Part shown: piece after piece, positions 1 to 64,000 of the stretch
Position numbering within the stretch: position 1 is the first letter of the stretch
Layout of the letters: every line of letters begins with the position of its first letter
Source: Styela clava
Taxonomy: Eukaryota
Length of the DNA stretch: 64,000 nucleotides
Assembly (NCBI RefSeq): GCF_964204865.1
Contig: NC_135253.1
Location: forward strand, 13,268,001-13,332,000
Direction of reading: 5' to 3'
Translations under genes and position numbers: made by a program
The notes under the pieces: model-generated
The model's input: the letters and a program-made list of their open reading frames with translations, nothing else
Told to the model about the DNA's origin: nothing
Databases searched by the model: none

Positions 1-3000
1 TGCTGTTTTCGCTATGTAAAATTGCCGAAATCTTTGGAATATTTTTGAGCATCAATACATTTTCCTTGCGAGGAAACCACCTGTCAAAATTTTCTTGTCT
101 TTGCCTTGAATTTGCCAAATCCTTCATAATTTCGCTAAAATCAGCATCATAGATTATGTAAAAATCAATTATTTCAGTGAACACATCTTGCAAATAATTC
201 TTCACAATCATTTCTGTTCCATGTTTATCATCACAAAAACTCTTTAACTGTTGTTTGCCCCGCATCATCAAAAAAGTTTTGGTGAAAAATTTCTTTAGAA
301 TTACGGGGTCAAATTTATTAGATATATCGGCAAAAGTTAAAATCAATTTTGGAGTCATTTCTTCGATGTTCCTCAATTTATATTCATGGATACAATTGAC
401 CAGATGGTTTAGAGCAATTCGAAGTTGAGAAACATGCTTTATAATTTCAAAACTCACTGCTGCTTCTTTATTTTCTGATAAATGCTTCCAGGATTCTCGC
501 AATAATTGTTCACTCCAATCATAATCATTTTTTACTGAATCCTGATCACTGAAAATATTTTCAAAACCTTTCAATGCTGATAAAAGTATTGATTCATTCA
601 ATAGTCTGTCATTTTGAAGCAACTCATCAAATTGTTTTTCAAGGAATTCAGGTGATATTTTATACAAAAGTTGAAAGACACTGCTTTTCAGCTCAATGTC
701 AAAATTTAGTGCTGTTGTCTTCAGTTCTTTTTGTTCTCTAGAACAAGATGATACAAATATATCTTCAAAAATCCTTATTTTCTTCTCATGATCAGATGGA
801 TGTAAAATTTCAAAGCAAAAGTTGTGTAGGTATTCCAGGAAAAAACTTGTACACTTTTTTTGAAAATTTTTCAAATAATCCTCATGAACCTTTGTTAGAG
901 AAGGTGAATGAATGGAGAAATCTGATGGTAAACTTTCCGGACAAAGAGGACATAGCTTTATTTCCTGTGAAACAGCTATTTGCGCACAATCTTTGCAAAT
1001 GAATTCACCACATGGCATTTTGATTGGTACTTGTATTATTTTTCCGCATGGTATGCATCCAAGGCTCTTCCAGTCCACCATGAAATTCAACTGCAGATTC
1101 TCATAACATTTTCTCAAAATAACAGATGTTATTTTCAACACTTCAATACTATTAAATCCCATTCTTTGAACCCCATTAAACATTCTCATTGCTTGTTTTA
1201 CAACAACACTAACAAAGTTTGTATATTCTTGCATTTCATTGACATTAGGTAATAGATTCATCAAAAGCATATCGAGTAATGCAAGAGGCTTCCATTTCCC
1301 CTCCAAATCTTTTGTTCTTTCTTCAGAATGAGTTGATGAGATTATGGAATAGAATGTCTTTTTTATATTCGAAATAAGATTTAGCCATTCAATGCAACTT
1401 TCTGCATCATTTATTTTGCCAGCTTTACTATTTACCCAAGCCAATAAATCGTCAAGTGCCAACTGATGTATCAAAAATTCTGATGCTTTTTGCTGTTCTG
1501 TAAGCCACTGGTCAATATTTTTCCCAATGTCAGAACTTATTTTCAAAATATCAGAAATCATCTTCATTTCCTCAGAAAGTTGCATGAAAGTTAAAAATGT
1601 TATTGAAATACCATTCACACATCTATTCAAATCCAACCATTTTTGTTTCGAAATTTCAAACAAAACTTTCACCAATCCATCAAGTTCAGTCTGACTATTT
1701 GTACCATGCCTGAATAAAAATCTGACTACATCATAAGCATATGTTTCCATCATCTGTATGAATTTGTTAGCAGAATTCCACATTGAAAGCACTTTGACAA
1801 TTTCTTTTTCAGTTGATCTTTCAACAAAATTATAGAAAAAAATTTCATCTTTTCCACAGCTTATGGATGATTTATATAAATGCATCAATTTCTCATTGAT
1901 AACAAAGCTGAAAGGAAATTTGCAATCAAAATTATCAGTCAAATGTTTTGCTGTTCTTACCACAAATTCACCATTCTTAGCACTGGGGATTTTCATTTCT
2001 ATGATACTGAAGAGCTGTAGCCACAATTCAGTTCTCCATCCTGAACCATTCTCATTGCTGCTTGTAAGTAAAGAGAGATTATTGTTCTCATCTATAATGC
2101 TGATAACATACGCTAGCATATTTGCAACTCGTTGCTTCAAGCAAATGTGAATTGCCTTTCCAAACGTTCCACTTTCCTGCAATTTTTCAACAGAACAAGC
2201 TTCTGTGGTCAACCATTCCATAATATCATTGCTGTGGTGGCTTTCAAATGTAATCATCTTTTCAAATAGAATTTGTAAGAATGCTTTTCTAATATTTTCT
2301 AATGACTGACCAATAAAAAGTTGTTGAAGTATTTCAATACACTGCAGCTCTCTTCCATTACCATTTTCCTGACTTGTCAGATGTGACATTGACTCACATA
2401 TGCAATCCTGCAAAAGACAAATTATATGGGACCGACCGTCATTGCTTTCAGTACAAAGCATATTTTTGCCATCTAACAAAATATTACCAATACTCTTCTT
2501 ATACACACTGCTGATAAGTGTGGTATTTGTATTATTTTCTGAATGGCGCAGTTCATCAACGTATACTGCTTTGTATTTGTTTGTATGTTGAAGTATCAGG
2601 GTATTGTCATCATTGAATTTCTGATCAATGCCTCGCTCTGTTGACAGAAGGAACCCAATTAAAACCTTTTTAACCCGAAGGCTGTCTTCAGAAATTTGAG
2701 TGACGTTGTTCATGAAATGATGTTTTGCACATTCTACAAGTTTTCCATATTTATGAGCTTTTGAAATTTGAATTAGTAAGATTGCAACATTTTGTTTTGT
2801 TGTATCTTTTGAATTTTTCATGCATCTTACAAAAAAATCATTCAGCTTTTTTGTGTATTCTTCTTGAACTTTAAACTGTTGCAATGACAGCAACATTATA
2901 CTATTATCCACTAGATCAAGTTTGGTTTCCAGTTTTTTTCTGTCTTCTCCAGTCAGAATATTAGAGAAAGATACAATTTCAAAAACTTGAATTTTTGCCG

Positions 3001-4273
3001 GGCCATTGTTCATTGTATTCTGCAACAGATTAAACAAACAGTCATGTGTTTGCGTTTCCATATAAATCTGGAGTAGTTCTTTTTTTTCAGTAATACTCAA
3101 TCTTGTTTTGGAAAGTCTAAAAACAGAGTCTGCTGTCGCAACATTCAACATGACTTTTTTGAAAATGTTAGTTTCTTCCATCTCATCATGAGCCAAAATT
3201 ACTGAACTGGTTGTGTCTGAATGAAATCCCACAAATGCATCAGCCGAAGTGAATTTGTTTATTGTGGAAAATGTTTGGCACCATTTTTGAAGATTTTTAG
3301 ACAAGGCACACTGCTTTTCGCTCAATAAGCTCATACATAACAAGTGATGTTTTTCCAGGCGATTGATTAGTGCTATAGGATATCTGTCTCTCACTATTTC
3401 CTTCTTTTCAACTATGATGATTCTGAAATTATCATGTATGCGACTCCAAACTCTGTGAGACCCAACCCCAATGGCTACATAGTTTCGTCCACCAAATTTC
3501 ACATACTGCTGATTCAAGACATCATAGAGTGCTTCATGGATTTTGGACATATTCAAAAGTACAACTGTTAGCCCAGTTTCCATACACGCTTTAATGCGAT
3601 TTATAATTCTGCAAAACCAGGTGTATGAGTTATCTCCTGGAAAACTAGATCCAAACAGCACTTTTACAGAGGTATTAAAATCTGGCATAATGTGGTGTAA
3701 TAGATTGACAGAAGAATGATCCGATGTCAAGAGCAAAAGAAAACGAGTATGAAAACTTTGAAGATTGTCAGCAATCAAACTTTTCAAACTGACGGCAGAT
3801 ACAAAATCTTCTTTCAGTGAAAAATGTTTCAAAGCAGCATCTTTCAAATTTTGCAAATGTGCACAATCTCCTCCACTAAAATTTCTTAAAAGCATGTAAG
3901 CAAAATCTTGATTATTTAACATGCGATCTTCTTTTGACATCTTGCAAAGCATTTTTATAAGACTATAATAATCACGCAAACCAAAATACAGGATATTCTG
4001 ATGTTGATAAATATCAAGATATGTCTTGGTCAATTTTTCCAAGACTGAATGATATTCATTTGCTTTGTTTTGACTTCCTTCAAAAATGCCTTCAGCAGTA
4101 CGAGAAAGATCATCTTCACTAGGTACATTTCTTGAAACAAAGATTCCTCTGTTCATTTTCGCAGGATCCAAAGCCCAGTTTGATATTCCAATAAAAGCAA
4201 CTTTTTTATCCTCATCGAATTCAGTAAGTGTTCCACTACTTGCACTTCCACATTCCAACAATGGATGCAGGAT
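1..4273 (-). CDS. RNF213: Giant exon (>4.27 kb): AAA5/6, hinge, E3 back/shell and RING of the RNF213-like protein
   Basis: Acceptor AG at 4274-4275. Reads ILHPLLECG...VAFIGISNWALDPAKMNRG...YPIALINRLEKH...AFVGFHSDTTSSVIL...WLTTEACSVEKLQESGTF...RING. Frame spot-checked as open near 900-1200 and at the window edge; it is absent from the ORF track, consistent with no stop inside the window. Confidence 0.9.
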   Translation of the reverse strand, partial: MLHPLLECGSASSGTLTEFDEDKKVAFIGISNWALDPAKMNRGIFVSRNVPSEDDLSRTAEGIFEGSQNKANEYHSVLEKLTKTYLDIYQHQNILYFGLRDYYSLIKMLCKMSKEDRMLNNQDFAYMLLRNFSGGDCAHLQNLKDAALKHFSLKEDFVSAVSLKSLIADNLQSFHTRFLLLLTSDHSSVNLLHHIMPDFNTSVKVLFGSSFPGDNSYTWFCRIINRIKACMETGLTVVLLNMSKIHEALYDVLNQQYVKFGGRNYVAIGVGSHRVWSRIHDNFRIIIVEKKEIVRDRYPIALINRLEKHHLLCMSLLSEKQCALSKNLQKWCQTFSTINKFTSADAFVGFHSDTTSSVILAHDEMEETNIFKKVMLNVATADSVFRLSKTRLSITEKKELLQIYMETQTHDCLFNLLQNTMNNGPAKIQVFEIVSFSNILTGEDRKKLETKLDLVDNSIMLLSLQQFKVQEEYTKKLNDFFVRCMKNSKDTTKQNVAILLIQISKAHKYGKLVECAKHHFMNNVTQISEDSLRVKKVLIGFLLSTERGIDQKFNDDNTLILQHTNKYKAVYVDELRHSENNTNTTLISSVYKKSIGNILLDGKNMLCTESNDGRSHIICLLQDCICESMSHLTSQENGNGRELQCIEILQQLFIGQSLENIRKAFLQILFEKMITFESHHSNDIMEWLTTEACSVEKLQESGTFGKAIHICLKQRVANMLAYVISIIDENNNLSLLTSSNENGSGWRTELWLQLFSIIEMKIPSAKNGEFVVRTAKHLTDNFDCKFPFSFVINEKLMHLYKSSISCGKDEIFFYNFVERSTEKEIVKVLSMWNSANKFIQMMETYAYDVVRFLFRHGTNSQTELDGLVKVLFEISKQKWLDLNRCVNGISITFLTFMQLSEEMKMISDILKISSDIGKNIDQWLTEQQKASEFLIHQLALDDLLAWVNSKAGKINDAESCIEWLNLISNIKKTFYSIISSTHSEERTKDLEGKWKPLALLDMLLMNLLPNVNEMQEYTNFVSVVVKQAMRMFNGVQRMGFNSIEVLKITSVILRKCYENLQLNFMVDWKSLGCIPCGKIIQVPIKMPCGEFICKDCAQIAVSQEIKLCPLCPESLPSDFSIHSPSLTKVHEDYLKNFQKKCTSFFLEYLHNFCFEILHPSDHEKKIRIFEDIFVSSCSREQKELKTTALNFDIELKSSVFQLLYKISPEFLEKQFDELLQNDRLLNESILLSALKGFENIFSDQDSVKNDYDWSEQLLRESWKHLSENKEAAVSFEIIKHVSQLRIALNHLVNCIHEYKLRNIEEMTPKLILTFADISNKFDPVILKKFFTKTFLMMRGKQQLKSFCDDKHGTEMIVKNYLQDVFTEIIDFYIIYDADFSEIMKDLANSRQRQENFDRWFPRKENVLMLKNIPKISAILHSENS

Positions 4274-7200
4274 CTAGGCAGGATGAAATCATTTATTAAA
4301 AACAATGCAAAACAGATTTTTCGAAAATAAAAAGCATACACTCACCTTAAGAGGCATATTTGGAGAGTCTTCAGCGAGACCTATTTCATCAAGGACCACA
4401 AGTGTACCAAATTTACTTAAATCTTTATTCTTTTGGCGCTCTGCCGCACAAGAAAAAACTTTTTCTATTCCGCTTGCTTCAGTTAGAGCGCTGCATTGAA
4501 AAATCAAAAATTCCATCTGAATAATAATATATTGCAATCAAATATAAATACCAAAAGTGAATTCCTTAATTTATTCAATGTCTAGTACCTTCTTTAAACT
4601 CCTACAAAGACTTGAAGTAGATGATGAACCTTTCATATTCGCTTCCACAATTGTTTTCGATAGTGATTTAGAACTACCAGGTTTTCCGACTAGATATAAA
4701 GGAAGCTTGGCATCAGCACAGATTGTCATGAGATACACATTTTCACACAGAGCTTCATTCCAGGCCACATTTTCCATACTTTTCAAATTACGATGAAATA
4801 GTGTTTGACAAGAAACGAATTCCTCCTTGATTTCAAAAGGTGATAAATGGATATTTATTTGTTCCAATACATGAGACAATTCCATCCTGAAGTTTTGTCT
4901 TTTTTCTAAAGATACATGATATGTGATGTCAATAGCATAAAGAAGAGAACGTAAACTATCTGAAATATCGATTGTTTGAGAATCTGGCTGTCTGTTTTTT
5001 CTTCTCTTTTTCAAGATGTCTTGAATCTTGGGATAAATTTCTTTGTTCTTGAAAAACCACTTGTAGAGTTTTAGTGTTCTTTCAACATCTCGAAGACTTA
5101 CATATCTAAAAAAAACATATTAAAAATGAAAACATGATAAATGCATTTTTAGACTGTTTCGTTTGATCAATTTTAGTTTTCCCACCTGCATTCATCTTCC
5201 TGTTTCTTCATATAAGCTTGAGCTCTCGAGAGAACCAAATTAATTGTAGCTTTATCTTCAATGGTTATCGCAAGTTCCGAGCTTAGCTTATCTGTCATTT
5301 TTTCAATATAAATCTGCTCTGTCTCATTAGATAATTGTCCAAAGTCCCAAACAAATGGTTGTATGCTGGGAGGGAGAGCAACAACTTTATACACTAGTGT
5401 ACGCATGGCAATATTTCCAACACATTTATTCGAATCTTTCGAAGAAACACGATAACCAAGCCCTGATGATTCCAACTTTTTAATAGCTTCAGGTGATAAT
5501 TGCTTGTATGGGTTACATGCTGCTACAATCTGTATATTTGATTCTTCAAATGATTTTCCATCAATGGTCAAGTCACACATGACTTCTTTGATAGCATAAA
5601 TTGCTATAGTTGTATTTGCTTCATCATAAAATAAGATTTTCATTTTGTTTGGTACCATGGTTGTATTATTCAGAGCCTCGTTGACACTTTTATGAATATC
5701 CTCAACTCCAATTCCCCCATGTATTTTCAAGGTCTGCATTTGATTTCCTTCCTTTTTCTTTCCCATCATTAAACTGTTCATGAATTCAATCATTCTAGTT
5801 TTTCCACATCCAGTTTCTCCCATGATGATCACAGGAATTTTACATCTGAATCTCATATATATAGCGATCATTTTGAGAACATTATCAGTTGTCAACTCAT
5901 ACGAAGGGTCAGGATCAAAAACAGTTTTAGAATCTGGATTATTAACTCCCATTATTAAACATAGTTTCTTGATCATTTCTGTCCTTGAAAGTTTGTGAAA
6001 GTTGTGTCCAAGTTCAATACCTTGTGCACCAAGTCCAGCAACAAGGTCTGGGGTAGTTATTCCTTCCTGCACCAATTGTTGGTTTTTATCAAGTAAATTG
6101 CCATATTTATCAATGTTGACATTAATGAAACTCATAGAAACCCTGTCGTCATTGAAAAACACATAGGGATGCTCATATTCTTCCCATTTTCTACGTAGTT
6201 GATGAGCTTCAAATATATCCTGGTCCTCTCCATCGTTGGCACTTTCGTCAGATATATAAAGAGAAGGTGTGGCAAAATCTTGAGACATCCTTATCATAAA
6301 TTTCACAGCTAAGTTTTTCAGACCTTTTAATTCATGTTCCATCATTTGACAAAAGACAGATTCTTCACAACTGACAAGTTGGGTGTTGAGAAAGCTAACA
6401 AAGTGTTTCATTTGTCCCCATGAAGGATTATTCATTCCACAATGTCGTAATAGTACTTCAACACATTTTCCATAACCTGACTGATTTAGTGATTCTGAGT
6501 TTGGAGCGTAATTTTCGGTAATATCTTCATTTTTCTCATGACGTTGTAGATAATAATAAGGCCTTTGGAAAATATCTGAATTGAGCTCTTCAATATCCAC
6601 TATAACTTTATTGTCAGAAATATCATTTGCAAGGTTCTTAATAACCTGCACAGGTGAAATGCACTCAATGCTTGGAAGAAGTTCCAGTGTATGAGAATAG
6701 CCAACCTAGCATAAAAATGATATGCTATAACAATAACCAACCAAAATTAATTCATTCGTATATACTTATTATCAATAATGAACTTACAGCACAGGATGGA
6801 CGCTTTTTCATTTCAATGTAATATGAGTGCTCTTGTCGACACCTCCATACCTTTCCTGTAGAATCAGTAATCATACCCAAGATAAGAAGATCAAACATGA
6901 ACTTTTCAATTCCAATTTCAACCTGTTGAAAAAATATAGAAAAATAATATTAAAACACAATATATCATTGATTTATCACAGTGTTCTTCAACTTTTTTGT
7001 TATTGTGGAACCCCTGATATAATTTTTCGTTTTTTATGGAACCCCAATTAACAAAATGAAAAAACAACACAAAATACTCGTAACACGAAATATTTGTAAT
7101 TCAAATATTCCTACTTCAACAACAAACAGAAAGAAGGTTCCAAGCGTGGAATTCAATGACTAGGTTGTTTTTGCATTTTCTTTGAAATCTACTTGAATCG

Positions 7201-10200
7201 TGGCTCCACGGCGCTCAATACAATTCTGATACTCATGTCTACACTCTATAGGATAGGATTTACATATTTATTCCAGGGGAGAGGAAAGTCGATAAGACGG
7301 CTTATCCATATGGCGAACCACGGCCTCTGGTCCGGTTACCATTCCAAGTCGGGTATGGGATTAGATTTACTGTATTGTTTGTTTTCGGAAGCATGGACTT
7401 AGTGGTGGAGGAAGCCGTAACCGACCAGCGGTTACGTGAACCACCCAACGACGGCGAGGAGTCCAGCAATCCTCTCGCACATAACCATCCCTGCATGGGA
7501 TTTGAACCTGCGAACCCACGAAGAGTAGTTAGAGGTGCGGTGGCGAGCGTATTCCTAACGCTTAGCCCGTTGAGCCACACTGCCGCGCCTATAAACAACT
7601 CCTTCTTTTGTTTTTAATAGTTGTTGAAGCAGAAAATGCTGATTCACACAAATAGGTAGATATTTGTTCATATAAGTCAATATGAAGTCACTAACAAATC
7701 TTGATCAGTATTCACTGCTCCTAGGAAAGAATCTTTTTGCTGGCATGCGCCGCTTTTCATATGTTTAAAGTATGAAATAGCCTTTGAAAAAGTCTTTGTC
7801 ATGTACGAAGGATGACTGGCTTCCAAGTGTCTTTGTAATTTAGCTGGAGCTAGTGCCGAATTAGAGAGTCTCTTACTGCAAATTAGACATACGGGCTGTG
7901 GAGCTGCATTCAGAATCTGGTCATCGGGCAAAAAGAAGCCATATTTCAAATATGTTTCATCCCATTTTCTAACTCTGGCAATTGAATTACATTTGTTTTG
8001 CTTCGGAGGAGGAGCAAGTGCCTCTTTTTGCATTTGAACTACTTTGCTCATTGCCGTCCTGACCTTCACCGTTATTATTGTTGCGCCTCACAAAAGAAAA
8101 TATACTATTTTGCTTCATCTGTATTGACTAAATATTGAAAAGTTGGGTTTCACACTAGGCTATTTTCACTATAGTCCAACAAAAGCTGAACAACAACTCT
8201 AGTTTGTAGTACATACCTACTCTCTCTAGTCTCGAGCAATATCTACATACTTTGAACATAATGTAACTATGGTGCAACAATAGCGTTCTTGTTAGTTGCA
8301 TAACAATGACCAAAGTGACACAACAACGAAAATATTTTTGTTTTGTCTATTAACTGCACTGTGACTAAACCTCACGTATAATGAACTGGCCTACTTGGAG
8401 TTTGAATGAGACACGGTGGTCTAAGAATTTATATTGTATTGCATCAACATGCTAAAGCAAGAAATGATTTTCCCTGAAAAGAAAAAAAACGCGGAACCCC
8501 TAAGGAACCCTATAAACTCACGGAACACCACTGCATGTATTGCATAACCCTAGGGTTCCGCGAAACCCCTGTTGAAGAGCACTGATTTATCACCATGTTT
8601 ATATAATTAATATAAACTTGCCAAAACAGACAAAACAACAAACTGTTTAAAATGTATCTGGTAATTCTCCTTTATTCAAATAGAAATTTACTCACAGCTG
8701 GCGTTAGATCAAAATGTATCAATTGATTCTGTTCATTGTGTTGAATATCCATGTAGAGTCTTTTAATAACTTTTTCAATATTGATATGCCTCTCCAGAAG
8801 ACGAATAGTTGTGGTCGACGTGTTTTTTTCAACATTTTCAAAGATTTTTTTCACATAGAGTGATTTACCTTAAAAACAAGTAATACAATTTAAAAAGTAA
8901 CAACAAAATTTTCAAATCAAACTCTACAAATAAGAGCCAAAAGGTAGGAGTGAAGAGCCCGAGAAATGAAATATGTCCACCAAGTGCGAAAGAAAGTCCA
9001 GTGCTCTTTATAAATTTGTTGAAATCAAATATGGGCATTCACTCGAAGTCTAATGAAGTCACCAAAATCGCTTTGCCATAATTATTAACACTATCCATGC
9101 CATAGAAATATATATACAAAGGCATGAAATAGTCAATGAATTTTATCTAGTATTATTTTATCTAGTATCTTTTATTTATCTAGTATGGCCAGAGTACATA
9201 TTAACCGCAGATCAATGGCAAAATTATATTGAGAATGACTGTTGCCATCTCGCCTGGTTTTAATTTTCTCCGGTAAATTGATTAAAGGATGCGGGAAATC
9301 AACTTATCAAACATGGTCAATTTGTAAATGCACCATAAACCGCATAATTCGTACCAAGTGGACAGACGGAATTAACCCACATGCTGTGTCACACCCGGCC
9401 TACAAAGATTAGATAATTTTCTATCAGCGGCATACTACGTTTAAATATAGCTAATGTGTGATTGCTAAATATATCAAAGATAAACACGAATAGTTTCATT
9501 GCAATTGGTTGTATTTCATTTTTGCATTTGTGTGCTTCAATTATGTCGCAGTAAGAAATCGAATGGGCAGAACACAACTCTGAATAGCAAGATGGCACAA
9601 GGATAAGGATTTACATATTTATCCCGGGGGGAGAGGAAAGCCAATTAGATGGTTTAACCATATGGCGAACCCCGGCCTCTCGTCTGGTTACCATCCCATG
9701 TCAGGTATGGGATTAGTTAGTTATTTGTTTCGAAAGCATGAAGGAAGCCGTAACCGACCAGCATTTACATAAACCACCCTACAGTGGCGAGGAGTCCAAC
9801 AATCTTTTCGCACATAACCATCTCGCATGGGATTCGATCATGCGAACCCACGCAGAGTAATTAGAGGTGCGGTGGTGAACGTATTCCTAACGCTTAGCAC
9901 AATGAGCCACACCGCCGCGCCTAGCACTTCACCTATGAAATTTCAACTCTACGACCTAATACCCAAAATGTGTGAAATAACAAACTTGAATATGAGTTTT
10001 TCTGTGTCTAGAGAATGATTGAACGCTAACTCGAACTAATAACCTTTAGAATTACCGTTTTCTTGTTGTTTTTCTAGCAAAGCAATACCACGATCAGTGT
10101 GATAATTGACATAGTTACCAAGAATTTGAATAAACATTCAAAATGCAACAAATGTAATTAATTCCGGTATTAACAGTCGCTATTGACACTTTCAGGATCA

Positions 10201-13200
10201 GAATTTGACAGCTAAGCATATGAATGCTCATATGAGACCATCGGCAGCAAATGGTTAAACGTTTCTGTTTATTTACCAATACGTATTTGTATGTAGTGGT
10301 GTCAGTTAATGGCCGTTGCGCCTTGTAGTACAATAAGTATGCATTCTTTACTACGTTATTTATATATTACTATTGTTATTTATATTGCGTTTGGTTGTCA
10401 TCAAATTATAAGTCTCAGTTGAAGGTTGCAATCTACCAAATAATATCGCTAAAACAGGTGGTACTTTTGCATGCGTTAATTAAACAGTTATGTTTGACTG
10501 ATGACCTAGTTTGCATTAAATAATTCACCAATGCTTGATAGATCTAAGTGACCGAAAACTGATGATATCACTAGGTTCACCCCTTCTCCGAATGAAAAAG
10601 GAAATACGAGAGGGAATAAATAAGAGAGAAGCTCTCTTGTTTTAAACATGACACTCAATGGTAAAAATCAAAAACTTGACCATGGCACAGATAGTGCTAA
10701 AGAAAGCAATATTTTAACTATAAACTTACCAACACCAGATCTTATAGATTGGACAACTTGAGCATAACGACCATTTGCAGAAGTGTCATTAGACATATTT
10801 GAAGATACATATTCAGAGAGTATCTTTTCTTCAAATGAAGGAATTTTTTCAATTTGGAACTGAATTAACAGAAAAAAGCTATAATTTTTTTTACCTTTGC
10901 TGGAAAAATATATCTTTAACTCGTATGTGACTAATACAGGAAAAAACAACACACAGAGCTTCCTGAATTATGGCAAAAACGTAAATGGAGCTTGAACCAT
11001 GAAAAATTACAGTATACTAATAACAAAAATAAAAAATAATTTTTTTTTTATTGGAAACAGGACTTTGAATACATAGGCAAAAAATGATTTTGGCTATTAA
11101 TTGCAAAATTTTTTTTTTTATTAGAAATAGGACTTTGAATACATAGGCAAAAAGTGATTTTGGCAATTTGGCTACTAATTGCAAATATCATAAAACAAAG
11201 ATTATATTTTACATAAAAAACATCAGAAATTGTTTCGTTCACTCTATATCTACAAAATTAAAGCAATTTGTTTAACATGGTATTGGTATAAAATCATTCT
11301 TCACCTTATCAAAGAGAGCTGTAATGTAATGTTGAGGATCACTCGATATTATGACAAGCTGGAATTTTTTTCTCACATACTGGCCAGCATGAATTAAGAA
11401 ACCATACATAGCTTCAAGAGCTTTTGAAACATTCAAATCCAGTTTATGTGCGCAAGCAAGACAAAAGAGTGGATCCGCTGCAAAATATAACACAAAATTA
11501 CATTTTCAAATTTATTCTTATATAAAAATGATATTTTATATTATGAAGGTCAAATATCTTTCTAAAAAAATTTGTAGTTGATAGAGAAATGCACCAAGTC
11601 TAACAGCTTTTATAAACTAAAAAAAATACAAAAAAGGTTGAAATAAAAGTTGATTCAATACTGTCGCTAACAGATTAAACAAATAGGTACATTTTAGCCC
11701 AGGGCAGATTTTGATCTAAAGTGCAGTATAGAAGAACTGAATCTCATTGTGTTATGTTTATTAAAACATAGTTTTAAAAGCATTTGAATTTTTCAACATG
11801 GAGAACTTTCTGATTTAACTTCCTATAGTCATAGAAAAACAGGGTAAATGTAACCGAAAGTTTCGAATAAAATAATGGTAGAAAAGTAAGTTGCTTTATT
11901 AATGAAACATCTTTTATGCCTTGCAAAACTGTTCACGGACTCCATGTATATATGCTTTATGCCAGGGTTGGGCAAATATTTTTCTGATTGGGCCGGATGC
12001 GAATAATAGACTCGATTACTGGGCCGGATGATAAAAACTCAATATGATCAAAAACGGTTCATTTGCAAATAACTAACCACAATGAGGGTGACAAATACGG
12101 CAGATGCACAGAGAAAGTTGATAGAAAAAGAAGCTCAGCAGCTAAGCTAAGATTTATAATAACTAAAGAAAACACAATGTAACATAATGAGGTCATCATG
12201 TTATTTGATAAATTCAAAGGTTGTATGATATCAATAGAGTAAATAATTCACCATTCCCGTCGGTTACAAAAGATTACTGTAACCTTTGATTTCGATTTGA
12301 TGACAGGTAGGTTTGTCAAGTCAATGTGCTTCACAAAACACCAGTCTATCAGTCAAGCGCCCGTTGATTCTCAAACTTTCTTTGTACGACCGCTCCCATA
12401 CTATACTTTGTATGTTAGCATCCACCAAAAAAATAACTACAACAAAACATCAAGTTACAAACAAATTTAATGCAAATCAATCAAGAAATATCATGAGCAT
12501 AGTACATGATATTTTTATTAAGATGGATGAATTTTAACAAGGTTTTTTAAATTTGAAGACGTTTTCATGGGGGTGAAATCTCAATTCATCCTCATCATCA
12601 TTCTTCGATTTGATTTGGACACTTTTTCACCAAATATGATGTTAGAAATGAAGAATCAACAGTTCTACTTTGCTATACTACTATATTTTCGGTACATTTC
12701 ACGAGGAAACAGTCATCGCGATTACGCCATTTGACTTTTTCGGTGATGATGTTTTCGTTGTTGCGCAAACTATTCAGTCCATGGCAGATACAATCATTGA
12801 AATTGCCTCATCATATTCATTCAGTAATTTACAACAAAAATTGCCATAGCGCCGAGTTACAATAAATGAAAGTATTACTATTCTGAAATGATTCATTACA
12901 ATAAAGTAAAAGCATTAAAACTCTAAACTAACAGTGAAAAGACGAAATATTTGGGAACCGCTGAACTATGCTATAGTTTGCGATCAAAAGTCCAAGTTCA
13001 TATAGTTCACTGGCATAATTCCAATCTTCACGGCATAAACACCCATGTCATGTTGAAGAAAACAATCGGTGATTTTAACTTATATTTTCTCACCGGGAAT
13101 GCGCAATTGCTCCCTGCCACCCTGTGTCCTATCTCTTTTGCTCCCCTTGGGGCAATATTGCCCCTTTGAAAATCGCTGTACTAGACAAAAGGTAAGAACA

Positions 13201-16200
13201 TGTGTTGGAGCATTCACAAACGCACGAAAAAATGTGCAGGCTCAAATGCTGATATATCAGGAGCTAGGGTTTTTGAATGCCGTAAATACTGTAATTCATA
13301 TTGATGATTGTGCACATTATATATAGGTGCTTATAATAAGAGAGGAATTACGGTATTTGCTTTAGTCAACGATCTGTTATTGATATTGTCATCGGAATTT
13401 CAATTTATAGCATCAATTGTTTCAACAGAAAAATTTTTAGGCATAAAAACTATAATTGCACAAGTGGGCAGAATGAAACACTCCAATGGGTCTGGGCAAT
13501 ATCGTATGACTACGCCAATTTTATAATTATAACTTTGTTCAATAACTATTGAGTCTTACATATAAATCAATAAATCATAAAAAAGTCAATATAAAAATAT
13601 TATTTATAGGCGAAGAATACATTTCCTACCTTCTGAAGGAATTATAGTCATTGCCCGAAGCATGAATCTTTCAACTTCATCTACAGTTGTTTCTTCAGAA
13701 CATAACAATACTTCAGGGAAAGTTGGTAACTTGGGATCATTTTCGTCAGTTGCATACAATGATATCAGTAGCGGAATGACTTCCTGTTCTTGACATAATA
13801 AAAAGTTTGGAGATCCTTTTATTAAAGTAGAATGTGCATTCCTTATAGTAATGCCTGCTTGGCCCTGTAGTGCATCCATCTTACTATGTAAAATAGTGAG
13901 AAATTTTCCGAGATGACTGACACTTAGATAGTCTTTCAACGTTAATGTCTAAAAGTAAATAAATCTGATTCAAAGACTCAAAAAAAACTAAAAAACGTTG
14001 AGATTTCAGTTCACAGTACTTCACAATTGGAATTTATCAATCAATATTTAAAATAATTTTAGTATAGTTATTTGGAATGCAAGACAGTAGTTTGTAAACA
14101 ATTATTCCCTTCTGTTGTATGAATTTTTATTTATGAGAGAAAAGTATAGTATTATTCCATAAATACTCTGCTTGCTTCTTTGAAGTTACATGTTTTGAAT
14201 TAAGAAAGTCTATGTCAAGTGTAACAAATTCATTGTTTCATATGTGTGGACTGTGATCGTGAAAAAAGCAACCTTATTCAACATGAAACTAGTTACAAAA
14301 ATGAAATATGGTTATATAGATAATTTCATTCAGCTTTACCAACTTTTTGCATCAAAGATAACAAATTGAATCTAAATATAAGACCAATAAACTTATTCTG
14401 GATTTCCTAAAGAAAAGAATTATTACGATTGTGTATAAAACTCTAAATACAAATATCATATCAGTACCATAGTGCAGTTCAAATATCCAATGCAAATGGT
14501 TTTGATCGAAACCAGAATATCATTCTCCTGCTGTTCACTTTCTTGAAGCTTTGCAATTATACCTTCAAAAGTTTTGGCAGATCTACTTTGGAGTATGGAT
14601 CGATCTTCTTTTATATCATTCTGATTATATACAAAACCTAAAAATATTATTGTAGAGATATTCAATTACTTTCTATTTTTTCAGATATAGATTTTTCATA
14701 TTTAAAGCAAAATAAATAAAAGACATATCTGATAATACAACTCAATAAAGAGAAGTTTCCAAAGTATTCCACCAATTTAAACAATTTACCAGTTTCAAAA
14801 TTACTGTAGTATTGTTGGCCTCATCATTGAGTTTTGACTGAAAATTATTGGCACCAGTCCATTTTTAAACTAAAATCTACCTGAAGTTTGATCAAAAGCT
14901 TGACTGAGTTCAAAAATTATATTCTCATCATATTCATGAAGTAACATCCAATTAGAACAAGCATTCAAATCAGCAAATCCTTCTTCTTGCACAGCCGCTT
15001 TGGCAAGTGTTTCAGGGACATTTTCACTAATCACAAGAAATCGTACAGCTTTGCGCTTTTCTCGGTTTTCGAAAACTTCCTTTGTTACATTGTCCTCTAA
15101 ATTATTTTTATTAAATATCAATGTGAATAAATTGACGCAGAAAAACAAGAGTTCAACTAGTAACAATTTCATATACGTATAGCCAAAACTTTTCTCTGTG
15201 AACTTATTCAGATTGATTTTCGTTGAATAAATATATTTTAACAGGGCAATTTTAAGTAGGGCAAAAAACAATTACTGAAATAACTGAAGGTCTGGAGCTA
15301 CCGACGAAGTATTCAGAATTAATGTGTAGATATTCTAAAAAAAATTTTCAAAAAAAATACTTGTGGGCTCGATCTCTCATTTGCTCATTTTTTAAGTATT
15401 GATCAGAACAGATTTGAATAGATTGAGTTTTGTGTACTGTAAACCCATATTTGCTAGCAGCTACGCTTCAGTCATAATTCATGCTGTTTTTAGTAGCTTT
15501 TGGCATTTGACATTTTGACTTTTAGCTTTTTTTCAATCAAATTTTTTTTTCAACTTGCTCAAAAAATATATAGCAAAAAGATGTTTGTAAAAAGTCATAA
15601 TTGTTACTGTGCTGAATGCTGATACCCACCTGATTCATCATTCACTAACTCAGTATTGTTAGTTTCCTCGTTGGCATCATCAACTTTCATTGCCTCATTT
15701 AAAGATTCTCCAATAATACCAGTCATTTCATGACGTTGTAGATCAGACAACATCACATAGGTCTAAGAAATACACATTTGTCACAAAAATTTTGGGACAA
15801 ACTTAAATACCCTTATTACCATCTCTCTGACAAACTTTTTTTGGATACTCAGTACTCAAAACGCAGCTAAATTAATGTCATATACTGGTTGTCTCAAAAA
15901 TGTTGGATCCCACTTGTCCCAGATGTCCCACATGTTCCATGTATCCCACTTTTTATTATATTGTTCCTTTTGAAGTGCTTTCGGTCAAAACCTATTCTCT
16001 CATACACATTTCTATCAATATCATCGAAGACTTTTGTTATCTACACATTTGAGATTTGTCCAGATCAGACATTTTTAATAATAGTATTCTATTGTCTTGG
16101 TCAGAGGACATCAATATTTAGGCACACTGGTGCATATCATAAATTTCAATTTTATATCGATTCAAGATTACAACAATAATAATAGAAAAATCTAGTTGAA

Positions 16201-19200
16201 AAATATTTAAATATTGTGTTTTTGTAGAATGGTTGCCAAATAAATATAGATTAAAACTGGCCCGTTGATTGCTGACGCCTGGTTTAAAATAATCTATCGG
16301 TACATTATTCCAACCTACATACTTATCAATGACGTGTGTGTCACCCGATAAAAACTCGGCTGAGATATCAATGCGTACCTAACATTTCTACGTTAGAAAT
16401 TACAACTCATGTAACTGCAAAAGCAGATAAAAAACGTGCAGCTACAAATTTGCAAAAACAAAACATTTAATTTATATAGCTTTAACAGATAGGTTTCATT
16501 GTATTGGTTACGATAATAAAATAATAATTTCTTATCATTGCTAGGTTTTAAATTTACATCTCAACAAATCAACGGAAGCGCAGCATCTACGACTACCTGT
16601 ACATTATATTTATATCGTCTATTTCAATCCATATAGCGGAGTCTTTGTAACCATTTCCTGTGGTTGTTGGGCAATATCCAGAATCAAAAGTGAATAAAGC
16701 GTACACTTAAGGTCAAAGCAGGATTTTTGATAAAATTGAACACAAACAAAAATCCTCGCTTAGCAAAATTTCTCCAGATAAACATTTTTTTGCTTTGGAA
16801 TGAAAGTGTTTCAATAATAACAATATATTCGAAACAAGTAGAACATTTGAAACAAGTGGGACACATGAGACAAGTGGGACATGTGTGACAAATTGGACAC
16901 ATGGAACAAGTGAAGCACATGGGCCAAGTGGGACGCAACATATTTTAGACACCATAATATACTCCATCAATTTGAAGCAATTAATAGGTAGTTCTAGTAT
17001 GGCAATCTATTATGATATATAAATTTTCATTGAAAGAAACACTGTGATCTAAATAAATTTTTGGACACAGTTTTAGTTACAATATTGCATCCCAATTATT
17101 TGAAATAATGTTAAAACAATAAACAGGTTAGAAAAGTGATTAAAAATGTTGATGTTGTTGAATGAAGTCGGAATGAAATTATTTAATATTGAAAGTCATT
17201 GTCTCAAACTACTTAAAACTTTTGTTCTATAGATAAAACTTTGTGTACAGTATAACGCCACAATGAAGCCAAAATTTTAAAGTTTGATCATCATGGACGC
17301 AGGCACAAGTCTTATCCCCTATTGCAGTTGTTCCCAACCCTTTTTGGCTCGCGACCCCCTTTGGTGGTTTACACATACCTCGCGACAACCTGGCTCACTT
17401 TATATACTTATCTATATACTTATCACTAAAATAAGCGGCAAAGTGGAGGCGCAGTTCTTACTTCATGGTAGCTCTTGTCGTGGTTATGGTGCTATTGCCG
17501 GTCTATTCACTAAATCGTGTACTGTACCATATTTTAGTTTATCGTGCGGAATTATCTACTTAAACATGAAACCTAACCCCAAATCCATCAAAACTGCATT
17601 CATGTTCCAATATTTATTACCATCAGAGGCAGACCTGCCATTAAAGCCGACATGCCGTGATTACGGCAGCAAAATTTGACCCGCTTTTGGTATTCAATTT
17701 GCTGCCGCAGGAACGGCATCTTGCCATTGGTCTGTGGCAGCTAAATGGGTTTGGCCATAGCTGCCATGGTTTGGAAATCCCGCCATGGTTTTGCGGAAGC
17801 TTCAGACGCCAGAAAATACTTGAAACTACACTTGGCAAAGTGAATATTGTGTAATTTAATTTTTCATCAACCTGCAGTTTTACTGAATGTGACGGCTGGC
17901 TTTGAAACCGTGTAGCCAACTACGTAATTCGTGGTTTAGTTTTTGACAAAGCTAATCTCAATCATCCTCGACTTTCATTCGATTTCGTGCCTTTGTTTTT
18001 ATATGAAGAAGAGCTGAAAAGCCGCTTTCATATTTCTTAACGTTATTTTTTTATTGTCGCTTCTTCGCCATGGTAAATAAAATAACGGAATTATAACGAT
18101 ACTGCAGTATGTAGTACTGATGTATGATAATCTGCACGATGAAACAACATAGACTACAAGCTTATCCTGCAGTAAACCCCATGGTATTGAAATATTGGCG
18201 TTCCACTGCATTGCTTCGAAGCCCGCGTGTATTCCGCATCGTGGCGCGCGAAAATGCAGACGAGTTTGTGTGACGTCACGATGGTTAACATGCCATAAAC
18301 ATCTCGCGTCGCTTGCTTGGTTTTCAAGCAGGAAGCGACATTCTGGGATCTCACGACAGTTAGTGGAAATCGCGTTTTATTGACAATATTTAACCTAAAG
18401 TCTTGTATATTTTCTACTGTTTTGCAAGACCTTCTCGACCCCCCTAGAAACACGCCGCGACCCTCAGGTTGGGAACCACTGCCCTATTGTAAAAGGAACA
18501 ACCTGGAAGGGGATAGATACATTTCAAAGAACATATTCCTACTGTTTTATTCAGTGCAGTGATAAGATTTATATTCAAAATCAGGGCCAGGCATGCTCAG
18601 ATTCATTTTGCTCACTCACCCGATCTTCCAACCCACATTGTCTCATTTTTCCAAGTTGTTGACACAAATATTTTATTTGCTGAATACTAAAATCATTCAA
18701 ATAATAATGTTTCAATCTCATCAATTTTACCTGATCATCCCATCTGAAACAACGAATGCAAATATAAAAAAGTGGAGAGCTAATTGAATTGATGGTTCAT
18801 ATTTTAAATAATCAAAATTCTGTAAGGCGGAAGCAACCATTCAAGTACTAGTACACATAATTTCGAATTGTGTATGCATTACATGCACCATGGCATTGCA
18901 CTACTAAAAACCCAGTATAGATTCAAAATAGTCTTCAAATTTTGTATTAGATTATTATGGGGGGTTTACCTAACAGTTGGTTGAAAATGAGTTTTTAACA
19001 GTCCAATGCAATGAAAGGATACACAATTCTCAAAGTCAACCCAAATAGACAAGATTACTGCATTTTTCCATACAAAAAATGATGATCATAAATCACCCTG
19101 TAATTGGTGATAGTATATCATTAAACAGAAAAATAGATAAGCAAAGCTATGTGACAAAGTACCTATGGTTTCTTAATTGAAAAAATTAAAATAAATAGTT

Positions 19201-22200
19201 AAAACCTTTTCAATATATTCTTTAAAATATCAGCCAAAAATTTAATGTCTTGTATGCTGGCCGTTTTAACAAGTTTTTGGACTCCTTTTTTAAATGTTAT
19301 ATTCAAAACTAGTGTGTGTTCTGTCATCATATCCATATCCTTTGATGACTTCGAACTGAAAACAAAATATCAAAATTAGTTTACTTGGGGTTTTTAAAAC
19401 AGCTTTCATGATTAGCAGTAAGGAAATTTAGCAACTATAACAATTGCATTAATATACAGAATAGTAAGTTAATTGTTGATAATCAAATGCACGTTATATA
19501 TTGTGTATGAATGGTTATTCCACTCATACTGAATGAGAGCCTATCACATTACAACTGCAACATTTTATATTATCTATGAGGAGGGAATAAAAATTTGATA
19601 GCAAAACATTGTCTTTACCTAATAATAGCATTCCAATCAGTAAATAGCATGAATCCTGCATTGACCAAATCCACATAAGCCTGCGCAAGATTTTCTGTTG
19701 CATTCAAGAGTTCTTGAAACTGTAGGACATCTTTTTGACCCTCAGTTCCATCTTCAGATATTAACATCAATTTAGATTCAACCTCATGCAAGTAATCAAT
19801 ATCCACATCTAAAATTTTAAGGTCAAGTTTATCTTCTTTTTATCACTTCAATACATATCCCACAAGATTAGTTTAGGGTTTAAATCACATAATGGATGGT
19901 TATATACTAAAATATATCAGGATAAAATACTTATTGAACAACCAACAAGCCACATGTTGTTTGACACCAAACGACAGAGCAATTAAATCATCAAAATAAA
20001 ATGGAACAAAAAGTAAACTGAACATTCCAGCTGGTTATAAAAACAAGAAGTCCTATATGAATTCAAACAATAACAAACATGTAGTGGTTTGAAGTTTACA
20101 TCATTGATATCACAGAGATTGATTTCTAGATGTTTCTTCAAGCGTGCACAAGTTGAAAATATGATATACATTAATGTTTTCAGAATTTCAAGCAGATATA
20201 TTTAATTCTAAGAATTAAACTGCTTAAGAGGGAAAAATAAAAATTAATCATTATTTATAATATTTTATTTTTATTGCAATCATTCTTACTATTTTCAAAA
20301 GCCTTCATCCGAATAGCATTAATTTCATCATTACCTGTCATAAAAAAGCAAAAACAGCATTAGAGATAATAAAATGAGTTTATCAATATTCACAAACTTC
20401 AATAATAAAAAGGTTTTAGATGATCTTATTGGAAATTCTGAATGCACTAAATAAATTACACTTCAGACCTGATAGGACAAAAATTAGTATGTAGATGGTA
20501 GTTATTTTCTACCTCAATGAATTTCTGAAAAAATTGGCAGTGAATATGTGGTTTTCATACAGTTGATTGAAACAAACTAAAATTCTTGAAGTTTCAATAT
20601 CATTATTTAAATCTGTTCAAAAATGAGAAAGGAATATATTATTATTTTACCGTCTCCATTTGTTTCGGATGGACCTGATAAATCAAGTTTGATGCTTTCT
20701 TTCAATGTTGCAAAGTTGGAATTTGTTTTTTGTAGATTACCAATTGTATAAACACCATAATTGTTTACTTCTTGAGCATAACACAACACAGCTTTTTCCT
20801 CCGAGCCATACCATTGTTCATTTGCCTTGTACCATTCAATGTCTTTACCTGAGTCTGCCTATTGGTTGAAAGATGAAAGTGACACTAATTTGTACATACT
20901 AAATTCTATCACAGTAAAATATTATTGGGATATAGAATTATTACTATGGGATAAATGTATTTATCTCAAGAGATGAAGAATGACAATGGAGTAACATAAT
21001 TATTTGATGAGAAACTTTCTTTACCTTTTTTTGAACCAAAGAAGTACTCATAAAAATCCTAATATTGAATCTATGCAGGTTAATCAGCAATGACATTAGG
21101 GCAGCACAATGTGACAGAGTATATTAGGCCTATGTGACATACTGATGAAAATAACTGCGAAATGAGCAGAAGTAACGATTACAACAAAAAATATACAAAT
21201 TGAAAAACAAAACCATTTTTACCCATTTACTCAGTAGAACACCATCAGATTCAACATTTGTCCAAACGGTTTTGCATCTTCTAAGCAAGCTTTTTAATCC
21301 AGACAATTTATCGAGATGAAATATCAATTTTTCAAATCCTGCAACACCATCAGAGAGAAACAACCATTTGGCAGCATACATAGGTTCATGTCTCATTGAC
21401 TCCATAGCAACCATACAGAGACCTCTAACATCAGATTCATCTGAATTTTATGAAAAAAATATTTTAATAATGACAAAATATTAAAGACATAAGGTACAGA
21501 ATTTGATTTAATGACTGCCATATTACCAGTCATTTTCGTCTGCAGCCATTTAATTAATTCTGCTTGTTTACTGAAAGCTTTCAGTACATCCAACTGTTTT
21601 TTGTTAATTTCTATGACAGCACGCAGCTTTTCAAAGTCTTCAACTGATCCATCCTGGAAGGTTCCCTAAAGCAATATTGTAAATACATCAATACCAATTA
21701 GTTTGTTATACATACAAACAAACAAAAGTTTGAAATTTCAAGCCATATGACCAAGAATAATCACACCGATTTGAAATATTTTAGTAGAGGCAATTTTGAT
21801 TGCCAACCAATCAAGTTTGTAGAAAGTACAAAACTAGTAAAGCTTGGATTAGATCGCTATTACTCATAAAATCAACAGGTACTAACACTGCAATTGAATA
21901 TTTTATGATAAAAAGTAGACATGTCCAGTCATATATACTTTTGTACATTTCATTACATCTACTAATGTAAATTACACTTCACACTGGCTATTTTCAGAAG
22001 ATCAGATTCAGATATTTCCCTTTTGTTGTGCATGAAATATTGTAAAGTTGAAAAATGCGAAAAATTTGAAAATGAGAAAGAAAGAATCAACCAGAAATGA
22101 TATTATTTGTATTATATTTTAGTCTAGCTTCCTAATATCAAACCCGAATGAGTGCAATTACAACATAGGAATAGGAGGCACGTAGTAATTAATAATAAGT

Positions 22201-25200
22201 ATGTAATTTGCAGTACCTAAATTTTATATATATATGCTATTTTAAATATTTGCATTGTATAGTAGTGGGAATCTAAATCGGACCATGTTAGCATTAGCAA
22301 GAGCACAAATGGCCCAGTTTTGCATCATACCAATGTGATTCAATAAAGTCTTGTTTAACAAAACTCAAGCTTAACACAGTACTTCAATTTAACTCTTCAA
22401 ATGATTTAACAGTTATGCTGGGGATTTGAATACCCAAGTGCATACTTTATTTATATAGATGCCAAGAAATTTAGAAATAAACATTTTCAAGAATGAAGCC
22501 CAGAATGTAAATTTTAAAACCATTAAGGTTTGTATTTATCCAGAGATATCAGCATAGGCATCACTACCTAGAAGTTTTGTAGCAATTCCGCAGCAAGATT
22601 ATTGATCATCAAAAACAGTGTAGGTCCCAAACAAAAACCCAGTGGGACCCTGTGGGTCACAAAAAAGGCAGCAGAACAATATGTACCCGTTCAAACTTGT
22701 TGCGTACTATTAATCAAATTAATAGTGAGTAGTTGATTTGCTACACCTAAGGAGCCACAACTTATAAATTAAGTTTTTGTGATTGACGGTACCTAAAGCT
22801 TTTTAGTCCAATAAATGTTTTACTAACATATACTTTCCTCTTCAATTTATCATACTTAGGGTCGTATTTAAAATTACATGAGATGGGCAATTTTTGCTAT
22901 GAAAACCGAACTGTGATTATAAATTACACGCTTCATAAAAAAATCAGTAGCTTATTATAACTTTGATAAACATATACTTTGCCTATAGCAGTAAAATATA
23001 AGTTTATGTTTTGTTTTGCCTGTTTTAAAGAGTGGAATTCATTTGGCTAAGTGAAAGTTTGAATATTCCTAATCGAAGTGTCATTGGTGCTGGATTCACA
23101 AATATGAATTGATTTACTGCCTTACCAAGAAATATGTCATATAAATATGTCATATAAATTCATTTACGGTATATATATTGTTGGAGAATTCAACAGGAAA
23201 GCTTGATTCAACAGAGTAAAATTACTTGTACTTTATCTTGATTAATCAGACATTGGAATTACCTAAGTTTCTACATTGTCAATGACAGGGAGGTATGATA
23301 CTTTATGATGTATGAGCATGATTGACTGTTGGCATGCGATATGGAAAAGATCAGTGATATCTGATGATATAACATACAAATTAAGTTTCATATCAGTCAC
23401 TTTTATATTCATTTAATTCTAAAAGTGTGGGTGATAAATGTGTTACCATCATATGACTATGTTATAAAAAAAATATGGTTATAGGCAGTGTGCATGTCAG
23501 AATATTCGGCAATTTGAGTACTACTTGATGCTGCTGGTATATCGAGATAACAATTTCCCACTATCATAAAATGTTTTAAACAATACTAAAAGGTAGTTAT
23601 CGAATATGCAAGTGCAAAAATATCATCAATTGGGAGGCTTATAGTTAATTTTAAGACTAAACTTATTTACTATGCGTCAGGTTCATTTCAGACCATAATT
23701 CTTCACAATGGGTAGACTAGTGGGATTTGTGGGTACTCACTTAGTATGTGTACCAGATTGAGATTAGGCCATCATTTTATTCTGATTTTCCTAACTTTAG
23801 TTCTATTACGAGTTCGGGGACTGTCTGTGTTAGCCAAGTGAATATACCCCCTGCCCATAGGCTTCCATCCCTTTACAAAACTTGATTTAAAGTAGTCGAA
23901 CAAAATTAGTTACCTTCTTATTGGTACACATCCTTCTGGAGCGCCAACCAGTGATTTTTAAAATGCCCCCTATGAGTTGAAAAGCCCAATAGTGAAAAAA
24001 TAGTGGGCAGTAATGTGTTCTTGATAAAATTGGTCAAAATTATAGCACCTCTGTCATATAATGATGCCATAACTTATCTTCTCAAATTTCATTGAGCATA
24101 CTCCTAACCCCCCATTTTACACGAGTACTTTTCTAGCTGTTTGTCCTTTTTTATATAAACCACCTGAAATTTATGAATGGCACTGAAGTCTCCTTTTAAG
24201 TTATGACTTTTCTGAAAATCTGATATCCATTGAATTGTCTCCATGCTCCTTTGTATTTTAAAGTGATACGCAATTTGTCTTGCTCGAAGTGTAGACTTTT
24301 TCTCAGAATCTGCTTCTAAAAATAATTTTGACATAAAATCTGATTGAAGACATATAAAATTTCAATCTAATTTGTATTATTATTTTTTTTTTAAATGTTA
24401 CTTTTAATATTTTTGACATGATAGCATTTTTGTAATTGAGGTTAATTCTAAAGGTTGTACGAATGGTAAAATTTATGGCTTTTCCATGTAATTTCCACAT
24501 ATTCTTTTCATACCTTCAAAATATTTATAGAGAACAAGAAGTTCACACTTTATCTTTGCCTCATCTCCATCAGTGAAGTCCAAGGTATCAAGTATGTATG
24601 TATGTATGTTTATTCGTCTCGTAAAAGCAATATAAAAGAGTAAGTAATTATAAATACTGAAGACGGGATGTATGCACAAGACCATCTTGGCCTAAAACAC
24701 AGATGTGCGGCATACACCCCTTTTGATATATATAAATTATAATAGGGTAAATCGAATATGTACAATATGGTCCTTTATACAGGCAGTTGTGCAAGGAGGG
24801 TGGGTGGATGCGGTAACAGGGATATGGGTGGAGTGTACAAAACTGTTTGTACAAAGGAGTTTGTTAGACAAAACAACATCTATAAATAGAGACACAACAC
24901 AACATGAAACACACTGCATATGAATATAGTAATAAAAAAATTTTTTTAAAAAAAAAAAATTAAGAATCTGGATGAATGTACAATACCATTGAGTGATGAT
25001 ACCACATACTATAAAACGCGGGAATGGTCAAGTTTAAAGAGTGTGTACATATATGGTATGCACCACTCAAGGGCGACAGTGTTATAAGTGGTCTATGGCT
25101 GTTCTGGCCAAAATGTGACCCTACAGGTTTTGGTGAAATATGATAAAGGTATGTATCAAGTGACTCACTATTGTAAGGTTTTTTTTGGAATTCTAGATTC

Positions 25201-28200
25201 AGCTAAAAACAATGAAGTTTCAAAAAAAAAAAAAATAATAATAAAAAGCATTTCCACAAAACCTATTATGGTTGCATTTCAGCCAGAAGATTAGAATGGT
25301 ATAAAGGTACAGTGGGATAGGGAATGATAAGTTAAAAAGAGAAGCCATTTTACCATGTCATGGATTTTCCAATGTAAATTAAAATAATAAAATTATATGG
25401 TATCCTGGGATGAGCAGAAGAAAAAGTGTGATTCGGTGATAGGTAGCAACAATGGAAATAAATTGAACAGCATGCTACTCAAACAAAAACCATTGTCCCT
25501 ACTCCCTACTGTTTGAGCATTGAAGTTCTATTGAATTGTACTATCTATAACCTAAATTGCTGTGCTTTTGTTGTTGTCTAATTACGCATGATAATGAAAT
25601 TAGAATGGTGTGCTAGTTATTAATTCAGTCCATTGTTCTATATTGAATCCGGGTGAAGTATCCTGTGGAGTTATTGAAATTGTCAGCTGGTCTATGGTGA
25701 CTGAAGAGGAGGACAGTTTCCTGATAGTTCATTCAATCCAAATAATCAACAGCTCTCCCTTTCAGTGTTGAATTGACCTTAAAAAATAATCTCCAAACAG
25801 TAACATGTTCAAAGCAGAGAAAATTGCTAATATGATGATAATATATATTGTTTAAGTTTGGAACAAAATTCTGAGTTCGATTTTGAATTTTTGATGTCAT
25901 CGGGTAGGGAATTCCAAGCTTTTGGTCCACATACTGCGATTGATTCTTGTGAAATACTTTTACTGACAAATGGAATAAAAAAATTATCTTTATTTCTGCT
26001 GTTTGAATTTGAGTTTGCTTGGAACAGGCTGTTCAGGCTGGACGGAAGCTCTCCAATGTGACAAGAGAACATCATATTACATAGTTCGAATTTAGCTAAA
26101 TCCACAACTCGTAGTAGCCTATGCTCTTTAAATAAGTCATCAACTTTTTTGCGATTACCTCTATGAAAAACTCTTCTAATAAAGCGATTGCAAACACTTT
26201 GAATTTTTTTGAGAATGGACGATTGGCGATGAACATAAGCTGAGGCACAATAACGAATATGGCTTTCTATCAGAGAGTGGTATAGAGATATTGAACAAGA
26301 TGTATTTAAGTTGTTGGCTATTTTCGTAATGGCACTAAGAGACGACCTTGTTTTCGATAGAACCATATTGGTGTGTTGTTTCCAAGACAATTTTTCATCG
26401 ATCATTACACCCAGAAAGCGAGTCTGATTAACTCTTTCTATATTTATTCCATTTAATTCCAAATTTTGTTGCAGAGTTGGACACTTTTGCTTCGGCGTGC
26501 TAAATATCATATATTTAGTTTTATCGACATTAATAGTGAGTTTGTTCGCAGACAACCAAGCTTGAATATTTTCTAAGTCGGTATTTGCTTTGGTCAAAAC
26601 TTCAGGCAAGTTTTTGCCTCGAAGATATGGCGTTGAGTCATCAGCAAAAAGTATGATATCAGAGTGAAGAAGAGAATTCGGAAAGTCGTTAATAATGATT
26701 GAAAAACATAATGGAGCCAAAATAGAACCTTGTAAAGTACCTACAGTCAAATTACAGTATGTGCTAGATGCTACATCATTGTATATAACTACTTGTTTCC
26801 TTCCTGATAAGTAGCTTTTAAACCAATTATAACTCTGACCTCTAACGCCAATATGGTGCAATTTGGCTAGTAATATGTCATGGTCAATACTATCAAATGC
26901 CTTGGAAAGGTCCAAGAACATACTGAGAGTATACTCATTCTTATCAAATCCTTCTAGAATTTTACTGACAAGCAGGGATGTTGCATGAGATGTTGAATGA
27001 TTTTGACGAAAGCCAAATTGTTGTGAATAAAAGAAATTTTTTTGGTCCAGGAAATGGTTGAGTCGTTTGTACATAATTTTTTCTAGAATTTTTGAAAATG
27101 CTGGAAGTAAGCTGATCGGTCGGTAGTTTTTCACATCTTTTGCATTTCCTTTTTTGAACAATGGCATAACTTTGGATAATTTGAACTGGTCTATGTATTT
27201 ACCAGATTGTAATGAGCAGTTAAAGATATGTGCGAGAGCACAAATACAATTCCAGGGCATCATTCGTATAACTTTAAAGGGAATTCCATCTATTCCACAA
27301 CTGGTTTTGGGTCGAAAAGATTTCAGAATATTTTGGACTTCGAAAGCTGTTGTCGGGGCAAGAAACATGGAGGTTTTACTGGGATGCCCCATATATTGCT
27401 TAAAGTCATCCCTTCTAGTATGAGTAAACCGTTCGACCATTTTATTTCCAATTGTAGAAAAGTGCGAGTTAAAATGATCTGCTATTTCGACAGGATCCGA
27501 GGTTTCCTGGCCATTAATAGAAAATACTTTTGTTAGATTTGGTTTAGAACGCCCAAGCAGATCGTTCATAGTACGCCAAGTTTTCTTAAGATCATTACGA
27601 TGTCTACCTAGTAATGACTTGTAATAATTTTGTTTCTTAGCAGTTATCAATTTCTCATATTTTTTCTTGCATTCTGAATATTTAAATTTGGTCTGCTCTG
27701 ATTTTTCAGTAAGATAGTTTTTGTATAGTTTATGCTTTTTTTTCTGCATTTTTAAGAGTTCCTTGTCAAACCATTTATTAATATTTTTAATATTTCCTTT
27801 CTTCAGAGGGAAGCAAGTTTTAAAAGATTCAGAAAAATACTCATTAAAAATTCTGAAGGCTATATCAGGATCTGTTTTGCTGAACACAGCAGAAAAGTCA
27901 CTTTGTTCTAACATGAGTTTAAAATTATCTAAATTTGAGATATTATATTGCCTAAAGTATTCGTTTTCTGCCTTGCGAAGTTTTTTTCTTAATGGAATGC
28001 AAACCAGGACTGGCAGGTGGTCTGAAATAGGATCCACTATTATTGCACTGCGGGGTTTACAATCAAAGATGTTTGTCCAAATATGGTCAATGATTGTAGA
28101 GCTGCTTTGAGTGATTCGAGTTGGCTTTGACACCACAGGGTAAAATGAAGCCGAATTCATCAGCTCACAAAATTCATCTACAGTCTTGTTTGTTTCCAGA

Positions 28201-31200
28201 AGATTATAATTGAGGTCTCCCATGAAAATACAATTTTTCGATAAGGTTTGGAGTGTCGATTCCAGAAAACTAATAAATTGATTATTGCTTTGACTATCTG
28301 ATAAGGGAGATCTGTAAATTGTTCCACACGTCACAATTCTATCCTTCAAATAAATGTCTACGAAAGTGGATTCAAAAATTCGCTCATTCATAATTGAAAT
28401 GTCAGGTCTAGCCTTGAAGGTAATATTTTTTTTGATGTATAGGCCAACAACCCCACCTTTTGAAGTCACTCGAGGATTTGATAAAAAAGTATAGTCACCC
28501 AGGTTCTTGTGGGATCCTATCTGATTTGGTTTTAGCCATGTTTCATTGACTGCTATTAAATCTGGGCAGACTGTCATTGAGGCTATAAGAGCTTCAAGTT
28601 TTGAAAAGTTTCTTGGGTTGGCCAAGGAACGCATATTAATACACATTGTGACAAGTGGGTTCAAGTTATCACTGCATAGGATATCTAAATTAGCGGCAGA
28701 AAGATATTGACAATCAGACATACAAATTTTTGTGGAATCGCTTATTTCATCATTATCAATATTCAGTAACAAAGCCTCAGTAAAAAATTCGTTAAGAATT
28801 TCTGGGGTCAGAGTCGAGGAAGGGTCATTATTCAGGCATAGGTCATTTACTTCTGTATTAGATAACGAGCTGAATGGCAGGCTATTTTGTAGGCAAAGTC
28901 TACAGTACCAAGGTATATCATTTGGTTCATTACATAGTTTACGAAACTTTCCTGTTTCATCGTTCCTAGAAAAAAGATCATAGAAATTACTGTAAGTCAT
29001 ATCCGTTGCCCATAGAAACATAAGCGAATTAAATTGCCCAAAGAAACATAAGCGATTGAATTTATTCAACCTTATACAGATTTAACTGCTGTAATATGTC
29101 TTAAGTCAGACCGTGCTTATTATTTATTGTTTATTCTGCATTTGTAATTAAATAAAATGTCTTTGGCACCCACTTTCAAATACCAAAACCAAGTTAAAAT
29201 ATGACTAAAAAAACTATTTTATATGCTTTAGAAATATGTAAAATTGCCACCTTCATCAAGTTGAGAGCAAAATTTACTAAGCTCTTTTCTCGTTTTCAGC
29301 CACATATTGTTCAGTACATGACGCCAATCAATGTTCCATACACTATTTGTTAGAGTGGATTTTTTGCCAAGCATCACATTACCAAGTTGTTGAAGTTTTG
29401 AGTAAAGTATTTTACTTCCCTAAATTTGAAAAGAAAAAAATCTTTATAGTGGCAGCAAAATGGAAGCTTCATAGAATAAACAATTTTAAACAAATTGAAA
29501 AAAATGCAAAACAATAAAAATTAGTAAACAGTAAGGTAAATTCGAAAAAATCAAACAAGAGAAGAATTCTCAAAGAATTCTCACAATTGTTTAAAATTAG
29601 AAAAATATTTTGTATGTGTGGCGCTAAATTATCAAGAAAAAAAAGACTCATGGTGCAATTAAACACAAAAAAAAGATGCTGCCTGTAAGTACTCAATTTT
29701 GTGATCGTTATTGTCTACTTTATGCCTTTCAAAGTTTGAAACTTGTAGGCCTAAAAAATAAATGCAACAGGTAAACTATTCTTTCTTATCCATGCCTGAT
29801 TTTCTTTTGAAATACTAAAAAAAATCACTCATGTTTGGTAAACACGGTTCTGAAGATAAATTAACTGCAGCTCGTGTCCATAGAAAGGTAAAATGATTTT
29901 ATTGATTCTTATACTCAACATTTAAATAAGAAACAATAAAAAATTGACAATAATACCAATATGTAAAATATTCAATCATAATAGTTATGTTTGACGCATT
30001 TCTGTAAACTTTCGATGCACACTTGGAAAATTGCCCCTTTTGATGATTCTCGATTGATCGATTGAATGGTCAAGAATATAGAACTGACAAAATGTACCTC
30101 AAGTTGAGCCACATCCGATATACAAGACATTTCTTCATCCGATATAAAATCTTTATAAAGTTTTCCCAAACATAGTGAGGATCTATCTCTATCACAAAGA
30201 TCCTCCAATCCTACACAGTCCACTTTAATCTCTGAAATATGATAGCAACATTAAACAAATTTTTCTTCCTTGCTCTTACAACATGTTTTATAGGAATTCT
30301 TTTCACTCAATATGTAGTTTCTGGTTAAACATTAATCTCCACTCTACATAGTTCATTGAAAATTTAATGGTTGTTGACAGCGATACCAATGATTGAGTTT
30401 TTGCATTTTTGAGTTACTTTTAAATAAACTAGATTGCAATATTTGCAATATATATGCCTCTAGCAACACCAGCATTCTACCAATTTGAGAATATGCAATA
30501 GTCAAACCACAAACATCACTTTTACTGCTTTAACCCCTTGCCCACTTCCATCTGTACCAATTGCATAATTTGTATCATTTTAACCGAACATGCCCCATGC
30601 ATGTGCATAATTTATGTTGAGTGCACCATTTTCACCACATTCATTGGGCAATACACTTGGTCATATTTAGTGAACGCCAACACATATTGTGACAGAAATA
30701 AATCGAAATCCTACAAAATCAAACAAAACAGACAACAGAAAATAGTCAACATATCATACTCTTTATCATTAATATACCATGGTAACATGCAAAGCAATTC
30801 TTAGCCATAGTCAAGCATAAATATACTTTGCATTAGTGAGTCTAATGACTGGCCTTCCTTCTATCACACTCAGCAAAATAACATCACTGCCGTTTAGGGT
30901 CCCTGACCCCTGCTCTAAAGCTTTATACATAAAAAATAACCACCAATTTCCAATACTACCGGCAACGCATTTGAGTCAACATCGGTGAAAACAGGCAAGG
31001 CTGACCTCGAAATGCAAATAGTAATGACGGTATTAAAACAATCAAACTTTTTCGTTGGCTTTTGTGGTTTGTGCAGTTGAGTGGAATGAAGACAATATCA
31101 CAAAAACAAAGAATGTCGCAAATGGAAAAATGGTTTGGTACCAGAACTACACTGGTAAAAGCATCAAAATGGTATACAAATTTGAAATACCGTATTTCCT

Positions 31201-34200
31201 GGCGAATAAGTCTACCCGGTAAATAAGACAAGGCCCGTTTTAAAGCCTGAAAAAATGGGTTTTTGCATATGACCTGCCAATAAGTCGGGGTAGTAAAATC
31301 GCACCAACATCGGAATCTCAAATTACCATGCAAAGGCTTTTAAGCGATCGCCACGTTTGCGCATTGGTTAAAATAGCCTATAATGACTTTTTCTTGTATC
31401 GTAATTTTCAATCTATACCAACCACAGAAATTCAAACTGTCCTTCAATTTCAATCTAATTGTGTTCAACGTAACCTGCCATTGCGTCCACCATATAAAAA
31501 CATTACCGATCTAAAATAACAAGGCAATCTGCGGAAATAATAATGTGAGATAAACTACTTGATTTTATTTAGTTTTTACTTTGGGAGAATAAATACTGAA
31601 ATAAAAGATGTTTACGGCTCAAATAAAACATCACGCTGACAAAAACAATTGACAATTTTACCAAAATGCAATCCTACCTGCATCGGTAATAGCCCTTCAC
31701 TCGACCCCAAAAATTTAGGTCTAGAAAAGCGACTTATTCGCCGGGAAATACAGTGTGTCATTTAGAAAAACATCAGATAAAAGCCGAAGAAGTTTTCAGT
31801 TAAAATAAATCAAAAAAAGAACATGAAAGAGTAAAAAACAAGATGCAGAAGGAAAAACAGAAAATGATTATTACATTAAATCAAGAATGGGCAGCCTCAT
31901 GCTGGTGCACGCATTGAAAATTCAAAGGCAAGACAAGATAGAATGTGATATGATTGCCTGCAAATGCAGAAGTTTTGGTTCAACATAAAACAAACCGTAG
32001 TATCAGCAATTATTCCAAATAGTAACATGGAGATTAATCCAATTTAATGGCCATGAAAGGATACAAAATTTACATAACACATATAGTACAAATGAGAAGC
32101 TAAACACAGTGTACAGTGCTTTATAAATGATGCAAATAGAACATATGGACTACAATTGGTGCACATGATGTAAAAAGTGCTTTTAATGAAAGATTGGCTC
32201 ATGATTAATGAGGATTAGAGTTCTGCATATGGTACTTGTAAGTGGTCTATATATCGCATGCAGTACTGTATACTATAAATGCAAGGTATTTTGTTTTAGT
32301 AGTTGCGATACAGTATAGATAATCCGGTTGTAGACTGGAATGAATGAATATGTCTATTATTATAGACTATTATAATTACTTGTTAATTTTCTTCTAAACT
32401 TTGCCATAAAATGATTTTGACTCCATTACTACAATAATCAACCTTTTCTTAAAATGACCAATGATATTGGTTAAATTATATTAAATTAGTTGGATAGTTT
32501 ACCCATGAACATGTACATTAGCATCAATTGATCAAGTGTTCCATATTTAAAATCATGTTAGGCCTAATGTCACAGTGAACGAATATTTTTGGTATATACC
32601 TTTGGTATATATTTATTTTAGCCATGACAGCTACAATATATGCTAAAAATAAACAAAAAAAGACATTGAAAAATTTAGGTTATTGAATCAATTATCAATC
32701 AAAAATAGTTTTAAAAATTATTAATATAACTAACAAGACCCCAAACCAGGTCGCCTACGCCTCCAACCCAAGATACACAAAGAAAATCACCCTAGTCGTC
32801 CCATAATATCAACGAATGGCACAGCAACAGAAAAACTTTCGGCCTATGTAGATTATAAACTGACTCCGCTCATGTGTAAAAGAGTTATACCCTCATATAT
32901 TCGAGACAGCATGGATTTCCTAAATCATTTACAAAAAATCAAAACAATAGGACAGGAATCTTTACTAGTGAGTATGGACGTAGTTTCCCTCTACACAAAC
33001 ATCCCCCACAACGATGGCATAGAAGCAATGGAAAAATACCTCAACAGATTCAACGAAGACAAACAAGAAATCCCCTGGATAGCAAAAGCAGCCAACTTAG
33101 TCCTGACAAACAACAACTTCGTTTTTGACGAACAACATTACCTTCAAATTCAGGGAACTGCGATGGGAACAAAATTGGCACCCAAGTATGCAAACATTTT
33201 TATGGCAAACCTGGAATCCAATTTATTGGACAAAACCCCTTTAAAACCACAGTACTATTGCCGCTTTATTGATGATTGTTTTCTTATATGGACACATGGC
33301 AAAGAGAAACTATCAGAATTTGTTACCTTAGCAAATTCTTTACATCCAACAATCAAATTTACATTCGAATGCTCAACAAACTGGATTACGTTTTTGGATG
33401 TTAAGGTTCATATCATTAACAACAAATTGGAAACAGAAATCTTCAGCAAAGAAACCGACTCGCACCAGTATCTTTCGCCATCGTCCTGCCACCCTAAACA
33501 TGTCACTAAAAATATTCCAAAAAGTCTATTCATCAGAATAAGAAGAACCTGTTCAACAAATGAGCACTTTGATAAACATGCAAAAATAATGAAAACATAC
33601 CTCACAAAGAGAAACTACAAAGAAAATTTAGTTGACGATGCAATACAATCTGCAAAAGAACTCGACAGAAAACTCCTTTTAATCCCAAAAACTGAAACCA
33701 AAAAAGAAACTTTGCTTCCCTTCATCACAAACTATCACCCGACCCAACCAAACCTTCGAAAAATATTTTCAGATTACCAATACATTTTAGATAACAACGA
33801 TAGACTAAAAGAAATTTTCCCAAAACCACCAAGATTAGCCTATCGTAAATGCCCCACACTAAGGGACAAATTAGTCAGAGCAAAATTGAAACCAGAAACT
33901 CCCGTTAAAAAGAATCCAGGCTTTTTCAAATGTGGCAGAAAATCGTGCAGTACCTGCCAATATTCAGAAGAAAGGAAAATTGCAACAAACAAACAGAAGA
34001 CAGCAGAAATAAGGATTCGTCAAAAAGTTACATGCAACTCGGAAAATGTAATCTACCTGATAAGCTGCAAAAAGTGTGGCATGCAATACATAGGAGAAAC
34101 GGGAAGACATTTAAAATACCGAATAACTGAGCATATTAGAAGTATAAAAACCCAAAACAAAGATCTGGTTGTTGGCGCCCATTTCAGTCAACCGGGACAT

Positions 34201-37200
34201 TCGCTTAAAGATTTGAGTGTCATTGGCATTGAAAAACTATTTCATGACCACATTTATCGAAAGAACAAGGAATCCCATTACATTCATCTTTTCGGGACAC
34301 ACGAGCCACAAGGGATGAATATTAAGGAAGTTTAGATATTTTCATTCATTGTTTAAATCAATTCTTGTACCTAATATATTTTTTTCTCAGAATTGGATCA
34401 TGCATGGCCAGATATGCTAATAACAGACAAAATATCACTATATTACATTTGACACACAGACAACTTTTCTGGTCTGCATTATACAATACTGAGAAATAAA
34501 ACACCATTGTGTAATTTGGACTTCAATTGCTAAATATAAAACAAAGAGAGAGATCTCATCAATGACACTTATTTCGGCCACCCGCTGTTATTTAATCAAG
34601 AAATTCACAGATTTTATTGATTATTCAACATGCGTGACTCCTATAATTCTACTATGATTGTTTAAATATGCATGTAACTGCTTTTCGTGTTGTAGTTGAA
34701 TTATGTATGTCTGAAGAAGTCTGACCTTGGTCAGACGAAACGTTACAGAAATATATTTGTGTTGGTGTGCAGCAAGACTCTTGAATCACTAACAGATTAT
34801 AACTAACAAATTCAGACTAATAAAATATACAAGCTATGTATGGGAACAAATTTGTCAAATAATTTATTAGAGTTAAAGTCAGTTGAAAATAATGCATACT
34901 TACAGGAAAATAATGCAGAAATTCAAGTAAGAATATAAAATTAAACGTGATAGAACAAAGGTAGTAAAATCTCACCTTTTCAAAAATTCTGGTTGCATTA
35001 ATTTGCCAAAACGAGCAGAAAGATAATAATGAAGTTTCAAAATTTTTGCAGCGTATTCCTGGATAGAAACCATATATTTATATGGGTAAAAGTATTCTAC
35101 ACTTAATTTACTATCTTCTATAGTACTATCTTCTCAAATATTTTTTTCAGCTCTTAAATGTTTGGAATAGAAAATTATGAGCGTATTTTAGCATTACATC
35201 TACATCATCTTAAGTCAAAAAAAGATGTTAACCAAATGCTATTTTAAAGTTTGAACCTATGAAAACTTTACCCAACTTAAAACCCAACATCCAACTAAAG
35301 AAACATAAAAATGTATGGTAAATGTATGATTGTATGGTATATCAAAATATGCAAGTTGCCTCTTCAATGATATCAATAGGGTGAATGATGCTTTGGTCTG
35401 CATAAATCACAAATGCCAAATTGCTAATGTGGGATTGAACATGCCAATACATAGTTGAATGTGACAATAACACAATTATTAGATATGATTTTGACACCTG
35501 TATAATTATATAAGTACTAATAATGATTACGGTACTCACAATTATTTTGCACATTTCCAATTATTATTATTAAGCACTAATATAATAAAAAATTTGTTTA
35601 CCAAATTTAGAAATTTTTTCTTACAGGGTGTGTAAGTCCTAGAATTAGGTCAAAATTATGTTTCCTTTTTATTTGAGTTACCTTGTTATAAACACAACAT
35701 ATTTCTGCAGTCACAGTTGGAAAAAAATATCAATTGTGATTCAAATTTTATTTCACTTACTGAAATTATTTTTGCAGATAGTTTTGGACGTGGAATAGGA
35801 TCTAACAATGGCAAAATGTGCTGAAATATTGAATCTAGTTGAAATTTGTTGATGCTAGAAACTTTATTCATCAGCAGATCAATCAGGGATGTTGAAGTCA
35901 AAAAGTATTGAAATGTATCAACTATCCATGGATGAACTTGTGAGATAACTTGGATGGTTCCATTGAGTTCTTTTAATTTTCTTCAATAAAATGAAATCCA
36001 TTTAGCTATACAAATCATAGAAGAAAAAATAACAGTTGTTGAATAAGCAAAAGAGGATTGTTTTTGAAACTTTTCTAAATGCTGCTCTGCGCATAAAAAC
36101 TAGTCTATGTAGAAGAAGTCGAATAACAGGAACACACAACTTATATTATAATGTGATTGAAGTAAGTGAGACAATGCAAGGTTTTACTAGCACCAAAAAA
36201 GATTAAAAGCAATCATGGAACTACAATTTGCATTCATCTTACTTTTGCTGTTTTGAAGTTGACAAAACTTCTTTATATTTTCCCCATGAGCTTTGTTTCA
36301 AATCTGGCAGCATGGCTCTATCTAAGAGTAAATCGGGCATCCTGAATCTCAGTTGGTCCTTGAATTGTCCTTTTTCTGCAATAAGCCAATATGCCGGTAG
36401 AACTAGAATGAAGAGACCTTTGACTAGAAAGTGTTGTAGACTCTCGCAAACTTCATGAAGTGGATGGACCCTGAAAGATTCGAAATATTCATTTCAGTTA
36501 ATATAAGTATAATTGTATGATAACTTATAATAAAATATTGTTCATTCAAAGATTTTGATTATAGCAAAATAATATGTCGTTTTCACTTATAAAAAATAAG
36601 AAAGTCAACATACGCATGAAATTGATAAAACACCAACCCATTGTATAAAAATTGGAATTCCTTTTCTATTTCATGATATAAACGTATCTGAGATTCTTTT
36701 ACTAATTCGTACATATTCAGCCCATCACGAAGAGCTGAATACAGATTATAGCTTTGGATGACATGATGTTCCAAGTAAAAAGCTCTGATGATGGCTATAC
36801 AGCATATAATGTGTTTGAACAAATGTATCTCCACATCATCTGAAGAAAATTTCTGAACTGTAACAATCCATTTCTCTAGCATTAGCTCCAATTCCTGTAA
36901 ATAAATTTATATCCAATAATTTTGTAACATTTTTCATTCAATTTATTAGATAAAATGTATATGTAAAATTAAAAATAATTAATAGAATGGGTTTTTCATT
37001 CAAAGAAATAAGAAAGTCCGTCAGAAAGCATATTCAAGGGGTGGCCCTCTGAATTAGTCAATTCTTCCAAATGCATGCACTTTGATATAACAAAATACCG
37101 TATATTCCGACTAAGAAGTCACTATTCTGGACCCAATTTTTTGGCCTGATTTTGGGGGGACCGTCTTATTGGGCGACTATACTTATTTTACTTATTCTGG

Positions 37201-40200
37201 GGTCGGTTTATTTTTGGCACAGTCTTTTCAATATATGGGTTGATATATTTTATAATGTATTCCTGCTCCCAAACTGTCTGTCAATCAAGATTATTTAATT
37301 GTCTTTGTATGGCCACCTGTTATTTGTCCTATCACTCTTCGGTTTTGCCGATTTAAGAAAAATGGACACCTGACTGGAAAATACAGCAGTTAACTAACCC
37401 ATGAACATACAGCGCAGTACTTATCACACCTGATTCACAGAATGAATGCTGTGTAATATTATACCTGAAACAAGCAAGACCTGGTTCTATCAATATAAAA
37501 TTATTGATACATATTGGTGCTTAACTGACCAACAGAGAAGCAATCTTTTCCATTTTATTGGAAGACTATATGGAAAAACCCTCTTTTTTAGTGCTAAAAT
37601 AAGACTCCGTCTCATTTGCCAGGTAGAGTAATTAGCTGAGAAATATGGTACCTCCACACAGATTCACATGGAAATGGGATAAATATTAAGTTTATGATTA
37701 TTCAACAATTAATTCTGTATCACTTTCACATTTAAATTTCTTAATCAAGCACAAAACTCAAAATTGGACTGAAAATTACCCCAATTTTGATTAGGCAGTA
37801 AATGCAGGCCCAACAATTCACAAATATTACCTCATTGTTGCAAATAAACTGATGGACTGGAGATGAAATTTTCCAGCCAAGTTTCAAGTTGTGAACCCAA
37901 TAGTAAATCTCATCTTTAAATGAAATTTTTTGTTGCAATACAGTTTCTACAGATGGAAGATAATTTCGGATATTTTGAAGACAGTTTTTTTTTCCATGTA
38001 TCTACAATCCAAGATGTTTTTGAAAAACAAGCGATGTCTTGCACAATGTTGAAACCTGAAATGTAAGATCGAAGCACTTCAATATTTATTGCAATGACAA
38101 AAATGTAAATAAAAAGAAAGTGAAAAATCAAGCTGAAAGTTTTCTACCTTAGAAAATTTATAAATTGAATTTGGTGTAAACAGTCTTACCGGGAGTAAAT
38201 GATCGTTCACGTAGCTTTGTTTTCCCTGAACTAGGCAGTTTTTCATAAATATATTTATTACTTTTGTCTGTGTAACAATAGACATAACCCAAATCTTCAT
38301 TTTGTGTGACAACATTAATACTGTAATATCCATGTCTAAACAAAAAAAAAAATTAGAAACAAAAGCAAAGCTTTACCTAAAGCAACATATTTCAAATGAA
38401 AACACTATACTTGTGCGTTTTCATTGGATAGAATTGGCCATGAATCTCAATCGACATTTTTCCACCAAACTTTAAACGAGGTAATTCTGTAGGAATTACT
38501 CTGAATTCAACATTGACTGAAAATGAATAAATGACAATGCAATATAAAATTTTAATACAGTACTTTCATGAACCCTCACAATAACATGTATTGGAATTCT
38601 ATCTCTTATTGTCTACTATTTTATTTTAATTATTTTCAGGTTTCAAAGCATAAAGCATCTATACAAAAAAAATTTTGTGAATTGAATTATGTATAATTTA
38701 ATAATAATTGAGATGATTAATAATGAATTTTTTACCATGGTCTGAACAAAAAATTCTTTACAGTCAAATAATTCTTTAGTCAAGAACAGAAAACTTTAAA
38801 TTTTTTTTTAAACCTGAAGCAATAGAGTGTAAATCAGAATGATATTACCATGAATTATTACACAAATGATACAATTTGTTTAAATAACATTTTCAAATAA
38901 ATAATAAATAAATACATTTTCAAACCACCAATATATATTCATTATCAGCCATGGAAAAAACAGAAAAAAAGAGAATATCAAAAATTTTCCACTTCCCTAT
39001 AATTCACTGCAATATCTATTATAAATCTTTTAACTGTGATAATATCCATCCTCGAAAGTAAATAAAGACAACAAAGTCAACATTTTCCTAGAATATTATT
39101 GTAGCAGTAATTAAGCTTACATTGTTGGTCTACATTTGTCGAATTTGATTTGTTCAGAACATCTTCAAAACTCGGGGCAGTAGGAATGACTGGCACACCT
39201 TGATCATTGGAAAACAACATTTCTGTAATTTTGGGTAGACATTCATTAATTTGAAAAACGATATTCATACATACAAATTAATTATTGCTCTTTTTTACCT
39301 GAAAACTTTTCCTAAATAAGATACTAATGCCAATATTGAAATTTCAATCTATGATAATTTATTCCTAAAACAGCTGACATGTAATGTATTTTTTACACTC
39401 TGTATAGAAGGTATCAGATAAAAACAAAGTTTAGAAAACAACAAAAATTCGATAGCTAAAGAAAAGAAAATGACTTCGCCATAATATTGCTGGTATATCA
39501 ATTAATTTTAGAAACTCCACTATTTGATAAATTTCTCAATTACCCGAATCTCTTTCAAATTTTATTGAGTTGATATAATAAGACTTTTTTGTTGCAACAG
39601 TCAAATAAACCTTTACTTTTCATTCGGTCATGTATCACATTATTTATGAAAACTTACAATAATGTGAAAAAGTTATACCAACTTATCAAAAGAATTTCCA
39701 AGCTATATTTGTTAAACTTTAAGTTAATCTTTACTTGTTTTAAGAAACTTCATATGTACACAAAATTTTATTGAAACTTGAGACTTGTGAGAAAAGCTGT
39801 AATGGCTGTAAAAATATCTAGAATTGATATTCAATCATGATTTAGCATGTTTGATTCATATTTTTTCTTGCAAATGACACTGACTCCAGTCAGACCATTT
39901 TGGGTTGTGAGTGTGACATATGCATATTTTTGACAGAAGTTCTAATTTTACAATTATACAAAAAATGGAAACGTACCCATTTGATGCTCTTCCATCACAT
40001 CTACTTCTGAATCATCATCGTCTTCGTCATCATCTGACATCGAATCTTGAAAAATGATTTAACAAATAATTTAATTTACCAAAATTGTATTTAAGGATTG
40101 ATGATATCACATATAGGAATATCAAACTGTAATCCAAAAATATCCAGATGAAATCATAGCCTTGGCGAGTCATAAAATAGGTTTTACATCACCCACAACA

Positions 40201-43200
40201 TGCTTTTTTATTTACTCTCCATTCTATATTAAAGTTATATTATTATAATCTATTTTAGGCCTTAGAAAACATTGGTTCAATTCCGAATGCAGGTCTCTAC
40301 TACATTTTTTATATTTGACATAAGGAATCTACGTTATGTTAAACAAAAATTTTACAAATAATATCATTCAAACCTACCAATTTCTTGTTCACCATCTGCC
40401 GTATCAATAACATGTGGTGTTTTCTCATCTAAAATAAATAAAATATATAATCTTCGAGTGTAGTTGTTCCACTAAAAGCACTAATGACATCAATTTCATT
40501 GTACTTCATGAATTGACAGTGTTGTCCTTAGACAGGTTGACAATTGAACAACAACAACAAAATTTAAATCATGTAAGAAAAAACATAATATTTGAAAGAC
40601 ACAATATAGACAAACACAATTTCTACTTTTAGACTTGAAGGAGAATGAATAAAGAGGACTGATTGTGTGCTAGAACATTTCAGGAATTTTCTATGTCTTG
40701 TTGGGTTTTGTATAAACCCTGGTTGACGAGAGGCCGTGGAAGACTATCAAGTCATTATGTCAGCCCCCCCCCCCCCAATTGATGCATTTAGTAGCAGATA
40801 ATTTAAAAAAAAAAAAATAATAATATAAACTAGTTTTTCAAAGTGTTATATTAAATGAATATAATTTGAAAAATATAAATCGATTCGAGAGAGCACAATT
40901 ACAACAATTACATTGCTGACTAACATGACGCTGCAAATCAAAGATAACTGAATGGAGAATTTCAGCAACTACACTACGGGAATTGTTCTTGAAGTTATGG
41001 ATATTTGGACAAGAGAAATACCTATATCAGTGATGTAGTGGGAAGAAGTCACACTAAAGACATTTTGATGAATAGGACATACATGATAATAATGAAAAAA
41101 TTTAAAAACATCTAAAGAGATTGAGATTGATAAGACCAGATAAAAGCAACATCAATTTGTTGCAAAATTATAATGGAAAACCGTCCCAAAAATATGCCTC
41201 ACAAAAAGAGAATTACTGAGATATATAAGAACTGAGGTGAAGATTATTCAATGGTTGTTTCTTATTTGAATATATTATAGTTTTTGAATGAATAGTAACA
41301 GTGCATTTAAAAGTTTTGTATCATAAACTTTATGGAATTTTGTGTATTACTGGTGTCGCAGTGTGTTAAATAAAATGAACTATTGACAGAACCCCAAGTA
41401 TGCATATGGGTGAATTGCACTCAGTTTCACAAAATGGCAAGTAACAGCAATAAGCAATTTATCATTATAGTTATAGTGCATAATTTTCAGCACTTCAATT
41501 TCATAAATATCTGCAAATACTGCAATTGTAACCATTACCATCTTATGATAGGAGTAGGAGTAGTAATTTTAACTAAGACCCGGAATTACTAACCATGCAA
41601 TCTTTGACACATTGCAATTTGAATGGAAGAAATATTTTAGCAACTAAATTCGAGCTATCTCTAAATTGATCTAAATTCTAATTTAAATCCAACATTCTTT
41701 CACTAAGGTTAATAGGAGTAATGTAGTCCAACAATCGATAAATTGCCAGAAACAATGATTAAAGCAACTATTCCCCTGAAAATATAAAACAGTATAAACA
41801 GGACATTTCTTCAATAAAATCACTGCACAATTCATGTGGGTATGTTAGTTTATTTGAGATTAATAGATATATTAAGTCATCTATAAAATTATCATTAAGA
41901 AGTTACTTTTATGGATCTGGTTTAGCTGCATTAGGAAAAAAGCGGATCTGTAGTTTTATATAAAGACAAAAAAAAATATTGCATTGAATAGAACAGCAAA
42001 CAATTAATGCAATGGCACAAACTGCATCTAAAAAAACACAAAACAACAAAAGTTAGGTCTGATTTTGGTGAGACTTCTGCAGTCTTTTTAATGAGGTAAT
42101 TGAGAATTAGCTAAGAGGTGATATGTTTTTTAATTAATAAACACATTAAAAATAATATTTTAAGAACAAGAGTTTTTACTTTTAAACTTAAAGGAGAAGA
42201 AACAAAGAAGACTGATTGTGTGCTAGAAACTTTTAAAACTCCCCATGTTCCATTCGGGTTTGTATATGCCCTGGTTGATTATGCATTAATCTAAGTCTGT
42301 GTATCTGGTAGTGATAGCTATTACAATAACCAAAGTGCACTGAGGAATAAATGAGGATCCTACAAGCCTCCTTTATAAAAAATACATAAAATACTATGAT
42401 GTTACTTTATAGAATCATTAACTTAAAGCACGGCCTCAAACACTACAAATCGAACAAACACATGGGCATAGTCACAAGTGACAACTTATGTGACACAATC
42501 TATAGTGAAGTTAACAAATTTTGATTGGGAGTCACCCCAAACAGTCTAGATCATATTTGGATTAGTTACTGTAATATTCAAGTTTTTGTTATACATTTTT
42601 AATGTTAAGAATAGTATTAGTTATATATTAGCAAGTGCTTGATTTTCGATGTTTTTCTTTTCAGCATTGTTTTAATTTAATTTGAATGTTGTTGATTTGA
42701 TTCGAAGTTTCAATTGATTTAGGTAGATTAGCAAATTATTCTACAATCTTCAATATTATCTTTTGTTCTTGTTTACACTAATCAACACTATTATACCATT
42801 TTTATATTATTTTCCTTTATTGATGGCAACTAAAAATTCTGGGCATCGAACTTTGGAAGTGTATTTTGAACATTAAACTTTGCGTGTTTGTGTTATACGT
42901 TTTTAATACTCATCAATAGCAAAAGAAGATATTCATATCCCTATTACACTAGTTACAAGAACCCACCAGAATTTATAAAAGAAAAAATTAAGAACAATAG
43001 AGCAATGAAAAAGAAATATGTAAACAGCAGTCATTTGATGTAATAGAAACAATTCTTAGATTCGACAGAATGTGTTTGTTTTCGATTGGAAATATTATGA
43101 ATATATGGTGTGTAAAATGTTTGAAAAACTCTAGGGTTTGTAAATGAGCAATCACGCTGTTATTCAACATGTTATTATTCTCAACTTTATTCCTGTAAAT

Positions 43201-46200
43201 GTGGGATAGAATTGGGCTAAATGGCAAGAAGAAACTCATTTCATGTCTGTGAATTTGTAAATTCAAGTTAAGCTATGATTTTGAGGTATTATAATATTAA
43301 GTTTTGTTCAACATTTGAGTAGTAAAAAAAGAAAAAATGATAATGAATATCTGTAGTAGATTATACACATTTATGCATTCATTGGAATAATGAAATAAAT
43401 AGGATAAACTAGTAGCTGTAAAGTGTCTGTGATGATGTGTCTGTCAGTGATTCTCAAAGTTTAACATGCGAAGTCGGATTCATTTGGGGATATTTTAACA
43501 ATATTAAATATTATTGTTATCAATAAATAAGGTTCCACCTGTTGATATTAGAAAGATATTATTAGTAAGTTGTTAATAATCTGCAAACCAAGTTCTGTTT
43601 TCTTTTTTCCAGATGTAGTTTTATTACCAGCACCTCTAAGTTTAGAATCTGGTTCAGCCGTAATAATGAATTAAAGGTAAATCTGTATTGTTTTCCAAAA
43701 AAATAAATCGATACTCTGACGACGTTACTTTCTACACCAGCAGACTACTGACATTAAACAACTTATAGTCAGCAAAAGCAAACAAAATATTAAAATGAAT
43801 AAAAGGAAAACAATAATATGAATTTGCATAGCATAGTGAACCGTTTGTAATGCAATGGAACAGACTATATATCTGTAACAAAAGAAAATCACAAGTACCA
43901 AAAAACAGTTGAAAAACAATCGGTAAGTTTATTTAGAAAAAAATTAAAATTACTGAGTACTGCTTCACTTTTAGTATGCGGGACAATTGGTATCAAAAAA
44001 GTTTTTAAAAGATGCTTCTATTCTATTTTTTGCTTGTTTTTGTTTTGAATAAAGCTAAATTTGCATTTTTTTAGAAGGTGATCTCCTCTTTTCTATGGAG
44101 AGTATTTAGTTCTTTTTTCTATAAGAAATGGCATATCATTTTTTCAATAATGACATACCATGACTAGTTTCTGTTGCCTGTTCATTGTTCTGAATGAGAG
44201 AGTTTTTATCATTCTGCATTTCTTCATGCGTTTGATATCCTTCTGTTTATGAAGAATTGATAGTACAATGATAAACTTCAAAACATAAAAATTTTGGATT
44301 ACAATTCCATCATGTCATGTACTAGAATAAATGGCCATTCCAACTATCAACCTAACATAGATAAGGTAGTGCATTTTGAATATTGAAACATTGAACTTTT
44401 CATGTTTGTGTTTTTGTCAACTCATCAATAGCAAAAGAAGATATTCACGTCTTCTTTTAATGATTACAATAACCTTTCCCAGTTTACATAAATCAAAAGG
44501 ATATTTAGGTCTTCTGTTAATAGTTAAAAGAACCTCTCAAAAATTGAACAAGACAAAAGTTAACAACAGTAGAGTAATTGAATAGAAATAAGTAGAGTAA
44601 TGTTAATATGTAAACAGAAGTCATTTGAAGTAAGAGATACAATTCTCAGATTCAACAGGATGTGTTTGTATTTCATTGGTGGAAATAATAAGGGAAATAT
44701 AGAGTGTAAAATGTTTTCAAAAACATAAATAAAATATCACAATGTTATCCAACATGCTATTATTCAAAAAGAAACTCATTCCATGTCTGTGAAGTTGTAA
44801 ATTTAAGTTAAGCTTTGATTTTGAGGTATTATTATATTAAGTTTTGTAAAAAAAAATGGGTAGTGGAAAAAGAAAAAATCATCATGAATATATGTAGCAA
44901 GGTTCTACTCATTCCTGCATTTATTAGAAAGAATGAAATAAAATGGGATAAACTAATAGCTGCGATGCGTCTGTAATGATGTGTCTTTCAGTGGCCATTG
45001 TGTGTAATATTCATTTTCCTTCAGTTGAGATGTAAGGTCAAATAACAGTCAAAATATCCTATTTTTAATTAACCATAGTAAATCTCATAGGTTAAAATAT
45101 TACCCTCCTTCTCACACAATTCTTGGTTAAACTCTTCATCAGCAATAGTTCCAACCTGTAGCATAAATTTAATTTATAATGTTCTTGTTCAATAACAACT
45201 ATCCATATCTAATCAAGTTATATGTGTTATCACCAGTTATTCCTAATTTGCATATTCGTTTATTATTAATCAAATCCTCAGTAGTGTTTTAATTTTTTGC
45301 ACATTTGATCTATAAACAGGTCAGTGAAAATACAAAACATCAAAAATAAATACAAGTTATGCAAAAATACAAATTTCACAAAGCATTTCAATAAACTATA
45401 ACTTTTGTGTTGTATGAACCGACAACTCAACAGCTTAAACATAACTAAATAGCAATCATTAATACAAACCGGATGTTGCACCATTTTGGCGGCACTGAGA
45501 AATAAATCCAATTTTTCTTCGTTATCAGTAGAGGTGATGCAAAATTGAATAAAGTGAAGAGGCCAGTCAGTGTTTTCTGTCATCTCTCTGTACATTGATT
45601 TTAATGTTTGAAGTATTATATAATTGTATATAGAGTCAAAAATGAATGCATCAGGTGAATGAAATATCAAATATGAGACAAATCTTACGTTGCTTTATCT
45701 TGCCAAATGTCCACGATGAGTTGTTTGAGAATTTCATTGTAAGTCTCTAGTTCCTTTCAACGGTTGTATTAAAGAAACATGACTTTCATTGAAAGCTTGG
45801 CTACATATCACAGACAGAAGTTCTGTAACTTTCACGTTCATTTCAAGGTCTATTCAAAATATATTTTTAATTTTTTGTAAATGCTTTGTTCAACCGTATA
45901 TAAAAATATAAGAATATACAAAATAAATTGTATTTAAGATTTGAAAAATGTAAATAATTTCATGCAGTGAGACAATAATGCATTTACATACTAGATGTGA
46001 AAATATCTGCCAAGCAATTTTCATTCTAACTCACTATAATCCAAAAATAATTTTAATGTTCATCTATCCAGATCAAATTTTTGATTATAGTCAAGGGAGA
46101 AGTGCTAATTGACTGCCTATTATTATTTTATGGAACTTGATAAATATAGAAAAAAAACTTAAATGCACAATGGATTATACATTTCCCAATGTATTTGAAT

Positions 46201-47264
46201 AATTCATCTCTGTTAACATTACAGTTTACCTTATGATAAATAAGCACTCACCCTCATCATTCAAGGCAGTAACAAAACATGACACATCTTTATTTTTCTC
46301 TTGAACAATTTGAATAATTCTTCCAATAGATTCACAACTCCCTTTCGTTTTTCTCATCTTCATGATTTCAATTCGTTCATCTTGCAATGAAGAGATTTTG
46401 CGAATAGTTTATGAATATATTAGAATTATAATAAAGAAAAAAATGATATGATTCTAATATGTGATGAAATATGGATTCTAGACAGATTATTATCATATCA
46501 TCAGATTTTAAATTTTCATAACAATTTTCAATTTGACAAACATTTCTTGTGATAAGATTTATTCCAAACTTCACCCTCAAGTGTGTTTACTTGTTAAGAT
46601 ATTTCACAGTCTAGTATTTGTACCCACATACAAAAGGATGTTTAGTCCCAATCATGCAAAACATTTAACACTGTTTTTCTTTATTCGAAAAATTAGGCAT
46701 CGAGGCAACCAATGTGATATGCATATTTAATAAATGTCGAACCGCCTGTTTTATCCGATCAATAAAAAAATTCTGTTTTACTATTAATGCGACTAATATA
46801 ATATTAAATTATGGCCTTTTAACATCCCCGATCGTCAATGACCATAAAATTTGTTTATATCATTAGACGACGTGTAACGATACAAATTTTACCACTAATG
46901 TTGGAAATAAATTTCTGAGAGAAAGTTTTGCGGCTATTCTTTAAATTCAACTCCTAACTATTAGCGCTGGCAACATCGTGAAAAGTAGAATTTCATCGTA
47001 TTAAACATGGTTTTTAGGTATAAAAGTAATATGTTAGGGGAAATGATTGGGTCAATATAATATCAGGAGGAATAAACCAGTGTATTACAGAAAAAAATCA
47101 TGATTATTAGTGATCGTAATACCTTTGGTAATGATATCATCATCGCGAAGCAAGAAGGCCAACTTCTTCATTCTTGCCTCATCATACACCACGCATTTCT
47201 TCAGAACGACCGAGATACATTGCAAACGTGCAGAATTTTCCACACCCGCACTCATCTCGGCCAT
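1..47264 (-). CDS. RNF213: RNF213/mysterin-like giant AAA+ ATPase / E3 ligase gene with N-terminal CARD-like domain (3' end beyond window)
   Basis: GT-AG exons joined by hand, in transcript order: 47123-47264, 46252-46380, 45812-45849, 45689-45753, 45470-45587, 45104-45155, 44159-44242, 40378-40428, 39977-40045, 39121-39222, 38411-38516, 38190-38335, 37831-38055, 36638-36894, 36243-36470, 35761-35980, 34976-35058, (unresolved gap), 30098-30231, 29251-29419, LINE-split exon, 24164-24339, 21527-21665, 21223-21440, 20651-20858, 20290-20334, 19619-19808, 19206-19355, 18620-18743, 15630-15762, 14881-15096, 14513-14637, 13630-13948, 11305-11477, 10730-10859, 8696-8868, 6788-6922, 5186-6705, 4589-5105, 4346-4516, 1-4273. 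RNF213 signature peptides: SGVGKSLYVK, FDPDPSYELTTDNVLKM, GETGCGKT, DEANT, GKPGSSKS, LDEIGLAEDSPNMPLK, ISNWALDPAKMNRG, FFGLRDYYSL-like segment. Some small N-terminal exons may be missing or misplaced. Confidence 0.93.
941..1057 (-). other. RING-finger domain, C3-E-C4 variant
   Basis: CIPC-GKIIQVPIKMP-CGE-FI-CKDC-AQIAVSQEIKL-CPLC-PESLPSDFS, collinear with the human RNF213 RING (..CPYCLTALPDEFS). Confidence 0.85.
4346..5105 (-). CDS. RNF213: Two exons (4589-5105, 4346-4516) encoding the AAA4 Walker A and Walker B motifs
   Basis: YVSLRDVER...NEALCENVYLMTIC...PLYLVGKPGSSKS; FQCSA...VVLDEIGLAE. Flanked by 72-80 bp GT-AG introns. Confidence 0.92.
5186..6705 (-). CDS. RNF213: Exon encoding the AAA2 end and AAA3 (Walker A GETGCGKT, Walker B FYDEANT)
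   Basis: ORF 5173-6651 extended to the acceptor at 6706-6707; donor GTGGGA at 5185. Confidence 0.93.
7154..8069 (-). pseudogene. Buster/ZBED5-like transposase remnant (BED finger fused to hAT dimerisation end; DDE core deleted; interrupted by a SINE)
   Basis: RKWDETYLKYGF...PVCLICSKRLSNSALAPAKLQRHLEASH; then TYLCESAFS..IK.KRRS; after the SINE, ..VEPRFK*ISKKMQKQPSH*. Confidence 0.85.
7251..7589 (-). mobile_element. tRNA-derived SINE, copy 1
   Basis: A box TGGCTCAACGG (7567-7577), B box GGTTCAAATCC (7498-7508), 3' AATAAA plus (ATCCT)n tail; second copy at 9599-9921. Confidence 0.85.
9599..9921 (-). mobile_element. tRNA-derived SINE, copy 2 (more diverged)
   Basis: Alignable end to end with 7251-7589; degenerate TSD tggcac/tagcac. 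Confidence 0.8.
11041..11185. repeat. Intronic tandem duplication of about 68 bp
   Basis: ggaaacaggactttgaatacataggcaaaaaatgattttggc repeated twice with small changes. Confidence 0.75.
15883..16959. mobile_element. Non-autonomous TA-flanked element with long imperfect TIRs built of 9-bp subrepeats (foldback/Tc1-mariner-like MITE)
   Basis: Left end tactggttgtctcaaaaatgttggatcccacttgtccc... is the reverse complement of the right end ...caagtgggacgcaacatattttagacaccataata; unit (tcccacttg)n. Confidence 0.65.
17325..18481. mobile_element. hAT (Buster-group) MITE
   Basis: TIRs CAGTTGTTCCCAACC / GGTTGGGAACCACTG; subterminal GCGACCC; 8-bp TSD CCCTATTG (17317-17324, 18482-18489). Confidence 0.88.
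24592..29065 (-). mobile_element. 5'-truncated CR1/L2-group LINE, same orientation as the host gene
   Basis: ORF2, then about 1.2 kb of 3' UTR ending CCCGTC...GACGAATAAA(CATA)n; candidate 4-bp TSD TTGA on the minus strand. Confidence 0.88.
25827..29069 (-). CDS. LINE ORF2: PHD-finger remnant, APE endonuclease, reverse transcriptase
   Basis: WYCRLC; INMRSL, NETWL, GDLN, IDHIW, SDHLPV; YRPISLL, FLDLSKAFD, QGS, FADD. Uninterrupted; roughly the first 20 codons are junction filler. Confidence 0.92.
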   Translation of the reverse strand: MNKFNRLCFFGQFNSLMFLWATDMTYSNFYDLFSRNDETGKFRKLCNEPNDIPWYCRLCLQNSLPFSSLSNTEVNDLCLNNDPSSTLTPEILNEFFTEALLLNIDNDEISDSTKICMSDCQYLSAANLDILCSDNLNPLVTMCINMRSLANPRNFSKLEALIASMTVCPDLIAVNETWLKPNQIGSHKNLGDYTFLSNPRVTSKGGVVGLYIKKNITFKARPDISIMNERIFESTFVDIYLKDRIVTCGTIYRSPLSDSQSNNQFISFLESTLQTLSKNCIFMGDLNYNLLETNKTVDEFCELMNSASFYPVVSKPTRITQSSSTIIDHIWTNIFDCKPRSAIIVDPISDHLPVLVCIPLRKKLRKAENEYFRQYNISNLDNFKLMLEQSDFSAVFSKTDPDIAFRIFNEYFSESFKTCFPLKKGNIKNINKWFDKELLKMQKKKHKLYKNYLTEKSEQTKFKYSECKKKYEKLITAKKQNYYKSLLGRHRNDLKKTWRTMNDLLGRSKPNLTKVFSINGQETSDPVEIADHFNSHFSTIGNKMVERFTHTRRDDFKQYMGHPSKTSMFLAPTTAFEVQNILKSFRPKTSCGIDGIPFKVIRMMPWNCICALAHIFNCSLQSGKYIDQFKLSKVMPLFKKGNAKDVKNYRPISLLPAFSKILEKIMYKRLNHFLDQKNFFYSQQFGFRQNHSTSHATSLLVSKILEGFDKNEYTLSMFLDLSKAFDSIDHDILLAKLHHIGVRGQSYNWFKSYLSGRKQVVIYNDVASSTYCNLTVGTLQGSILAPLCFSIIINDFPNSLLHSDIILFADDSTPYLRGKNLPEVLTKANTDLENIQAWLSANKLTINVDKTKYMIFSTPKQKCPTLQQNLELNGINIERVNQTRFLGVMIDEKLSWKQHTNMVLSKTRSSLSAITKIANNLNTSCSISLYHSLIESHIRYCASAYVHRQSSILKKIQSVCNRFIRRVFHRGNRKKVDDLFKEHRLLRVVDLAKFELCNMMFSCHIGELPSSLNSLFQANSNSNSRNKDNFFIPFVSKSISQESIAVCGPKAWNSLPDDIKNSKSNSEFCSKLKQYILSSY
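31190..31753. mobile_element. pogo/Tigger-like MITE
   Basis: TIRs CCGTATTTCCTGGCGAATAAGTC / GACTTATTCGCCGGGAAATACAG; TA on the left, TG on the right. Confidence 0.8.
32740..34335 (+). CDS. Penelope RT - Cys linker - GIY-YIG endonuclease (N-terminally truncated)
   Basis: PKIHK..RPII, DVVSLYTNI, GTAMG, RFIDD, CGRKSCSTC, VIYLISCKKCGMQYIGET, RITEH, GMN; frame open from the junction to the stop. Confidence 0.92.
   Translation, partial: PKPGRLRLQPKIHKENHPSRPIISTNGTATEKLSAYVDYKLTPLMCKRVIPSYIRDSMDFLNHLQKIKTIGQESLLVSMDVVSLYTNIPHNDGIEAMEKYLNRFNEDKQEIPWIAKAANLVLTNNNFVFDEQHYLQIQGTAMGTKLAPKYANIFMANLESNLLDKTPLKPQYYCRFIDDCFLIWTHGKEKLSEFVTLANSLHPTIKFTFECSTNWITFLDVKVHIINNKLETEIFSKETDSHQYLSPSSCHPKHVTKNIPKSLFIRIRRTCSTNEHFDKHAKIMKTYLTKRNYKENLVDDAIQSAKELDRKLLLIPKTETKKETLLPFITNYHPTQPNLRKIFSDYQYILDNNDRLKEIFPKPPRLAYRKCPTLRDKLVRAKLKPETPVKKNPGFFKCGRKSCSTCQYSEERKIATNKQKTAEIRIRQKVTCNSENVIYLISCKKCGMQYIGETGRHLKYRITEHIRSIKTQNKDLVVGAHFSQPGHSLKDLSVIGIEKLFHDHIYRKNKESHYIHLFGTHEPQGMNIKEV
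34703..34752 (+). ncRNA. Minimal type-I hammerhead ribozyme motif
   Basis: CTGAAGA (34711-34717), stem II GTCTGACC-TT-GGTCAGAC, GAAA, palindromic stem III ACGT, triplet GUU, stem I TGT/ACA. Confidence 0.8.
37098..37648. mobile_element. Old pogo/Tigger-like MITE
   Basis: TA|CCGTATATTCCGACTAAG ... ATTAGCTGAGAAATATGG|TA; resembles 31190-31753. Confidence 0.6.
42870..45000. repeat. Diverged intronic duplication of about 580 bp (42870-43450 vs 44410-45000)
   Basis: Shared blocks actcatcaatagcaaaagaagatattca (42908, 44420) and aagttaagct.tgattttgaggtatta. Confidence 0.75.
45812..47264 (-). other. CARD-like death-fold domain encoded by exons 1-3
   Basis: ATG in caacaATGG context. Peptide MAEMSAGVENSARLQCISVVLKKCVVYDEARMKKLAFLLRDDDIITK/DERIEIMKMRKRKGSCESIGRIIQIVQEKNKDVSCFVTALNDE/DLEMNVKVTELLS, with phase-compatible splice sites. 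Confidence 0.65.
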
Positions 47265-47439
47265 TGTTGAATGACAGCAACGGCAAGTATATTTTTAATT
47301 CTGTGGCATTTACGATTGATTGCAATTGTAAATATGCTAAACTGACGGAATATATATATATATGATCATGAAAAATTATAAATATAGCATAAAGCTGAAT
47401 ATATATTTATATATATAAAGTGCAATGATATGACACAAG

Positions 47440-50400
47440 ATGCGATATGTACCTTTGGGTTACTGAAAATAAAATTTAGTTGATTCAACAAAGCATATTT
47501 TCAAGTTTTCATAATAAATATTAATCATACAAAAGATGTTAAAGTTGATAAAGATGTTAAGTATTAAAACGCTAGTGGTAATAGTTGCAAAACACAAAAA
47601 AAATCTTCCATAATACCCGCACTCTCTTCTCAAAACATTATTTCTTTTCAACTGCAGTGTGTTTCACTATCTACACACATTATTGGCAGACAAACCCAAA
47701 ACTAATAATTAGGCAAAATTATTTCATAAAACATTTTTATGATTTTTAAAACTCCAACTCTGACATATAACTGTGACTAAGAGTGGCAAACAATCATATC
47801 ACGAAAGAACAAACAAATACACACAGAGATTGCATTTGAACCCCATCGATTAAATGGTGAGGAGGTTTTGGAAACGTTAACATAAGTCCGCAATCGTGCA
47901 TACTAAAACTATTTTATGCAATTTACGCTTACCGAGCAGTGAAGTACAGTGTGAAAAATGCAGAAGTTTAAACGCTCAGTGGTACAGCTCAAATAAAATC
48001 GGCCAATCAGAAACAATCAAGTTCTGCACAAACAAGTCTTTCTTCGAACGGAAGGATAACCTTCACTTAGTTTCTAGATAATATCTTCAAAACATAAATA
48101 AATTAACAGAGGCCGTCGTTATTCTTGAAACCTAAAACTATAGAATCCCCTAGAATATATACTGGTTGCTCGATGGAGATAAACTACCACGGGTCTACAG
48201 ATTACGTTGCATAAAACAAATTTGATTTTGACTTAGCAGTTACATAGAAAATAAGGGTTAAACTTAAGCACCGATATAAAATAACTCGTTTTTCATGATT
48301 ACCAGACTTTCGGCCAGGCATATTGAGAAACGCGATCAGATTCATTTGTTAATAAAAAAAAATCATTGAATCACAAAATGCTGTGAACATTTTGATGTGA
48401 TTAATTTCGGCAGAAAGTTATTATCCAACGACAAATGTTTTGCAGAAGAATGAATTTTGAATCAAGTGATTTTCTGGTGTAATGATGCGAAACCACATAC
48501 GCTATGAGCATTTGGGTTAATTTACTGATCATAAAATTTAATTAATGCAACTCATTTAATTGCATATTTTTAAGTTTGCACAAAAAATAATAATCATGCA
48601 AAAGATGTTAAACTCAAAAGTAATAAAAAAAGTAGTGGTTATAAATGTAAAACTGATAAAATTCTTCGGTATAATAACTGAATTGTCTTCTAAAATCATT
48701 ATTACTTAGTTTCTGAGTAATCGCAGATTTGCATTGTGTTTTACTATATACACAAATTATTGGCAGGCTGAACCCTAAGTAATAATTACTCAATAATGTT
48801 AAACTTGACATAGAATTGATTTTAAAATTCTCAAATCCAACATAACTGTGACAGTGAATAGCAAAATTCAAATTACAAAAAAACAGGTTTGATAATCTTG
48901 CATCCTAAAACTATTTTACACAATTTACACTTTCAAACCAGCTGAGCTGCTGTGTCGAAAATGCAGAAGCGTAAAAGCTCGGTCGTACAGCTCAATAAAA
49001 ATTGACAAATAAAAAGCAATCGAGCTTTGCACGGCTTGGTGCAAACAAGTCTTCGTTCAACATAGCAACCATGTGCGAACAAAAGTTTAATCACCGTCAC
49101 TACCCATAGAATCCCCTAGAATATATATATACTGGTTGCTCGATGGAGATAAACTACCGCGGATCCATAAATTACGTTTGCCTAAACAAATTTGATTTTG
49201 ACTTAGTAGTCACGTAGGTAATAGGGGTTCAACTTTAACATCGATATAAAATAACTTGTTTTTCATGATTACCAGAATTTTGCCGAGGCATTTTGCAAAA
49301 CGTGTTCTGATTCAATTATTAATAAAAATATTCATTGATCCACAAATGCTGTGAACATTTTATGTGATTAATTTTGACAGTAAGTCATTATCCAGCGGCA
49401 AGCGTCCTTCAGAAGAATGAATCAAGAAGCAAATGACTCTCTGGCTTAGTAACTGATTCCGAAATCCACCAACTGATGGTCGTTAGGCCCTCCAAGCAAA
49501 GTTCGAGAAAGGCTACAATGCGTTAAAGAATTTATATCTAATGAGTGTGACCTGTAAGTGGTGTTGCTTAAGCTGACTTGTTGTTGTTGTTGCAACATTA
49601 TCATATATTCTTAACGTGAAGATAACTTTTATCGTAATTTGCATTACATTAAGCTTGTCAACTACATGCCTCATGACAAAGTTGTCGAGTCCCGGTACTT
49701 CAACTATTATCGACCTTTGTCAAGCTTCGTTCTGAACTTCTGGATGGAGAAGTAACGCTTTCTGAAACAAGGAGAAAAAATGGCGAAGATGGTTTTTTGA
49801 CTGGAACCAGACCTGCATATATCTATATACTTGGCAGGTATAAACCCAACGACTCAAAATTCATATGGGCTTCGACATACAAATTTGAACTATCATTTAT
49901 TTTCAAATCGTTTTCAAATTTTAAACACGTGTTCGAGAATTTTCCTCCCCGCACTCAGAGGTCGTGAATATTTTGATGTGATCAATTTTGCATAAAAGTT
50001 ATTATCCAACGACAAGCGTTTTGCAGAAGAATGATTTTTGAATCAAGTGACTTCCTGATACGTGTTAACTTTCGGATCATAAAATTCAATCAATTCAATA
50101 TATACATTCATTTGCACGATTTCAGGTTTTCACAAAAATAATAATCAAACGAAAGATGTTAAAGTTAGAGGTATTAAAATATATTGGTTATAAATATAAA
50201 GCTGGTGAATAATTTCCGTAATAACCACACTATTATCTCGTAACATTTTTTTTTAAATTTCTGAGTAATTGCAGTATGTTTTACTGTTCACACAAATAAT
50301 TGGCAAACTGAAAGCAAAGTAATAATTTACCAATATTATTAAACTCGACATAAAACTGATTTTAAAACTCTCAACTCTGATATAACTGTGACTGTGAGTA

Positions 50401-52080
50401 GCGAAAATCGAATTAAAAAAAGAACAAGAAAATACAAACAAAAATTACATTTGAACCTTATCGATTCAAGTCTAAATAGTTAGTCATTTACAACTGGGTT
50501 TAGAAATATGGGACATTTTTGTATTTGCAACATGCAATGCTTCAGTTTTTAGATCATTTCTTGGATACCCTAATACATCAACACAAGTCGGTAATCTTGC
50601 ATTCTGAAAACAATTTTACGCAATTTAGGCTTTCCTATCAGGTGAAGTATTGTGTCGAAAATGCAGAGGTGTAAACGCTTAGTCGCTCAGCTCAATAAAA
50701 ATTGACAAATCAGAAACAATCGAGCTTATGCACGGCTTAGCGCAAACAAGTCTTTGTTAAACACAGCAACCACGCACGAACGAAATGTTAATAACCGTCA
50801 CTACCCATAGAACTCTCAAAAACATCTACTGGGTGCTCGATGGAGATAAACTACCGCAGGTCCACAGATCATGTTTACATAAAACAAATTTACGGGTTAA
50901 ACATTAACACCGACATAGAATGACCTGTTTGTCATTATTACCAGGCACTGACATATTACGCCTAGACATATTGCGAAATCTGTTCAAATTCAATTGTTAT
51001 TAAAAAAATCATTGAACCTTATGACAGTGTGAACAGCGACAGAAATCAAACGACAAGCGTTTTGCAGAAAATGACTTTTGAAGCAGGTGCATTCCTGGTA
51101 CAATGATATGGCACCAAACACGTTATGAGACTTTGGGTTAATTTAGTGGTCACAAGATTCAATTAATTCAACTCATTTGTTTATATATTTACATGTTTTT
51201 ACAAAAATAAATAATAATTCTACAAAAGATGTTGAAATTGAAAGAATTAGTGGTTATAAACGTAAAACTGATGAATTTCTTCCGTAATAGCCAAACTCTG
51301 TTCTCAATACGTTATTCCTTTTTGGTTTCTGAGTAATTGCAATATATTTTACTGTTTATACAAATTGTTGGCAGACTGAAATCAAAGAAATAATTTACAG
51401 ATAATATTAAACTTGACATAAAACTGATTTTGAGATTTTAAAACTCTCAACTCCGACATAGCTGTGAATGTGGGCAGCAAAAACCAAATCACAAAAGAAC
51501 ATGAAAATTTGAAACATCTCGATTCGAGTTTAGATGGTGCACCATTTACCACTGGGATATTTTGGATATATTATATTGGATATTTTTGTACCTGTAAAAT
51601 CCAATAAAATATCTACTGGGAGCTCGATATTGTGTGTCTGCTTCATATCTGCGCAATAATCATTTGCTCTGTATTTGCGCAAGTTCAAGCGTTGACTGAC
51701 AATATTAATCACCGTGGTTTAGTAACCTACATGGTTTCAGACATACATACAATAGTTTCATTGATGTTCGAGATGGATTATACGCTGCAAGATCATTGTA
51801 TTTCACATATTTGTGTTTATAGCAATATTTATATGTAGGCCAAGCATGATCTCTTCGAAACGTTTAGAGTTCCACACTCATATCGAAGATAAGTGGAACT
51901 TAACTAACAAAGGAGAAACAACCGCGGGTCCAAAGACTACGTTTGCATATAACAAATTTAATTTTTGATCAAGCAATCGCTTTCAATTATTGATAAATAA
52001 AAAAGTTTATTGAACCTCACGACACATTTTGATGAGATCCACTTCGGCAGTTATTATCCAACGATAAGCGTTCTGCAATA
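47440..52080. repeat. Degenerate tandem array of ~1 kb units immediately upstream of exon 1
   Basis: Marker gctcgatggagataaactacc at 48168, 49138, 50835 and degenerate near 51912; gttattatccaacga and aaaatgcaga..gtaaacgctc blocks also recur. Confidence 0.8.
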
Positions 52081-52084
52081 AGGT

Positions 52085-52190
52085 CATTTCCTCCTTTCCT
52101 CGTATTTGTTATCCTATACCACGCATTTCTTCAGAACGATCGAAATGCATTGCAAATTTAGAATATTTTCCACATCCGGATTGATGAGTA
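52085..52190 (-). pseudogene. Decayed copy of coding exon 1
   Basis: DVENILNLQCISIVLKKCVV* vs exon 1 GVENSARLQCISVVLKKCVVY; TAG at 52114-52116. Confidence 0.75.
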
Positions 52191-52755
52191 TATTCATAAT
52201 TTTCTAGTAGTATTGACAATTGTGATATGTTAAACTTATTTCGGTAACTAAACAAAGGCTTATGATGTTTTACGAAAGAATCGCAGTCAACAGAACTCAA
52301 GCTATACCAAGTTTTGCCATCGCAGATTCCTGCGTTTTAGGTGTATACCTGCTCCTTTTCTGAAACCCTCGACTTCTTCTCTCTTATACATTAATGTAAC
52401 GCAGACCACGAGTATGAAATGTGAAGCGAATGATCGTTCGTCCACGGTTCCACAGAAAATCTCTATAATAATTCATATCAAACAATATAGATAACGTTTT
52501 GTTTATAAAACAATGAAATAAGATATATCAAGCATAATTACTAAAACATAGGTCAATTTACTGATCGCAAAACTTTTGTCTTAGACAGATATCAGCTTGC
52601 CAGAAAATGCCACAATATGATGCGCATTCTTAAAGATTTTGTCATTCTGGGTAGGCCGCGAGAATCCCATTTGTTAAGAATAGCATTTAGGATGAAATGC
52701 ATTTTTTTGATGTGGAACCGATATCTTAAGATCCTATGCTGAAATAACGCTGAGA

Positions 52756-53223
52756 CAGCGTTTTCCAAACTTTTTGCGCATGTGACACACTTTTGAAACA
52801 CAAAAATTTTAAAACCAAAATTTTACGTTAAAAATTCTAAAGAATTTATACGAGCTAGTTTGATTTGATTTAACCTAGCATTTTTATATTTTGTTGAATG
52901 CGAGATTGGGATATTCGCATTTTGTCATCAAATATTAATGCATTAGTGTAGGAGGAAACTGTAGTAGACGAATTATAAACGTATTTTTTTCGTAAGTAAG
53001 TTTTAAACCTGATCATGAATGTAGTGCGTAGGTCTAATAAAGTCTAAAGCACATAAAATTTCAAAAGATCAGTAATTCTGATACCACGATTTTAACGACG
53101 AAGTCACTTAAAATTGTTATTAAACTGTATCTAACCGGTTTGTTTGAAGTTCATTTGGCAGCAACATATCGTTCTGCAATCAACACACTCAATGTGTTGA
53201 CACACACAGTTTGGGCAGCTTTG
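52756..53223. mobile_element. Degenerate hAT-like MITE; partial second copy from 53763
   Basis: CAGCGTTTTCCAAACT ... AGTTTGGGCAGCTTTG with subterminal GACACAC. Confidence 0.45.
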
Positions 53224-54219
53224 CATTGGGCAAAGCTAATGCAACCAAGGACACACGTCGTCAATATGGTTAGTCATATCATACTGTGTTCTTATTGAGC
53301 TACATATAGTTCCGTGTTGCTGGCCACAATAGCGGTGGTTCATATGATTCAGCGTCGGCATTACTTAGCCATCGGCGAAGCAAAAACACGCATGAAACGG
53401 TTTATGGGCAAACCGCTAAAAATACAAGGTACAAATACATATACAAGAAATAAAGTGTTGCAAAGGTGGAATATTTCCCACATCCGTATTGATAAGTATA
53501 TTTATAATTTTCTAGTAGTATTCACAATTGTGATATGCATATATACTAAACGTATTTCGATAATTGAGCAAGGGGTTATGTTTTTTACAAAAGAAGCGCA
53601 TTCCATACAGCTCAAGTTATATTGAGTTTTGCCATCGCAGATTCCAGCGTTTTGGGTATATACCTGCTCCTTTGCTCTAACAATTGACTTCATCTCTCTT
53701 AAAGTTATATATCAAATGTAATGCAGAACACGAGCATGAAATGTGGTGTATTATTGTTCGGACAGCGCTTTCCAAACTTTTAAAACCCAAATCTCAGCTT
53801 GAAAGTTCCAAAGAATATATATGACCTATAGGTCGATTGAACATCGCATTTTTATATTTGGTTGAATGCGGTATTTGGATATTTGCAAGTTGTCGTTAAA
53901 TATTAATGCATGAGTGTAGGAGAACAGTTAATGTTCTATACAGTTAATGTACTATAGAAGAGTCGTATATTTCACGAAAAAGAGACTCCAGCTTGTCCGA
54001 AAATGCCAGTTATATAAATAGCGTCGATTTCAAAATCGCCAGTCAGACGTGTGAAATTGTTGACGCGACTCAGACAGGAAATCATTAACATCAACTCCTT
54101 CATAATGACTTATTATTGGTTTTGCAGAGGTGGGCAACATACGGCCCGCGGGCCGGATGAGATTTTGACCGGCCCGCTGACTGTGCATCAGTACATTATC
54201 ACTTTTAGTACATTATGAT

Positions 54220-54671
54220 TGTTACTGGGGCCAATAGTTAGTTTTCGTATTGTGTGTACCCCCTTTCAAAGTTAGCTCCTGTGTATTACCGCTAGTGGGC
54301 AGTGGTTCACTGATGTGTATTCTTAGTTACCGTCTCTTCGGCAAGAACCTGAAACCGGGAGCGCACATAGTAAATTTGCTCATCTACTTTATCTGTTTAT
54401 CGTAGAACTATTGGTTGGATAGACACAATTGTCATTTACCGCAATCAATTCCTGTATAGTTGCTTTATTGGATTACATTTAATAACTGAATACTCTGTTT
54501 AACTGTGGATTTACTTGGATTAAAATATCATTTCAAACAACAATATCAGAGCTGCATATTTCCAGTGTATCATAGACAGCAAGACAGGTTTTGGGAGCGC
54601 GTATAAATGCATTGCAGTCATAGACTATTTGCGGGGCTATTGAACTAAGTTGGACTTTGGCTACCGTAACA
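54220..54671 (+). repeat. 5' LTR (452 bp)
   Basis: TGTTAC...GTAACA terminal inverted repeat; by eye it differs from the 3' LTR by about 2 substitutions and 2 indels. Confidence 0.96.
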
Positions 54672-54694
54672 GTAAATGACAAAGTCTATCAGCC
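54672..54694 (+). promoter_or_regulatory. Non-tRNA primer-binding site complementary to LTR-internal sequence
   Basis: GTAAATGACAA is the reverse complement of TTGTCATTTAC (54429-54439); GTCTATC is the reverse complement of GATAGAC (54418-54424); no TGG motif. Confidence 0.7.
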
Positions 54695-54731
54695 TTTGAA
54701 GTATTTGGTTGTATTAAGAAGAGTGGAAGTA

Positions 54732-56766
54732 CCGTAAAAGCAGGTAACTTCGGATGATTTCACTATATTATGAACAATTTCTCCGCCGTTTATTGTTCAA
54801 TTGAAGCCAAACTTGGAATATAATACATTGAAGCCTTTCTCCTCGCGATAAACTCGGTTTCATATCAATCAATACTTTTTTTCATTCAAATTATTGACTT
54901 TATTTGCCTGCCGATCTGTATTCCAAATGTTTATAACTTCGGATGGCCACTTTTCGCTTTGCGTCACTTCGTCGTGAGAGAGAAATGTCTGCGTGATCAT
55001 TGACGCGTGATAACGTCGCTGCGTAGAACTTACGACGCCGTGATCCGTTTTGCGTGTCGCACACTGACGTTCATCTATGACGGCCGTTTTTGTGATTATT
55101 AATTCTTCCGGGTCGGCGGACATCAAAGTTTTATATATCTGGTGTACCCGTGTTTACATCGGCAACAGCTCTTGAAGACAAGAAGGACTGATTTCAAAAC
55201 CCAAATTAATTTTGTTCTGATTTAATCTTATGTGTTGGCTTTGATCTTACTTATCACCGTTTGTATACTATTAATCGTTCGAGTTTAAAGCGAACGGTGA
55301 TATTATTATCGTCGCCGAGATGGAGATATTTATTAAGACGATGATTGATGTTGTTATGCTTTGCACCCGCGATTGTGCGAATACTGAATTTTTATTTATA
55401 ATAACGATTGAATAAATCGGCCGTTATGCATTTATACTTGTCATAAGGCTTTTGGTCCTGATAGCGGGTCGGACACTAATTATAACTATATTGACAGTGT
55501 CGCGCCATAATTATTACCGCTAAATGCTTCAAAATACAACGCATGTAATAATTTTGCCCAGCCCTATTCCTGACGTTTCGCAAAACTAAACCATTTATCT
55601 CTTGACTATTCTTAATTTCATGAAAGTGCTATATCTTGCTATTATGATCGTTTCAATACGAAACAAAAATGAGACAACATGGGACAAATGAAAATAAAAA
55701 ACGGACGAATAAAATAAGTCGTAAAAGTAAAAATGGAAAACAATTTTTAATACAAAACAAAAATGAAACGAATGAAAATAATAAAAAAGAAAAATGGATG
55801 ATGAATTACGGTAGGTAGTGAAAGTAAAAAAAATGGAAGTGGACAACAATATGGAACAGTGTAGCTTGTGGCCGTGTTGATAATTCAGATGTAATGTATT
55901 CACAGGCAGATAGACATGAAACGGATAAAAACGCCAAAAACCTCCAACCTCCTGCTGTGTGCACCTGTGCAGAGTTTCATGCTCACCTGTGCAACATTCT
56001 ACTCTTAATATATTATCATCGCCGATCGTAAAACCTTGTCATTGTGATAGTATAGATACGCGTATCTGGCTGTTCATCAGCCTTACGTATCAACAACATC
56101 TATACGGTCGAAGAATGCCGAAATGTTAACACACAAATTTAATGTGCATTAATCGGATTCACAATAAATAAACAGCATATGACCGGGGCTATAATTAAGT
56201 TTTTGTAGGATTTGGTGACGAGGATCAGGTAGGAGTTTTCACTTTATATTTAACTACACGTGGCGCCACATAGTCTGGCGTTCAAATGTCGCAGCGAGTT
56301 ACGCACGAGCTACGCAATGTGACGTCGGCCTTAAATGGAGCGAAATTGAATCACGTTGTTGACGTCACGTTCAGCGTAAGCACCGTAACGTCGATATTTT
56401 GACGAAATTTTTAAATCAAAATAATATATTTTACTTGAATCTCGTACGACATCTCGTGATCACTGTAATTTTCCTTGTACATTGTGTATGCCCTCTAGCG
56501 ATTGACGGTCTTTTAGTGAAGTTAGCGTCGATAGAGGTCGCTATTTTAGCCGCTCAAAAGCGAGGTGTCAATTTTTGGCAAAAAGGTGATTTTTTGTGTC
56601 AAAAAATAAATCCTATTAGGCGACTGAATATGATAAGAGATTAAGATATATAAGGACTCTCTATAGAAACTGCCAGAAGCAGAATATGACGTAATTTAGT
56701 CGAGATATAAACGATTGAAAATTTCATCCGAAGTTATAAACCATCCGAAGTTACCTGCGTTTACGG
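54732..56766. mobile_element. Non-autonomous TA-target (pogo-like) DNA transposon inside the BEL 5' UTR
   Basis: 25-bp TIRs CCGTAAA(A/C)GCAGGTAACTTCGGATG; TA TSD (54730-54731, 56767-56768); internal copies of TAACTTCGGATG; no transposase ORF. Confidence 0.9.
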
Positions 56767-56952
56767 TAATTGACAACATATCTTCCAGCCTTTAGTAGAA
56801 AGGCGTAACAGTAAATGACAAAGTCTATCAGCCTTTGGAGTATTTGGTTGTATTAAGAAGAGTGGAAGTAATTGACAACATATCTTCCAGCCTTTAGTAG
56901 AAAGGCGTAACAGTAAATGACAAAGTCTATCAGCCTTTAGAAGAGTGGAAGT
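56767..56952 (+). repeat. 102-bp tandem repeat in the BEL 5' UTR (first unit starts at 54672 and is interrupted by the DNA transposon)
   Basis: CGTAACA|GTAAATGACAAAGTCTATCAGCCTTT at 54665, 56804 and 56906. Confidence 0.88.
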
Positions 56953-57133
56953 TCCAGCTTGGAGGCCTGAGTACTGTTGTGAAAGGAAAAAGTAGATTAT
57001 CAGTGGTGACAGCACTGATAAAAGCTGAAGAGTTTCCCTAGTCATTTAACTAACAGGAGTTTACAGTAACTGACTGGCAACAGTGTTGCTTTCCGTTTGG
57101 GTGACAGCAGGACAGTGTAAACAGATTTATTTC

Positions 57134-60100
57134 ATGATGAAATCTGCGCGAAAAAGGTTTGCAAAAGGTAAACTTGTAACTTCTGAGCCAGCATCCATGG
57201 AACATGGTGATATTGTAAACATTACAAAGAGAAAGATCAGACCGTCATCGAAAGTTGTGGAAAATAGGAAACAAGAGTTTGATCAACAGAGGCAAAGCGT
57301 ATCTAAACTTTGTCAGAAGCTTGTGAAACTATGCGAAACAGCAAAGCATGTTAGCCATATCCTAAGAGCATCATCTGCAATACGTGCATCTTCACGGGAA
57401 TTAATGGTGATGTGGTCAGCGCTTGAAGAGATGGTGTCAAGAAAGGAGAGGACATCTTTGTTTCGGGGTATTCAACAAGTGGACAGAGAAGTGAAAGATG
57501 CGACTAGGATTGCTGAAGAAACTGTTGATAATCTCATGGAAAAGAGAGATGAAAGTTCATCCAGAAGCTCCACATATCGGACATCTGCATCTAGTAATGT
57601 TAGTCATAAATCAGAAAAGATTGCTCTTGACAGTAAGCAAGAATGGTATGATTTACAGAAGGATGTTGGGGAACTCGAAGTTAAAGTAAAATCCGTGGAA
57701 GAAGAGAAGTTGCTCAATCTTCAGGCACTACATCTGGAATATCAAAGAAAAATGAAGATTTTGGCTGATGAAAGTCAACTTCAAATGCATAAGTTAATGC
57801 AGCAAAGCCAGTTGGAATTGCACTTGCACAAGAAGGAACTCGAGTCGAAGAAGGCAAGAGCACAAGTTTGCAAGAAGGTCCAGCAAGTTGAAAATCCTTT
57901 CGGGTTGAATGAAGAAGATTTTATTGCAAATTCAAGTAGTCAACAATCACAGATCTTGAAATCAGATTGGGATCATAGTTTGAAAACAATTCATGGAGAA
58001 GATAACTCAAATGATATTGTATGTGAGAATATTAATTCAGGTATGAATTCACAACATGCAAATGCTTTTCAGCATTCTCCATCAGGTGCGTACACTACAT
58101 TTGTTTCTCCTGAAGTTAACATGAATAGTGTTTCTCATGTAAATAATGATTTAAGTGCATGTTTGAGAGAGTTGGCAATATCAAATAGTATGCTAGCCAA
58201 TGCATATGCTTTGCCACAAATTAAAGTTGATATTTTTGATGGTAATCCATTAAAATTTCCTGCCTGGGAATCTGATTTTGATGCTCTTATTGAAGCTAAA
58301 ACTACCAATGTACGCCAAAAACATAATTTACTCAGTCAACATTTATCAGGGGATCCTGAAACAATGATTCAAGATCTTGTGTTGTTACAGTCTGATACTG
58401 CGTATGCAGAAGCAAAGGAAAAATTAAAGTCAAGATATGGCAATGAAAGTGTCATATGTAAAGCATTTCTTGACAAATTGGCATCATGGCCAAGAATTAG
58501 ATTTCGTGATGCTGCTGGAATTCAGAGATATGGTGATTTCCTTGACCAAGTCAAAGTTGCAAAACATAAGATCAAAGATCTGGAGGTACTTGATTTTTCT
58601 GTTGAAAGTGTAAAAGTAATTGAACGTTTACCAACCTATTTGCAAGATGCTTGGCGTGGTACTGTTAAAAATTGGAGATCAAAATATGGAAAAAATAGCT
58701 ATCCACCTTTTGATGAAATTGTTAAATTTGTAAATGAAGCGTCAGAAAAGGAGAATATTCCTGAGCTTGAACATATGAACAAAAATCGTGAATATGTGAA
58801 GTCATATGATGACAGGGAAAAGAAAAGTAAGTCTTTTTCCAGTTATAGAAGTGCACAGAATGCGAGAGCATATGCTCATAAAGTAGAAAATATGAATGCG
58901 AACAAATGCCCATTCTGTAGTGTTTGTCATCATATAGATGATTGTGATGAATTTGGTAAATTGTCAATAAAGGACAAGAAGACCTTTTTTCTGAAAGAGA
59001 GACTGTGTTATGGATGTGGTTCTAATAGAGGTCACAGGGTTAATTTTTGTAAGCAGAGGGTTACATGTAAGATTTGCAATAAGTTACATTTGACTGCCCT
59101 CCATGTGGATAAAACTCTTGATAAAAGTGATTCTAAATGTACTCAAGTTTGCACCATAGAAGGTCAAAGTGGTGGCAAACATAATTCTATGATTGTTCCA
59201 GTATTTGTGAGAAATAGTAAAAATCCAACTAAGGAAATCCAGTGCTACTGCATATTAGATGATCAATCTAATTGTTGTTTTGTTTCTGAGGAATTGCAAA
59301 AGCAACTTGATGTGAAAGGTGTACAGACACAGTTAAATCTCTCTACAATGATGAAATCTGGAGCGTTGGTGTCTTCGCAGAGAATCAGAGGACTACAAGT
59401 GATGAGTATGGATCGTCAAGTAAAGATAGATATTCCACAAGCTTATACTCGTGAGCAAGTACCTGCGAGCCCTTCACAAATTCCAAAACCTGAAGTTGCC
59501 AAACAGTGGAAACATTTGGAAAAAATTGCAGACAAACTTATGCCTTATGATTCAAAATTGAAGGTCAGTATTCTCATTGGTAGTAACATTCCTAGTGCGG
59601 TAAGGCCTCGTGACATAATTCATGGAAGGGAAAATGATCCATATGGTCAAAAGTCTATATTGGGTTGGGGAATAATTGGAAATGTTTGCAAAAATGGCAA
59701 ACGTGATGATAAAAGTTCAATATCTCATCGTGTCGAAGTGACACAAGATTGTTCCACAGCGGAAAATCTGTTAGAGAGCAATGGTAAATCATCATTTGTA
59801 TTTTCCACAAAAGTAAAAGAAATTGTAAGTCCTCAACAGATCAATCAGATGATGGAAATAGATTTTGTTGATCACAAAAGTAAGCATGAAAATATGTCAA
59901 TTGAGGATCAAAGATTTGTGAATATACTTTCTGAAAATGTTATTAAATGTGACAATGGAATGTATGAAATGCCTTTACCATTGAAATGTGACCAAGTTAA
60001 ATTACCGAATAACAAGCCCATGGTATTGAAACGAGTAATGCAATTGAAAAAACGATTTGAAAAGGATTCAGAGTATAAAAGTAAATATGTTGAATTCATG

Positions 60101-63100
60101 GAAGATATGATAAAAAATTATGCTGAAAGGGTGCCAGAAAATAGACTTGTTGTTAGTGATGGAAAAGTTAATTATGTGCCACATACTGCTGTTTTTCATA
60201 GTAAGAAGAAAACCATCAGAGTTGTTTTCGATTTGAGTGCTTTGTATAAAGGAGAATGCATTAATGATCATTTGCTCACTGGACCAGATCTTATGAGTGG
60301 AATGACAGGAATTTTGTGCCGATTTCGGAAAGAGGAAATTGCTGTAATGGGAGACATAAAAGGTATGTTCCATCAGTTTGTTGTACGAGAACAAGACAGA
60401 GATTTGTTGAGATTCTTTTGGTGGAATAATGGTAACACCGAATCAGAATTAACTGAGTATAGAATGACTTGACATCCATTTGGTGCTCGTAGTAGCCCAG
60501 GTGTTGCAATGTATGGATTGAAATTAGCTGGAGATGATGGTGAAGAGGCATTTGGGATAGAAGCAGCTGATTTTGTGAGAGATAATTTTTATGTGGATGA
60601 TGGTTTACAGTCTCTCGAAACTGTTAATGAAGCTAAGTTGCTCATTAAAAATAGTACTTCTCTGTGTGCCAAAGCAGGTCTAAAGTTGCATAAATTTGTG
60701 TCGAATCGGAGAGAAGTCCTAGAATCTGTTCCTGAATGTGATCGGGCTAGTAGTGTAAAAACAATTGATTTGAATAATGATCCTCTTCCAATTGAGAGAG
60801 TTCTAGGTATGCTGTGGGATGTGAATGATGATGTTTTTCGCTATCATTTGCAATTGAAAAATCAACCACGAACCAGAAGAGGATTTCTATCAATTGTGAG
60901 TTCTATATTTGATCCAATGGGATTTCTGTCACCTGTGATATTGGAAGGTAAGAAAATTTTGCAGGAACTTTGTAAAAGCAAAATTGATTGGGATGATCCT
61001 ATCCCAGAGAATGTACAACCAATCCAATGCATGGATTGACGACTTACATGGCATTGATTATTTAACAATTAGCAGATGCATCAAACCACCAAATTTTGGA
61101 GTAGTGAAAGTTGTTGAAATGCATCATTTCTCAGATGCATGTCAGTCTGGTTATGGTCAATGTTCATATGTCAGATTGGTGAATGAAAATGGAGATTCAC
61201 ACTGTACCTTGCTCATGGGGAAATCTCGTGTTGCTCCGTTGAAGCAAATTTCCATTCCAAGGATGGAATTGACAGCAGCTACAATTTCTGCACGAATGAG
61301 CAGATATTTACAGGAAGAACTAAGGTATGAAAATATTAAGGAATATTTTTGGGTTGATAGTATGGTGGTGCTGGGTTATGTGAACAATCCAGTGAAAAGA
61401 TTTCATGTATTTGTTGCAAATAGGATACAACAAATTCTTGATGTGTCTGATGTTAGTACATGGTTACATGTTGAATCTAATCAAAACCCAAGTGATTTGG
61501 CAAGTCGTGGTATATCAGTAAAAAAGTTAATTGCTGATTCAAAATGGTGGAATGGTCCTGAGTTTTTGCAATGTAAAGGAGCTTATGAACCACCAGAAGT
61601 TTCCTATGTACCAAATAATGAAACAGATGCCTTGTTGAAACATGAAATGAAAAAGGCAACAGCGTTCATAACAGTTGAAAAAGAAAATACTGTTGGGTAT
61701 AATTTTGATATTGATAGACTGGACATATTTTCTTCTTGGTTCAAAGCCAAGCGAGCTGTGGCCAACTGTATTCGATTTTGTCACAAGCTGAGAAAAGTTG
61801 ATTGTGCGAATAATTTGGAAGTCGAAAATTTGTAGATTTCAGAGAAAGTAATTATCAGATGTTTACAGCAAATTCATTTTTCAGAGGAAATAGAGCAGCT
61901 GCAAAGTTGTGCAGTTTCTGGTGCAATTTTGGATCGAGCCAAAATTAAAATTCGAAACAAACTTAGACGAAGTTCAATTTACAAATTGGATCCATATATC
62001 GATGAAGATGGACTAATTCGTGTAGGTGGTAGAATAGGGAGAGCAAATATGCCCATGGATTGTAAGCATCCATTGGTTTTGCTAAGACATTCTCATGTTA
62101 CTAATTTGATTATTCGTCATTTTCATATGAAAGTTCATCATATGGGACGCGGAATGACACTGAATGAGATACGTCAAAATGGGTATTGGATTGTTGGAGG
62201 CACCTCAGCTGTGTCACAATTTATAACTTCATGTGTTGCATGCAGACGTATCCGAAGACCTCTTGAGGTTCAAAGGATGAGCGATCTTCCAGAGGATCGT
62301 GTGAATGAAGCAGCCTTGTTTGATTATTCATCTGTTGATGTTTTCGGCCCTTTTGAAATAAAGGAGCGTAGATCTATTTTAAAGAGATATGGTATAATAT
62401 TCACTTGTTTATCTTCCAGAGCAGTTCATTTAGAGTCTGCAAATTCATTAGATACAGATTCATTTCTCAATACCTTGAGGAGATTCCTAGCAAGACGAGG
62501 AACAATTAAGCAGTTGAGAGCAGATTGTTGAACAAATTTTATTGGAGGAAGAAACGAATTACTAAAAGCTATTGGTGAGATAGATCAATGCAAGGTCAGA
62601 GAATATTTATTGTCTAATGAGTGTGATTGGTTCGAATTCAAGTTTAATGTTCCAAAATGTAGTCATATGCATGGAAGTTGTGAACGTCAAATAAGGACAG
62701 TTCGAAATGCTCTGGAGCCAATTATGCAGAAGTTCGGTTCACAGCTTGATGATGAAAGTTTTCGTACTGTACTTGTGGAGGCTGAACATTTGGTTAATTC
62801 TAAGCCACTTACAGTTTCTAATTTAGGTGATGTGGGTTCACCCGAGCCATTAACACCAAATCATCTTTTGACGATGAAGCCAAAGGTTCTTCTGCCTCCA
62901 CCTGGACAATTTCAAAGACCTGATGTATATGCAAGACGTCGATGGAGACGAGTCCAGTACATTGTGAACCAATTTTGGTATCGATGGAGATTGGAGTATC
63001 TACAAACACTACAACCAAGAGGGAAATGGACTAAAACTGAACTGAATTTATGTGTTGGAGATATTGTCATAGTGAACGATGAGAATGCCCCAAGAAATGA

Positions 63101-63308
63101 ATGGCAACTTGCCAGAGTTGATGCCTTGTATCCGTCTGAGGATGGCCTCATTCGAAAAGTTAGAGTTCTTGTTGCCGATTGTAATCTTGATTCCAGAGGC
63201 AAACGAACAAAAGCGGTGACATACCTCGACAGACCGATACATAAATTTGTGTTGTTGGTTCGTGCAGCCAATGATGGCGATTCCCCGGACGAGGAGCCAA
63301 CATCTTAG
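57134..63308 (+). pseudogene. BEL/Pao gag-pol polyprotein, disrupted
   Basis: Gag IFDGNPLKF; three Cys/His knuckles; protease ILDDQS; RT FYVDD; RNase H HFSDA; integrase HHCC plus D-D-E; C-terminal FWYRWRLEYL domain. Stops at 60470, 61833 and 62529; frameshift near 61020. Confidence 0.93.
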
Positions 63309-63389
63309 TTTTATTACTTTTTGTACTGTACATATGTTTCGTTTTAAAAAAGTTTTCTTTGCCAACAAAGAACCCTTTTTGGGGAGCCA

Positions 63390-63846
63390 TGTTACTGGGG
63401 CCAATAGTTAGTTTTCGTATTGTGTGTACCCCCTTTCAAAGTTAGCTCCTGTGTATTACCGCTAGTGGGCAGTGGTTCACTGATGTGTATTCTTAGTTAC
63501 CGTAAGGCCTCTTCGGCAAGAACCTGAAACCGGGAGCGCACATAGTAAATTTGCTCATCTACTTTATCTGTTTATCGTAGAACTATTGGTTGGATAGACA
63601 CAATTGTCATTTACCGCAATCAATTCCTGTATAGTTGCTTTATTGGATTACATTTAATAACTGAATACTCTGTTTAACTGTGGATTTACTTGGATTAAAA
63701 TATCATTTCAAACAACGATATCAGAGCTGCATATTTCCAGTGTATCATAGACAGCAAGACAGGTTTTGGGAGCGCGTATAAATACATTGCAGTCATAGAC
63801 TATTTGCGGGGCTATTGAACTAAGTTGGACTTTGGCTACCGTAACA
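63390..63846 (+). repeat. 3' LTR (457 bp)
   Basis: Direct repeat of 54220-54671. Confidence 0.96.
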
Positions 63847-64000
63847 ATGATAATTCATTCTGTGTTTTTTATTCTCTATTTTTGAAACTTTACTTTAAAC
63901 GCGATTTATAACTTACTTTCTTGTATTAGCGAAGAAATATGTGATTAAGATATTGAATACTAATCATGTTATAATCCGGCCCGCCGGCTAGAGAAGTTGC

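Follow-up and report, generated by a model that had tools for sequence, protein, structure and literature searches.

A CARD-like N-terminal domain on RNF213-family genes of the tunicate Styela clava, and a probably disabled copy of one of them

In cell-autonomous immunity, RNF213 (mysterin) acts as a giant E3/AAA machine; to our knowledge the vertebrate protein carries no N-terminal CARD. The pairing of an N-terminal CARD with a large P-loop ATPase is familiar from cytosolic defence, where it is found in the CARD-bearing STAND ATPases APAF-1, NOD1/2 and NLRC4; RIG-I and MDA5 also place their tandem CARDs at the N-terminus of a large ATPase. Human RNF213 was described in 2026 as binding MDA5 and adding K63-linked chains to it at K137 and K743 (PMC13588011). 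Here we describe an RNF213-family locus of Styela clava, on the minus strand of a 64,000-nt stretch of AT-rich eukaryotic DNA (GCF_964204865.1 NC_135253.1:13268001-13332000, called the window throughout), whose first exons very likely encode a CARD.

When set beside vertebrate RNF213 (PDB 6TAX, 7OIK and 8S24), the window gene has a homologous AAA core and following region and a matching linker exon, but it differs in the CARD at the tunicate N-terminus, in an N-arm that is barely alignable, and in the frameshift that the window copy carries. The RIG-I/MDA5 tandem CARDs and the MAVS CARD (PF16739) provide both the best profile match and the nearest structural neighbours of the N-terminal domain; unlike RIG-I-like receptors (RLRs), however, the gene has a single CARD with scores below the Pfam threshold, and an RNF213 body without a DExD/H helicase or C-terminal domain. 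It does not qualify as an RLR, and the true RLRs of this genome look different. With APAF-1, NOD1/2 and NLRC4 it shares the logic of its architecture, except that a dynein-like AAA+ array and E3 ligase modules stand in place of NB-ARC/NACHT. Predicted tunicate proteins named “E3 ubiquitin-protein ligase rnf213-alpha-like” (P0152, P0006 and P0001) resemble the window gene in the N-terminal domain, in the “WPL.F” segment that follows it, and in the RNF213 body. They are paralogues, approximately 50% identical in the AAA exon, and are unreviewed predictions of which none is annotated with a CARD, PF20173 being the only precomputed Pfam family of P0006.

Judged by homology, the downstream exons of the window are unmistakably those of a true RNF213, as the initial annotation had proposed. 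In phmmer searches against the PDB RNF213 chains, window 6705-5176 matched mouse RNF213 residues 2085-2596 (E 1e-122) and window 4273-2 matched residues 2821-4037 (E 1e-112), which identified the dynein-like AAA core as homologous to that of RNF213, and a linker exon (13948-13607) matched mouse residues 1786-1852 (E 6e-10). The open frame of 4273-2 continues past the start of the window, and the position of the RZ finger lies outside it. For the N-arm and linker exons between 6758 and 24310, of which examples are given in Table 1, we used P0006, P0001, P0005, P0007 and P0152 as tblastn queries; the exons follow the same order as in the tunicate RNF213 models, and ordered matches to P0006 reach window position 71 (P0006 residue 5019). 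When the AAA exon was used to query 1.84 billion representative proteins, the top places went to tunicate “rnf213-alpha-like” proteins, namely P0001 (Ciona intestinalis XP_018671622.1) and P0002, P0005, P0006 and P0007 from S. clava.

Table 1. Positions of gene features and of neighbouring elements in the window (C14, contig carrying the twin locus).
Feature	Window position	Strand	Description
Degenerate partial exon 1 copy	52105..52179	-	in-frame TAG; 5 kb upstream of gene
Exon 1	47123..47337	-	5′ UTR to at least 47337; ATG at 47264; 47 codons + 1 nt; first CARD half
Intron 1	46381..47122	-	742 nt; GT..AG; phase 1; skipped in RNA contigs of 4/4 runs
Exon 2	46252..46380	-	129 nt; phase 1 to phase 1; second CARD half
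Exon 3	45689..45849	-	161 nt in window; 160 nt in RNA and C14
Exon 4	45467..45587	-	121 nt; conserved “WPL.F” helical segment after CARD
Exon 5	45103..45152	-	50 nt; from RNA contigs
LINE (endonuclease + reverse transcriptase)	24595..28943	-	Pfam; window copy only; inside probable coding exon
Short N-arm/linker exons, upper part	24310-24164, 21617-21223, 20855-20649, 19809-19594, 18745-18617	-	tblastn
Short N-arm/linker exons, lower part	15097-14879, 13945-13622, 11469-11290, 8869-8675, 6934-6758	-	tblastn
Large RNF213 exons	2..6705 (6705-5176, 5119-4574, 4537-4292, 4273-2)	-	AAA core + start of E3 module

The structure of the 5′ end was read from RNA-like contigs of four runs, belonging to three studies, that we compared with window 41401-47400. 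Contigs from all four runs contained the joints 47123|46380, 46252|45849, 45689|45587 and 45467|45152, each of which reads CT..AC on the plus strand and hence GT..AG for the gene, the GT donor of exon 1 lying directly after 47123. Exons 1 (47264-47123) and 2 (46380-46252) were thus exactly as the initial annotation had drawn them, and the peptide it quoted is correct save for one residue, the sequence reading MRKTKGS and not MRKRKGS. Its third exon, a 38-nt piece (45849-45812) ending at 45812, did not hold: the contigs run on to 45689 and then into 45587-45467, and no joint at 45812 was present among the contigs of the four runs. Exon 4 matches P0006 residues 131-177 (tblastn, E 2e-4).

In run X1, the CARD-side exons lie 5′-most on a contig of 9032 nt, which extends for another 7.6 kb 3′ of them, and from the size of this contig and the order of the exons we infer that a single RNA joins the CARD exons to the AAA exons. 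A different arrangement has to be weighed here, in which the CARD exons would make up a separate, shorter CARD adaptor gene lying head-to-tail upstream of RNF213, and the fused models would be annotation merges. The older S. clava annotation agrees with such a split, since it lists a CARD-bearing N-terminus (P0155, 510 aa) and an RNF213 body (P0005) as separate genes; in addition, what was read of the 9-kb contig is its 5′ part, and the N-arm between 45.4 kb and 24.3 kb of the window has almost no detectable homology. The 7.6 kb that follow the CARD exons are, however, far above what a small adaptor mRNA would hold, the CARD is joined to RNF213 in three independent gene models from two genera, the same-strand arrangement recurs at four loci of the genome, and the N-arm gap is bridged by weak matches in the same order to P0006 residues 1324-1371 and 1911-1956. 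We consider a separate adaptor gene quite improbable.

The N-terminal domain was found on the RNF213 bodies of P0006 (S. clava, 5859 aa), P0152 (XP_077968440.1, 5532 aa) and P0001 (4302 aa), and two further loci of the S. clava genome carry CARD-headed RNF213-family genes. Window exon 1 aligned with P0006 residues 1-44 at z 7.7 against shuffles, and exon 2 with residues 46-89 at z 3.6. The N-terminal exons of P0152, of which P0155 is an older fragment model sharing the same domain, were located letter for letter at C4:3.556 Mb, and at that locus the introns following exons 1 and 2 have exactly the positions and phases seen in the window gene. Exon 1 of the window is homologous to the first exon there and to that of an RNF213 paralogue on contig C13, where it lies 56 kb upstream on the same strand. 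A segment considered as exon 2 of the C13 paralogue (L018 9446-9517) looked like AT-rich noise and was rejected. Among the 157 RNF213-like proteins that we collected, many others of which are N-terminally truncated, only these tunicate ones have the CARD domain, and none of the vertebrate-like N-termini compared from this set resembles it. Searches for homologous proteins returned only the query itself for P0006 residues 1-100, and nothing for the exon-4 open segment or for P0155. The placement of a CARD at the N-terminus of RNF213-family genes, which the initial annotation had put forward from this one locus, was therefore borne out by two S. clava models and one Ciona model, by the paralogue introns and additional genome loci, and by the 5′ end of the 9-kb contig. 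These observations are best explained by a CARD-RNF213 layout that is ancestral to several tunicate RNF213 paralogues.

Whether the N-terminal domain is a CARD was assessed for the window exons one by one; each exon entered the local alignments as a partial row of its own. With Pfam, exon 2 gave CARD_2 as its only match (E 0.058, 13.8 bits, profile positions 38-81 of 93), the twin exon 2 on contig C14 gave CARD_2 as the better of two matches (E 0.022, 15.2 bits), and residues 35-111 of Ciona P0001 gave CARD (E 0.047, score 14.1), while exon 1 had no Pfam match and P0155 had none at all. The gathering cut-offs are 28.2 for CARD_2 (PF16739) and 23.9 for CARD (PF00619), and the threshold was reached by none of exon 1, exon 2, the exon 2 of the twin, P0001 or P0155. 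We then built a family profile from P0155 residues 1-95, P0006 residues 1-100 and P0001 residues 15-115, in one version with the exon fragments added and in one without them, and aligned it by hhalign with the Pfam-positive CARD_2 domains of RIG-I-like genes from the same genome. The match had P 2.2e-5 for the database proteins only and P 1.6e-6 with the exon fragments as separate rows, compared with P 0.09-0.2 for reversed family profiles and a lowest P of 0.1 among 40 column shuffles. The same family gave P 9e-4 against the classical (PF00619-type) CARDs of the genome and P 0.17-0.31 against Death domains, and the positive control of CARD_2 against CARD gave P 8e-9. At the family level, the domain thus has significant sequence-profile similarity to bona fide CARDs, and the ranking favours the RLR/MAVS CARD_2 type over classical CARDs and Death domains as its nearer relative. 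The likeness to RIG-I and MDA5 CARDs that had been noted by eye accordingly goes beyond chance for the family, but each exon alone is only weakly CARD-like: when the exons were compared one at a time with the RLR CARD alignment by hhalign, the register was consistent but P was 0.14 and 0.073, short of significance.

Structural comparison pointed the same way in part. Eight of the ten ESM-Atlas neighbours of P0155 residues 1-100 were MAVS, AIRE or RIG-I-like CARDs (TM 0.59-0.66). AlphaFold of this paralogue, run without an alignment, gave six helices in residues 2-110 at pLDDT 40-57 (overall pLDDT 41), and with this poor model Foldseek returned nothing at E 0.5 or below, so that the death-fold check suggested for the domain came out CARD-like in the Atlas but empty in Foldseek. 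It could be argued that the domain is a lineage-specific helical bundle unrelated to CARDs and that the CARD signals arose by chance, given that every Pfam match is sub-threshold, that single-exon hhalign and Foldseek lack significance, and that neither the exon-2 profile nor P0155 retrieved a CARD in sequence searches of the PDB. Chance is hard to reconcile with the distance between the profile-profile values and their controls, with the graded response from CARD_2 through CARD to Death, or with independent weak Pfam matches of different sequences to two CARD families in the same register; the Atlas neighbours likewise speak for the CARD fold, and CARD entries of RIG-I, MDA5 and MAVS appear repeatedly among the 50 best, though weak, Foldseek matches of P0155. 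We regard an unrelated bundle as highly improbable and assign the approximately 90 residues of exons 1-2, very likely as far as fold class is concerned, to a divergent CARD nearest the RLR/MAVS (CARD_2) type. A tandem CARD running into exons 3-4 was also considered and rejected, the helical region there having no CARD signal, which leaves a single CARD.

A second copy of the whole locus, 95% identical to the window copy, is present on contig C14, and comparison with this twin revealed damage in the window copy on contig C4. Relative to both the RNA and C14, exon 3 of the window is one nucleotide longer owing to a complex change at 45754-45762, where four differences cluster (the extra base and three other positions) outside any homopolymer run. 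With the RNA-supported exon 3, the frame entering from exon 2 of the window runs into a TGA at 45736-45734 and stops after 128 codons, whereas in C14 and in the RNA the exon 3 frame stays open, and the same frame is conserved in P0155 and P0006. The window locus consequently has no reading frame that joins exon 1 to the AAA/E3 exons without a break, and the earlier proposal that exons 1-3 splice in phase into the RNF213 chain fails for this copy. For each of exons 1-5, the number of differences between window and C14 equals the number of variants in the RNA contigs, and the listed variants coincide, the sole exception being one additional letter in the exon 4 piece of run X1; because in each exon the contigs carry the C14 variants, the transcripts come from C14. 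The sequence that follows exon 5 in a contig of run X2 has an exact match inside a 7.6-kb segment that only C14 has, which means that the window has no exon 6. The LINE of the window copy (Table 1) interrupts a region that is unbroken in C14, where the open segment is intact and has a weak match, in the right order, to P0006 residues 1860-1893. The initial annotation had missed both the frameshift directly after the CARD and the C14 origin of all the transcript evidence. Upstream of the gene, the twin resembles the window in having degenerate partial copies of exon 1, two in its case.

The remainder of the window copy is better preserved. The exon 1 protein is identical in window and twin, exon 2 is 93% identical, and the large 3′ exons (6705-2, approximately 2200 codons) show no stop or indel relative to C14, with pN/pS ~0.35 and pS ~2.5%. 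Since these 3′ exons are intact and have such a pN/pS, the window copy may have kept its function, and its frameshift could come from a mistake in the assembly. On that account the window would hold a working CARD-RNF213 gene whose exon 3 is either misassembled or bypassed by alternative splicing, for example by joining a short exon 3 to a cryptic splice acceptor that lies deeper in the same exon; the intact CARD exons 1-2 agree with it, and weak expression would be compatible with the data, since contigs drop rare variants. We nevertheless think it unlikely, as every exonic variant in the contigs of three studies is of the C14 type, the RNA contigs lack the joint that a short exon 3 would need, the extra base belongs to a group of changes and not to a homopolymer, exon 6 is missing, and a LINE occupies a probable exon. 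We read C4 and C14 as recent paralogues on different chromosome-scale contigs, with C14 as the expressed gene and with a window 5′ half that is decaying, or else an assembly that is wrong at exon 3. The window locus is thus probably a pseudogene or misassembled; most likely, it is a recently disabled duplicate or, at best, encodes a protein without the CARD link. In annotation, the locus should accordingly not be listed as an intact CARD-RNF213 gene; it is the C14 twin that is expressed.

The account that we favour for the locus as a whole, and hold to be probable, is that S. clava has a CARD-RNF213 gene of which the C14 twin is transcribed and the window copy is most likely a disabled duplicate. 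The intact protein would consist of the CARD (exons 1-2), a helical segment (exons 3-4), a long N-arm, the dynein-like AAA core and an E3 module. Candidate partners are encoded in the same genome: one is an RLR of the domain order CARD_2+DEAD+ResIII+RIG-I_C, the other a MAVS-like candidate, an ORF of 565 aa in which an N-terminal CARD_2 is the sole domain. RLR tandem CARDs lie at C2:17.76 Mb, and the MAVS-like protein at C6:11.06 Mb. In intact genes, the CARD may make CARD-CARD contacts with these CARD_2 partners (the RIG-I-like receptors and the MAVS-like candidate), and such contacts would recruit the giant E3/AAA machine to RLR-MAVS signalling assemblies, which the docked machine might then ubiquitylate or nucleate. 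On the most parsimonious view, the CARD of the tunicate proteins would serve to dock their E3/AAA machine onto assemblies of CARD_2 proteins, so that a link to the RLR pathway, which human RNF213 makes by reaching MDA5 as a separate protein, would in tunicates be built into one chain. The mechanism suggested initially, in which AAA oligomerisation would drive CARD signalling through the protein’s own E3 activity, is possible but speculative; we know of no demonstration of oligomerisation-driven CARD clustering for RNF213. More tentatively, and with considerable doubt, we suggest that tunicate RNF213 paralogues are hard-wired into RLR-MAVS signalling by their own CARD_2-type domain, and that the vertebrate RNF213-MDA5 link descends from, or parallels, an ancestral built-in connection.

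We conclude that the CARD-RNF213 architecture is real, and it is undescribed as far as we found, the literature that we searched containing no description of a CARD on RNF213. Tunicates are the closest invertebrate relatives of vertebrates, and on several of their RNF213 paralogues an RLR/MAVS-type CARD lies hidden, being missed by standard Pfam scans. This hidden CARD offers a concrete and testable link between RNF213 and a CARD signalosome, and fits the report on human RNF213 and MDA5 (PMC13588011). If the link is true, RNF213 would be a true component of a CARD signalosome and not merely a coat-forming E3 ligase.

In the older Styela clava annotation, the CARD-bearing N-terminus (protein model P0155, 510 aa, "uncharacterized") is separate from the RNF213 body (P0005, 4287 aa), whereas the newer model P0152 (XP_077968440.1) joins the two in a single chain of 5532 aa, and gene models are therefore unstable at the CARD/RNF213-body junction.

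The window copy of the locus and its 95%-identical twin on contig C14 differ in content. The LINE is present only in the window copy of the locus, where it interrupts an open segment that is unbroken in the twin; its open frame, of 1084 aa, reaches slightly past the limits of the insertion. The Penelope-like element is likewise an insertion specific to the window, and C14 runs through the site without a break. Conversely, a segment that only the twin has contains one or more exons of the transcript (exon 6 among them), together with sequences like window 44165-44244. This suggests that exon modules of the N-arm are tandemly repeated, in numbers that are unequal between the two copies.

Upstream of each of the twin genes, at a distance of 5-10 kb, there are further, degenerate stretches that repeat part of the CARD first exon. 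An in-frame TAG is present in the one in the window and in one of those on C14. These copies may be remnants of duplicated CARD first exons.

Coordinates of features in the window and in contigs C2, C6 and C14 of the S. clava genome (G000)
Feature	Location	Strand	Details
LINE, full-length	window 24595-28943	-	endonuclease, reverse transcriptase
Penelope-like element	window 32736-34784	+	reverse transcriptase, GIY-YIG; ORF 32872-34335
BEL/Pao LTR retrotransposon	window 57083-63308	+	DUF1759, Peptidase_A17, integrase zinc finger, DUF5641 in successive ORFs
Degenerate CARD first exon, partial	window 52105-52179	-	~23 codons
Degenerate CARD first exons, partial	C14:18585704-18585772 and 18589716-18589793		~23 codons each
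Segment in C14 twin only	G000:C14:18570262-18577884		7.6 kb
Three clustered intron-poor genes, CARD_2 domains in tandem	G000:C2:17755678-17768138		loci L003, L004, L005, L011
Open frame, 565 aa	G000:C6:11059999-11060229	-	locus L006, ORF 136-1830

Elsewhere in the genome, CARD_2 (the RIG-I/MDA5/MAVS-type CARD family of Pfam) was found on contigs C2 and C6. Within the C2 cluster, CARD_2 was the sole Pfam family in the 694 residues read at L003, and a helicase was not found there; L005 is a clear RIG-I-like receptor. The only Pfam signal in the L006 frame is an N-terminal CARD_2 (27.4 bits, slightly below the cut-off), and its product is a candidate for a MAVS-like adaptor in S. clava.

Follow-up and report, generated by a model that had tools for sequence, protein, structure and literature searches.

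How does an LTR retrotransposon begin reverse transcription when the sequence that abuts its 5' LTR does not look like a tRNA-type primer site? This question is raised by a BEL/Pao element of Styela clava that lies within a 64,000-nucleotide stretch of genomic DNA (the window; NCBI RefSeq assembly GCF_964204865.1, contig NC_135253.1, positions 13,268,001 to 13,332,000 of the forward strand). A first-pass annotation of the sequence had noted that the 11 nt following the 5' LTR are complementary to a stretch inside that LTR and had proposed tRNA-independent self-priming, by analogy with Tf1 of Schizosaccharomyces pombe. Here, the complementarity was re-examined in the window, in related families of the same genome and in metagenome relatives. 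The coordinates of the relevant features are given in Table 1.

Table 1. Features of the BEL/Pao element and its surroundings, in window coordinates
Position	Strand	Feature	Basis and remarks
47600..53700		Several families of diverged direct repeats upstream of the element	61-84% identity, spacing about 1-2.6 kb
54215..54219	.	Target-site duplication ATGAT, 5' copy	The same 5 nt follow the 3' LTR
54220..54671	+	5' LTR, 452 nt, TGTTAC...GTAACA	Differs from the 3' LTR by 2 substitutions and one 5-nt indel
54388..54402	+	AT-rich TATA-like box about 27-41 nt upstream of the motif (inferred promoter element)	Read from the sequence; a comparable AT-rich box lies 22-36 nt upstream of the motif in families B and C
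54413..54424	+	LTR side of the extension helix: GGTT, bulged G, GATAGAC	Pairs with 54684-54694
54429..54439	+	Proposed self-primer, TTGTCATTTAC	Perfect complement of 54672-54682; predicted cut after C54439
54519..54524	+	ATTAAA, candidate poly(A) signal	Would place the R/U5 border near 54545 (inferred); family B has AATAAA 65 nt and family C has ATTAAA 127 nt after the start of their motifs
54672..54682	+	Primer-binding site core, GTAAATGACAA	No spacer after the LTR
54684..54694	+	Distal side of the extension helix: GTCTATC and AGCC	
54732..56765	.	Secondary insertion in the leader: 2,034-bp non-coding DNA transposon with about 28-nt terminal inverted repeats (starting CCGTAAAAGCAGG...) and a TA duplication	Absent from other copies of the retrotransposon; no Pfam hit; not part of the mechanism
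56804..56940	+	Leader tandem units, each repeating the last 7 nt of the LTR plus the full primer site	Exact copies at 56811-56821 and 56913-56923; one-mismatch variants at 56766-56776, just upstream of this range, and at 56868-56878
57083..63308	+	gag-pol remnant, broken into at least five ORFs	57083-60472, 60509-61039, 60984-61835, 61929-62531, 62610-63308
63381..63389	+	Polypurine tract region, GGGGAGCCA, directly before the 3' LTR	The same motif precedes the 3' LTR in family B and a close variant, GGAGAGCCA, does in family C
63390..63846	+	3' LTR	Copy of the motif at 63604-63614
63847..63851	.	Target-site duplication ATGAT, 3' copy	

Assignment of the element to BEL/Pao was confirmed by a Pfam search, which identified DUF1759, Peptidase_A17 (split over two frames), Integrase_H2C2 and DUF5641. 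This copy is dead, and its pol region is broken up. At least six other full-length copies at 97-98% identity are present in the genome, and all carry the same sequence after the LTR. The DNA transposon inserted in the leader has many copies elsewhere, with at least 19 other places in the genome matching its first 170 nt at 99-100%, which suggests a recent burst of a non-autonomous Tc1/mariner-like element. The number of leader tandem units differs between copies of the retrotransposon (2 or 3; 56766-56940 of the window and locus L003, 1951-2090), and the leader of a further Styela family, D, also repeats its GTAAACGATTT unit. These repeats could be extra landing sites, decoys or scars of mis-priming.

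The reported complementarity is real. The primer site starts at the first base after the terminal CA of the LTR and is the exact reverse complement of the LTR motif. A second helix follows, in which GATAGAC (54418-54424) pairs with GTCTATC (54684-54690) across a 4 x 1 internal loop (ACAA 54425-54428 against A54683), and AGCC (54691-54694) can pair with GGTT (54413-54416) if G54417 bulges. The first-pass coordinates for GATAGAC were one base off, but the description was otherwise right. Both the MFE and the centroid folds of 54410-54700 contain all three helices (z = -2.97). To establish whether such an arrangement could arise by chance, the LTR was shuffled, and an 11-nt complement anchored at the first base after the LTR was obtained in 5 of 20,000 shuffles, against an analytic expectation of 3.6e-4. 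The extension helix beats 98.6% of shuffles (p = 0.014).

The default expectation for an LTR element is priming by a tRNA, a tRNA half or a tRNA fragment, and this is documented in BEL/Pao, for example in Achilles of Bactrocera oleae, which uses tRNA-Tyr (PMC4580426). However, no TGG occurs anywhere in the 23 nt after the LTR. The exact 14-mer of the primer site occurs 22 times in the 377-Mb genome, of which 16 occurrences are in copies of the family and 6 are elsewhere, and none of these six is a tRNA as judged by ARAGORN. At up to one mismatch, counts do not exceed those of a reversed-pattern control, and the window holds no tRNA gene. Although the full tRNA set of the genome could not be compared (a search with RF00005 returned only 63 top hits, mostly from a few gene clusters), tRNA priming is considered very unlikely, and the stronger argument against it is comparative.

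A search with the integrase C-terminus revealed many BEL/Pao families in the same genome, and LTR pairs were retrieved for representatives. Relative to the family of the window element (family A), family B is 60% identical in that protein segment. It has identical LTRs, an ATCTT duplication and an uninterrupted 2,124-aa gag-pol ORF that contains Pao-type domains, and a family B polyprotein is 100% identical to LOC144425718 [Styela clava]. Copies with 100% identical LTRs and an uninterrupted ORF of about 2,124-2,139 aa are found at several loci (for example locus L036, 1129-9140, G000:C6), and the family was therefore active very recently. Family B pairs TGTATTTTAC inside the LTR with GTAAAATACA after it, and family C (58%) pairs TGTCAGTTAC with GTAACTGACA. 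Both sites lie at offset 0, with the motifs 198 and 222 nt from the LTR end, respectively. Compared with family A, this amounts to two compensatory double changes in family B and one in family C, and in all three families the LTR motif is followed by CG. Anchored matches of this kind were obtained in 45 and 15 of 20,000 shuffles for families B and C. One host tRNA or other host RNA cannot match three different sites, whereas each site matches its own LTR. The divergent family A LTRs L019-L021 are truncated and lack a primer site, and thus give no covariation data.

The analysis was then extended to 14 metagenome contigs carrying BEL/Pao elements whose LTR ends could be defined independently of the hypothesis, from two LTR copies in ten cases and from the terminal inverted repeat of the LTR in four. 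Together with seven Styela families this gave 21 elements, of which twelve (families A, B and C and nine metagenome relatives) have a perfect complement of 9-15 nt between the LTR interior and a site anchored 0-4 nt after the LTR. Reversed primer sites gave 1 of 21, and each positive element has a shuffle p of 0.035 or less. The 3' end of the proposed primer lies 62-232 nt from the LTR end, and the longest complement is 15 nt (contig L112). When the duplexes were aligned from the 3' end of the primer, positions 1-3 were almost fixed, with the primer ending in TAC and the site starting with GTA, whereas positions 4-9 each carried two to four different Watson-Crick pairs with no mismatch among the 12 elements, which have nine distinct site sequences. 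No primer site begins with TGG. A chance inverted repeat, or a neutral by-product of a rearrangement, is therefore strongly disfavored, even though AT-rich LTRs give many short matches and an unanchored search for inverted complements upstream of the gag ATG had a high background (34 loci against 25 controls at 9 nt or more). Metagenome contigs can be chimeric, and in the element L063 the two LTRs (145-326 and 6924-7103) are 88% identical downstream of TTTAC but unrelated upstream of it, such that only the 3' LTR carries the perfect 11-nt complement; this is either a recombinant element or an assembly chimera.

Nine of the 21 elements show no complement of 9 nt or more, namely Styela families D and E1-E3 and contigs L099, L106, L113, L134 and L135. 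The test therefore does not fire by default, and the mode is either not universal or can rest on shorter duplexes. Family D (54%) has only a GU-rich 11-12-bp candidate at offset 1 (13 of 300 shuffles) and family E2 has a similar one, both of which are regarded as inconclusive. Families E1-E3 (loci L041-L046; about 45%), together with L099, L106, L134 and L135, represent a second group of BEL/Pao elements with polypurine tracts ending GGGGCC..., which has neither a TGG-type primer site nor a long self-complement. Families E1 and E3 share AGTTTTTTGAC after the LTR, whereas L099, L106 and L134 show only a 6-7-nt match that follows a TTCAG context in the LTR, which may be a short version of the same arrangement or may mean nothing. 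In the relatives L059, L060, L061, L069 and L068 the complement to the primer site begins exactly at the A of a TCAGTT initiator-like motif (TTTC-AGTTTTTAC, or TC-AGTTGGCAA in L068), as would be predicted by a Tf1-like model in which the first nucleotides of the RNA are the primer. However, an Inr-anchored test gave 6 of 78 loci against 0-7 for shifted controls, and this observation was not used as evidence.

On an RT tree of 77 sequences, the positive elements fall on both sides of the deepest split. The trait is therefore widespread in this marine sample and may be old; the origin independent of Tf1/sushi elements that the first-pass annotation inferred is not addressed by these data.

Given the geometry of the duplex, the covariation across families and phyla and the absence of a tRNA-type site, Tf1-like self-priming is the best reading of these data, with a probability of about 0.7, although the mechanism is inferred from comparison without a mapped transcript start or an observed primer cleavage product. 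In this model the genomic RNA starts in the LTR at or a little upstream of 54429, and its 5' part folds back over the roughly 230-nt R-U5 region so that ...UUGUCAUUUAC pairs with the 11 nt that follow the LTR. A cut after C54439, probably made in Tf1 by the element's own RNase H, would leave a 3'-OH opposite the first base after the LTR, which is where a primer's 3'-OH must sit. Reverse transcriptase would extend that end through U5 and R, and the first strand transfer would use the rest of R, from 54440 to about 54545. Because plus-strand strong-stop DNA copies the primer, the primer site would be rewritten from the primer in every cycle. This is the established logic of retroviral primer-site inheritance, and its inferred application here would explain why the complementarity stays perfect while the sequences drift.

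The inferred LTR architecture of families A, B and C is coherent with this model, since the AT-rich boxes and candidate poly(A) signals would make the motif the start of R, with an R of roughly 60-150 nt, but these motifs are weak evidence. RNAs modeled to start at the motif fold, in both the MFE and the centroid structure, with the 5' end paired to the primer site in all three families, although the whole-region fold energies are unremarkable (z = -0.9, +0.4 and -1.5). Inr-like TCATTT (family A) and TCAGTT (family C) lie inside the motif, and a start at their A would leave only 6 paired nt. In addition, a canonical TATAAA lies at 54603-54608, and if transcription started after it the motif would be in U3. 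Assembled contigs of sequencing runs, which are RNA only by guess, extend from the internal 3' end through the whole LTR into the primer site and cannot show RNA ends. Self-priming in trans or from the 3' copy could be envisaged, with the motif in U3 or at the U3/R border and the primer supplied by the 3' LTR region of the same RNA, by a co-packaged RNA or by a short LTR transcript. The further 16 nt of upstream complementarity in family A and the arrangement in L063 would be compatible with this, but no known element works this way, and the position of the candidate poly(A) signals and the predicted fold-back fit a motif at the start of R. This alternative is thus considered improbable.

Covariation shows that the pairing is maintained, not that it primes. 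The duplex could instead be a functional RNA structure with another job, such as hiding the primer site, closing the 5' leader for packaging or dimerization, or controlling gag translation, with an unidentified host RNA as the true primer. The additional helices beside the core are consistent with such a role, but the extension stressed in the first-pass annotation is not general, being significant only in families A and B and in contig L078. The extra copies of the primer site in the leaders, and the nine relatives that manage without a long complement, could be viewed in the same light. However, the duplex is anchored 0-4 nt after the LTR in every positive element, which is what priming needs and what a mere closing helix does not. 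Moreover, no TGG-type or conserved alternative site is visible for a host primer. A purely structural role therefore appears unlikely.

The closest known systems are Tf1 and Tf2 of S. pombe and the Tf1/sushi/Tcn1 clade of Ty3/Gypsy chromoviruses, for which self-priming has been reviewed (PMC6317226, PMC6934838, PMC4600332). In common with these, the Styela element lacks a tRNA-type primer site, has about 11 nt directly after the LTR complementary to its own LTR where R is expected to begin, has a predicted fold-back of the 5' RNA end, and in some families has a second helix beside the core duplex. It is nevertheless not a member of the Tf1/sushi group, since its domains are Pao-type with no Gypsy RT or chromodomain hit. 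The loop closed by the duplex is often longer (62-232 nt), the duplex varies from 9 to 15 nt, and the primer end (..UAC) and the start of the primer site (GUA..) are conserved. The plant Ty1/copia TAR lineage (Houba, Osr-1) is also predicted from sequence alone to self-prime outside Tf1/sushi (PMC6317226), but belongs to the Copia superfamily and has no sequence relationship. Achilles shares the superfamily, gene order and a primer site directly after the 5' LTR, whereas Styela families A, B and C match their own LTR and, as far as could be compared, no tRNA. Hairpin or 5' fold-back priming proposed for ancestral LTR elements and DIRS (PMC3601003), and the GalEa "conserved hairpin site" (PMC6934838), also invoke the element's own RNA, but are proposals for other element classes with different geometry and no primer site anchored at an LTR end. 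No report of self-priming in BEL/Pao was found in the open literature, although earlier notice in subscription journals or Repbase Reports cannot be excluded, and the main BEL/Pao survey (PMC3118150) does not discuss primer sites.

A broader possibility, doubtful on present evidence, is that self-priming is the general and ancient way of starting reverse transcription in a large radiation of BEL/Pao elements in marine animals (tunicates, and probably echinoderms and cnidarians), with the conserved primer end and primer-site start described above. All three LTR-retrotransposon superfamilies would then contain self-primers, which would support the idea that self-priming came before tRNA priming in LTR-element evolution.

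Self-priming has been demonstrated only for Tf1 and has been inferred for its Gypsy relatives and one plant Copia lineage. A BEL/Pao version backed by covariation would put it in the third superfamily, and would also explain why tRNA-based annotation pipelines fail to find primer sites in many marine BEL/Pao elements. The comparison gives a simple sequence rule for annotating them, GTA... after the LTR matched by ...TAC inside the LTR. It also provides recently active natural families in a laboratory-accessible chordate, Styela clava, in which the old question of whether self-priming preceded tRNA priming can be addressed by comparison.
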